Shown one piece after another: positions 1-64,000 of a stretch of DNA of 64,000 nucleotides. The notes beneath the pieces are model-generated. The model was not told the origin of the DNA. It saw only the letters and a program-made list of their open reading frames with translations, and ran no database searches. Every line of letters begins with the position of its first letter. Position 1 is the first letter of the stretch. A program made the position numbers and the translations under genes. The stretch spans positions 47,451-111,450 of the forward strand of contig JAQGDQ010000693.1 of the NCBI GenBank assembly GCA_030141605.1. The letters are read 5' to 3'. The DNA is from Tubiluchus corallicola (lineage: Eukaryota > Animalia > Priapulida).

Positions 1-1640
1 ATCAGAAATTGAGTCGACTGAACTTCACATTGAGGTGCCTTCTGAAGTAATGTCAGTAGATTTTGAGCTTAGCAAAATTACAGAAATAGAAACTGCTGAA
101 ATCGATATTGCACCTGAACATGAAATGGGAACAGAAATTGATGCTGTTGACCTAGTCCACGAGATTGCTGACACAAAAAGTGACAAACTTCCAGACGTTG
201 CTGTTCTTGATGTTGAACTTGTGAAGCCATCAGAATATGAAGTTCCTAAGCTCACAGAAGCTGTTAGTATTGATGTTCAACTAGAAAAGCCATCAGAACA
301 AGACATGCTTCCTGCTGAGGTTAATATAGAAGCTCCACCTGGAATGACAGCAGAGGATGTTGAGCGTTCTACAGAAATTGTTGGTACTGATGTTCACCTT
401 GAAGAACCAGTAGAATCAGACATGCATCCAACTGAACTTCACATTGAGGTGCCTTCTGAAGTAACGTCAGTAGATATTGAGCCTAGCAAAATTGCAGAAA
501 TAGAAACTGCTGATATCAATATTGCACCTGAACATGAATTGGGAACAGAAATTGACATTGTTGATCTAGAGCAAGAGGTATCACCATATCCTTCTGCTGC
601 TGAGCTTGAAATTGAGAAGTTGCCTGATTTACAAACTGCTGACACTAAAAGTGACAAACTTCCAGAAGTTGCTGTTCTTGATGTTGAACTTATGAAGCCA
701 CCAGAATTAGAAGCTCCTAAGCTCACAGAAGCTGTTAGTATTGATGTTCAACTAGAAAAGCCATCAGAACAAGACATGTTTCCTGCTGAGGTTAATATAG
801 AGGCTCCACCTGGAATGACAGCAGAGGATGTTGAGCGTTCTACAGAAATTGTTGGTACTGATGTTCACCTTGAAGAACCAGTAGAATCAGAAATGCATCC
901 AACTGAACTTCACATTGAGGTGCCTTCTGAAGTAACGTCAGTAGATATTGAGCCTAGCAAAATTACAGAAATAGAAACTGCTGAAATCGATATTGCACCT
1001 GAACATGAATTGGGAACAGAAATTGACATTGTTGATCTAGAGCAAGAGGTATCACCATATCCTTCTGCTGCTGATCTTGAAATTGAGAAGCTGCCTGATT
1101 TACAAACTGCTGACACTAAAAGTGACAAACTTCCAGAAGTTGCTGTTCTTGATGTTGAACTTATGAAGCCACCAGAATTAGAAGCTCCTAAGCTCACAGA
1201 AGCTGTTAGTATTGATGTTCAACTAGAAAAGCCGTCAGAACAAGACATGTTTCCTGCTGAGGTTAATATAGAGGCTCCACCTGGAATGACAGCAGAGGAT
1301 GTTGAGCGTTCTACAGAAATTGTTTGTACTGATGTTCACCTTGAAGAACCAGTAGAATCAGAAATGGAGTCAACTGAACTTCACATTGAGGTGCCTTCTG
1401 AAGTAACGTCAGTAGATATTGAGCCTAGCAAAATTACAGAAATAGAAACTGCTGAAATCGATGTTGCACCTGAACATGAATTGGGAACAGAAATTGACAT
1501 TGTTGATCTAGAGCAAGAGGTATCACTATATCCTTCTGCTGCTGATCTTGAAATTGAGAAGCTGCCTGATTTACAAACTGCTGACACTAAAAGTGACAAA
1601 CTTCCAAAAGTTGGTGTTCTTGATGTTATGAAGCCGTCAG
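1..1640 (+). repeat. Coding tandem repeat, 471-bp (157-aa) unit, ~3.5 copies visible
   Basis: Equivalent positions at 25, 439, 910 and 1381; the first unit is 57 nt shorter; copies nearly identical. Confidence 0.95.
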
Positions 1641-2089
1641 AATTACAAACTCCTAAACCATCTGAACAAGAAGTGGTTCTTGCTGAAGTTAATGTAGAGA
1701 CTTCTGAAATGACAAATGCAAAGGCTTCTTTAGAAATAACAAGTGATATGAAATATGCAACAGAAATTGTTGGTATTGATGTTCATGTTGAGGAGTCATC
1801 AGAACCAGATATACTTCCAACTGGACGTCATGATGACATGCTTGTTGAATTAACATCAGATGTTGTTGAACATGACACATCACCGGACTTGCAAGCAATG
1901 CTTGTACCAGCCGAGTCAGATAAACCCCAAGACATATTAACACAAATTTCTGATGCACAGTTAGGTATGAAAGAACCAAAAACTACAAACATAAAATCAC
2001 CATTACACATTTTAAGTACAAAAATAGGAGAACCTGCTGAGTCAGGCTTACCAATAGCACCTCCTGAGAAACAGGACGAACAGGAACAG
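1..2089 (+). CDS. SYNE1: Nesprin giant acidic repeat exon (5' truncated by window)
   Basis: Open frame from position 2 to donor CAG|GTATCA at 2089/2090; E/P/V/D-rich repeats. Confidence 0.85.
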
Positions 2090-5000
2090 GTATCATATTA
2101 TTTTGTTGTGGTATGTTTTGAAATGTGGAACTATTTAATTATGTTTATAATGAGTACACTTGCAGAATTTGCTATGATTTGTCATCATATAATTAGTTCG
2201 GTGGAAAGACTTGTATCATTCTTTTGAAAGCTTTAGTCTGTAAATAAGAAAATATTTTGTATATAGTCAATATAATCATGGCTTTATATGCAACATATCA
2301 ATTTTTCGTAACTTTAATTATTTTTGGTATCTTTTGGGGAATATTTCTTCCGAGGTAGCTGTTACATTTTGGTTTTCCATTTAACATATAGGTTGAAGAT
2401 GCTATTGAGACAGTCAGAGAGGAGCCATTTGTTGAGCCTGGAGCAGAACCAATGCCAAAAGATGTTGATACTAAAGAAGAGACAAATGAGATAACAAAAC
2501 CAGAAGATGTTGAGCTTGAAAAAGAGCCAAAAGAAGTTATAAGTGCCTTACCCATTGACACTTTTAGAGGGGAACAAGTCACACCTCACGAGGAGTTAGA
2601 ACCGGAAGATGTTGGGGCTGAACCAAACAGGGGGGAAGAAGAACCAAAAAAAGTAACAAGTGTTTTGCCCATCAAGTTGCATAGAGAGGAACCAGTCGGA
2701 CCGCATGTTGAATCAAAATCAGAAGCTATTGGTGTTGAAGAAGAGCCAAATGAAATAATAAGTGCTTTACCCATCCAATCATTTAGAGAGGAAGTAGTTA
2801 AATTTCATGTAGAGTCAAAATCTGAAGATGTTGAGACTGAAAAAGAGACAAAGGAAGTAACAATTATCTTGCCTATTGAATCATATAGAGAACCCGCTAA
2901 ATCTCAAGAACCTGAAGAACAATTCAGTGAGGCATTTAGAGATGAACAACCAGAAATAGAGGAAGTGGATCTTACAACTGTTGTTACAGAAGATTTACCC
3001 ACGAACATGTGGGGGTATGATCCAAGAGAGCTTAGTTATGCAGAAGTGTTAAAGCTGGGTTTGCAAAAATTGGAACCACATGAGGATGAGACGTTTGTCA
3101 CCACAGAAGAATTGCAACTTGAAGGTGGCCCAATTGAAGAGGTATATATTTGTTCAGAAACTTTGTTTGTTGTGTGTGTTATCTGTTTCTTTCTTCATCC
3201 TAAAGTTGAAAACATGTAAGAGTTTATTTACACGCAATCATGTTAGTGCAATGATAGATTCACAAAATTTTGTGGTCACTTAAGTTTTACAGGATCGAAA
3301 TTCACTAAAGTGACAATTATTATAACAAACTTTTACTGTTTACATCTTCAAAGAAAATATAAAAAATAAAAACATGTATGTTTTTAATGATGTGTTTTTA
3401 ATGAACGTTGCAGGTACGGCCTGTTTATCAGGTGCATCATGATGTATTGCTGCATCGAATAATTCATCGAGTTACAGTTACTGAGATCTGGTTAACAGAA
3501 GTCGTGGAAACCTTTATGACTCGTCCTATACAACCTGGCGAAGCCAGTTACACCTTACAAGAAAACCTTGTATGTTTTGACTTACGTCTATCATGATTGT
3601 AATGTTTAAGGTCTCTAAGATATCTACAACTACTGTTATTTAAAGTAATGTGACAATCTAGGTGAAATAGCAAAATAAAAGCAACTTTACATGACATTAA
3701 AAGATCAACGTATATTTGTGCAGTGAAAATTAAACTCAATAGGAAATAAACTGTTTTTGAATTGATACTAGGTTTGTAACTAAATTTTACTGATGCGGAA
3801 TGAGTATAGAAACTATTACGTATTTCACCTGATAATGCATGCTAGCAATTTCTTTCTTGATTTTCTAAAAGGCCTGTGTTTTTAGGTGTCATTAAAATTG
3901 TATTTGGTTGTGTTTTCTTTATAAATAAGGCATCAGGAGTAGAAAGTACATGACACCTTCCATTTATTGTGTCATTATTATTGAATTATTATTTTTAACA
4001 GGATTTACAAGAGGCTATTAAGGCAAAAGAAAAGGAGCTTAGTAATTTATCCGTACTTTACACTCAGTTGGCTACACATCATTCTCACGAACCAGCAGAA
4101 GATATGCTTCCTCGCTTTTCTGCATTACAGACACAACTTTCGCAAGCTAATATTATTCTGGATTCTGGTGTAGAAGAACTTGAAACCACTGCTGAGGAAG
4201 AAGCCAAAAAACTTGCTGTTCAGCAAGAGGTTTCTTACATCATTCCTGTTGGTACACAGTGGGAGGAAGCAGAGGTTGACGACTCTGCTAGAAGTCTTTA
4301 CGGACATGATTTGAGGACAATGACATATACCGAAATGTTAGAGCTTGCTATTGAAAGGCTGCATGTGAGTGAGGAAGAACCAGAAGTGATTTCATTGCCT
4401 CAGGCTCAACCCACAGTACTGCCATCTAAAGAAGTAAGGTTTTTTAATTAAATTATTTTGTCAGTTCAAAAGTAGGCTATTCTTTTTAATAAATGCAGTC
4501 CAAGGAGCAATTTGGTAAAGTTTATAGCAACGTCTTGGACCAATTATTCATTATTTATCATTAAATATCTCATTTATCAGGTATAATTTCATACTCTGGA
4601 TAAACAGATGTTCACCGTTTTGTAAACCTGCAGGTGCAGGATACATGCAGAAGTTATCATGAAAAGTTGGTGCAGCGAATCATTCACCGAGTAGCGGTCA
4701 CAGAAGTATGGGTTACGCATGTTGCTCAAACGATTATTAACCAACCTATTCACAACCAAGATGCAGTTGCACTTCTCCAAGAAAATCAGGTGAGAGTATG
4801 TTGAACTTTAAGTGGGCAAAAATATAAGTTAAAACAATGTGCACTGTTTTGTTTGTTCTTATAAAAATGTTGGGTAATAACACTGTGAGGTTTAGCAAGC
4901 TACTAAAATACACTAAGTGTTCCAGTCATTTTTTGAAGCTTTGACTTCATATTTTACATATAGTGACCAAGAGGAATATAACGTTATAATGTATTATTAT

Positions 5001-8000
5001 GACATAATGTAATATTAGAACATCTAGTCTGCAATATTTCATGTTACTTATTATTTTTATACTACAACTTGTGTGCAGTGTTTTATGAATACCTCTTTGG
5101 ATGTAAAAGATAAACCTTTACTTGGACTGGTGTCTATAACCTGTTAGATTCATTGAATATCGCAGTGTAAAATGCAGTAGCAAATATTTCAACATTTTAT
5201 TACTAGTGCAATTGCATTGTGCAGTTTAAATGTAATAACAAAGTTTTTTCAATGATAATATATAAGTAATCCACAAGGTAAAACAACATTATTCATATGC
5301 ATTGACTACTATATTAGGCAAACTGAACAGTTCAGCGGATCACTTTGTCGGCTTGGTAAATTTTCTGTTACCTTTCTTGAGGCTATTTACTGGTGTTGAC
5401 TTTGGACGATCTGACTTATTTAAAAAAGAAAAAATAGATTAGAAAAAGACTTTTTTGAAGGGAAATTATTTTGAAATATGTGGGGATCTTGCCATTTGTT
5501 TTTGATTTTTTAAATAAATGTAATCATAGAAACTTTAATGCTTGTGTCAAAACCTGTTAATAGTGAAATGCAGTGCAGTCTTTTTTCTCATATAAAAATG
5601 TTTAGTACCATCATAGCACATAAAGTCAAAGTAGTTGTTTTTGTATGAATAACTCTGTTAGTTATAGTTTCTCTGAGAAACTTTTAAATGTAATGAGCAC
5701 TTCTGTCAATTTATAATTTATTGTTTAGTTGACTAAACTACAATTTTTTTATTTTAAATTACAAGTTAAGATTTAATTTAAACTCACAGGAAACTCAGCA
5801 GATGCTTGTATTGAAACAAGGAGATATGAATGAGCTGTTTGTTCTTTATCATCAAATTAAACTTAATGAACCAGCCCATAGAGCCGTGACCCTTCAGGCT
5901 CGCATTGATGCTGTTTTGGTACAACTTCCCGAACTGGAAAGCAAACTTCAGTCCAAAGAAATGCAACTACAACTACAAATAGATGTAAGTATGGCCTTCT
6001 CTCTAAATAGGTTAATTCATTACACTGTCTTTCTGAAAGTAAGTAGATAGCAGTGATAAGTCTGTTGTGATGCTAGCAGTACTATAACAGGTATAGTTAG
6101 CAATGACATAATAATAGTTTAGGTGGGAAGGTATAGCGAAAATTTGTACTACACGACAGTTTTTGTCAGTAGGGCCTAAATACTTCAAAGTAATGCCTAG
6201 TTGTTATTGCAAGATAAGTTAAGTTGCTGCACTCCAAATGAATTACTTGGCATTACTCAAATTTTATTTTAGTAGGGAAAAAATTCATTTAGTCCGTGAC
6301 ATTTTTGGGCATTGCAAATTCTTGCTTGAAAATGTGGAAAGTCATTCGGCAAGTCTGACAAGTATCAGATGTGTATTTACCTATGTGTAATTTCTTGTGA
6401 TGAGATGCAATAACCAAATAACTATAACTAATGGTATATAATGGTATATAGCTCTAATGGTCTATTAATTAATATTTGATAGTTCTATAATTTTTTGGTG
6501 TCTTCATGCACTATTTCTTTGTTGTAGGAATGTAAAAAGCAAGAAGAGGAAGAAAAGAAGAAACCAGAAGAAACAAAGAGTGGATTAGGTGGATGGATGC
6601 AGTGGTTAACTCAGAAAGTTGTAAGCAAACCAAAACCTGAAGAGGAGGCTAAACAAATTGACGAAGCCAAGCCTGGGGATATAGGCACGGAAGCTTTGGA
6701 ATCTAAACCTACTGATTTCGAAGACGAAGACGAAGACGAAGACAAAAAACCTGAAGAAGCAACAGACAAAGAACAAGATGTTCAACATGCTGTGGTGCAA
6801 GAACCTGGCAGTTTTGATGATGAAGTTTGCAAGATTTATGAATCTGCAGCAATTATGGAACTAAGACAAGAAGTACCGGTAGAAAATCAAGAAGATTTTG
6901 AAAAATCGGAAGCAATCGATCTCACTCTGGCATCAAGTGATCAAAGTCAAAAGGAGCCAGAGTTTGCTGACAAGGAAATACCCGTTAAAACAGAACGTGT
7001 CGTACAAGGTGACCTAGATGCGACTAGTCAAGAGGAAACAGAGTTTGATTTGCAACTTTATAAACCACAAACTTTAACTGAAGAGCAACAACCAAGTGAT
7101 TTTGAAACCAAATTAAGTCTAAAATTAAAACAAGAAGCTCTGGTTGATGCCAAAGATGCACTTCTTGAACAACCTAAGGGAGTTGCAAAGACTAAAGAAT
7201 TAGATGATTTTGACGAAAAAATAGATGAAGAAGAAGCTGATGACAAACAAGCAAATTTACCCATTGAACGTGAAACAGATGTTTGTGAGTTTTCATCACC
7301 CGAGGAACAATTCGAAGGAACTCTGGAGGATCTTCAACAAGGTCCACAACCTTCAGTGGCTAGTCCAAAAAAATACATACAAACCATTGATGAAAGGGCA
7401 AAAACGTTTACCATTGAAGAGCTTCCTAGTGAAGAGGCAGCAGATGTCACTGATGGTACTGATGAAACTTTGGTATGTTTTTCTTTGATATATAAATTGA
7501 ACTTATTTCATGATGGTCTTTGGTTTGGTGTTGTAGATTCCTACAGTTTTCCCATTCCTTGTTTTCTTAGACACAACGTCATTATTTTTGAAACAATTCC
7601 TACTTTCTGTTGTAGTTAATTGATCCAAGTGCAGTAAGTCATTCTATACTGATGCAGTCAGTAGCTGACATTGCTTTGCTGACGGAAGAGCCCTTGTCAT
7701 CAACGGACTTGACCGTTGGACAAGTTGACTCTCAGTGGGAGGTTCTGCACTGGTATCTTACACAGCAGGAACTTCAGCTTACCGGAATGGCGTCTCCTCC
7801 TGAAGTATGTAGTTTGTTTTTCATTTCAAGTCATAGTACTGTAACATATATATATATACATATATATATATATATTCTAGCTTAAAATAGTGACAATTGT
7901 TTGCTACTTTTTTTGCAGTCTTTAGTTCTGTTTGCATGCCTTATTTGTAATAAACATTCGATTAATCTTGGAAATCAATCTTATTTAGTCAGATTAACCA

Positions 8001-11000
8001 ATAAAACAAAATATGCAGTGTTTGTTTTTCAACCAACTAATAAAGCAGGTGTACATCTGTTTGATAAAAATCCATTCAAAATAAAAATCCTTTGGTTTTA
8101 GGATTGCTGGCTTCTCTAAAGTCCATTCTTATTTTTGGTGAGAAATTGTAAACTAAATTCTTAATGTTTTGCTAAGTAGCTTATATTTTGTATGTCTGGC
8201 AATGCTTGGCAGGACTAGGAATGCTTTATTAATTCACCTTTCACTGATTTTGTATGTGTACTGCAAAGGTGGCTTGATTTCTACATGTATTGTAATGCCA
8301 GAATTTAGTAACTTGCCGACATAATCTCTGAGGCTTATTTATTTTTTGCTCGTTTATTAAAGTTATTGCTGTATTTTTGTCTGGTTAAAACTAGATTGGT
8401 GTTATTGTTGTATTTGTTAGACTGCCTGCTTTATATGCTTGCTTTAATTGAACTATCATGCCAGGAAGTGAAAGTTGTTCATGGACACTTTTACATTAAT
8501 ATTGTTTACATCTAAAGCTGAAATAAAAAATTTTAGCAAATGTAGAATTATATTTTGAAATTCCATATATTTCACTGCTGTTGCTTTTCACATACTTTTT
8601 AGGGATTTTGTTGTTTTTCATATTTATATGTAGTGTATAACTCTTACCTTTCATTTTTTTAATATACAATTTCTGTGTGCCAGCACGATTTTTAATTATG
8701 ATTTGTCAGCAGGATATGGAAGAGAGGCAGCGTTTTTTTCGTACCTACCACATTTTAACAACTGAAACCACTATCACTGAATGGATTACTGTACAGACTT
8801 TGATCACACGCTTATATCAGTACTATACAGCAATTCAGGATACTTTGCCCAATGATTCTCAAGCTCAGCTGCTACTGCTACAGATGTTAAAACAAACCAT
8901 AGAGCAATTGTGCATGTACATTACAGCCATGCAAGTTAGACTTATGAAACCTTCAGGAGAGGATCTGGAAGTGCAGGTCATACAGAATGAGGTAAGATTT
9001 TTGAAAGTGTTAAAATTTCTATATACTTTGTTTAGCACTTACAGCCTTTTAGGGCGAGAGAAATACATCAGTATTGAATCAAAAGTGTTTTTCTTGAGAT
9101 TATGCAATTGTTACCTTTTTAACCAAGGCACCAAGCGTACATATACCTCTAGATTTTATTTGAAGAAGATTATTTTTGTGGCCCATAACTATTTTATTCG
9201 ATCATTTTTAGCGTGACCACATCAGGAATTTGGAAAATTTCCATATGTTGAGCCTGGAAGATGATGTAGCACATAATGTTGTGATAATTGCTCCATGTTA
9301 AATTTTTACATGTGCTTTTGATAGACTATGTAATTGTATGTGTGTGCATGTAATGCAAAATGTTTCTTGCCTGATAAAAAATAGTTGTCCACTATTCATA
9401 TGCACCTTTGATTTATTCAAGTAATATTTCAATATGTTCTTTATGGCAAGTATCTTCGAAAAAATCTTTATCTTGCATCTTTTTAGGAACTGATCGATGA
9501 CATCAGAAGAGCTGCAGAAGAAGTATCTATCTTGCAAGAAGTGGCTCCTCTCTATATTGTTCATGCTTCACCACGTACACATGTTTTAGTAAAGCAGTCA
9601 TTGACTTTGATGCAGAACAGACTATCAACTCTTGAAGACAAAGCAGTGGAAAAAGGACGACTTTTGCAAGAGAAGAAAAACCAGGAGGCTGTCATACAAG
9701 TAAGAAATCATGAGTTACAATAAGTCAATAAAAATTATGCTCTGTTTTATTAAAAATGTTTGGTCACTTGTTGTCTTTCTTATTTACTGAATATGTTGAA
9801 CATGACGTAAGAAAACAATTATAAGAAATATTGTTGATATAAAATTAACAGAAATTGAGTAAATTTTGATATATGAAGACTTGTGTTAGTTGTTCAAACA
9901 TAGCTGGTATGGTGATTTCAAAATGCAACTTCTTTCACTTTGGTTTTTGCTTATCAATAACTCCACTTATTTAGTATGAAATACATTCAGGAAGAAACAA
10001 ATTCAGAAAAAGTGCCAAATCAGTAGGATTATTTTAGTTATGCTCTTTTTGTTAAGAATTGTATTTTTGTGGCTAGATGGAAGTGCACAGGTTGTTAACA
10101 TTAGTGACAACGGTATGGGAGCAGTACACAATAATCGTCAACAACGAAACATTGTCAGCAGCAGAACAGCAATTACCTCTTCAGGTAAGTCAATTCTTTT
10201 TTATATTGAAACTTTAGAAATAATTTAAAAAATTCTTCCAATGAACGCCATTGTATATGACAATGATTGTGATGGCAAAAGGAGCTCTAAAATTTTCTGA
10301 AAATTTTGTTCTTATGAGAAATGTGAGCTACTGCAACAATGAATAATAGAAAAAAAGCAGTAAAGTTTCACCAGAAATGCTAGGTAAACTCATTATTGAT
10401 GGAGTCATTTTGAAATGACATTCAAAAAGATAGATCTTGAAAAGTTATGGAATACTGTTATTAGGCAGTCTACTAACATTGCACGTATTACAAAAATACA
10501 GTCATCAGTTTTACTTAGCATTTGCCATTTCGCTACTTTAATGTAATGCTAGTAATGTGTGGCAATACAATTAGTCCTTATAAATGTGTTAAAAGAAAAC
10601 CAGATGATTTTTTAGACTAATTCTTATTTTAATTTACTGTCCAAACTATACATTTTCTTACCTATAAAAATTAGCAATTGATTCTTATATTTGAATAATT
10701 TGTTTAGGAAGTTAATTAATGGCAACCGAACACACCTATTGCTTACGTCAGAAACTAACCACAGTTTGTGCAATGGGAGGCATCTTCCTTTGCGCGTCAA
10801 GCACGTTTGCACATGTGTTACTGCTTAAACGTGTGAAGTCACAAAAATAGGCTCTTATATCATATGATGCCAGAAACTAACACTGCAGTTCATGATCGTG
10901 GTTATCACGGTACCACCTTCTATTTGTCGGCCACACACATGTGACAAAAAGTCGGCGTTGCCAATCTTTGTAGATTCACTGAGCTTTGAAAGTTTAACAA

Positions 11001-14000
11001 AATTTGGGTATCCGAGGTAATTATTATTTATTCTAAGCTTTGACTTAAAAAAAGCTATTGTAGTTTTCGACATTTTAGAGCACACTTTATTCTGAACTCG
11101 TGTTTACACAATCATCCGGTTTTCCTTTAACATTAAAATCTTATTCAGTCTGCAAGTTAAGTCTGGAACATTTTGCTTTTTGTAATGAAAGATTTTTGAT
11201 TGCTATATGTATGTGATACCTTCTAGCAACTTGGTTTTTGATATTATAAAAACAATAAAATGCTTGTTTTAAATGTGAATTAGCAGATGACAACATTTTA
11301 ACAACTGAACATCTTACTGTACAGCATTTACTTACATGATGTCCCACACTACTAGCACTGTTGCTCAAGCTTTCTGTATGAGCTTATGGCAGTGGGTTTA
11401 ATGCTCTTACAATTGTAATATTTAATTTCTATTCAAAAAACCATTTTGCCATTGATAAAAGATTTATTTGTCAGTTACTATTAATACATATTTGCCTATT
11501 ATAAATGTAGTAATAAAAGTTCTGGCACACATTAGGCATCTACGTTGATAGTCAGTGTATAAGACGTGAGCTGTTTTAGCATGGTTTTTGTTGGAGAAAA
11601 GCACATCCTATATAGCAAAAATATGGTAGGTAGAAGTATATCACTTGTGAATCCTTCTAGAAACAGACTAAAACATTGTAACAGATGCAAACCACAGTTA
11701 CTTAGACTGGACTTTGTTTTCACAGGAAGCTGAGGGCAAGCTTGCCGAATGCGAGGATGGAGTAAATCAGCTTCTGATTGTTAACACAGATCACCTAGCA
11801 ACTGACACAGCATCCAGCATTTATCAACTCAGTACCAATTTCCATAATTTGCGGTCACTGCTGTCCACTCGTGTCGTGACCTTGCACAAGACTGTGGCCA
11901 TCCAGAACCTGTATGAGAAATTACTACAGGAGTATGTGATGTTATTAGAAGCCGGAGAGAGGAAACTGCAGCATGTAACAGCCGCAGATCTTGATGATTT
12001 GAAATCACAAATCATTGCAAATAAGGTAAAAGTTTTTATAACTAAATTGGTGACCACGGGGATTGTATTGTGTAGTTTGTAATACATGTTGTGATGGGCC
12101 TGCCCATGTGCTGCATTTGTGAGGTTTTAAGCCAGTGTTTCATGTCTCTGCAACTTTTTGGAACGATCGAAGATTTTCTGTCCAACAGTCGCTAAAAAAT
12201 TCCCCCAACCATGTTTTCTCATCTAAGTTGCAAATTATTCGTGTAAAGTTTTAAATATTTCGCACAATTTTCCCCACTTTTTGGCAAATTTCAAGGTTTT
12301 TTCTAGGGCAAAAATCGTGAAAAGGTCACATGAAATTCATATGCCAAGTTTGCATGTGACGCTTATTCGACAAGGCGAATGTTGCACGACATTTGCGCGA
12401 GCACATTGCAATCATTTCCTTAATATGTCACAGGATTTGCATGGAAAAAATGCTAGACGAGCAAGCTTCTCCAAAATGTTGAAAAATAGCCCAAAGTTGT
12501 CGCAGCAAGCATCTCAAAATGTTCTCTAAGTTTTCATGAATTTTGAAATCGTTGACGATCATCACAAATAATTGGGCACATATTTGTGCAGGTGTAGCAC
12601 ATGTTCATGATAGTTTGGAGAAAATGATGAACAACCACAAATGATTTGAGACTATTCAGGGAACTTTTGGATCATGTCTTGTGACTGTCTGCCATTTTCA
12701 GATAGTCGCCAAATTCATGAATCCTGTGAAACACCGCTTTCGTTTTTTTTAGTGCCAGTGCACAACACTTGTGACAATCAAGCGGTACAAGTTTGATTTT
12801 AAATATCCAAATATGTTGCAAGTATGAATATTAAAATTCTGAAAATTAAATTAACTACTTTAAAATTAAATACAGTTTTACCTTTAAATGCTTGAAATGA
12901 AAATGCTGTTACAGTTACAGTTAACCATCTTTCAATTTTAATAAATCTGTAGTTAATTTTGTATTGTTTTCATAAATGCTTGTTCCCTATTTTATTTGTG
13001 AAGATATATTAATAATTTTCCATTGTGTTGCAGAAATTCTTTCGATACCTGTGCATATTCCATGCCATATTGAACGCTGTACGTGATAAAGCCGATCCTG
13101 TTACCAGAGAACACCTCGTTCAGAAACATCAACACGTGACTAAGCGCACTTTTGCTGCCCATGCTCAGGCAGTAGACCATGTGGTTAATTTAGAGTGCAT
13201 TGCTCGTCAGTGGTCAGAGTTTGAGCAGCAGAGACTGAAGATGAATGACACAGTAGCTGACGTATATCAGCAATATAAAGCTGCCAAATCCTGCACTTCT
13301 GATCAGGAGTTACTTGCTGCATTGAAGGTTAGAAATCTTTAATTGTATTAACTGAGACAACAAATTTTACTAATTAACTGTAAATAGATGGGCCCAGCTG
13401 AATTTGCCAAAATTAAAGGTAGCCAAATTAGGCCACAGAACATTCACTAGCTTCTGGAAATTACCTTTGTAGTATGTTTCTTTGTGGCATGGTTTCATAT
13501 AATACGTGAAGCAAAATTGCTGCTTAATGATACTTTAGTTTAAAATGCAGTGGTATTTCTTTACTGCCTGTCATGTGCTGCATAAAACACAAGTTCATTT
13601 TTTGAGAGCTTGTCAGTGGCATTGCTAGGGAGGCGGACCGCCCTGGGTGGCAGTCCTCAGAGGGCAGCACTTTGTAAAGTTCACTGAAAAAATTGATTTT
13701 GTTGGAGCAGTAAAATGGCAAAACACTTGACACGATTTAATTTTCCACTAATTAAAAATGCCGGTTACAGTGCTTTCTGCCGAAAATTTGTCGCAAAGGA
13801 AGAACATAGTTAGTAATGTATTATTTTTATAATGTTCACACTATATTTCTGTGCAGTACACGTCCTTGAATTAACTGTGAGTTGCATTCATAATCATGCT
13901 TTTTCCTGCATTAATGTTATTTTGAAGAAGCCCCTGAGTGGGCCTATCGTAGTTTTTGATACCCGCAGTGAGAATTTGTTTCTTTACAAGTTATTTTTTA

Positions 14001-17000
14001 CTGTAGTACATTATTATTTTGTCCATTTATCTCCACAACTTATAATAACTGCAATGCAACACTGCTAAATGTTTCAAATCTACACATTTTAAATCAGAAC
14101 AATATTGCTATGTTGTACTTCTGCAAACTGAAGTACCGTCCTGCACGCCACAAGCTCTAGCTATGCTGCTGGTGCGTAATTTTAGAGTAAAAAAAGATTG
14201 CTGATTTTTTCTTGTTATCTAAGGGTTGTCTGTTCCAGGTTTATCTGTTTATCATTTTTAGAAAAAAAATTGAGACCATTTCACATGGTAACTTTTCTAA
14301 AACTTTGAATCACATTCTAAAGTACTAATTAAGTATAAACTTTGTATACCTGTATTAAATTCTAATTAAACGTAAACCGGAAATAAGCACAGGAAGTTGA
14401 GTTCTTTATCAAATTATACGGACTTATCTCTTCCAAAAGTGAGTGTCATATAAACTACCAAATTCACAGGTTATGTTAGTATTTTTAATAATAGGTGCTT
14501 TTTGTCCATTTAAGTTACCTAAGACATGTATACAAGTTACTTAGGACTTAAGTTATGTAACACATGGAGTTTACTAATTTCCCTCTAAATATGTGACATT
14601 TTTGAAATTTTACTTTGGCGCATGTCTTAAAATAGCAGCTTTTTCAGATGCTGAAATGGCAGATAGATCAACACAACAACGAAGTTCTGTCATCTATTGA
14701 CACAGGAAATGAGCTCACAGGAAAGGTCAATTGTCCACTTTTACAGTCTCATGTGTCATCGCTGAGTAATCGGTGGAATCAGATCAGATCTGGTGTTAAA
14801 CAGGTAAACAGCTAATTCTTTTGGAAACATTTATCAAAATCTTTGTAGCCAGTTTTAAGAAAACACGCACTTCTGTTGTTTCTGTTTGCTTTTATAGGAC
14901 TTAGACAAACTGGAAAACATGCTAAGCTTGCAGGCTTCATTCCAGCAAGAATTAAGCACTTTCAGTTGGTGGCTTCACAACAAACAGCATGAGCTTTCAG
15001 AGATCTCAGACATGCGGCCGGCTGATGTGGCACACGACAATGTCGTGGCAGCACTTGCTCAATTACTGGTAAGTTAACAAAGATTAGCAAAAAGTGGGGA
15101 TTCTATTGACTTCATTCAAGCACACTGTTCAGCTGGCTTAAAGAGGATTTCTTACTGTTTTTTAGTCTTGAGTGCTTTGTTTGTTTGTTTTTTATTATGA
15201 CGATCTTATTTTTTATTTTGGTGTAGAATTTGAAAACTTATCCAGTTGCTGTTTGTTAAGCCCAGCCCAATTGAAAACTTGTTGTGCTGTACGGCCTAAA
15301 CAGCAAAGCTCATTAAGCTGGCGTAAATTGACTACCTTGCTTGATTTAAGAAAACTACTTGTATACTACATATGTGTGAAAAGAAAGTTTTGCAAAAACA
15401 TGCATCCATGATACTTCCTTGTAAGTTGATTTTGTATTCATTTTTTAATTTGTTTTTATGTTCTACAATATTTTTTAGGGGTTGCGGCGTAGTATTGATG
15501 TGCAAGAGGAACGAAAAGAGAAGTTGAATTTACTGGGAAATCAGTTGATTAGTGCGCATCCACATAATGCTGCTGATGTGAGCACGCAAATTACATCTGT
15601 AAACAGACAATGGGATGATCTCATTAGAGGTAATTTATTTTTTTTTGGGGTGGGATTTATTTTATAATTCCATCTAGTAATTTAATCCTTATAATAACTG
15701 TGAGAATGTAGCATTCTATTTTAGCTCTCATTTACATGAAGTCGCTTACAATTTTGTTATATAATTTCCCTCTAATTGACCTTTTCGTTTAAGGAATACC
15801 GTTGACAGAGAAACCATTTGTCAGCTATGAAGTTGATACCTCCACGCCGCAGGTCACCATGCATCAACTTGCTGACTGGCTGCGTGACGTGTCTAGAACA
15901 CTGTCTGAAGATCGCATCACGTCACTGGCATCTTATGAGCATCTGCAAACAACCTTGAACAAGTATCAAGTATGTCTTACAGCTGTGTCAATTTATGAAC
16001 TCAAATGCTTTGTTGGTTTCTTTGCAGGTGCTGATTTGCTGCACTTACAGTTTGAATTTTGTTCAGTAATCACAACTTCTGGAAGTGTTAATCAAACTTT
16101 CCAGAAGTTCTTAAGCAACCAGCAGTTTAATCTTTGCTACAGTTTTATAGGAAATGCGTTTTGTCACAAAACAAGGCTGTGAGAAAGGAAAACTAACAAA
16201 AATGAATGATCTTGTTATTATTGATAATAAATGCTTAACATCAGCTGTGTTAAAGAGGCCAATTAAAGCATCATTGCATTCACAGTGCTGTAGATTGCTG
16301 AAATTTGTAACTCATTTTGTAAGAAAAAAATTATTTCTATTATTATCTATGCAAAAGAAAACATGATATAAATACAGTAGATGTCGCTTAGTAGACTCAC
16401 TTTGAGAGGGCAGTCTTTTGACCAAATTAACCCGTTCACCGAGGGGTGTTGTGTTACTAGATGTATGTGTCATCGCTCTTCAAATTAGTATCCACTGCAA
16501 AGGCTGAAAAGAGTTTTAAATGTTACGTCGTTATGCTCATCAAAATTAACTCTTTACTCTTGCTCTATGATGTTTATATTTGTAAGTCACAAAGAATATT
16601 GGCAGATTACTGCAGCTGTATCGCTAACATAACACCGACAGTTTAGTGATTGAACATTCTGTGAAAAGTAACAAGTGCTTCGAAAACAAAACCACTTGGC
16701 ATGTGATTAAAAGCTTAGCTTCCATAAATAGGTGACAAGGTTAATTGCAGCGGATGAGTGAGTGACTGATTCAAAGCAAAACTGCTACACTAGCATATTA
16801 GTACATGACAAACATACTTGCTTACAAACAAAATGGTACTTAACATCACTGCTTGAACTTATATTACAGTGCACATAAACGAAGCGAAGATGACATAAAA
16901 ATTGTAATGCTCTTTGATCACACACAAGTGTCTTATTTTAACGGCAGGAACAAAAATATTGAGTCATTTATGCAAATTGCCGACAGTTTTTATGTACATT

Positions 17001-20000
17001 TGAGTAGGAACAGCCCTTACCAGACGTTTTTGAGTCAATTAGGCCACTGATTCTATTATAGCGTGAGCCAACTATCGTTCGTACTATTGTTTGATAAGTT
17101 TGTGTAATCAAATGTCTATTCTACTTAGGGAATAAAAGTTGAAATAGCCAGCAAGCAAACTGTTATAAACCAAATCAATATGTCAGTGTCTAAACTGGAT
17201 GTGATTGATCAAGAACAAACGGAATTGTCGGAAACTCTTGGCAACGTTAACCAACTATGGCTGGTGAGGATGAGATATAAATTGTTCACTGATATTTTTT
17301 CTGCAGACTCTAAGAATGATTCAGTACATTTGTAGAGCATAATATTGCTGTATAGCAGTAAAAATACCACTATCTTCTCAAAGAAAGTTCATGTTTTTAT
17401 GATAAAAAGTTAATCTACAAGAGACACATATAGAGCTTTTAAGTTCCACAGTCAGAATGATCATTTACGCTACTATCAATGTACCAACAAAGCTCTGAAT
17501 TTTAAAACCTTAATGGGTGTAGGAACTTTATTGATTTATGCTGTGTTAATGTGTCTAATGCTTTTTCCGTCGATTATGTTGTGTTAACGATGCCTGCTTT
17601 ATTGAACCGCCATTAACTTACCTGAAATCCATATTACAACAGGACATAATGCTTGTGTAGTGCCTGCTTGTATGAAAGATGGAGAATTCATATTTTTCTC
17701 TTTCAAATGCAACAAGTTCGTAATAAAGCATAGCAATAATTATTTTTGCGGAATTTTTCAGGTCGTTTCTAGTGAAGTGGCTCACGTGTTGAAAAATCTT
17801 GAGCAGGCATATGTCAGCTGGACTGAGTTGAATGATGCTTGGAACGAGATACAGACATGGATACAGCATACCAGTGCCAGTCTAGAGGCATGTCAGAAGG
17901 CAACAGATCGTATTGCTATCAATGCTTCACTGCGAGAAATTAAGGTAGGATTGTAATCATACCCTTTTGGATATAAATCACTTATATCTGACAATACATT
18001 AATACTTGAATGGCAGATATTGTTTTAATGCTTAATAAAATTTGAATGAGTATTGTTTTCTAAATTAGGAGTTTGCTATAATAGCTAGAATGATTACTCA
18101 CTGTTAAAAACACAGAAAAAACAAAAAAATGCCGAAAAAGTAGAAAAAAAATGAGCCATCTATTGCTTACGTAGAAATAATTATCGCTGCAATTTAATGC
18201 TTTGAAAATGCCAGAATAATTGAAGGAAAAAATAGAAACTTTTGGATGATGAAAGAAATTGTTACTATAATGCATCATAATTATGCAACTATATAGTAGC
18301 ATTGAGCTGTGAGTGAATCTTAGAAGGCAAAAATGTAAATGCGAGAATTTCAATGTGATAAATTTGTAAAGTTTCCTAAATATATTGAATGGAGAGAGAA
18401 GCTGTAAACTGTATCAATAGCTCTATCTGGTATGTCTTTACTTTTACCATCGATAGTAACTGCCACGAGAAACAGGTTCTCACGAGAAACACCGTCTTAT
18501 TTCCAGGTTCACAAGCAAGAGCTGCAAACTCGACTATCAAAGTTGACAAGCATGCAGGCTAGTTCTCAGCTGTTGTGTCAGACAGTGCCCGAGTGCACAG
18601 ACTCGATACAAGTTACGTTAGCATCTCTACATCAAGCATTAAATGCAATGGGAACCAACTTAAACGATACTGAGAGTGAGTTACGAGAACGAAATTGCCA
18701 GCTGAAGGAATTTGACCAGGTGTGTAATGATTGTGTGTTTACTAATTTTTAATATGACGAATATTGATTGTCTAAGCGTGCTTGCTAGGAAATTTATATT
18801 TGCTATGATACCAAAAAAGAAACCTGCAGTAAGGTAAGACATTATGATATACAAAAGATACATATTGTGATAGGTCTTGAATCGACATGTCTTGACTATT
18901 AATTGTGAAAAGCAGAAAGCAAAAATGTGAGTATTAAAAAGCAAAAAGATATATTGTTCTGTGTTTTTCCAATTAGTGTGTGGAAGATTTGGAGAAAATC
19001 CTAGGTTCTGCTGCCGTATTGGTTGCGCAGTCCGAAACCATTTCCGGTGATCTTGAAACATTACAGCAGCAAATTGAAGAACTACAGACTCTGCATAGTC
19101 AACTTAACCTATCACAGCCAGCAGATAACTTACTGGACAAGGCTAAGGAGATTCAGACATGGATCCCACATCATGAGAGCTATCCAAGACAAAAGTTGAA
19201 TAGTACATGTCATAGTGTTCAAAACAGGTACAATCATTTTATATTTCATTAGATAGTTTAGTTAACATATTAACACATCTTTAAAATTTAAAGATTTGGT
19301 AAAAATACCAAGAAGAAATTCTTAGAAATGCAATCTTTCTGAACTGCAAATTGTTCTTCATGTTACTTTTCTGAAATTGTCATTTACTTTGCACTTGATT
19401 TTTAATGTTGCAAAATTAACGTATAGGTCCTCGAGTCATTGAGTTTTGTTAAGTTTTCTTTAATGAAGCAGAACAAATAAATGAACATCTGAACACTAAA
19501 ACAATGCAATCAGCAATATAACAGCAGAACAGCATTTGAATCCATGCCTTCTGTGAGCCTCTTCCACCAGCTATATAATCTGTGAGACCATAACCTATTT
19601 TGTGGTGAGTTGCCTGGCTTTCAAAATGATGTAAAATTATTCAGCGCATCAATTATCAATCACATGTGCATATTATGCAGAAACAAAACAGTTAGTGCTT
19701 ATTTTCAGATGGAGAGACAGTGAGAACCAAGTAGGAGCAAAACTACAAGAGCTACGAGCTTTGTTGGCTAGATGGCAGCAGCTGGACAAAGAAATAAGCG
19801 AACTGCAAACATCCTTGAGCAGTCATGAGAATGCTTACCATAAGGTTTTATCATCAAAACCATCCAATATAATACATCAGCAACAATGTTGTCAGCTACT
19901 TCAGGTAAAGTTAATAAATCTTAGACTTTGTGAAAGAAATAGTTGAATAATCACTACTCTGTCGATTCAGTATCTCAATTTAGAAGATTATTCTTGAAAA

Positions 20001-23000
20001 TGACTACTATGTGCCACAGTTAGCAAAATACTAGGTAAGCTCTGCTCCTGCACGCTGGATTCAGGCTTGTAGTTAGCTGAACTGTATAAAGAAGACTACA
20101 TATTTTTAACTTTTCCATTAAACTTTGTAAGTAATCTGTTCTAAACCATGATTTAATTCATTTGCGTTCATTGTTTGTATTCATTTTCTTTTTTTGTGTT
20201 TTTGTATGATAGAAATAGTATTTAGCAAAGCTTTTTGTTGGAATTTTTAGAAATTACAAAGTGACACCGAAAATGATGTCACGTTAGTACAAGAGAAAGC
20301 TGTAGAATTTGACAGTGTCTGTCTCTCACTGGACAATAGTTGTGCTGCTTTAGTTCGTTCACAGCAGACATCCTTAGAACACAATATTTCTGCCTTAAGC
20401 AAGAACTTAAACTCAAAGAAAGAGGCGCTCACACTGCAGGCAGAAAATGCTGGGATGAAAGAAATACCATGTATCAATTCTGTGAAAGCATTAATTAATC
20501 GGGCAGAGACTGTGCTGACATCTACCGGCGACATTGAGACTAAGACACCTGAGCAGATTAATGAACAACTTTCACAAGTACAGGTATGTTTATATTTGTA
20601 AATCACCTCATTTGCAATTTTTAAAATTTGTAACTTATGGCGACAGTTAAGCAAAGAAAGCATTAAATGAAGTTTCAATTAAGGTTCAACAGCCATAACT
20701 GTAATATTTAATGTGTGTTTTTAGGATCTTTTAGAAGAATTTGCTGAGATATCGCCAGAATGCCACCGTTTGCTATTTCGTGTTGGCGACATAACATTAG
20801 ATCCAACTGTCTCTGCTCAGCTTAGAGAGGTCATGGTGCAATGGCCGACCATTTACCAGAAACTGAAGGAACGCTATGTAAAGTTACTTGACGAGATGAT
20901 GTTGTCAGTGAGCTTTAATGAGAAATGCAAACAGTGGAACACATTTGTGGATAGGTGTGATGCTTGTCTTGATGAAATTATTGCAGAAAACAAAGCCGAC
21001 ATTGAGAAGCAGCAGCGAGAATTACAGGTACTATGCTTATCTTGTTTGTATGCTCTTATTCGTAGTAACATTGATGATTTTCTTTTTATGCAATATTTGT
21101 TTATCTTCTCATTTGTTTATTCAGTCGTTCATTCTTTCTTCGACTTGTTCATCCGTTTATGTACCCGTTTTATCGGTTTCTCAGTTGGTTAATTGCTTGA
21201 CTGATTGGTTGGTCGGTTAGTTGATCAGTGTTGTTAACCGATTGATTATTTATTTTCAGACATTAACTGCAATGCTACCAGGACAGCAGCATCTACTGGA
21301 AGCTATTCTTAACGACGGTCATGCAATACTGAATCACGGGACAGTCAGTAATCAACCAGCCTTCAAAAAACTTTTGAACGCTATACAAGAACGGGGCAAG
21401 AATGTAATTCAAAGGCTAAGGGAAAGACATGTAGAAGTGGACAAACGGTGTCTCCTATGGGATGTTCACCAAGAACAATATCAGAGGTCATTTTTGTCAG
21501 ATTCATCAAATGCACATGTGCTTTAATGGGTGACATTAGCTGGTAGAAGGATGCAAACTTCTAAAACAGTTTTCTAGTATTTAGCAATTGATGTCAAACA
21601 TATTGGTCTATTGCTCCGCCCCCACTGTTACGTGAGCACGCTCAGCAGCATTTGAGACAACAGCTCACGCAGGACAACAACTGTCTAAACTAAACGGAAG
21701 TAAACAACATGACAGTCACAACTAATGTCTAATCAGCAGACAAACTGATTGCGCTTTTTCATAAACACAGATTTGCAGAGCAGCAGCTATTTTTACATGA
21801 AATTTACACTTCAAGTAGCCAAAAAATGACTTTTCAATTTAAACAGAATATAGAGACGAAGTTTCGAAGCACTGCAAAATACAGAGACAAGCATAATAAA
21901 GAAACGAAGCCAGTTAGCTTTGCTTTACAACAAATTAACAACAAAAATATTGTCTCTCTTGCCTTTAAACATACGAACATCAAGCCTGCGATGTACTTTT
22001 CTATATATCAACTGATCACGTCTGCAAGATTTATTCAGTTTTTGTAATTTTCCGTTTGTCAGGCGACGGAAATGGAATAAATTTGACCGTTCCATTCCAT
22101 AGACGACCCTTATATTAAATGCCCGAGTCACATGAGCCCCAATGGCATCTTTTAACTATGATTATAACCAGGAAAATAGCGCAGAATTAGCTAATATTAC
22201 ACTGATGTATAATGTAAGTTTTGACCACATTTGAATTAATTTTGACTGTGAAGATGAGGTTTATAAAAGCTGGCCAAAAAACAAAACATTTTGTTTTGTC
22301 CTTATTTAAAGTTAATTAAAAAGTTGTTTTTATCTAACTTGCAAAGCCATAAACTAAACTAAACAGCATATTTTCTTGATTGCAAAATGGTTTAATTAGC
22401 AACTCATAGACGTAAGCGTTCTGCATTTCTTCCTATAAACGAAACTAGACTATGTATTTCCACTAATTCATTTGCAATTTCAATTGACAATAATAAAATC
22501 TAGAATCAGGCCAATATTTCTCACGCTAACTAATGAAAAGTTGAACATTTTTCATAACAGTATTAGCCGAAGCTGTAGCTAAATGTCCCAAATGTACCTG
22601 CGTTAATTAAGCTCTGCAGGGGTGCAAAATAACTTGCATGCTGATTGGGCAGTCAACGAAAATGATTGACATTATGTTAGACGTCAATTATCCTGTCTGA
22701 TTACTTAAGTGTCGTAATGTTTTTCTCTCTTTTATATTCAAAAATTTCGTCAGCTCTTAATGTAAAAATTAGAACAAGGTAGAGAAAACAGATAGCATTC
22801 ATTTTTAGTGCAATTTATTTTTATAATTTTAGGTTTACACGGTGGCTGAGCATTGCTGAAGAGAGAACTCCTAGCCCTGAAATACCTGGTTTATCTGTAG
22901 ATAAAGTACAGCAACTGTCAGCCGAAGTCGAGGTATTTTATATTATTATTATATTTTAAAATTAGTTGATAATAGTTTTTTTGTTAGTCGTCCTTATTTC

Positions 23001-26000
23001 ATTTGTAAATGGGGTATTCAAAAGAATCATTTGCATAATGTATGTCGGAATACTGCAATAATGTTACAGTGCTGATTTGATTTTAGTTAGTATGAAATGT
23101 ATTTTTCATTTTTACTGCAAATTTTTTTAAACTACAGATTTAAGAAAACCAAAATATGACACTATTTGTCTGTTTAGTTGCAGCAGCAAGCTTATGGTCT
23201 GAGAAGCAAAGATCTTTCTAGTTTACATGATTCTTGCCATGAATTGCAACCATTCCTCAGTGCCGAAGTTCGAAATACCTATACCCAGAATCTTGATGAC
23301 TTAGACTGTCGTTGGAACAATCTTGCTACGAAAGTTCAGGATCTGAAATACGAATTCCAGGTGATTAACAAATTTGGCTTCCTTTCATTAATAGATATGT
23401 TTGTGCTTTAGCGACCAAAATAGATAAAGTATCTGTTGATGGTAATATCGTGATAAATCTACTAAGGTATTAATTATTTCCTTCATAGTGACCTGATTAG
23501 GTAAGAAATCTGGCATGAAAGTGACCGAATATTTGCTAAGTGACCACAGTTAAGCAATGCTAAACTTAGTCAGCAAGCAGATGGTATCTGCGTAGACAAC
23601 TACTTCTAGACTGCTTCAGCTGCTAGTTTCCACTAGTACTGCTCCCAATTATTTACCTCTTTTTGAGACATACAAATTTGTCTATTGCTAGGTCCACTTC
23701 TGGCAGTTTAGTGTCATACTTTGAAAGTTGCTCATGGTAATGAAATACCCACCACTCTGCCAGTTAGTATTTGATTCCAGCTTGTAAAGAGTGTCAAAGT
23801 GAATGTATAAAAAGTGCAGTCAACTATGTCTCTAATGCACTTAGTTCAATAACACTTGTTGGCATTATACCGTCACTATACTTCAGAGTATGCTGAATCC
23901 TTGGAATGAGTGTGATGATGCCATTAGTGATGCCATCGCTTTGCTAGCCAGTACAAAAGCCATTACTGAGAGAGATATTCCTTCCAATTCAGCCGAACTC
24001 GTTAACGAACTGCAGATTTGCAAGGTATTGTCAACTTTTTTATTTGACGTTAACACGAATAGATATTCTTGCATCTACTGGTTATGAGTGGTCTGCTTTG
24101 CTTAAGTATAGCTACAGAAAGATTTCTCATCTGATCTGCTTTGTGCTTCACAGTTAAAAAATTTAAAACTTATTTTACATGAACGTCTTGCTTCTTTCAC
24201 TTAAGTTGTTGAGATCAGGTTTATTCATTTAATGATTTATTATTAATTTCTTTAAAAAGAGTTCACATATTTGTGCATTTTGTTGTACTAATATATTATA
24301 CTATTTTTGTTGCCAATTTTACAGCAGTGTGAAGGTGACATCAAAAATTTGGAAGATGATTTAACGAAATTATTCCATGAGAAATCCAAACTGCTGTCCA
24401 CCAGACTTAATGACGAAGACTGTATTGTGTTGGATCAGCGCTTTGATTTGATTTTGAAACTTCTTGCAGAAAGAGCAAATCAGGTGCCATTAAGTTTTTC
24501 ATTTCTATAATAATGCTCTTTACTCGGTCAAGTTAAAGATTACTAATGTATGAATTCTTACACATTAGTTAATAGTCTTGTTTACTGCATCTAAAGGTGC
24601 AACATCATTTTCTTTTCAGATCCAGCATAGACAACAACAGTTGGAACAAGCACTCAACCAGTGGTCTGTGTTTGATGTACAATGTGGCAATCTTCTTTCA
24701 TGGCTGAATAACATGGACACCCGTGTTACTCAAACCGGGGGCTTTCACATAGAAGAAATGCTGTCTTTGCTAGAGAAGGTATAACCTGTGTCATTAGAAT
24801 GTCTCAGTAGTAAGCTTAAGTGTTATTCAGGCTACTGCAAAAAAATTACAATTATTTTCTTGTGCTTGGACAACGGGTTTATTGTTTAATTTTTAGTGGC
24901 TAAAACAAACTACATCCAGTTATGTTTAATGCTTGTCAATGCATTTTATATTATGATAGTTGCGATATTACCTGTCTGCAATAAAGATCAGTTTGGTCAT
25001 ACTGGTCAAAATATGCATCAGTTTAGCTGTAATATTTAAACTATTAACTAATTCCAAAGCTATTCTTAGGTGTCTTTAATAAGAAAATACCTGTGTAACC
25101 TTTGTCCATTCATTGTTTATCTAGGAGTTGATACCTTCAATTACCAAGAAGGATGAACAATTGGCAGAAATTAAATCGTTTGGCAGCCAACTAAAGTCAT
25201 CGAGTGCCGATGAACAGGCTGCAGCTATACAGGACAAATTAGACTTGTTAGAGCAAACAAGAATGCAGCTGAAATCTAATTGCGAAAATAGGTAAGACTT
25301 ATTTGATTTAATTACCATAATATGTTCAATGGCTATGTGGTGGTCGTTAATGCGATGTGCTTTGAAATTACTATTTCTTAATTTACCGTATTTTCCCGTG
25401 TATAAGAGACCCTTTTTTGCTCAGAATTTTCACTTTAAAAATAGGGGGTCTCTTATACATGGGAGTAAGTCTTTTCAATAAGATGCATAAATTGTGACAC
25501 TAATGATTTTAAAGAAATAAGTGCTCTACAACTGTTTTATTTCGAATAATTATAGTTTCCTTTCAATAAATCTTCTCCATGGCTAAATTCTAATGATAAA
25601 ATTAATGTACCGGGTAAGTTATTATTTTTTTAAATGTCTCTTTGGCATAAGCTCTCTGCATGCCCGTCGACGTCATTGATACGTCGGCAGAGGTCAACGA
25701 GATGAGTCAGCCTAAGCAAGGCGTGTCGCGTTCGACTATGAAGCGGTTGTAAGCAATACAAGCATCGTGACACAGGTCTGACTCCAGTTGATATTTTTGA
25801 TGAGAGTGATGAGGAATTTAATGATTTCTATGATGAATAAAGTTATTCATTACCAAAAAACTTTTTTCCAGAATTTTTGCCTAAAAATTGAAGGGGTCTC
25901 TTATACACAAGGGTCTCTTATACATGGGAAAATACGGTAATCTCTGTTACTGTTTGTCACCAAAATCTATGTGTTGTACACAAATTTAAAGTGTAGAACT

Positions 26001-29000
26001 GCACCTAGGCATCTGTTGCTGCTATGAATACAATGTAATTCGTAACCTGATCTGCCTGATTTTAAACACTAAGAGCAGCACAAGTAATTATAAAGCAATT
26101 ATTGTTGATTAACGCATTGACTGCCAGTTCGAGGATACTCGTACTAGAAAGTGCTCCACCTACAGGCTCTACAAGTATGCATGTAATTGACTAAATGCAT
26201 AGCCCACCGAATGTCCACCAATACACTTAAATGTTTTACTGGCAATTGGTTGAATGCTAGTACATGCACTGGCATGATAAGGTATGATTTTAAATACAAG
26301 TAGGCATTTATGATGCCATTTGCCAGTGTGTGTTTGTTATCGTGTTTTTCTTGGCATTTGAGACAAAACATTAGGATTATGGTATGGCAAGCAATGTGTT
26401 AACTAAAGTTGATCAGTCCTACATTTAACTAAAGCTTTATGTACGAGACAATCAAAAGTATTTATTATGATGTTATTAAGTGCTGCTATGTTGCTAACAA
26501 GGTCTTCGGTTTGACACCATGGATGCTTAACTGAGACTTAATTTGGCATGAAATTCCAGACATTGCATGAATTTGTTGCACATTTAGGTCTACCAAGCTT
26601 TGTGAAACCCTGGAGGCGATTCAGAACTTAGAAGCTAACATGGGACAATTGAGATCGTGGCTTGCTAGTACTGAACATGACCTCAGCAGCCCAATAACTT
26701 ATCAAGATTTCTCGCAAGCTGAAATCAACTCCCACCTCAAAAACCAACAAGTAAGTGCTTGATACTTTTTCAGTTATAACCTAAGTTATGTGACTGTTCT
26801 TTGTTAATGACGAATCAAGAAACTTTTAGATTTTTTTATCTGAAAATTGGTTGCTATTTTATTACATTAATTGGTTGCACTTAAAATTGCTCAAAAAGAT
26901 ATTTTTCAGGTAGTATGCCAATTATTGCCGAAAATTCTTGTGTGGATTACGGTTTTGTCTAATATACTTTAATTCAAGTGACTTTTATGTCAGTATAGTT
27001 TTTAGTGTCATCACTTTTAGAGAATATGAGATTTTTGAAGTGTGACTGCAAGATTGGTTAATGCTGATCTTGCAATGTATTTATAGCTCAATTTTAATGT
27101 TAGAACAAAAGTTGTAATGTGTTGAAATTATTTCCTGTAATGTAACTTTGTACGTTCTCTAGGACAAACAGGCTGATATTGATAATCACAGCCTGGCTGT
27201 AAGGTCTGTTCTGGACCTCTGTGATGTGTTATTAAATGACCCTGATGCCTGTTGTTCTGCCAGAGAGAAAGCCTCACTGCAGCAAGCTAAACATAGTTTA
27301 GAGAGAAGATGGAAAAGCATTACTAGTTTGTCTATGGATAAGCGATTAAAGTAAGTCTTATTAAGCTACAGTGCATTGCACACTGTTAGCATTGTACATT
27401 GGCCGAATGTTTTAGAGGGATGTCAATAGATTGTTTTTGGGTAGTTGGTATGTGCTTGAAGCTGTGCTTGGTCAGTTTCTGTAAATAAACAAACTGCTGT
27501 GCCAATTGAATTTTCTAGACTTTATATAATGGATTCAAATTTCAATTTTCGTATTTTTTAACTGTATTGCTTTCTTGGTGCAAAGTTTAGCAGCTGATAT
27601 CAGCACTCTGAACAGAAATCATACAGCAAATAACTAATTACATTAGATAATTTTTAAAGGCAAGACTGCTTTATATTGTTATGCCTTGGCAATTTTTTTC
27701 TTATATGATTGTTATCGATTTTAGGTTTTATATTCTATAATCAATTATTTTTCTCAGCTGCCAATGCAAATCTTTTGCATTGCCAGAGTATTTGTATTTA
27801 TCTTATGATAAAACCACAAAAATTGCATGATAAACGTAACCATCACAGCAACGAAATCAAGCAACGTGGCACTACCTTTGCGTAGTAACTTATTACCCTG
27901 GTGAGATGTTGCTTAGTCGTGAAGGTTTCTCATAAATACGAACACAGTGTTAGAAGCCATTTAGTGTGCTAGCCCATTTTGGTATACAGCACTTGTTTTC
28001 ATATACTTGGTGCATGTATGGTAGTGCAAGTGCAGTATATAGGGTAGTGCGCTAAACGTGGCACAGTACATGTGATAATGTCGTTATTTATGCACACCAG
28101 CTTTCTTAACAAAATTTGTAGACAAAAATAAACCAGTTTTGTTGGACTGTTTTTTAAATTTAATATTTATAAAATAAACTCATTTAAAACTTATGCTTTA
28201 CTTCATACTTTTCTACTGTCATTGTAATTAAAACAGCAATGGTTAAGATGAGAAACATGTTACACTCAAAGTGTTATTTAACAAAATTTTGAAATTACTC
28301 ATTTTTTATGCCTAAAACGAACTTTAAGCAATATATGATTAATCCGTTATGAAAATGAAGCTGATGTCCCACCATTAGTGTAAACCATGTACTAAATGTA
28401 CTTTTATTGTGCTGCAATTTTGGAATTCATTTTGTAGAATTAACCAATATTTGTTTTATTCTCCTGGTAGGATTGAAGAAACATCACGTTTGTGGCAGAA
28501 ATTAGCGGAGGATCATTCCGTGTTCAATGCATGGTTGGCTGGTGCGGAAGAACAAGCCAGTCACCCTGAGACTGTTTATATAACCCACAACCAAGCACTG
28601 GAGACAAGTGCAGAATTTAATGTAAGCTCATATGATGTCAATTTGATGTTATGCATAATTTTTGTGCATAACAATGTATAATTTTCCTGTATATCAGTTT
28701 AAAAAACAAATTGTGTGAACCTATACAGGTGGCCCAATAGAAATAATTTCATTATTTTTTCAGGAGTTGAAGAAAAATGTGCAAGAAAATTATACTCAGC
28801 TAGAATGGATTAATAAACAGTACCGTAAATTAGCACGAGAAGGTGCTGTTGATGCAGCTGGAGTTTTGCGACGCCTCGTATTGGATGCCAACAGTCGCTA
28901 TGATGCGTTGCTGTTTCGGTAATACTTTAATTGTTGTACTGTTACTATATTTTAATACTACTTAAATGCACGTCCTGTTTTTACTGGTTGTGTTATAAAT

Positions 29001-32000
29001 TTTCAAAGTTTTAGCGCTTTAATATTAAATTGGTTAAAATCTGTATCTGCGGCATACTGGATTATACAAACTGTATCCTATTTTTGAAGTATTTGTGTAG
29101 TTATTCAACACTGAATGTCAGTGCATCAGCCTATTAACGAATCAGAGTTTCCTGCTTGTTTTTGCATGCTGCTGTAATCTCTGTCAACTAAAGAAAGTTT
29201 CTAAAGTTTGAATTATCTGAGTTCAAAATGATATAAAAGGTGTCTTTGTGTTTTTAACGTTTTCCGAGAATTTGAAGCGGGTATTTCGACTGTTGAATGA
29301 ACTCATATGTATATGCGGTACGCTTGTTATAGTTGCCGCTGTGTAATGAGAAGACTAAAGCATTCCACTGACGTGAGAGATGAATTTGAGGCTTTGCGGA
29401 GTAAACTTGTTCTTTGGCTGAGCGACATTGACTGCAAGTTAACCAATGTTGAGCATTTCTCAGAAGCCGAGATTGCCTTGAAACGCAAACAGATAAAGGT
29501 ATCTATTGCTTCTTTGTGGTAGCTTAATTCACTTTTGATGCTGTGTCTCTGTCTTACTGGTATAATATCTCTGTAAAAAAACCTTTAATTTTGGTCTTTG
29601 TTTGTATCAAAAATAAGAAATTTCTGTTGATTTTTGTATATCTGTGTTTACAACAAAGTTACAATAAGAATTGTTCAATTTTAAAAATTGTTTAGCACAT
29701 ATTTGGGATATTGTGTGCCAAACTGGCTTGCATAGTTAGCAAAATTAAAGGCATAACTGGGTCTATATTTACACTTTTGTTGTTACCGTTTATAACACTG
29801 AACGGCAAGTTTGTACTGTAGCAAAAAATGGGAGCTTTTTGTAAGAAAAACGCCTCTTAAAAACTAATTAGTAAAAACCAAAATCTGAAATCTCAGTTTT
29901 GTATTTTTCATTTGACATGAGAAGAATAAAGGTAGAATCTGAAAAGGCAGATTCTTATAACAGTATTTTCTAAGAAAGCACTCGCAAACTTTAGAAATGT
30001 CAATCTATAATTGTATGGAATATCCTGTAAAACACTGCAGTCATTACTAGTTTTGATGTTATGCAGGAAATTCAGAAGGAAGTCAATCGTAAAATGAATC
30101 AGGTAGACTACCTGGATGCTGCTGGTGTTTATCTGATGCAGCGTGGTCATGACGATGATTGCTGCTCCGTCGAAGAAGAGTTATCGGAATTTCATCGGTT
30201 TCTCGATGGCGTTTTAGCTCGACTAGCAAATTACCAGCAACAACTTCACCTTCAAACTCTTTCACAGGTATGGACCAATTTTTTATACTTTGTTAGCGAC
30301 GTATATCTGTGTTACAACAAATTTACAGTAAGAATTGTTGGAGTAAAAATGTGACTGCAGTAAGTAATGCATTTCAGTTGAATTGCGAGATGTATTATGG
30401 GGTAATATCAGAATTATAGTTTTTGTAAACTGTGATTTACGTTATTGTATAGGCATTGCTAATGACATCCTATTTGATGCTTATCTGCAATAATTTCAGT
30501 GCACTAATTTTGCCATTAATTTTGTTCTTTTAGTTTACTTTTTTACAATTATTATTATGTTATTTTTTAATACTAACATGTAAAGCAAATTAGCCCTTAG
30601 GGACAAAAAACACCTGTACAGAATATACATAATTTCTTAAAACAGTAATTTGTTATTTCTTTATAACATCATACATAATTTTATTTATTGTTATATGTAA
30701 TAGTTTTCCCAGCTCAAAATTAATTTTTTTACTTTTTTGCTCTGTCTATTTTTGCTTATAGCTGCTGCTTTTCTGTTTGCTAATGTGCAAACTATGCTTC
30801 TGTTTGCATGCATTCCTAGTTGCTTGCATGTGAATTTTATGGTTATACTGAGTTTTTTGTCAGATTTCTGAATGTGAGAGGAAGTTACGAGACAGTTCAG
30901 TGCCAACAAAATTGCTCGTAAGTTCTGTTTGCTGTTCAGCATGTTCTTTCTGGCTTTGCATGTCCTCTTTCATACTTAAAAAAATTTTACCTAAGTTTAC
31001 AAATACTTACTAAATTTATTGTGTTGTTAAGTTCCATTTGAACTTACCAGAGCTTGGTGCTTTTAATAAAAAATGTTTACAAGAACATAAACATGTTCTA
31101 CAAGATGTAAACAAAATGTTCCAGGTGATGTAAACGCAATAAACAATATTCTTGCTCAGTAATACAAGCTTATATCATTTTGCAGCTGCGTGATGGTGTG
31201 ACTGCATTTTTCTTGGTCTTTGGTATACTATTGTCTGTGAGGCTTCTTTAATTTGCTTTCCATTTATTCTATTCTCATGCACCCAGAATCTTTGCAAATC
31301 ATTTGTTGGGTTTATGCAAGCAGCTTTTTTCCTTCCATTTTTGAATTACTACGATGAATATAAAATTGCATCTTCCAGAGACTATAGTGAACAAGCAGTT
31401 TTTCTTCCTTCATAAATGTTAAAAAAATATGAATTGTGAAAATTATTAAAGAATATGAAGATATTGTTTGATATTCAATAAAAAATGTACTTTTTTATTT
31501 TGATGATTAAATTTGATCTTACTTCTGATATTAATTAATAGGCCAATAGTTGTTTCATTTCATTAAAACAAATTGTATCTGTATGATCACTGGAAAATGT
31601 CTCAAAGTGCAATAATTTTCAAGTTCTCACGAAACTCATATGATGCCATTGTTTTCATTAAAGATAGGAACCTTATTTTACCCTGAAATACTTGACTGAA
31701 GTAAGTAAAAATATATTTAAGAAATGATTTTGCACATGGAGAAAATCAAAGGCAGCTGCTTTAGGCTATACAGGTTGCATGCTTACACATAGAAAAAAAT
31801 GAAGATTTTAATAACTTTTGCCTTTTTAGGAAAGGCAAGGTGAACAAGCTGCTTTTGTGAAAGATCAAGACCCAGAGCTGCAAGCACAACCTGAAAAAGA
31901 CAAAGAACCTACCCATGATGCCAAACATGGTAAATATTTTTATACCGTGTGAAGAGTGGTGCAAAACTGACTTTGTTCACAAGCACAAATGTTTCTGTGG

Positions 32001-35000
32001 AATTTTTGATGATGTAAATTGACTAACCTAATGTAAATTTTTCTGATGTTGTGTGTTTTTGCCGTTGCAGATCTTCGAACAAGGGTGGCTGAACAGCAGG
32101 AAGAACTAGATGAGTCTGAACTTTACTTGAAGGAGTTGCAGCTTGCACTAGCACAGACAGAGGAGGGAATAGGAATAACCGAGGAAGCGACTCGTTCGAA
32201 AACTCCTGTGGGCCATGAAGCACAAACTGCACATGCTGGATATGTACGTTTTCTATGTTGCTGAAGTATATGTATTTTTATTCAAGATTTTAAATAATTA
32301 CATTTAAGATTTTCTCCAAGCTGTACTGCTTCACAGTTCTCCGAACGTCTTTTTTGTGCTTAATGACTATTATTATTAACCAAACATTTTTCGTGGCACA
32401 ATGGTAATTATGAAGTGACAAGTTTTGGCAGATTTTAATGGCAGATAGCACTTACAACGAGGCTATTATAATGAGTCTCTGGTTATACTAATAAATTTCA
32501 AAGGGGCCCACCGAATCTCAGACTTAAACAATGCATTTAAACCTTGCTTGCAGTGAGCTCCCGTATTTCGAGTTTTTGCTTATTATGAGGAAAAATTTAG
32601 GCACCCTGAAACTACATTTCACCTGTATATAACCAGCGTGAGTTCTACAGTTTGCTTACAGCATGCATCGTATCACCAAAAAGGCAAAAAAGTCATGAAC
32701 AACTAGGTCTGAGGATTAATTTATTGATGGTGCGTAATGCCTATGCAAAACACACACTGCTGTCAGGGGGTGGGTGTATCTATATCTGTGACTGTCAGCA
32801 GATGTCACAAATAATAGAATAAATTCACAGCAGGCATTTAGAAAAAGCTTAGAAATTTTGCGCACAGTGGAAAACTTGAAATTTTGACAAGTTCATATAA
32901 TAAATCCACTAAATTATCATGAAAAAGCCCTCTTATTCAAATTCCTTTTGTTACTTTTTAAGAAACAAGTTAAACCAGAATCCAGTTAAACATTATGGTT
33001 TAAACTGATATTGTGTATTTATATTGCAGACAAAATTGATGGCTTCTTGCAAGGCTAACATAGATTTAGTCAACCACATAAAGAGCAAATTAGAGCAAGA
33101 GATTGGGCTCTCAGCACTTGATGATGCATGTAGCAGTGTCTCGGGTAAAAATCTCAAATAATTTTAAGCTTACAAATCCAACACAAGCCAGATATGTATA
33201 TCATTTGATTTTGAACCTGTTATATTAGGAATAAATCTGGCTGGGACAACAAAATTCGAGTGCCTAGTGTAAACAGCCCAACTTTATTGAAAGCCTTTCA
33301 AATGCCTATTTCAGTTTTGCCATAGAGCGTTAGCAATATTAATTGTGTCTAATTTTCGAATTATTGGTTACTTACTGTTTTTTTTTAAGGTAAGATAACT
33401 TCTGTGATTTTGTTCAACAGTCTCGTAATACCACAAACTTTTAAACTGCATGCCAGAAATGTCTAAGTGACTGCATTGTGAGATAGCTCATTGTTGGTCA
33501 GTTTTCTGTATTCAGTAATTTTGATGTAAGGAGAGCGTGGCTAAACACTCATATAAATGTGTTAATTGTGTTTGCACTAGGAGTCATAGAACGATGGGAG
33601 CTCCTTCAAGCGCAAGCCAATGAAAAAGAAAGACGACTAAAAGAGAATCACCAACAATATTCCCTATTTCTCTCTGATCTCACTGCCATGGAGGCTTGGC
33701 TAAACTCAGCTGAGGTGTACTTGAATGAAAAACCTGAAGCTGCTCACAACGTTGAACAGCTACAAACTATCATTTCTAAACACCGGGTATGCACAGTGGC
33801 TCATTCTATAAACAGAAATATAGAAACGTTTGAAACGTACAAACACAAGTTAATGCTATACATATTTATTAGCACTTATTGTTTCTGTGATTTTCGTTTT
33901 AATAGGAGTTTTAAAAGGATTTAGTTTGTTGCCTTGTGCTGTTGTGGTAGTAGTTGTTTGAAATTAAACAATCCATTTGTCAGATAACAAGAATGCTTTC
34001 AAAATTCAAAAATACTTAATCATAAGTTGCTTTCTTGTTGAGTAACGTGAGTGGGAAACGTGGTTTAACTCATAGGTTTTTGGAGTTTCAAAATTGAGAC
34101 ATTTCACAAAAATAATGTCATGTTAACTGTAACTACTGCTTCAACATTTAACGTCACTTACCCTTCAGTTTCTAGAGTTCGTGAACTCCTTCAGGACCAC
34201 ACCATTCAAAATAGGTCTTAATAAGACCTATGACTTTCTGCTACTGTATTAGCACAGACATAACTAAATGATTACAAATTTTATTTCAGGAGAATCTTGG
34301 CTATCCAATCATTTATAAGTGATTTAATTGGATAAAATTAAGAAAAACACGCCCTCTTCAGACACTCCAACTTAGCCTTTTGAGTAGCTTAGTATGGTGT
34401 ACACTTGTGTGATCATATACACTATTTTATTGATTGCCTGCTTGCTACAGCCCAAGCTGTGCATGTTCTGCTGCTATCCCAGGAATTTCTCCTCAAAAAT
34501 AGAGCAGACTTGAAGCCAAAGTATATCAGAGTATAGTGTCTGGATAGTTGAAATTTTTCTTCATTAGCCGATTTCGCACATATGATACTATACTTTGTTA
34601 AAGTGCAAATACTGCAGTTACTAAAAGCTTCTTTCAATTTTTTCATCGTAAATCGATTTCTAATTTGTCTAATGTAAACAAATGCATTTCATATATAATT
34701 TTGCATGAAAATCCATAGAAACCGACAAAAACTATCAAGTATAACGTAATCACTGCTTGGTGAGAGCAGTTTTTCATGAATCAGTGCAAAATGCAATAAA
34801 CGCTTATGATCCTGAAGGAATTTAGAGTCAGAATTAACTATTGGACTGCAACATGTTTCGTAGAATTCCATTCTGTCTGGAAAGTAAAACTCGTTTTTGA
34901 GGAGCATTTTTCGTTATTTTTAATTACGTTATTTTTATTTTTACGTTATGTAGCATGTCTTTGATTCTTCAGATAGATGCATAGTTTAATTACTAGATCA

Positions 35001-37839
35001 TCTGTACCAGCACTACAATTATGTTACATAAAACTTGTTTAATTTGTTAGGAGTTTCTGTTGGAAATGGAAAAATACAAGCAAGTGTTATTTTCTATAAA
35101 TACATCTGCCAAGAATTTCACCAATGCTGATACGGAAGAGGCTGCAGCTTTGTCGTCACGATTACGGACTACTAACCAACAGTGGGACACTGTATGCAAT
35201 CTGGCTCATTCCCGTCATTTCACCCTACAAACATTATTGATGAAATGCTCAGAATTCCACACAGTCACCAGTGATTTGATGGTTTGGTTGCAAAGTATGG
35301 AAGAGCAGTTGCGCCAATGCGAACCAGTTAATCTTTCAGATGACAGCGCCGTACTACGTCAGACTTTCTTGCAAATAAGGGTAAGCAGCTAATTATTTGC
35401 AGGTGAATTTAGCAACTAGTGATAAAAAAGAGGCTGAAGTAATTTGGTGAGTAGATGTAGAAATCCTTACCAAAGTTAAACAAAAGCTTTTATGAGGTGA
35501 ATCTTAGCCCCAAGGGATTCTTGTTGCATGTGAAATTCCTCTAAGCAAAGTATTAGGCAATACAAAGAAAAAAAGAGCTAACTAAAATGGCTCTTATACT
35601 AGAACCAGTGAGAATGTGGACTCTTTAGAGCGACTGAGGTGAAGAGGCTGAGGAAAGATAGTTATATTTCTTGATCTTTGCACTACTCGGTATTTCCGTT
35701 TAACTTTTTTCTGCTCAGTTTGAAGATTACAGATAGTCTGAATTATCCATCTACAATAATTACTTATGTACATCTCATTAGCATATGTTATTTTATTTGT
35801 AGTCAGTTAAAAGAGAGCTGGAGGCATCTAAGCCACGCATTCTGTCCCTCTATGAAACGGCTCAGCAACTACTTGCCGACTGCGACACTGCAGAGTCGCA
35901 CGAGGCCGTGAATAAACTCAGCGTGGTCGCAAACCGGTTGCGATTCTTACTTCTAGTCTGCTCTCAGTATCTACGCATACTACGTGCTGTAGAGGAGGGA
36001 AGAGAGGTATATAATTTGTCCTAATTAGTTTTTAATTCATTAATTTTTTTACACTTCCTAGCAATGCCAATGTGATATTGTAATTCAAACAGGTGCTTAA
36101 ATCAGATCACATAATTGATGATTGATATACTTTTTTGTCTTTGAGTTCCTATATTTTTTTTGCTTAGCCATCTTCTGTATCTGATGATGACAGATTAACA
36201 AAGTTATTAGAAGCTGATGTGCCTCTCGAGCTGACAAAACAGGTGGGTATTGCATGAGTTTTAATGCTTTAGTATGTACTCTTGAATTGCTTTTTAATTT
36301 CTAAGTCTAGATTATCCGGTAAAGTTAAACTAACAAGAGTTTCAACCATGTGGATTTACTTGTCTGTAGCACTGTCCACAGATTTTATCATTTGCTTGTT
36401 CCTGGATAATCTGATCTTTGAAAATGGGACTGGTGACAAGGATGTGCAATTAGTGTGATGTTATGGATGTGTAATTTTGTATTGGTAGCTTATAGAATTA
36501 TTTTATATGATAGATGTGTAAATATGCATCACAAGCTTTATAAAGATATGTATCCATATAGACGTGTAACCATATTTAGACGTGCCTTAAATTATTGCAC
36601 TGGTTATCATTGTTCATACATGCGAACTCAACTTCACAGTTATGATAAACATTGCAGATAAACATTTACAACATTTAAATAATGCTACAGTAAATCTGTA
36701 GTAAAGGCTTCTATAACTGTTATCTTAATTAGTTATTTTTATATCCATAAATATTACTCGTATTTTTGATTATGGTATAAATGAGCTTTGATTATTAAGC
36801 ACTAGAGCACCGTTCTTTCACAGTACATCGTGTATATGACCCTCACATGGCATGAACAATGTAAACCTTTTGCACTGTTTTCTTCACAATGTAGAACACG
36901 TTTTTGGTTGTAACATTCATTTCTTTTTTCTTCTCAGTTATCAGAGGCGATGACGCCTTCAGACTTGGATGCTATACTGGAAGCTGAAAAGTAAATATCT
37001 TCTAATTTCCTATTAAGTTTGCATATAAGATACCTTACTTTCTCTATCTCTTGCCTTTTTGCTTGTTGTGCAATGCATGGTGTGTATTGTTCTGTGTGCA
37101 TTTGTTATAACAGTGGACAAAGTTTTTAAGACGATCTCTAGTAAATAATTGACAGTCCTTTGTGCTAGGCCATATTATACTGTTTGCTACAAACTCAGAA
37201 GATTCATGTCTATGGAAGCTAATCAAATTTCTGTGACAATAGTAAAGTATAGTCCTGTACATAGACTAGCGATAAAACTGCATGTTGGAATTCCTTGCAT
37301 TGACAATTTGCAGTGTACGACAATGTTCCACACTTACTTGTTAAAAAATGCAGCACCTTTGAAGAAGAATAAACTCTAGTTAGACTTAAACCATAGTATT
37401 GGTGGCCATTTAATATTTTGTCCTTGCTTTTTTTCCAGACGACAACAAATTAAACAGTCTAATTGGTTATTGTTTTACTGTGCCGTTTACAAATACTAAG
37501 GCTAAGGTATGAAAAAACTTAATGGTAAGAAATGAAGTGTAAAAATTGTGAGGAAAATGTAAGTGCACATTTTCAAAAGTAATAACAGTCTAAAAAGTTA
37601 AAAAATATGTTTGTCATTACAGAAAGAGACTTGAAAGCATAAATCCTGACGAGAGGCGATCGTTCTTGGGTCGAGTTGTGAAAGCTGCACTACCTCTACA
37701 AGCACTGATGCTGGCCCTTGTTGGGCTCGCCTGCCTTGTGCCAATGTGCAACGAAGACTATGCCTGTGTCGTACAGAACACGTTTGCGCAGTCGCTAGAC
37801 CCAATGTTACGATATACAAATGGGCCCCCTCCATTTTAA
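1..37839 (+). CDS. SYNE1: Nesprin-1/Msp300/ANC-1-family giant spectrin-repeat KASH protein, 3' portion (5' end outside window), 48 traced exons
   Basis: GT-AG exons with consistent phases: <1-2089, 2392-3141, 3414-3569, 4002-4433, 4634-4789, 5790-5984, 6528-7472, 7616-7804, 8710-8991, 9487-9699, 10077-10184, 11726-12025, 13034-13327, 14648-14803, 14898-15068, 15479-15629, 15794-15969, 17129-17263, 17762-17944, 18507-18719, 18977-19227, 19709-19904, 20251-20583, 20725-21027, 21260-21486, 22833-22932, 23178-23360, 23887-24024, 24325-24483, 24620-24778, 25125-25291, 26588-26750, 27163-27350, 28471-28621, 28764-28918, 29333-29498, 30067-30267, 30864-30917, 31668-31700, 31830-31929, 32071-32243, 33030-33144, 33581-33786, 35051-35380, 35803-36006, 36168-36242, 36938-36990, 37623-37839. 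Nesprin-like peptides ([46 protein letters not shown]) and a terminal TM + KASH. Confidence 0.93.
2392..3141 (+). CDS. SYNE1: Nesprin acidic exon with ~31-35-aa repeats
   Basis: TAG|GTT acceptor, GAG|GTATAT donor, 750 nt, phase 0-0; repeats [17 protein letters not shown]. Confidence 0.85.
3414..3569 (+). CDS. SYNE1: Nesprin exon
   Basis: 156 nt, phase 0-0, paralogous to 4634-4789. Confidence 0.85.
4002..4433 (+). CDS. SYNE1: Nesprin exon
   Basis: CAG acceptor, GTAAGG donor, 432 nt open. Confidence 0.85.
4634..4789 (+). CDS. SYNE1: Nesprin exon
   Basis: 156 nt, phase 0-0, CAG|GTGAGA donor. Confidence 0.85.
5790..5984 (+). CDS. SYNE1: Nesprin exon
   Basis: 195 nt, helical peptide, GTAAGT donor. 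Confidence 0.85.
6528..7472 (+). CDS. SYNE1: Nesprin large acidic exon
   Basis: 945 nt open, TAG acceptor, GTATGT donor. Confidence 0.85.
7616..7804 (+). CDS. SYNE1: Nesprin exon
   Basis: 189 nt, phase 0-0. Confidence 0.8.
8710..8991 (+). CDS. SYNE1: Nesprin exon (CAGCAG tandem acceptor, start 8710 or 8713)
   Basis: Open frame, GAG|GTAAGA donor. Confidence 0.82.
9487..9699 (+). CDS. SYNE1: Nesprin exon
   Basis: 213 nt, phase 0-0. Confidence 0.85.
10077..10184 (+). CDS. SYNE1: Nesprin exon
   Basis: 108 nt, CAG|GTAAGT donor. Confidence 0.8.
11726..12025 (+). CDS. SYNE1: Nesprin spectrin-repeat exon
   Basis: 300 nt, phase 0-0. Confidence 0.87.
12129..12739. mobile_element. Decayed intronic MITE (PIF/Harbinger-like termini)
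   Basis: Imperfect inverted ends AAGCCAGTGTTTCA ... TGAAACACCGCTT; no coding capacity. Confidence 0.45.
13034..13327 (+). CDS. SYNE1: Nesprin spectrin-repeat exon
   Basis: 294 nt, phase 0-0, QWSEFE spectrin motif. Confidence 0.87.
13615..14171. mobile_element. Decayed hAT-like MITE
   Basis: CAGTGGCATTGCTAG ... CTAGCTATGCTGCTG imperfect TIRs with GC-rich subterminal sequence; TSD not clear. Confidence 0.5.
14648..14803 (+). CDS. SYNE1: Nesprin exon
   Basis: 156 nt, LSNRWNQI spectrin helix C. Confidence 0.87.
14898..15068 (+). CDS. SYNE1: Nesprin exon
   Basis: 171 nt, FSWWL helix A, GTAAGT donor. Confidence 0.87.
15479..15629 (+). CDS. SYNE1: Nesprin exon
   Basis: Phase 0-1, VNRQWDDL. Confidence 0.87.
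15794..15969 (+). CDS. SYNE1: Nesprin exon
   Basis: Phase 1-0, LADWL. Confidence 0.85.
17129..17263 (+). CDS. SYNE1: Nesprin exon
   Basis: 135 nt, phase 0-0. Confidence 0.85.
17762..17944 (+). CDS. SYNE1: Nesprin exon
   Basis: 183 nt, phase 0-0. Confidence 0.85.
18507..18719 (+). CDS. SYNE1: Nesprin exon
   Basis: 213 nt, phase 0-0. Confidence 0.85.
18977..19227 (+). CDS. SYNE1: Nesprin exon
   Basis: Phase 0-2. Confidence 0.85.
19709..19904 (+). CDS. SYNE1: Nesprin exon
   Basis: Phase 2-0, ARWQQLD. Confidence 0.87.
20251..20583 (+). CDS. SYNE1: Nesprin exon
   Basis: 333 nt open, phase 0-0. Confidence 0.85.
20725..21027 (+). CDS. SYNE1: Nesprin exon
   Basis: 303 nt, phase 0-0. Confidence 0.87.
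21260..21486 (+). CDS. SYNE1: Nesprin exon
   Basis: Phase 0-2. Confidence 0.83.
22833..22932 (+). CDS. SYNE1: Nesprin exon
   Basis: Phase 2-0, FTRWL. Confidence 0.85.
23178..23360 (+). CDS. SYNE1: Nesprin exon
   Basis: 183 nt, LDCRWNNL. Confidence 0.87.
23887..24024 (+). CDS. SYNE1: Nesprin exon
   Basis: 138 nt, phase 0-0. Confidence 0.85.
24325..24483 (+). CDS. SYNE1: Nesprin exon (CAGCAG acceptor)
   Basis: 159 nt, phase 0-0. Confidence 0.83.
24620..24778 (+). CDS. SYNE1: Nesprin exon
   Basis: 159 nt, QWSVF...LLSWL. Confidence 0.88.
25125..25291 (+). CDS. SYNE1: Nesprin exon
   Basis: Phase 0-2, GTAAGA donor. Confidence 0.87.
25386..25937. mobile_element. Tc1/mariner-pogo-type MITE
   Basis: TA TSD; near-perfect TIRs CCGTATTTTCCCGTGTATAAGAGACCC / GGGTCTCTTATACATGGGAAAATACGG; internal repeats of GGGTCTCTTATACA. 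Confidence 0.9.
26113..26398. mobile_element. piggyBac-like MITE
   Basis: TTAA on both sides; TIRs CGCATTGACTGCCA / TGGCAAGCAATGTG. Confidence 0.7.
26588..26750 (+). CDS. SYNE1: Nesprin exon
   Basis: Phase 2-0, [22 protein letters not shown] (nesprin-1-like). Confidence 0.9.
27163..27350 (+). CDS. SYNE1: Nesprin exon
   Basis: Phase 0-2, [16 protein letters not shown]...LERRW. Confidence 0.92.
28471..28621 (+). CDS. SYNE1: Nesprin exon
   Basis: Phase 2-0, [10 protein letters not shown]. Confidence 0.92.
28764..28918 (+). CDS. SYNE1: Nesprin exon
   Basis: Phase 0-2, [11 protein letters not shown]. Confidence 0.92.
29333..29498 (+). CDS. SYNE1: Nesprin exon
   Basis: Phase 2-0, [18 protein letters not shown]. 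Confidence 0.92.
30067..30267 (+). CDS. SYNE1: Nesprin exon
   Basis: 201 nt, CAG|GTATGG donor. Confidence 0.9.
30864..30917 (+). CDS. SYNE1: Candidate 54-nt cassette exon ([18 protein letters not shown])
   Basis: TTTTTTGTCAG acceptor, GTAAGT donor, phase 0-0, open. Confidence 0.65.
31668..31700 (+). CDS. SYNE1: Candidate 33-nt cassette microexon ([11 protein letters not shown])
   Basis: TAG acceptor (weak), GAA|GTAAGT donor, phase 0-0, open. Confidence 0.45.
31830..31929 (+). CDS. SYNE1: Nesprin linker exon
   Basis: Phase 0-1; needed to restore phase into 32071. Confidence 0.8.
32071..32243 (+). CDS. SYNE1: Nesprin exon
   Basis: Phase 1-0. Confidence 0.85.
33030..33144 (+). CDS. SYNE1: Nesprin exon
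   Basis: Phase 0-1, [12 protein letters not shown]. Confidence 0.87.
33581..33786 (+). CDS. SYNE1: Nesprin exon
   Basis: Phase 1-0, [12 protein letters not shown]. Confidence 0.92.
35051..35380 (+). CDS. SYNE1: Nesprin exon
   Basis: 330 nt, phase 0-0. Confidence 0.92.
35803..36006 (+). CDS. SYNE1: Nesprin exon (last spectrin repeat)
   Basis: 204 nt, phase 0-0. Confidence 0.88.
36168..36242 (+). CDS. SYNE1: Nesprin linker exon
   Basis: 75 nt, phase 0-0. Confidence 0.78.
36938..36990 (+). CDS. SYNE1: Nesprin linker exon
   Basis: 53 nt, phase 0-2, matching the KASH exon phase. Confidence 0.8.
37623..37839 (+). CDS. SYNE1: KASH-domain terminal exon
   Basis: [60 protein letters not shown]; TM helix, Cys-23, Pro-11, Tyr-7, PPPx end. 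Confidence 0.97.
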
Positions 37840-39412
37840 TTGAACATTACATCAAACAACTGAGAATCTGTGAGAAAAGACTAACTTTTATGATTCAAGA
37901 TTTAGGGTATTACTATAATATAGGTGAAGTTTGAAAAACTGAACAGAAGAATTTTAAACTGGGTGTCAAATAGCAATGTTTTTTTAAATGCACAACAACG
38001 TATAAATTAGCTGTGCTGCAAAAATGATTTTGCTACTGTTGACTCTTTCAAAGTTGCTGTAGATGGCTTTAAATGTAAAAAATTCTGTTGGCAGAGTTTG
38101 TGCTGGCCACATACTTTCTTTAGGTACTTTGCATATTGGTATGTAGTTTTAACTTTTTTGTTTATATAACATGCTGTATCTAGTCAGTTTCTTTTAGAGC
38201 TATACTTTTATGTTCTAAGCTAGATTTTCGATAATAATTACTGTAAGACACTTCAGGGAATCGAAGTTGTTGTGAAGTTTTTAAAGAGAGCTTATTTTAG
38301 TTATAACTGATATTTTAGCAAAAAAAGGAGTAATTGTAACGATGCCATTCCATGCAACATTTTGTGGTCCATGCTGCATGAAAGTTTGTGATTACAATTA
38401 TCTCCTCAAATTAACCTAGTGTGACAATATGCAAGCTATTACTGCAAATGTAACGATTATTAGTTGTTTTGGCTTCATAATTACACAGTGTCATTTAATT
38501 TGTTACAAAAATGATATGCCAATAGAGATTAGAAATGAAATTATCACGAATGAAGATTTTGAGCTTAGTATGGCATAAATAATCACAATTTGTGATCTTT
38601 TTAGAGTAAATCAAAGAATTTTATGCACAGGATTTTAGTCATCAGTGTATGCCTTTTGTTCAGAATGTGCACAATTAATAATTATTGGTGAATTTGGTTC
38701 TGTGATTTTAGTAGTAAAATGCACATTCCTCGTGAGTTAAAAGGTATAAATAAACTCATTTTCCGTAATACGCTGTTAAGAATCTTTGTTTTCATGCAGT
38801 TAATGTTCTATATGAGTGAAGTCCTGAAATTTTTTCCCTACCGGGATTTGCACCCAGGTTTTGTACATCCTAAGCAGGTAAAATACTCTGTCTGGGTAGA
38901 ATGTTCACCTTATTTTTCCATTTGGCAGACCACTAGTAGCCCATGGCACACCCCTAAGCTTAACCCAGAAATAATAGAAACGTGGAATAAATGCATGTAA
39001 TAGACAGTTATTTCTTTCCACTACAAAATACATATATATTTAGCATAGTAGACGTACACTGCAAAGCGTAATGTTAGCAAAGAAAAAAATTTAAACAACG
39101 AGCTGCAAAATATAAAGTGATAACTACAGCAATCTCACCAGTATAATGCAGGTATGCTGTCTTTTGAAAAAAAACAAAAGCAAATGGTCATAGTCTTACA
39201 ATAATAAATGACAACAACAATCCTAATGACATTTCCTTTTTTAAACCCATTAACCATATTTTCATTTTATTGCTGCTACAATGTTATAAAAATAGTTCAA
39301 TTATAACAATCTGTTGGTTCACAGGCGCTTCCTTAAAATTATTAACAGTTTGATTGCTTTCCTATAAATGAGTGTTGAAATTCAAAACAAAAAATCCAAA
39401 TATAATTTTTTT

Positions 39413-40681
39413 TCACTCGATGACATTAAATGTTACTCCTCCCTTATTCAGTCTATCGATTAATCCGGTGCGAGCAAAGACAGCACCTGGTGTAAATACT
39501 CCACCACCTGGAGGCAGGTTATTTGCTTCTTCGATTAATGTAATTGCTGCTGCTACCATGCATATTGGAGTAGCTGCATAACCAACTTCTGGTCCTTTGA
39601 CAACAGTGTGGATCTTGGCTTTTGGTTCATCTGTGTGCTGTTGATCGGGATCATCAATCTTGGTAGAATATCCCTGGCCAAAGAACTGCATATTGAATGA
39701 AGCGCCCTCAATTTGTTCTCTGGTTGGTCCTTCATGACTGACATAACCGAATGTGAACAAGCGTGGAAATCTTTCCAACAGCGCTCTGCCAAGCCTAAAC
39801 TGTGCAAGAAAAGCAAAAATTGGAAAAACAATCATCATCATGGCTAACCCAAAAGTGGATGATATTCGAACGAATGGGCTCAGTTGTACTGGTCTTGCTT
39901 TATGATGCTCATAATTATATCGCTGTGTCCGCATGCCTATGGAACGATCAGAACCCATGAAAGGGATACACCAGTCATTTCCAACTTGCTCCTCACGAAA
40001 TAATTTTGGACGCTTTGGTGCCTTGTGTGCCGGTTTCGGAAGAGGTGTAGGAAACAATTTCCTCCTCAACTTCAACAGCTCGCCAGAGTAGGCAAATCCA
40101 TAAATTGCAGATTGATAGGTTGCAAAATGTATGACCGAGCCTTTTGGTCCAGATTTAATTTGCAAAAAACTTTCAATGGAATTCAAGTCACCTTTGAATT
40201 TATCAGTGGTAAATGTAACTCCCAAGTCAAAAGGAATGCTGTCAAAACCACATGCTCCAACCACATAGCAACCAGCCTCCTTTGCTTTATCATGATACTT
40301 CAGCTGCATATTTTCTAGAAACTGCGGCTCACCGCTTATGTCCAAGTAGTGTGTTCCAGTGTCTACGCATGCCTTCACAACTGCTTCACCAAAAAACCTG
40401 TAGGGCCCAACACAGTTCAAGACAATTTCTGTAGCTGTGCACATTGATAAAATAGATTTTTCATCATTCACATCAGCAATTAATACAGGTATCTGAGTCA
40501 GATCTCTCTGCACAGCGTCAGTGGCTTGTTGTAGGACATTTTTAAGCTTATTTTCATTTCGCCCTGCTATGGCCCATTTTAGGTTGACATTAGTACCTCT
40601 GGTGTGCCTGGCCAATTCCTCAACAACAAATTGTCCAGTGAAGCCGGAAGCACCAAAAATAATAATGTCATATTTCTCCAT
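39413..40681 (-). CDS. SCCPDH: Saccharopine dehydrogenase-like oxidoreductase, 422 aa, intronless CDS
   Basis: MEKYDIIIFGASGFTG Rossmann motif, WAIAGRN, LNCVGPYRFFGE, YLDISGE, CGFDSIP, GPEVGY, GGVFTPGA; 5'UTR acceptor TTTTTATTTAG at ~40742; AATAAA (-) at 39266-39271. Confidence 0.95.
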   Translation of the reverse strand: MEKYDIIIFGASGFTGQFVVEELARHTRGTNVNLKWAIAGRNENKLKNVLQQATDAVQRDLTQIPVLIADVNDEKSILSMCTATEIVLNCVGPYRFFGEAVVKACVDTGTHYLDISGEPQFLENMQLKYHDKAKEAGCYVVGACGFDSIPFDLGVTFTTDKFKGDLNSIESFLQIKSGPKGSVIHFATYQSAIYGFAYSGELLKLRRKLFPTPLPKPAHKAPKRPKLFREEQVGNDWCIPFMGSDRSIGMRTQRYNYEHHKARPVQLSPFVRISSTFGLAMMMIVFPIFAFLAQFRLGRALLERFPRLFTFGYVSHEGPTREQIEGASFNMQFFGQGYSTKIDDPDQQHTDEPKAKIHTVVKGPEVGYAATPICMVAAAITLIEEANNLPPGGGVFTPGAVFARTGLIDRLNKGGVTFNVIE

Positions 40682-41261
40682 TGTCGAACTATCAGGAGTC
40701 AATGTCTAGTGCTAAGCTTATCTAATCAGCCCAGTCAAACTCTAAATAAAAACAGAATAATTTTAATACTGCACCATTCCCAATATTTCGATAGAATCAG
40801 TAGTTTGTGTTCTAGATATTCCATAATGCTAAAGACAATGTTGAACAAAAAGTAAACTTCAAAGTAACTGCCCTTTGATGTCTTGACACACCAAAGCTCC
40901 AGTCATTAGTGATTCCCACAGATTGTAGAAGTATTCAGGTACCGAAAACTCTATTTACCTTATAAGTACCTGGCACCGAGCCTTCGATGTTTGTCCGGTG
41001 TAGAATCACAGATAATTTGTTAATTAGTAAAAGTTTCACTGGGCCTCCCAGAAGAAAACGCACACAGGGCGAGAGTTTTTTCGGCACTGTAATTCTACTC
41101 AATGTTTTCAGGACACCATAAATAAAATGCAACGCAAATTTTGTGTGCAAGTAGCCTGTTTCTTGAACATGATGCTCTTACATTTGTCAACCACCATTTA
41201 CAACTTTACAAATGAAATAAAAAGTAATGCCAGATGATGCATATTACAGTACAATTATCCT

Positions 41262-41400
41262 TAGGGTGACCATCCCTCCTGATTTTTCCAGACGCATCAA
41301 GGAATTAGGCTTGATGTCAGGGTCCCAAAAGTGTTCGGAAATTGTCAGGAAAAGTCAGTTTTCTCCCAGGAAGATCTCATATTTTCCAAATTTACATGTA
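41262..41400. mobile_element. hAT-like transposon end fragment
   Basis: TAGGGTGACCA terminus with CCTGATTTTTCC subterminal motifs; partner end not found. Confidence 0.35.
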
Positions 41401-42009
41401 GCCAATTCAAACGTAAGTTTGTGAAGCTAAATCCAAATAAATTTTGCCCAAATAATTTTCTAACATTGTGACAATTGTTAAGTATGATTATTTAACAAGT
41501 TTGTTTATAAATTTCATTACTTGTTTAGCTTGGCTTCTTTGGCAAAATACAGCACTCTTTCGTTGATTTAAAAGGCATATCACGTTTTGCAAAGTTTTTA
41601 CTCGCCTAATGATGTGTTCATGATTCAGAATGACTTTGATTACACTGCAATAAAATGCACAGCTACATTTTAAAAACCAAAAAAAAATCATTTATAGCTG
41701 CCAGAAATATCGCAAAATATAGTTTCAAAGCATAAATTTTTTTGTTTACTTGTGGCAATTAAACTGTTAACTTAATGCATTTCATCATTGATTTGCAATG
41801 CAGTTAGCAAATATTTGACGTAACCTAAGCATAAGAACAGAAAATACAAATAACCACAAAATTTTTTGTATCATTTTCAGGCGAGGCCTTAAAATATCAA
41901 TTTTTTATAAACATTTATTTGAAATAATTGTCTGGCAAACAGCAAATAAATGCTGACCAGGTTGTAAGACTTACACTAGTGGCAGAAAAACAAGTCTATC
42001 ACTATTTGC

Positions 42010-42200
42010 TTTCATTGAATAACATCTGCTATTCCTGTGACCAATAAAAAAGTACTGGTAAAGTTTCTTAGGGTCAGAATTTCATCATACGAGCCTATTC
42101 TACTACAAATTTTGCAGTCGTCTACAAATTTAGACAATTTTATTCCTACGCCTTCGCCAATATCATTTACGTAAACTAGAAACAACAGGGGTGCCATTGT
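42010..42200 (-). mobile_element. CR1-group LINE reverse transcriptase fragment
   Basis: PLLFLVYVND...KFVDDCKI (decayed FADD motif). Confidence 0.75.
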
Positions 42201-42766
42201 GATCGAGTGGTAGAACAGAAATCTAAATAAAACCAATAATACCTTTCTTTGTAGTCTGATGGAAGACACATAATAAAGACAGAATTTCCGAGAGCAACTT
42301 ACCACACCTTGGTGCCAATAGCAGAAATCTTTAGCTTTTCAATGTGCTTCCAAAGAATATGAACCACAGAATTTATGGAACTACTGCGCAACAGTTCGCG
42401 CAGTTAGTGTCGTCCTAGCGGCACAGCAGTACGGACTGTTGTTGTCAGGTACCCTATAACACAAGCTGTTCGCGCATCGGTGTGTACTGTAACAGAAGAA
42501 TTGGTGAGACCACCAAAGCCAGGCCGGTCGACAGGCGCGCATAACTTGCTCAGCAGTGAGTTGCAAAAACACAAATAAAAATATCTTTTTAAATTTTTCA
42601 ATGATGCAGCCAGATAATTATAACACAGTTTTGTAACTTTTGTTACAATTTAATATTTGAACACTAAGCAAAGACTGCAAGGCATCACTTCTTTCCCTAA
42701 ACTTTGGTATACTGCTGCTGCTCGGGAGTTTTAAGGCCCTACTTATGATTTTTCATAATACATGGT

Positions 42767-43530
42767 TGTAGGGCGCCGAATAATCCACTAGCCGAAGTAG
42801 GACACTTCCGGTAAAACGTACGTGCTAAATTTGAGGAAAAGCAGTGTCCTACATGGGCAGCCCAAGTAGGACACTAGCGATTTCTGTCGAGAATCGAGAT
42901 TTATGACATAATAATACATTAAACTAAATTTGTTTTAGAAAGAAGTAACTTTATAATAATGATGGATAGTCCTTGACAATTTACAAATGTATTTTTTATA
43001 ACAATATAATCATCATTATTAGCTCCATAAATTCATCATAATATTAAACTAAGTATCTAATTCTTTAAAAAGAGCAACCATGTAGGGCACATAACACGTC
43101 AACCAGCTTACCTAGTAGAAAACAATTATTTGTCCAAGAGGGAGTGAAAAGGATCACCTGTCTGTGAAGCAAGACAAAATAAAAAATGATATACCTTAAA
43201 CAAATGTTGAAATCGCCTAAAAAGTGGGTTTATTTCACTTCAGCAACATTAATATTGGAGCCAAATTTAATATTGTCCGTTCTACCAGCTCAAAATAAAA
43301 TTCGTTTATTTTATCATATGTATAATAAATTATTCAACGCGTATTGATGTTTTTAATTATTATTATTACATGAACAAGGACAACTGACGGTGCCAGTATG
43401 CTTAACGACTCAATTCGCGACCTGTCTCTAGTGTGCTACTTGGGCAGCCCATGTACGACGCGTCCTACTTGGGCTAGCCCATGTACGACAATTGTCCTAC
43501 TTCGGCTAGTGGATTTCTCGGCGCCCAACA
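42767..43530. mobile_element. MITE with ~38-bp TIRs and palindromic subterminal repeats
   Basis: TGTAGGGCGCCGAATAATCCACTAGCCGAAGTAGGACA / TGTCCTACTTCGGCTAGTGGATTTCTCGGCGCCCAACA. Confidence 0.88.
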
Positions 43531-43674
43531 CACGTGTTTACTGCTCAGTTCTCAGCACTCGATGAGTGTGTAAGGTCATAAATTAATTTTACTATGAATT
43601 GTTACACATGCAGTTTTATTTTGTATTAATTGAAGCACTTATGGAGATGACACTTATCGTAGCACTTGTGGCTT

Positions 43675-45891
43675 AAGATAAGATAATATTTATTTTCATC
43701 GGTATGATATAAAACAGTACATATTTGTAAAACATGAGCTTAAAGCTCGTAAACCGATATCAAACATAATGTATATGAGCGATAACATGGTAATAATATG
43801 TACTTCTTAAAATCTTTTGGATGCCACCAGAGGTATTGGTACAAGAAAAATTTATAACTACATGATGACAGTAAAAATTTGAGACAGTAAAATTTTAGGC
43901 AGTAACATTTTCTAAAATTTACACAAAAAGCTATCTAGGTCAATAAAAAAATTTCCTGCCAACACATTCAGCATTTAATTATGACTTAACAAAATTGGGA
44001 AGTTCGCTGAATTTACAAATGGCACATTTACATGATACACCAGTCCATGAGTTAATTAGACGTTTAAATTCAAAGATTCCCCAAGATTTTCGGCCATTCT
44101 GAGACAGTTTGATAATTCATTCCACAATGTGGCTCCGTAATTGACTAGTTTCAGAATTTTTACAGGAATATTGTCAAGGCCAGTCGCCTTTTTGTTACTA
44201 ATGGCACTGAGGTACTTATTTACCTGATCCAGTGAAACAGGCTTGAAATCAAAATTTTCAGTGTCTTTCAAGTTTTCTCTATTTTTCAGAACACTTGGAT
44301 GATTCTGAATCTCGTCCTCTGAAAGTTCTCTACCGATGTCCTTTGCTACTTTAGAGAAATGATCATTGAGCAAATCACAGACTAACTTAGGGTCAGATAC
44401 GACAGAATAATTTTCCAGGAGGCATATATCTTTCCCAGATTTTGAATTTTTACTCAAGAAAGGTTTGATGGTTGGCCAAAAGTCCTTTGATTTCAGCCCC
44501 CCGGTACACCTTTCAATAAAATAGTTTGTAATGGCCTGCCTTTTCAAGGCAGTGACCTTGTTTCGTTGAACATGATATTTGTTCCAATTTCGTTTAGTTC
44601 TTTGCCTTTCCCAAATGCGTTTCAGATTGTTCTTGTAGTTTAGTTCCTTTCTTAATTTCCCGTTCATGAATGGTGCCTTTTGCCGTTTCAGTTTTCTTTC
44701 CTTGACTGGAATGTGCTGGTTCACAATGTCAGTTAGCAACTTTGTGGTCATCCATCATGCATCGTCTATATCATCGAATATTGATGCAACATGGAAAGGG
44801 CCAGACATGACTTCATGGACCAGTTCATCCTGATCAAGGTTTTTGTAGCACCTGTATTTGGCTGTTCCATTTGGCTTCGGTTTCAAGTAAGTTTTCATTA
44901 CACTGAAAACCTGCTTGTGGACATCACTTAATCCAGTATCACAGACAAGAGTTTGGGCAAAAGAGTTTGGTCTGTTGGTTAATACTAAGTCAATAAGAGA
45001 TGGTTCAAAACGTTTGGTAAAACAGGTGGGTTCTTTGACTAGATTTGTGGGATCAAAAATATCACAAAGTTCGACAAGGGAACCACTTTTTTCTGGTCTC
45101 AATAGATCGAAGTTAAAGTCCCCGACCAGTGCTATGTTATCGTAGAATGTTAATACTTTGTCAAGAGATTTAGTCATATCACTTGTGAAGTTTGTGTCAC
45201 TAAGAGACGGAGGCTTATACGATCCTACAAGCAGCCACTTCTTGTCACCGAGTTAGAGTTCAATATTTACAGCTTCCACTTGTTCTGGCTCAGTTTCTTT
45301 CCTTCTTCTGGATGGGATGTCTGACCTAACATAGGCCATAACCCCACCTCCATCACGGTTACGATCATTCCTGAACAATTGATAGCCATCAACTTTGAAC
45401 TGGGCATCTAAGAAAGAATCGTCAAGTTTGGTCTCACCAATCACCGGTACATATACAAGTCTCTCATATAACATCTCAGTAGCTATGATGTACTTAGTTT
45501 GCATACTGTTGATGTTAATGTAAGCAGTTGTCACATTCTTTGGATATGCTTTACGCAGTAACTTTAATTCATCCAAATAATGTCCCTCATCTTCACGTTC
45601 TGGTTCACAATTATGACATAAAAACTCAAGGGAGGCATAGGCAACATGAGCCTGGAAAGTCTCATTATCCATACCGATACATCTGCAGTGCAACCACATA
45701 TCACATTTGTCACACTGGACTCCTTTCCTCACTCCTTTTCCACATATCCCACAGGGGCAGCTTACTGTCTGCGCTTTTTTAGACCCCTTAGGTGGCCCAG
45801 GGTTTAACTCTAGGTCTCCTGATAACAGAAGTGATAAAACGAGGAAAAGTTTGAGTGACTTCACTTTGCGTTGACGCGTCCATGATTGCAT
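43675..45891 (-). mobile_element. Decayed, internally deleted non-LTR retrotransposon (CR1/L2/Crack group): 2A-like peptide, PHD finger, AP endonuclease, RT stump, 3' end
   Basis: GDLELNPGP; CGIC..CDKCDMWLHCRC..FLCHNC; ETKLD, RNDR..GGGV, GDFN, PTC..SLIDL, SDVH; KATGLDNIP; YGATLWNEL; frameshifts between the three ORFs; AATAAA plus TATCT-type tail near 43675-43695. Confidence 0.92.
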
Positions 45892-45940
45892 TTTCTCAAT
45901 GGTGGACGGGGTTGAAACTTAGTTCTGTGGTTACTCTAAG

Positions 45941-46095
45941 ATTCTTTTATTTTATCACATGTATAATAAATTATTCAATGTGTATTGACGTTTTCAGTTA
46001 TTATTATTTAATAAACAAGGACAACAGATGCTGCCAGAATGATTAATGGCTCAAATCATGACCAATTGTCCTACTTCAGCTAGTGTCCTCCCAAC
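45941..46095. mobile_element. Partial copy of the 42767-43530 MITE family (right arm)
   Basis: Aligns by eye to 43300-43410 and ends in TGTCCTACTTCAGCTAGTG..CCCAACA. Confidence 0.75.
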
Positions 46096-46988
46096 ACTCC
46101 TATTCCGAAGACATCTCCTGCAACTTCGTGCCATGATTTAAGACCTATTTCTTTAACATCAGTTGTTGCCCAAATGCTTTAAGTCCATTATATGAAATAA
46201 GGTATTTCTATTTCTTGCCAGTTCTAAGTGTATCTGCAAATACCAGCATGACTCCTTACCAAATCACTCTGTTATAACTAATTTACTCTCTGGCTTAAAT
46301 GAATAGACTAAATTTTTTGATGATCCATCCTTACCTGGTATTGATATTTTGTACTTATACTTTAGAAAAGCTTTTGACTCCATGCATGTAAGAGAGCTAC
46401 TGCTAAAGATGGAGTTCTTATGAATCCGAGGTAATTTCTTAAAATGGTTTGAATTTTTTCTTAACTCATCGTAGACAATGAGATGTTATGAATGGTATAA
46501 CTACAAACTAGCAACCAGTAGGTAATGGAATCCCCCAAGGTACCCCTAGTGCCCTTTTTGCTCGCTTATTTTTATAAATGATAGTACTAATTGTGTGTCT
46601 CCTGCTGCAAACACCCTTTTATTTGTAGATGATCTTAAGCCCTATTGCTCAGTCTGGGGTGACTTAGACCAATTTATTTTACAAAATGATCTCAATGAAA
46701 TTGAAAAATGTGTAGTGAATGGTTGGTGCAACTTAAGAGAAGTAAATGTTGCTCATTACGTGTGCGGAATAAATCAAACACACCATATTATATCAGTGAT
46801 GGAGCTATAGACGAGAAATCTGTTGTAAGTGATTTAGGCATCTACATATCCAATATCCAAAGTGGAACACCCATGTTAATCGTATAATAGCTCAGGCAAA
46901 TCTTCAAATTGGTATGATCAAATGCTGTGTCATTTCAAGATCAGCTAATGTTATAGTCCCTCTATATAAAGCAGTTGTTCGTCCTATC
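46096..46988 (+). mobile_element. Decayed CR1-group LINE RT region (continues after the solo LTR to ~47400)
   Basis: PIPK..DLRPISLTSVV, FRKAFD, GIPQG, FVDDLK, LYKAVVRPIL; many stops and frameshifts. Confidence 0.85.
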
Positions 46989-47330
46989 TGTTGTGGAGAT
47001 CCACTAGAATACTAGAATGTTCTATAGTATAATAGAACCAATCTTCTTACCTTGTAGAAGATTCGAAAACTTTCTATATACGATGCGCGTAGTAGTTTCT
47101 GGTGTTGTCCATTTGCACTGATATATAAGGCGGAGCTGGCCGCTCAAGTTTATTCTCATATTCTCAGATACACTTTCTCGTTTTCACGTTTCCAGATTAT
47201 CACTTGACTGTGTATATTTTGCGTTCCTTCATACTTTGTGTTGTGGAATTCCCACACAATAAACTAGTTTAATTTGACGACGTGTTTTCCTGTTTTCTCT
47301 ACGACCCGTCCAAGAGAAAGAAACACAACA
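46989..47330 (+). mobile_element. Solo LTR, 342 bp
   Basis: TGTTGTG...CACAACA termini, perfect 5-bp TSD CTATC (46984-46988, 47331-47335), TATATAAG at ~47122, AATAAA at 47258. Confidence 0.9.
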
Positions 47331-48490
47331 CTATCTTAACCTTAACCTAATCTTAATCTGATAAATATAGAGTAATGCAATATAGAGTTTAATAAACTAC
47401 GCTGTGTACAGTTATTAAATTATTTTATTAAATTGGGGTTCAAACCTAGTTAGAATTGTGATTATCTTGATTATCACTATGTGTCAATGAATAATGACTA
47501 ATGAGTCTTCAAAATTAAGCAACCTAAGAATTCCCATGAATGAACCCATAATTATTGAGTTGTTTGTATTTTAACTGAAACCAAACCTATCTGAAACAAA
47601 TCAGGTTAGTCTTTATAATGCAAAATTTAGCTTTTTACTGACAAAGACAAAAAGATGGGAAATGAACTGAACAAGCCATACAATTGGCAAATTGCATTGA
47701 GAATGTCACAAAAAATATGGCCTTAAAAATATAAGTAACTTCTAATTTTTCTCAAAAAAAACAATGTAGTAGTAATTTTATTATGGCACTATGTGCACTA
47801 ACTTCAATGGAAATACAGCAGTCACTTAATAAAACCACCGCGGGGCCAGCAATGTGTGGTCTTAATACATTGCAGATTTATTTGTAGCTGCTTGCTGCGA
47901 GCGTATGTATTTGGCAAAGTACTGTATGTAAATGTTTCAGTTTAGTTTACCTTAGTTTATTCTATTTGCCATAACAAAAATATTGTGAAATGATTACAGA
48001 ATTAAAAAGAAAACAAGAATGTAAATAATAAAGTTGATTAATAAATTATTGGGGCTGTCCAAAAAAACTTGTATAGTCAAGCCCAATATGGCAAACAGAA
48101 GAGAAAACTGTAGGTGCAATAATAAAAGGTGGTTCCTGGGAGGATGAGAAGTATGAAAAGTGAAATGATATGAAGATGTAATATGAAAATGAGAATAAGA
48201 AATTTAGGTTCGCATGAGAATGACATAAGAATGTAATAATTGTATGTAAATCGGCAAGGCAGTCACAGTCGTGAGAGGAATCAGATTTTGTCCACTCGCG
48301 TACACTCTTTTCTTCTACTTCTTTTACGTTTTTACTTATTATTATGGAGTATAGTCCATTTTTATTGTTCTGTGAGTGTAATGAAACATTACAGATTATT
48401 AATGTCTAGATTATGGTCCATAATGAAGCATTTGAGGCCTTTTTTATATTTGAAAATATTTTGCTCTGATTTTACATGATCAGGGAGATA

Positions 48491-49853
48491 TAGTCATTTG
48501 CAAAAGTATCTGACCACCCCTCAGAAAACAGCATTTATTAGGAAAATATGATTTTATGGAAACATAAAATTCTTTATTGTTGTCAAATCTTGGAAAAATT
48601 AACACAGCGTGTTCGAATTCGTATTCTTATTATATTTAAGAGTCATATTGAAGATATTTCAGTATTTTGTGTGCCCTCCATGAGCATCGATGACTGCTTG
48701 CAGTCGGTGAGGCATACTAGCTGTAAGTGATGCGCAATAGTCTTTCTTGATTTCTTTCACCCACACATCTCTGATCGCGCCAACTAGTGCTGGGGCGCTT
48801 GGAGGCCATTTTTCATCTACTAAATCCTTCATTTGAGACCACAGATTCTCAATTGCATTTAAATCTGGACTATTGCCTGGCCAATCCAAGACCTTGACGT
48901 GATTTTTCATCAAAAATTCCTTCACAAGCTTTAATCAGTTGCAGGGAGCACCGTCCTGCATGAAAATAGTGATTTTGTGGATTGGCATATGCAAAGTTAG
49001 CTTATCCCTCAGTAACTCATATTTTAGTCCATTCATGGTGGTCCCAGGCATTAAATAAATATAGTCCAGCGGTACCATTTGTGCTCATGGCACCCCATAT
49101 CAACTGACTCAGTGACTGTTTCATGGTTGAAGCGGTGTATTTTTCGTTGAACCGTTTGTCGTCGGGTCTACGGACATGATTTTTCCGAACTACGAACTGT
49201 TGTAAAGTTGATTCATCAGAAAAAAGCACTTTGCCCCAGTCTTCGACAGTCCAGTGCTTATGCTTTTTGGAGAAGTCCAATTTCTTCTTTTTCATCAAAG
49301 CTGTCAGTCGTGGCTTTTTAGCGGGTTTGTACGACTTTAGCCCGTATTCTTTGCTGAGTCTATGCAGACACTAACATTAGTACCTTTTCTGAGGAGCTGG
49401 GCATGAATTTTTTGTAGGAACTCATTGGAGATCACGCTGCGATGCGTTTGATGGGAGTTGTTTTGCGCAGCCTACCACTTTTCTTCCGATTGCCATAAAG
49501 TCCTTCCTGATTGAATTTTTGTATCGCTCTTTGAACAGATGATTTAGAGACACTTTATTGTTTCGATATTTCATGCTGTTTCATCCATTTTTGTGAAGTG
49601 CAACAATCTGGGCACCTTTTACTTCTGTCAGCTACAGATTTTTGCTCATTTTTGGTAATCCAAAAAATCGAAAAAGTAATCTAAAAGCACGACAAACTGA
49701 AAATTAATACGAGAAACGATGCTGGAAACGTTATTTAGACAATGAATGTGGCATACAAGAAAGCTGATGCATTCACAATCACGGCTGATGCAATGAATAG
49801 GCAGGGTTGCCAAATTGGCATATTTTTGAAGGTGGTCCAAATTAATGGCCCAG
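48491..49853 (-). mobile_element. Tc1-family DNA transposon with pseudogenised transposase
   Basis: WTVEDWGKVLFSDES, FMQDGAPC, WPGNSPDLNAIENLW, SMPHRLQAVIDAHGGHTKY; stops and frameshifts; degenerate ends sharing GACCACC. Confidence 0.92.
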
Positions 49854-50775
49854 TAAAAGAAATGAAGTGCTTAGCAGCATTCGTACAGACATATGGAAGA
49901 AAGTATTGATTAAATCATGTGTTGTGAAATCTTACATTTGGTTTGATAGGATTTTTGAAGAATTTTCGTAATAATTTGCTATTTGCTTTATACTTAAAAA
50001 TCGCTATATGTTAAAACTCTCTGTTATCTATAGACAAGATATTACTTTGTTTGAAGATAGTGTTAAATACTGGAGTGAGTTTATTTAATCCAAAATATAA
50101 ACGAAGAAATTTTCTTTGAATACCTAATTAATATAGTATGTCACACATATATGTACAGGCTAATATATGTGCTTACATCACCTTTATTAACATTGGTTCT
50201 GTAAAAACATATTTATTTATTGAATGGCTGTCAATTTTACCTGCCATTCATTTTTGTAATCAAGGCATGCTTTTGCGAGACACCCCTAAGTCCCTGTCGC
50301 TTCCCGCTGGCTACAGGGTTGCGGCCTTTTGAATTTGTCTAATTACTCTAATTCCACCTATGCATCTAACACCGTGTTCTTCCATTCACCTGTCATAATT
50401 TAACGAGTTATGTGCGAAAAACCTTGCTTATAGGCTCACGCAGACATAGGGCAACCAAGATACTCCTATTCAAGTGTATAACAATGATTCAAATTCATTT
50501 AACAGATTAAAGTCTGGCAACTGTGTACGCAGAGTGCTTATGATGAAACAATCAATTCTTTCAGCGTGACAGACTAGGAAGAAGTGAATCTTGGAAACGG
50601 GTTTTAGATTTCTGCTGCGTATCTTAAAAAATACCCAAACTACCAGTTTTTTTGTTTTGCTATTGCTATTGCTGGTGATATATCGTGGAACAAGCTGAGC
50701 ATTTCCCAGATTTGCTTACTTTCACATTTTAAATTTAATCTTTGAATTTACAATTTCAGGTTTCAGTTAGATGAT

Positions 50776-50781
50776 ATGGAG
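50776..50781 (+). CDS. THUMPD1: Proposed two-codon first coding segment (Met-Glu) of THUMPD1
   Basis: ATG GAG|GTATGG donor; splicing to AG|51479 is in frame with the THUMPD1 ORF. Confidence 0.5.
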
Positions 50782-50783
50782 GT

Positions 50784-51467
50784 ATGGCTCAGACTTCATA
50801 TGATCTTGATACTGAGGAAGGCATCAAAGAATATTTGAGAAATCTAGGTATTGAATACAGGTTCTCCTGTTACAGTGAGAAAAAACCAGATGGTTGCCAT
50901 CTGCTCGGCGATTATCTAGAGGCAGTAGACAAAGATTTTGAAAAAGCACAAAAAGTTTACAAAGATAATTGCGATAAGAACTTTTTTGGACATAGCTGTT
51001 GTAAGTTTGGAACATATCTAGTTCTCGGTAAAGGTGGTTTAAAGAAGGATATTGAACAGGCTTATAAGTATTTTACAGCAGGCTGTGAAAATTCTTCTGG
51101 AGTTGGTTGTTATCACGCTGGGTTGCTAATCAACAGTGGTGAAATTGGAGATAAAAAAGACAAGGTAACAGCAGCACAGCTGTTTGAGAAAGGTTGCGAA
51201 TTGGATAATCCTCAAAGCTGTTACCATATCAGTGGTCTCCTCCTTCAAGGCGGAGATATACCTCGTGACTTGAAGAGAGCTTTCAAATTTTCATTGAAAG
51301 CATGTGAGATGGACAATCCATATGCTTGTGCCAATGTGAGCATGATGTATAAGAAAGGAGATGGAGTGAAAGCAGATAAAGCTCTCTCAGAAAAGTATAA
51401 GAAAATTGCAGAAGAGCTCCAAGACGCTCACAAAAAAGAACAACGCAGATTGAAGTTAAACGAATAA
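50784..51467 (+). CDS. COA7: Cytochrome c oxidase assembly factor 7 (Sel1-like repeats), 227 aa, intronless
   Basis: IKEYLRNLGIEYRFSCYSEKKPDGCHLLGDYLEAV, Cys-rich SEL1 repeats, YACANVSMMYKKGDGV; upstream acceptor TTTCAG at 50759. Confidence 0.95.
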   Translation: MAQTSYDLDTEEGIKEYLRNLGIEYRFSCYSEKKPDGCHLLGDYLEAVDKDFEKAQKVYKDNCDKNFFGHSCCKFGTYLVLGKGGLKKDIEQAYKYFTAGCENSSGVGCYHAGLLINSGEIGDKKDKVTAAQLFEKGCELDNPQSCYHISGLLLQGGDIPRDLKRAFKFSLKACEMDNPYACANVSMMYKKGDGVKADKALSEKYKKIAEELQDAHKKEQRRLKLNE

Positions 51468-51478
51468 TTTCTCTTTAG

Positions 51479-52441
51479 TTGACTGCAGTTTCAAATAATA
51501 ACGTCATGGGAAAGCGAAGGAAAAATTATTATGCTAAGCCTGCAAAGAAAATTCGAAGAACGCAAAGGATATTGCAACCTGGAATGAAGGGAGTTCTTGT
51601 CACTTATAACAACCAACCAGATCGAGTCATCATGAAAGAGGTATTTAACGTGTTAAACGAATATGCCGACAAGTTATATGGCAATGAACTGACAGAAAGT
51701 GGAGCTAAAGATTCTTCCTCAAATAACGATATTGAAACAGAGCTTCAAAAAGAAGTAACTGATATTAAAAGTAGTACTAGTGAAGTAAAACGATTTGAGT
51801 GTGTTGAGAGCTTAGCCTCAAATTGCTTATTTTTTTCCACTTCTTTGCCTGATCCTACCGAATTGGTGCAAAACATATTTGCTGATGTTCTAGACACGAA
51901 ACTGCAAAAGTCGCGATTTATAAGCAGAATGCTTCCGATTAGAGCAACTTGTAAAGCTTATTTCAGTGATATTAAGAAAACAGCTGATCAGTTGTTTGAT
52001 GATATATTTGCAACAAAACTACTAGAAGGTAAAACATTTATGGTTCTTTACAAAGCGAGAAACAATAATTCTGCTCCTGCTAAGATGGACGTTATAAAAA
52101 CTTTGGCCGACTTGATTGTTGAAAAGAATCCTGCTCATAGAGTCAATTTAATGGACCCAGATTTTACCGTTCTAGTAGAAATTATGCAAAAAATTTGTTG
52201 CTTAGGTGTGGTGGAAAACTATACTAAATTCAAGAAGTATAATTTAACAAGTCTGTGCAGTGTATTTAACACTGCAAGTGAAGCAAGTACTGTTCCTGCT
52301 GTTAGCACAGTAACCACAAATATTGCATCCGAGTGTGAAAGTGAGGAAAACTCTGTTAAAAACGAATGTCTTTCACAAGTTTATCCTAACATCAGTGAGC
52401 TTGTCCAACTTGACACTAAAAGCGAAAATGTAAAAACCTGA
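51479..52441 (+). CDS. THUMPD1: THUMP domain-containing protein 1 (tRNA acetylation adaptor, Tan1-like); first internal ATG at 51506
   Basis: GKRRK N-terminus, LQPGMKGVLVTYN, LNEYADKLYG, DIETELQKEV, SRFISRMLPI..TCKA, YKARNN, HRVNLMDPD..VLVEI, KFKKYNL. Confidence 0.93.
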   Translation: MTAVSNNNVMGKRRKNYYAKPAKKIRRTQRILQPGMKGVLVTYNNQPDRVIMKEVFNVLNEYADKLYGNELTESGAKDSSSNNDIETELQKEVTDIKSSTSEVKRFECVESLASNCLFFSTSLPDPTELVQNIFADVLDTKLQKSRFISRMLPIRATCKAYFSDIKKTADQLFDDIFATKLLEGKTFMVLYKARNNNSAPAKMDVIKTLADLIVEKNPAHRVNLMDPDFTVLVEIMQKICCLGVVENYTKFKKYNLTSLCSVFNTASEASTVPAVSTVTTNIASECESEENSVKNECLSQVYPNISELVQLDTKSENVKT

Positions 52442-52581
52442 GTTAAATTTTTTCTAATGTAAATTATCCATCTTCATACTTTCTGACTCATTGTGTTTAT
52501 GTCTTTGCCTTGCTGAGTTTGAAAAATTTTGCAGGTGAAACAAACTTGCAAAATTTTCTCAGTAGACCAAGTCGGTTTGAT

Positions 52582-53230
52582 CAGGGCCGTCTGTACCACT
52601 TGGCAAACCAGACAGTTGCCTTGGACACCAAATTTTGTGGGGGCACCAAGTTCTAGAAGTAATTCTTTAATTTTTAAATTTTACTGGAATGCAGTAAAAT
52701 GCATAATTAAATTAAATGAATTTCCTGCATTATTTTCAAGCAGGGAAATGTATATGATTCATTTGTGATAACATGGATCTGCCTTACTGCAACAAACACT
52801 TCCACTTTTGCTTTAAATAGATTCCATAGATTTATGCCATTTCAGGCACATGCCATAGATGCGTTACACTACTTTTGCTCATAATTTCTATTGTATCTAA
52901 CCATACACTGAGCAGCAGAACACTTTCTTGCAATAGCATTTATCTAACTATGACATATAAACTTATAAGAAATTGAAACCTTCAGCCTTCAAGAATTAAT
53001 GTTGGAAATGAATGTAAAAAAGCTGGTGTACATTCGATTATTTGAACAGCAAAAAAGATTCATTAATGAAGTGTTTACAACCGGAGCATAGTTATGGTTG
53101 TACATTTTGTGAAAATAATGAAATGGAAATACTTGAAAAAGAGGAGTTGAGGATGTGTACATAAAGAGTATGTGTGTGTACGTGCTGCAGAAACTACAGA
53201 AATTTTGGTTGCTCCTCAGGGCCCAGATTG
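52582..53230. mobile_element. Decayed hAT-like MITE
   Basis: CAGGGCCGTC start with GGGGGCACC subterminal motif; right end degenerate. Confidence 0.35.
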
Positions 53231-53449
53231 AATGGTCTTATAAATTCAACTTCAAACTCAATCAATACCAAGCTGTTATTGAAAGTTAATTAATATGCTA
53301 TTCTGCATATTTAAGCCTAACACCATTAGGCACCATAGCCAGGGGCATATTTACCAATGGCTTAATGAGGCTGTAGTATAGAGCAGCAAATTTTTAGGGT
53401 GCCATATTATAGGGGATTGTTATCCAGGGTTTTTTTTTAAATTATTCTT

Positions 53450-53790
53450 ACCATGACCTTTAACCTTAGTTTTAATGTGCGAGTTGTAGAAGTCCATGTA
53501 TTTATCCTGGAACATTTCCATGGCATCATTAACTTCTTGAGTGCACAAGACTTCATTCCAAGAGACATTAGTCAAAGCATCTGTAAAAGTGGCTTTAATA
53601 TTTTCAGGATAAAGAATACTCAGGAAGGTGATCCGTCATGTCAGTTAGTTACGTGCAATAAAAGCATGGTCGATACTGTTTATAAAAATATTATCAATTA
53701 GAGTGGACGTAAATTCAGTTATTCTTGTAGGGATTGTATCATTGGAAATACATGGGTGGCAAGCATGTGTGTTGCAGGAGAATTACCCAG
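53450..53790 (-). mobile_element. LINE endonuclease/linker fragment
   Basis: Minus strand reads PTRITEFTSTLIDNIF and VSWNEVL..VNDAMEMF. Confidence 0.75.
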
Positions 53791-53924
53791 TCGACAGTAG
53801 ATACAACCAACGATAGTTTTTTCCCTGATTCGTTAATTCAACAAAAATACATTCTAAGTCATCATCACAAACCATTAGATAATTGCGAATGAAATAATAA
53901 ACATGATTGCTAATCAAAAATCTC

Positions 53925-54024
53925 TAGTGTCCTACATGGGCTGCTCATGTACGACACTACTTTTAGCACATGGGTTTTACTGGAAATGTCCTACTTGGGC
54001 TAGTGGGTTACTCGGCGCCCTACA
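53925..54024. mobile_element. Right-end fragment of the 42767-43530 MITE family
   Basis: GTGTCCTACATGGGCTGCTCATGTACGACAC and TGTCCTACTTGGGCTAGTGGGTTACTCGGCGCCCTACA. Confidence 0.75.
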
Positions 54025-55084
54025 GTGGGACAGGCCCAACCCCCTGGCTTGTACGCCTATATGAATGTACTCAAGAGGCACAACAGTCACACCAAGGTGG
54101 AACTGATTTCGCCTGACACATTTTTGAGCTGAATGAGCACAAACCAGCCATAGAAAAGAGAGACAGGGAAAGTGAAGAAAGATAATAAATGAATATAAAC
54201 GAGCAAAAACGTTAAAGAAATAAAAATAACAGGTTATGATTATGTGTGCAAGCTGTGAAACATAATATGAATATACCAATGCAGAATCAAAAACAAAATA
54301 TATTTTATTAATGCAGATAGTACTAGTGATAAGCTTTATATGTACTTATACCTAAATATATGTTTCCGTATGTCCATGGACACTCATATACATACATCTA
54401 CAATCTACATACACGTAAACAGAAAAGGCAAGATGTCATAATAAACAGTATAATTTATCGATGCCGTAAATGTAGAGTGACGTGACATGCATGTTATCAT
54501 GATAGTAACACAGCATGATATGTATATGTTTATGATATATGCTGTAGTAAAACTTTCCGTACCAACATCGTGTGTAGCGTAGTCGTGAAAAATCCTTGCA
54601 ACAAATCGTACGTGAATCAAAATTTGTCGCACAACTGTCATGCGCAAGTTTCTTCTACTGCTCAACGCAAACGGCCCAGATTTGAAAGGTGAAAAACGCT
54701 TGAAAATATCATTTAAATCATAACTGAGAAGTTATTGTCAAGAATCAAGATAATTGAAGGCACGGAACTACTGATATAAATTTTGTTTTTCTGCGGTTTA
54801 AGTTGTCGTTTGTGTTGATAAAACGATTTTCTAAAAGTGGACGTCGTCAACTCGGCTTTTACTGTTTTAGTTTTAATACTTACTAGTTTTTTAATAGGTT
54901 ACACTTTATAGGGGGGATACTTCAGTAACGTTTCCAATACAAATCATAAGATTTATAGAATAAAAACAATAATTAGGTGCTTGAGTTTGTCAATGAAATT
55001 TTATGAGGTGTGAGTTTGAAGAAAAACTCGTGCTTCATTATGATTTACTGAAAACATTGCCGTTTACCGCATCTAGCCTATATA

Positions 55085-55429
55085 CAGTGTTCCCTCACTT
55101 ATCGCGGGTGTTCCGTTCCAGGCCCACCCGCGATAAGTGAATTTCCGCGAAGTAGGGACGCTATATATATTTTAGTAGTTATAGTATACATTATTTTATT
55201 TTTAAGTCTTTATAAACCCTCCTCACACTCTTATACATAACCTATACATGCAAAATTCGTCAGATCTATACATTACTGTACAATACGTACTATGCATGTG
55301 CAAAAATACTTTAGGTGGAGTACCACGAACAGCAAAAATACTGCGATCAATATTTACATTAATATTTTTGAAAACCCGCGAAACAGCGAGTCCATGATAA
55401 ACGAACCACGAAGTAGCGAGGGAACACTG
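55085..55429. mobile_element. pogo/Tigger-like MITE
   Basis: TA|CAGTGTTCCCTC ... GAGGGAACACTG TIRs; internal hairpin CACTTATCGCGGGTG..CACCCGCGATAAGTG. Confidence 0.85.
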
Positions 55430-55519
55430 TTCCTCAATTGCACTACTACAATGCCCTAAATTTGCGAAGAAAATGTGTGGTGTATGGCCAGTTCAAATAT
55501 GGCACTGGTGATTACTTAC

Positions 55520-56150
55520 CATAACGGTGAGCACGTTGTGAAATTTTTCGTGTAACAAAACAGTTATCCGCACATAGATGGTAGAAGATTCATTGGGCCG
55601 TTTGGCACCCTTTGTGGATGGATATTTGCTGAAAAACCTGTGCTCTGCCTCCAATCATACCTCCAAGGTATTAATAATGCATAAATATTGCATAGTGCAT
55701 AAATATTTGGCTAGTGCATTTTTGAAACCGTGTATTGTGTGTAGTCCTATAACTTCTTCCGATAAGAAATTCCATAGATATGTTTCAGCATTTGAGAAGC
55801 CATGCTTGTATCGCTCGGTGTTAGCTCTGTGCTTGTAAAGTTAAAGTGAATGACTTCTGGTGCAAATATCACTTAAAGTGAAGAGTTTTCTGATTTATCT
55901 CGGTGAGTCCATCTAAGATCTTGGGCAACTTGATCAGTCCACGTTGTTTACAAGAAGATAATCGATGGAGTCCAAGATGTAGTTTCCCAGCATGTGATAG
56001 ACTGTCTAGCCCTAGGATCATGTTGACTGCTCCTTCTTGCACTCATACTAGGATGCCGATGTCCTTCTGAACGTATGTGTCCCAAACTTGACTTGCATAG
56101 TCTAGCTGAGGTCTGATGATAGATATCACATAAGATGACCTTGAGTTGAT
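55520..56150 (-). mobile_element. CR1 LINE 3' fragment
   Basis: Minus strand reads IRPQLDYASQVWDTYVQKDI..VQ, typical of the ORF2 C-terminus; decayed. Confidence 0.75.
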
Positions 56151-57776
56151 TGTTTTTTAATATAAGTGCAAGAAGTTGATACTTATGGATGGTTCATAGG
56201 TTAAAATGGTTAAAATAGTCTGCATTTTAATAGGGCAGTGTTTGCATGCTGGCAGTAATTTAACTGTCAAATATCTATGAATGAAATGGTGGAAGATACC
56301 TGTAATGTTTACTTTCTAATAAATACTACAAAAATTAGAAGCTATGTTTTAATACTGGTATCGTTGCTGGGTATGTTTTGCAGCGAAGGGCCATACAGCA
56401 CAAAAACACAAAAAGTTTGTCTTCTAAAATATCTATTTTATTCGTATTTTCATGACTTATGTTTTATGTATTTTCATTAGCAATACAGTTGCTATCTTCA
56501 AACATTATTTCAGTTATTGTTACACACTCACCTAGGAATTAATTAGTAGTTTATAAGCATACCAGGCACACATGGAGTTAAGTGATTTAAAACTGTGATG
56601 CTTAGCAAGATGAAACTTTGTTACTTATGTTAGATATTGTTCCTTAAACTTTCTTAGAACATATTAAGAAACAAGCCGTTGATTTCGTATGGCACTTGCA
56701 ACAACTTGAAAACAATTATTCTGCAGACTATCTCACCCATCTAGGCACTTCTTATGCCCGATGTTGCTGTTACTAACTGAACAAAATTCTTTTGAGTGTC
56801 ATAAAGTAATTAAACTGTGAAGTTTTTAAAACGCACTTGACTCGTAAGTACTGGTTCGTAACTAGGTGGTGGCAACTATATTTGAAGCCAACCACAAATC
56901 ATCGAGTCAGCAAGATAACACTTTTAGTTTAAACTGTTATGAAACTTAACTAACAGTAATGTTAATTTAATATAATATACTGAAATTTTAGTACTGCAGA
57001 TTGGCGGGATCTGGAACGACAGCTGCACTACTGCTAAAATCAATATATCTTATCTTCATAACAGCAGGCCTGTTTACGGAATGAGATCGCTACAATGTCA
57101 GATACTGCACGTGCACGTATAATTATTCATGGACGTTTTGGCATTGTGAAGATTTTGAATACAATGGAGTATTTAGGGACAAATTGCAGTGTATGCACGC
57201 GAATGAAAAAATATTAAAGTTAGAATTACGTTGTAACTTTATTCAGTATTAGAACTTGGAACAGTTTTGTCTTTTTTGCTAATGATGGGTTGAAAACATA
57301 TAAACTTTCTTCTATTAAAATTTTAAATGAAAATTTCTGTTCCTTTGCCAGGAGTAATATCCTATGGACTATAGCCTCAAAGATTTTCTAGCTCTGCTAC
57401 AGGCCTTTAGCCCAGGTCTAGTTTGTTAACTGTTGAATGATTTGAATCCATTCCATATGATGATAGACCAGTTTCTTGTTTGTAATCTTGAGCGTTAAGT
57501 TGCTGGTTAACAGCTCATTGAGCTCAGTGCTTGGGTGTCTGCACAGTCTGGCCTCTGATATCAGTGATTTTACCGATGCAGTCTGGAATTAGAAAGAAAG
57601 ACTCTACTGCTCACCCATTAATTAATATCTCTCTTGTACGCTGACAGCTGGGTTTTCACACGTTCACTTTAGTATTTTTCTTTCTTACAATAGCATTTTA
57701 TATTGAGAAAATAGTACTATTCATTTTGCTTTTTAGGCATACAGTTTAGCAATAAAGCTAATAAGTAAACAGACAC

Positions 57777-60700
57777 ATGGCTGATACTCCTGAATCGCAA
57801 AGGTACCGATTATTAACTGACATAAAGGTTAGTAATCTCATTTTTTAAAATTATTTTTCATTTACTTTTGTTTGATTAAATTTGTGAAATACCGTAAACT
57901 TTGTATGTATGTTAGTGTAAAAAGACATGCCATTCAACATAAAGAAGTTTTTGAAGTACCTTATGACAATGACATTCAGTAATTGTGGAAATTTAACACA
58001 TACACACAGTAGACTTATATAAACTTTATTAAGGCACATTTAATAACCTTTCATTATTTTTTTACTAAAATTTAATTTATTAATTTCTTATTACTACCTA
58101 CTTTATAATACTTTATTCTACGTTCGAAACAAGTTCCACCTGTTGCCTGTTTGCTTGTCCTTGTCACAAGTTTTTACATAACTTCGGAAGACTTTCTTCT
58201 TAAAGATATTTTCTTCTTGAACATATACTACTTAGAGAGAGTCCTACAATTATCCAGTTTTTAGGTACTGTGCAAAATCGATTTTTTGTGGGTATTGAGT
58301 TACTAATTTTAAAATTTGTTTATTAGGATAAATTTGAAAAATGTCAGGAGCTGCAGTCACGTGCAGGAAGCGGAATTACTGAGTCAACCTTGCAAACTCG
58401 GGAACGACTGCACGAGCTTCATCTTGAGGAGAAAAACATACTGATCCGCAATTTAGAGTCATCAGTTGAGGAATTACAGCAGCTTCTGTTAGCCAAGGAC
58501 AAAAAGAAAGAAAAACGTAAATTTAAAGCTTGTTTTGGTTTCTTATATTAATGCATTTTAACAAGTTTGCTATAAATATATATATTATAAAATTACGTGT
58601 GACATTTCTTTTTTGGTTTTGCCATTCTGTACTTGTGCAATTCTGGCAAGATAGTCAGACAGAAAATGCAAAACTACATACATGCATTTGGCATTGTCTT
58701 GACCCAGTTTTCATTTAACCATTTTAATGAAATTTTAGTTCCTTGTGTGATTAGGTGGACTTACAACGAAAGATCAGTTTTAACTCTATCGGACATTTTA
58801 ATGTGGTTACAAACACTTGTGTTAACAGGAGCTATGCAGCAGATTTTTGCTACACGTTATCAAAATAATGCACTCATATCTCAGCTTGCCGGTCAAAAGC
58901 CGGGAGACGTCGGTCTGAATTTGCTGATTGTCTTTTTTTTCCGATACTAAACTAATACAGTAGGCGCCATGTATTAGACTCACGGTAATGTAGAATCAAT
59001 CACCTAATTGTCTCAAAAACGTCTAGTTTTTGCTCCTATGCAAAAGTTTATAAAAATTGTCGGAGTCAAATAATTGACTATACACATGGTTACGCTAATC
59101 TAATGATATAAACAAAGTGACGGCTTGCCATCTAGCTGTCCGCTCGCGAAACAACATAACTTTGTCCGCGGTATGCGGGACTTTTCAACAGTCCAGATTT
59201 TGTCCGATTCTTCCGATATCCGTCAAAGCGAGGTCCAGCAATAGAGACATGAGTGTATTATGAAAACTACTGTTTATAATTTTGCACTATTTTGTTTGTG
59301 TTAAAATATTTGTGGTTTATTTATGACAGGCGGCCCAGGGAGACCAGCCACACCCAAGCCAAAAGAGAGTATTAAATTGCTGTCAAATCAAGTATCGGCT
59401 CTGCAGAAAGATTTGAAAAGTGCACAGCAGCGGATACTTGATCTGGAGCAGAAGAATGTCGAGTTAGCCATCAGTTCCTCCAAGCCAGAAGAACAGTTAC
59501 TAGAAACGTCGTTTGACAAAGACTGTGTAAGTTACCAATTTTTTTCTCAGCCGTAACTTGTACTATTTTAAGAATACGTATTTTTTATCTCACAACAAAG
59601 TCCTATTTATTCCAATCCTCAAAAACTATCATCCAAGCATCATTTTCTTTGCATTAGACACGATCAGTTCTTCACCAATAGTATGAGCTTTTTTGTTTTT
59701 GTGATTCGCAAAGAAACATCACAAGAGACTTCCTGTGCCTATTCATTAGACTGATAAAATCGCCTGCTCTACCAAAGCGAACACCTCTCTCAAACAAGAC
59801 AATTTCCCTTCAAAAAAAAGTGTGATCAGGAGCTTCATATGCCACATGCTTCGATTGAAGACATCATTCCAACTTGTTATGTTTCAAACATTCGGTTGAG
59901 GTCATTTCATAACAAAGTACACCTTGAGGAACTAATGGTAAATTCATGAACTCCTTTTTTTTGTAATGGCAGTTCGTGCCTTAACAAAATTAAGTCCTGG
60001 TACAATGAACTCATCCCAATAATAAGACTAGGAGTAATCACTGTTGGAGTTGAATTCCTGGCTGAAATTTAAGCTGATTACAATTTATGAGACATGCAAT
60101 TAAGCATGAAGGTTACAATGTGAGAAACAAAGAACAAATGAATTTACCTCTCAGGATATTATAGGATAATTGCAAAATGGGTATATGTTTGTTTTGGCAT
60201 TCTACTTAGCTGTGTAGTTCAAGGCCCTGGGGCATGCTAAACCCGCATATGAACTGCTATTGCTGAAATCATTACTTTTTGGATTTTTCCAGATAGGCAT
60301 GGCCTGGGTTTGGGAATCACATGGCCATAAAGAGTTTGAATTTTTTACATGAATTATTGATTTAAAGTATATCTAGTAATTGATTCGTGTTTGGTCATAG
60401 TACGATCAATGTAGTGATACTTTCTAAAACATATATTTCTTGAATATTTTCCTTTTAATTTTATTATATCCATAAACTAAACTTATTTTTAGGTTTTAGG
60501 ACGTGAAAACACAGTGCTGAACATTCAACAGCGTGTACTTGCAGCTGACAACGAAAAATTGCGAGATGACTTGCAAGAGATGAAGCAAAGGTACCAGGCC
60601 TCCTTGTTAAAAAGTGAAAGGTTGCAGTCGCAACTTGAGTTTCAGTGTGAATTAATTGACACACTGAAATCATTACAACAGAATATTATTGAAGTTTTAG

Positions 60701-61494
60701 ACCAACAAGACAATGTGCTCATTAAGACAGATTGTACAACAATGATAGTCGAGTCTCAATTTAATGATGCTGAATCATTGCAGAAAGAAAATTCTCATAT
60801 CTGCAAGAAAATCTTGTGTCTGGCTCAAGAAAAAACTCGTTTAGAATCTGAAAATAATGCGGCAAAGTCTGAGCTTATAATGTTAACTGATAAAAGCACG
60901 AAATTTGGACAAGAAAACCAAAAGCTTTCTGATAAAGTACGGCAACTATCTGAAGAAGTTGTGTCATTAACAACAGAAAATGAGGACATCAATAGTAGAC
61001 TTAAACTCCAAATTGATGAAAATGCTCGCTTAGTTAATGTTCATTCACAGAAACAAAAAGAATTGATGTCAAAAGTGGAATCCTTGCAGTCAGAAAAAGA
61101 CAGTGTGAGTAAAACATTAAAAGGTTTGGGACTGATTCTTGAAAAAGAGCAGATCGATCATTCGAAGAAAGAACAATTGTGGAAGCAAGAAATAGCCGAA
61201 GTTTCAAAAAGAGAAACAGTTTTGCAGTCGCAAGTGTCCCATCTGGCAGAGAAACTTGCAGAACAACTGTCGAAAAACACAGAATTAAATAAGGTACTGG
61301 AAGAAACAACAAGAGAATGGCAACAGCAGAAAGCGCAGCTAGAAAAAGAAGAAGCTGAGTTGGAGGAACAGAAACAACTATTCAATCGATTGACTGAAGC
61401 AGCTCAGAATGTTTTGCAGGATAGGGTAATGTTGGAGGAACTAGTGTGCAATGCTACTACCCAACTAGGTGCTATAAGGAATAAGGAAGCAGAG
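57777..61494 (+). CDS. Uncharacterised long coiled-coil protein; exons 57777-57827, 58327-58516, 59330-59526, 60493-61494; 3' end unresolved
   Basis: Phase-consistent GT-AG exons (0, 1, 0, 0); E/K/Q/L heptad composition; 1002-nt open exon ending GAG|GTATTG (read-through would stop at 61530); the start codon is tentative. Confidence 0.78.
58866..59260. mobile_element. Intronic MITE
   Basis: Inverted ends TAATGCACTCATATCTC / GAGACATGAGTGTATTA. Confidence 0.65.
60493..61494 (+). CDS. Coiled-coil gene large exon
   Basis: TTTTTAG acceptor, 334 codons open. Confidence 0.85.
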
Positions 61495-61756
61495 GTATTG
61501 CTATGCTATATGCGTAAAAAAGATTGTTAAACAGTGTTGCACTAGCTTGGTATCATAAAGGTTTTACAAAACAGCCTTGTAAAATAGCATTTTACTAAAA
61601 ATTCATCACATTACGCATGGTAGGCTCTATTTAAACCTATAAGCCACTCTTCTTTTTGTCACTTTTTTGAAATAGCATATGAAAAAGCTTTTGAATTTTA
61701 ATATACCATTTGTCTTTGCTATAGATAAATGATGCTTAAATGATGATTTTAATTAA

Positions 61757-62400
61757 GAGTCATTCCGTGAGAAAATCAGCAAAATAGTGGAAGGTGACAA
61801 ATCACCGATTTTGTTCATATTCACAGGGTTTGATGGTCCCCTCAGATGTACTCCACAGCCAAAATATTAGATTTCAGAAATGAGCCGTTTCTGAGAAAAG
61901 CCGCCATTTTGATTTTTTTCGGATTTTGGCCATTTTGGCGTAAAAAATTGCCCATTATTTCTCACGTTATTACAGACAGTAAATGAGCGATCCAGCACTA
62001 GTTAATTGGTGATATATATAGTAGGGGTCTTACCCTACCGTACCATTATCGTTGCCAAATTGAACCTCCTTTTCAGTTGGTGTCATCAGATTGCAAAAGA
62101 TACGTGTCTGCTGCTGCTGAATTTAGACGCCATTTTGAAATCCCCATAACTCCACTGGGGCGGGTATTGGGGGACTAATCAATATATTTTTATTTGCAGC
62201 TTGACTAGTCCTACAAATGCATGAAATAAAATTTTGGCCAGCGATCTCCCAAGAGTCCAGAATTTTTAGCCAAAGTTGCTCTTTTTTGCCATTTTCACAA
62301 CCTTGACCTATATTTAGCTATTCGCCTTTGGATGACGGTGTTGCCATTAGAATCGATACAAAGTGCAGCAACGTCAATGTTTATAGTAAAAATGGACTGG
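61757..62400. mobile_element. Probable DNA transposon end fragment (TTAA|GAG start, Sola3-like)
   Basis: TTAA followed by GAGTCATTCC; recurrent GCCATTTT motifs; no partner end seen. Confidence 0.3.
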
Positions 62401-62410
62401 CTTTACATGT

Positions 62411-62697
62411 CTGGGCACTCCTAGCAACCAGGCCCCTCATCAGGGGCCGCATTCCCTTCGAAGGGCCCCTGTGACGATTACAACATAGTGATTTTTATAA
62501 TCTGTATAAAACACGGAATAATTTCATGTACATAATAACAGTTTCGTGTACAACCTGGGCACTCCTAGCAACCAGGCCCCTCATCAGGGGCCGCATTCCC
62601 TTCGAAGGGCCCCTGTGACGATTACAACATAGTGATTTTTATAATCTGTATAAAACACGGAATAATTTCATGTACATAATAACAGTTTCGTGTACAA
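62411..62697. repeat. Exact tandem duplication, 144-bp period, 2 copies
   Basis: 62411-62553 equals 62555-62697. Confidence 0.95.
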
Positions 62698-63647
62698 GTG
62701 CTCGGGCTATATACCTATGGCCCGTGGATCAATACGGGGGCCTCGGGAGGGCCCCACTGTCTTGACTGAAAAATAGACTTCAGTCAAAAAGGTTTAGTAT
62801 CGCTTTGCTAAACAAGATTCTAAAGTAAGGCGGACAAGGCGAGGCAAGGCACTATTTGTGAAATTGTGTTGAAACCGCCGCGAGCATCGAATATAACATG
62901 TTGCGAACCAATTTTTAAAACGCGCACAGCTTTGTGTGGTCTTGTATTCAACAGGCGAATAGTTGTCAGTCCCTGATATTTTTCCTCAAATCAATTCAAG
63001 TTAATAGTTAGTTAGTTACTAATACCTTGGTGTGACAACTTCGACAACCAGACTTCTGCTTACTAACAACGGGCGTTAACAAAAAAACTGGTTAAGAAAC
63101 GCAGCAAAGGCCAGTACGACCCTGCCTCGGACTCTGTGCAACGTATGTTTCAAGCCATTCGCTCATATTGTATTTAACCGCCAGGTTTCCACCGTCTCGT
63201 AAAGATATACGCATATACACCGACTACCATATTCAACTAAACTCTAACGAGAATCAGGGCGCTGACGCTTATAATCGCAAATTTTCAAAATAGCAAAAAG
63301 GCAACAACAAATTCTTTACGTCCACGACAATTTTTTATTCGCATTATAAAGACAAGTAATATACAGGTTTTATAAAGACAAGAAATATACAAGGCACTGT
63401 ATTCTCAAGGAATATGCTAGTATATAATAAAGGCTCTGCCACTGCCTATGACTCTACATTGATTAAATAAGTGTTTTAAAAGACAAATGTTGTACGTTGT
63501 TATTTTTTAGGTTATACTAAATGCTGAGTGTTGATTGCATTACAAATAGATGCTCGAGAACAAAAAAAATCATATGTAAAATATCAAACAAAATAAAATG
63601 CAAAATTGGTAGCACATGTAATACGCTTTCCTGAACAAATTACATAC

Positions 63648-63854
63648 CATTTGCTGAGTTTTTTGAAAAAACATGGAACAATTCCCACGAAGACTATTCA
63701 AGTCAGCTTTCAACATTGACAGTGTACTTAAGAGCTGCACTGCCTGCGATTTTTCTACCACAGACATTCCACTCCGTCTATTATGATCAGCAAGTTCTTC
63801 TGACAGCAGAAGGTTCTGCTGAGACTGAATAAGCTCTTGTTCTCGCTGCTTAAT
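63648..63854 (-). CDS. Coiled-coil internal exon on the minus strand (69 codons)
   Basis: TTTTCCTTTAAG acceptor, ATG|GTATGT donor, phase 0-0, IKQREQELIQSQQ...FFQKTQQM. Confidence 0.7.
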
Positions 63855-64000
63855 CTTAAAGGAAAACAGCATTCTTAGCCTCAATGATCTTTTATAATAA
63901 TGCAATGATCAGTAATTTAAGAGTTTCAATTCTAAATTCATCAAGAATCCTACAAAACCCAACTTTTGTCAACTTTTAATAGAATAATCGTAAACATGTT

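What the first reader, a model, noticed from the sequence alone, without database searches (positions are those of the whole stretch)
50760..52441. A whole gene shaped as an intron: COA7 CDS fills a GT-AG intron of THUMPD1 (candidate intron-retention switch between two unrelated proteins)
Seen: 50776 reads ATG GAG|GT ATG GCT. The donor-like GAG|GTATGG (the same intronic hexamer as the nesprin donor at 30268) overlaps the COA7 start codon (50784). The COA7 stop (51465-51467) is followed immediately by TTTCTCTTTAG, a polypyrimidine tract plus AG ending at 51478. Excising 50782-51478 (697 nt, of which 684 are COA7 CDS) gives ATG GAG TTG ACT GCA..., i.e. M-E-L-T-A-V-S-N-N-N-V-M-G-K-R-R-K, in frame with THUMPD1. 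Only 38 nt separate the COA7 stop from the next ATG (51506), with no AATAAA and no room for a promoter or 3'UTR. Inference: one pre-mRNA yields either a mitochondrial complex IV assembly factor (intron retained, THUMPD1 ORF as 3'UTR) or the tRNA ac4C adaptor (intron spliced). Established precedent for same-strand nesting: VAChT/unc-17 inside the first intron of ChAT/cha-1. A fit this tight, with the donor overlapping the start codon and the acceptor abutting the stop, is unusual, and I do not know of it for this gene pair. Alternatives: an SL trans-spliced operon using the 51478 acceptor, or direct splicing from a shared upstream 5'UTR exon.
Basis: partly seen in the sequence, partly recalled or inferred. 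Interest (0 to 1): 0.9.

Follow-up and report, generated by a model that had tools for sequence, protein, structure and literature searches.

The report
Whole gene fitted inside an intron
In what is likely a priapulid worm, two unrelated intronless housekeeping genes lie only 38 bases apart and likely share one RNA, from which the whole first gene is predicted to be spliced out so that the second can be made; similar two-gene messages are known in flies, and no spliced RNA was seen here.

Summary
All coordinates are right. COA7 (50784-51467) and THUMPD1 (51506-52441) are intact, intronless and 38 nt apart, with no AATAAA. SCCPDH in the window groups with Priapulus (SH-aLRT 98). The donor over the COA7 start is strong: at or above 27 of 35 predicted local donors, chance about 0.1-0.3% given ATGG. 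The acceptor after the stop is mixed: nine pyrimidines plus AG is rare, but it ranks at the bottom of 34 local acceptors. A better acceptor (50759) lies just before COA7. Relatives suggest one transcription unit: an RNA-guessed contig runs unspliced from COA7 into THUMPD1, and both orthologs sit on 1839-nt contigs. No spliced junction was seen, and that relative carries 29 extra letters, probably in the spacer. Best reading (0.55): a dicistronic message whose splice variant removes the whole COA7 frame. FlyBase lists 11 dicistronic genes with a splice variant that disrupts the upstream frame, so the kind is known. New would be the exact fit, with the start codon forming part of the donor. Rivals: plain dicistronic or internal promoter (0.22), shared upstream exon (0.13), leader trans-splicing (0.08).

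The parts
50740..50759 (+). Strong candidate 3' splice acceptor just upstream of COA7 (end of a 5'UTR intron, or an outron); weaker AGs at 50766 and 50770
   Evidence: 11.0 bits, at or above 32 of 34 predicted local acceptors; 21 of 34 in a smoothed model; upstream donors are only weak, 5.1-5.5 bits at 50474, 50584, 50675
50760..50781 (+). Candidate shared leader segment (22 nt if 50759 is used) holding two upstream ATGs, 50771 (weak context) and 50776 (strong context); both are out of frame with COA7, and 50776 is in frame with THUMPD1 after the proposed splice
50779..50787 (+). Candidate 5' splice donor GAG|GTATGG, whose +3 to +5 letters are the COA7 start codon
   Evidence: 9.8 bits, at or above 27 of 35 predicted local donors; chance 0.13-0.33% given ATGG; GT before the start in 0 of 29 other animal COA7 loci with a readable start
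50782..51478 (+). Predicted 697-nt GT-AG intron, 684 nt of which are the COA7 coding sequence
   Evidence: sequence only; no spliced contig seen
50784..51467 (+). COA7, 227 aa, intronless, full length
   Evidence: Sel1 repeats; 90% to P0016, 44-51% to the other aligned homologs, cysteines conserved
51468..51478 (+). Candidate compact acceptor: nine pyrimidines plus AG, directly after the COA7 stop
   Evidence: rare motif but bottom rank in position models because of purine-rich COA7 codons upstream and T at +1
51479..51505 (+). 27-nt stop-free leader in frame with THUMPD1
   Evidence: stop-free by chance about 0.5
51506..52441 (+). THUMPD1, 311 aa, intronless, complete from its own strong-context ATG
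   Evidence: THUMP domain; starts at the same place as P0001, P0002, P0003 and Lingula P0005
52706..52716 (+). Two overlapping ATTAAA, candidate shared poly(A) signal about 265 nt after the THUMPD1 stop
   Evidence: motif only; lies at the edge of repetitive DNA (depth)

Best explanation
COA7 and THUMPD1 likely form one transcription unit whose unspliced message would make COA7, while a predicted splice from the donor over the COA7 start codon to the acceptor after its stop would remove the whole COA7 frame and leave a message that makes THUMPD1. Shown: the two intact intronless genes, the 38-nt spacer, the motifs and the frame. Inferred: a shared promoter upstream of 50760, a shared 3' end near 52710, use of the splice. 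Rationale (inferred): 12 ATGs precede the THUMPD1 start on the unspliced message, so scanning could hardly reach it; the unspliced message has no junction downstream of the COA7 stop, so it would escape junction-dependent decay. Likely origin: two intronless copies came to lie in tandem, and because ATGG already supplies four letters of the common local donor GTATG, a GT just before the start codon was enough to create the donor.
For: Donor strength and position: at or above 27 of 35 predicted donors, 0 equal sites in 7.6 kb of coding DNA, chance 0.13-0.33% given ATGG; 7 of 35 local donors begin GTATG; 0 of 29 other COA7 starts have GT before ATG (several of these loci are near duplicates). 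Nine pyrimidines plus AG fill the space right after the stop (11 of 3595 minus-strand AGs). The strong upstream ATG 50776 is out of frame with COA7 but in frame with THUMPD1 after the splice. No AATAAA in 50700-53600. 12 ATGs before 51506. Adjacency in relatives: X2 record 9 bridges 51408-51702; P0016 and P0002 each have a longest contig of 1839 nt, inferred to be one contig. P0001 (85%) sits on a 1485-nt contig with no matching COA7 of 124 aa or more among the 120 listed of 197 hits, which fits a break at the acceptor but also fits chance. Precedent: 11 of 16 'splice variant' rows in FlyBase File S1 disrupt the 5' coding region.
Against: No spliced joint seen: none at 50781^51479 among 15 listed of 46 joints. 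The one RNA-guessed contig over the acceptor is unspliced at depth 43, and the inferred 1839-nt contig would be continuous over both sites, so the spliced form is not dominant in those samples if they are RNA. The acceptor ranks 0 of 34 and 1 of 34 in two local models and has no clear branch motif at the usual distance. X2 record 9 has 29 more letters than the window over 51408-51702; P0001, P0002 and P0016 show no indel there, so the extra letters probably lie in the spacer, which would loosen the stop-to-acceptor fit or shift the frame. Using both 50759 and 50782 implies a 22-nt exon, far below the 100-nt minimum among the exons used for the model. The splice models rest on unverified ab initio exons. 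The 11 added residues are not needed: homologs start at the same place as the 51506 ATG.
Confidence: 0.55

Rival explanations
1. Plain dicistronic locus without this splice: THUMPD1 is made by reinitiation or internal entry on the shared message, or from a second promoter inside COA7; the donor and acceptor are chance look-alikes.
For: Only unspliced contigs were seen. In Drosophila, monocistronic messages for the 3' gene usually come from an alternative promoter, and stop-to-start distances of -34 to 319 nt are normal (PMC4528330 section 6). An AG as good as 51478 by the smoothed model is expected in about 35-39% of 38-nt stretches. THUMPD1 has its own strong start context.
Against: Leaves the strong donor at the start codon and the strong out-of-frame ATG 8 nt before it unexplained. 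Reinitiation after a 227-codon frame is inefficient (established knowledge; the downstream frame of fly lemming gave no detectable protein in S2 cells, PMC3372440 passages).
Confidence: 0.22
2. A shared upstream non-coding exon splices either to 50759 (COA7 message) or straight to 51478 (THUMPD1 message); COA7 still lies in a THUMPD1 intron, but a longer one (804-1005 nt), and the 50782 donor is unused.
For: [quoted passage not shown]
Against: Upstream donors are weak (5.1-5.5 bits) and the nearby acceptor is far stronger than the distant one; the 9.8-bit donor would be chance.
Confidence: 0.13
3. Spliced-leader operon: a polycistronic pre-mRNA resolved by trans-splicing at 50760 and 51479.
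For: An acceptor-like site precedes each start; spacers this short are typical of tunicate operons (median 1-33 bp, PMC7986045 passages). X2 record 9 has 30 unaligned letters at its upstream end that I could not see.
Against: No Rfam match in the window. No title or abstract start among the 3 papers holding 'priapul' and 'spliced leader' or the 8 holding 'priapul' and 'polycistronic' concerns trans-splicing in priapulids (listings only). No room or signal for a COA7 3' end. A bridging contig at depth 43 argues against fast resolution if it is RNA. Does not explain the donor.
Confidence: 0.08

Closest known systems
Drosophila dicistronic loci with a splice variant that disrupts the 5' coding region (Muted/CG7071, Tim10, CG34317/CG7950, CG42455/vnc, CG42508/Xport, CG18624 and others; PMC4528330 section 6 read whole, File S1 rows seen)
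   Same: Two unrelated frames 5-52 nt apart (in the pairs named) on one message; in the four pairs whose partner row I saw, the upstream gene is made only from the dicistronic form; a splice frees the downstream gene; two rows are marked 'retained intron'. Fly pairs are enriched for mitochondrial import proteins and methyltransferases (PMC2276209 passages), a similar pairing of functions.
   Different: Here the predicted intron matches the whole 227-codon frame to within 2 and 11 nt and uses the start codon as part of the donor; File S1 does not give intron ends, so I cannot say whether any fly case is as exact. The fly cases are annotated from cDNA and RNA-seq; this one is not. File 1 of that paper's supplements could not be searched.
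Cholinergic locus unc-17/VAChT and cha-1/ChAT (shared exons: PMC11488851 passages; nesting in the first intron and separate 3' ends recalled)
   Same: One gene lies on the same strand inside an intron of another, under a shared promoter.
   Different: There the two products are functionally linked and the nested gene has its own 3' end; here the genes are unrelated, and the nested gene would be read from an intron-retaining message that runs on through the host gene.
Retroviral gag-pol versus env splicing (recalled, no call)
   Same: Unspliced RNA makes the upstream protein, and splicing out that frame makes the downstream protein.
   Different: Viral, with dedicated export elements for the unspliced RNA; here two ancient cellular genes and no such element was looked for.
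Vertebrate RPP14/HTD2 bicistronic mRNA (PMC4705651 passages) and fly lemming (PMC3372440 passages)
   Same: An RNA-processing protein and a mitochondrial protein on one message (RPP14/HTD2); an intronless locus with a 92-nt spacer (lemming).
   Different: The passages read describe no frame-sized intron; leaky scanning or reinitiation is assumed.

Membership tests
Dicistronic locus with 5'-CDS-disrupting splice variant (FlyBase class) | Two non-overlapping, unrelated, conserved frames in tandem a short distance apart | tested here: met
Dicistronic locus with 5'-CDS-disrupting splice variant (FlyBase class) | A processed mRNA that spans both frames | tested here: inconclusive
   X2 record 9 bridges both genes but the run is only guessed to be RNA and is a roughly 92% identical relative; 1839-nt contig inferred from equal lengths
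Dicistronic locus with 5'-CDS-disrupting splice variant (FlyBase class) | A spliced isoform that removes or breaks the upstream frame | tested here: inconclusive
   strong donor, mixed acceptor; no joint seen in two contig sets, one of them behaving as DNA
Cholinergic-type nested locus | Shared first exon with alternative acceptors | tested here: inconclusive
   acceptor 50759 strong, upstream donors weak; no transcript data
Cholinergic-type nested locus | Nested gene has its own poly(A) site inside the intron | tested here: not met
   only 11 nt between stop and acceptor, no AATAAA or ATTAAA there
SL trans-spliced operon | Short intercistronic distance with an acceptor before the downstream start | tested here: met
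   38 nt, AG at 51478
SL trans-spliced operon | Spliced-leader RNA gene and leader-bearing reads | not testable with these tools
   no whole genome held, no raw RNA reads listed; no Rfam match in this window only

The most novel reading that the evidence does not exclude
A complete, ancient 227-codon gene has become an alternative intron of its neighbour: its start codon is part of the 5' splice site and its stop codon bounds the pyrimidine tract, so one splicing decision sets the ratio of a mitochondrial assembly factor to a tRNA-acetylation adaptor, a retrovirus-like strategy built from two cellular housekeeping genes in a priapulid lineage.
Probability: 0.5. Interest if true: 0.65.

Novelty: new variant of a known kind. 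Interest (0 to 1): 0.48.

Why it matters
If true, it is the most compact form of a two-gene message resolved by cis-splicing, and shows a simple route by which animals without spliced leaders can solve the second-cistron problem: a start codon in ATGG context is two letters away from a GTATG donor. It predicts a searchable class (tight tandem pairs with GT before the first ATG and a pyrimidine-AG after the first stop) that annotation pipelines would fuse or drop. It is lineage-limited: 0 of 30 other animal COA7 loci showed THUMPD1 in the DNA held, and Owenia has the two genes on different scaffolds. No functional link between the two proteins is known to me, so regulation by the switch is conjecture.

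Tried and rejected
No whole genome is held. No RNA holder listed; this is no evidence on expression. Contigs of X1 (behaves as DNA of the same species) and X2 were laid on 44000-57700; X2 covers only 51408-51804 of the pair, and holes prove nothing. Metagenome scan with a COA7 alignment gave 30 loci from other animals; 0 of 30 hit THUMPD1 by tblastn, but many loci are 1-3 kb and some end in or just after COA7. The representative search found no close COA7 relative; 0 of 269 COA7-like proteins held a THUMPD1 part, so no fused form was seen; three longer ones scanned had only Sel1. Chaetognath origin was considered (PMC12460157 passages) and dropped after SCCPDH grouped with Priapulus (quick tree, 36 selected rows, no chaetognath, kinorhynch or loriciferan named row, so 'priapulid-like' is as far as it goes). 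U12 intron rejected: GTATGG is not the U12 donor (recalled). COA7 truncation or pseudogene rejected: full length, cysteines kept. Literature: 1 paper holds both COA7 and THUMPD1, on iPSC reprogramming (listing only); searches for priapulid bicistronic, polycistronic or leader reports and for a frame-sized retained intron listed nothing on this pair; listings only. Earlier scan notes: none for this genome or sequence.

Full report
Observation. Every coordinate in the finding holds: ATG at 50776, GAG|GTATGG with the COA7 ATG at 50784, TAA at 51465-51467, TTTCTCTTTAG to 51478, and a 697-nt cut that joins two codons to a 27-nt stop-free leader in frame with THUMPD1, giving 322 instead of 311 residues. 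The two frames are 227 and 311 aa with Sel1 and THUMP domains; named homologs call them COA7 and THUMPD1. Their roles in complex IV assembly and tRNA acetylation are recalled, apart from one hit named as TAN1-related. Both are intronless and full length. The spacer is 38 nt, and there is no AATAAA from 50700 to 53600; ATTAAA occurs at 51764, 52706 and 52711.

Organism. No genome is held. A third intronless gene, SCCPDH on the minus strand, has Priapulus caudatus as best named hit (59%, 581 bits; next named 523 bits) and groups with it at SH-aLRT 98 in a quick tree of 36 chosen rows. The window is thus likely from a priapulid or close relative, distant from Priapulus itself.

Are the splice signals more than chance? 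I predicted the nesprin exons ab initio, dropped the last two as uncertain, and built models from 35 donors and 34 acceptors. The donor at 50782 scores 9.8 bits, at or above 27 of 35 leave-one-out scores; no site as good lies in 7.6 kb of coding DNA, and 8 lie on the 64-kb minus strand. Because ATGG supplies four of its letters I conditioned on that: the chance is 0.13%, or 0.33% with a purine at -3. None of 29 other animal COA7 loci with a readable start has GT before it (1 of 30 had no start, several are near duplicates). The acceptor at 51478 is mixed: it is at or above 0 of 34 and 1 of 34 acceptors in two models, and an equal site is expected in over a third of 38-nt stretches; yet nine straight pyrimidines before AG occur at only 11 of 3595 minus-strand AGs and fill all the room left after the stop codon. 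A much stronger acceptor ends at 50759 (32 of 34), with only weak donors upstream. Two ATGs, 50771 and 50776, precede the COA7 start out of frame; 50776 has a strong context and falls in frame with THUMPD1 after the cut.

Relatives. No RNA holder was listed. Of two contig sets laid, X1 behaves as DNA of the same species. X2, guessed to be RNA and about 92% alike, gave 8 records, 2 in the pair. Record 9 (354 nt, depth 43) covers 51408-51702 without a skip, so it bridges the end of COA7, the acceptor and the start of THUMPD1. It has 324 letters for 295 window letters; since P0001, P0002 and P0016 show no indel in these codons, the 29 extra letters probably lie in the spacer (inference; I could not see the letters). 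Thirty letters of the record stay unaligned, by the 30-nt overlap with record 10 probably on the upstream side; unexplained. No joint at 50781^51479 is among the 15 listed of 46. A 90% COA7 (P0016) and an 84% THUMPD1 (P0002) each have a longest contig of 1839 nt, just enough for both frames, which I read as one contig. An 85% THUMPD1 (P0001) lies on a 1485-nt contig with no COA7 partner among 120 listed of 197 hits. Outside this lineage the pair is not seen: 0 of 30 loci, different scaffolds in Owenia, no fused protein in 269 COA7-like proteins.

Mechanism. One transcription unit is likely (about 0.85). On the unspliced message 12 ATGs precede the THUMPD1 start, so THUMPD1 needs another route. 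The strong, improbable donor at the COA7 start and the compact acceptor at its stop make the frame-sized intron the best single reading (0.55). Against it stand the unspliced contigs, the weak acceptor score, the probable change of spacer length and a 22-nt exon if 50759 is also used. Rivals are a plain dicistronic locus or internal promoter (0.22), a shared upstream exon with two acceptors (0.13), and leader trans-splicing (0.08); the first three can coexist.

Known kinds. FlyBase lists 159 dicistronic pairs and notes that some monocistronic forms come from splices that disrupt one frame (PMC4528330, section 6 read whole; passages). In its File S1, 11 of 16 'splice variant' rows disrupt the 5' frame, with unrelated partners as close as 5-52 nt, two marked 'retained intron' (search rows and part 5 of 6 seen; file 1 of the supplements not searchable). 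Fly pairs favour mitochondrial import proteins and methyltransferases (PMC2276209, passages). So the locus works like the fly class; membership is inconclusive until a junction is shown. No paper on this pair or on priapulid trans-splicing appeared in the listings; the library lacks most subscription papers.

Verdict. A real and unusual layout, probably a dicistronic unit resolved by cis-splicing; a new variant of a known kind, unproven at the RNA level. Interest 0.48, 0.65 if the exact intron is confirmed.

Noticed in passing
window 39413-40681 (-), upstream to 40969: SCCPDH is also intronless in its coding part (422 aa) with a likely 5'UTR intron (donor 40969 or 40958, acceptor 40742, 11.6 bits). 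Three intronless housekeeping genes beside an intron-rich nesprin suggest retroposed or intron-stripped copies in this lineage.
   Followed up: partly
run X2 record 9, window 51408: 30 letters of this RNA-guessed contig stay unaligned next to 51408, where the window reads TTGCAG (AG at 51410-51411, a poor acceptor): divergence, a cryptic junction or a leader; letters not shown.
   Followed up: partly
window 51455-51478: COA7 ends in LKLNE where most aligned homologs have F at the third place; these last codons and the stop codon are where a branch point would have to lie, and the stop itself reads TAAT 14 nt before the acceptor end.
   Followed up: partly
window 44056-45918 (-): Broken LINE-like element with a PHD finger and an endonuclease (both below Pfam cut-off).
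   Followed up: no
window 48659-49370 (-): Broken Tc1/mariner-type transposase (DDE_3 at cut-off, Tc3 HTH below it), about 1.4 kb upstream of COA7.
   Followed up: no
window 166-1627 (+): Nesprin exon with 3.1 copies of a 471-nt (157-codon) repeat at 97% identity.
   Followed up: no
window 62411-62697: Perfect tandem duplication of 144 nt; recent duplication or assembly artefact.
   Followed up: no
window 59330-61530 (+): Gene for a coiled-coil-looking protein with a 345-codon last frame and no Pfam match.
   Followed up: no
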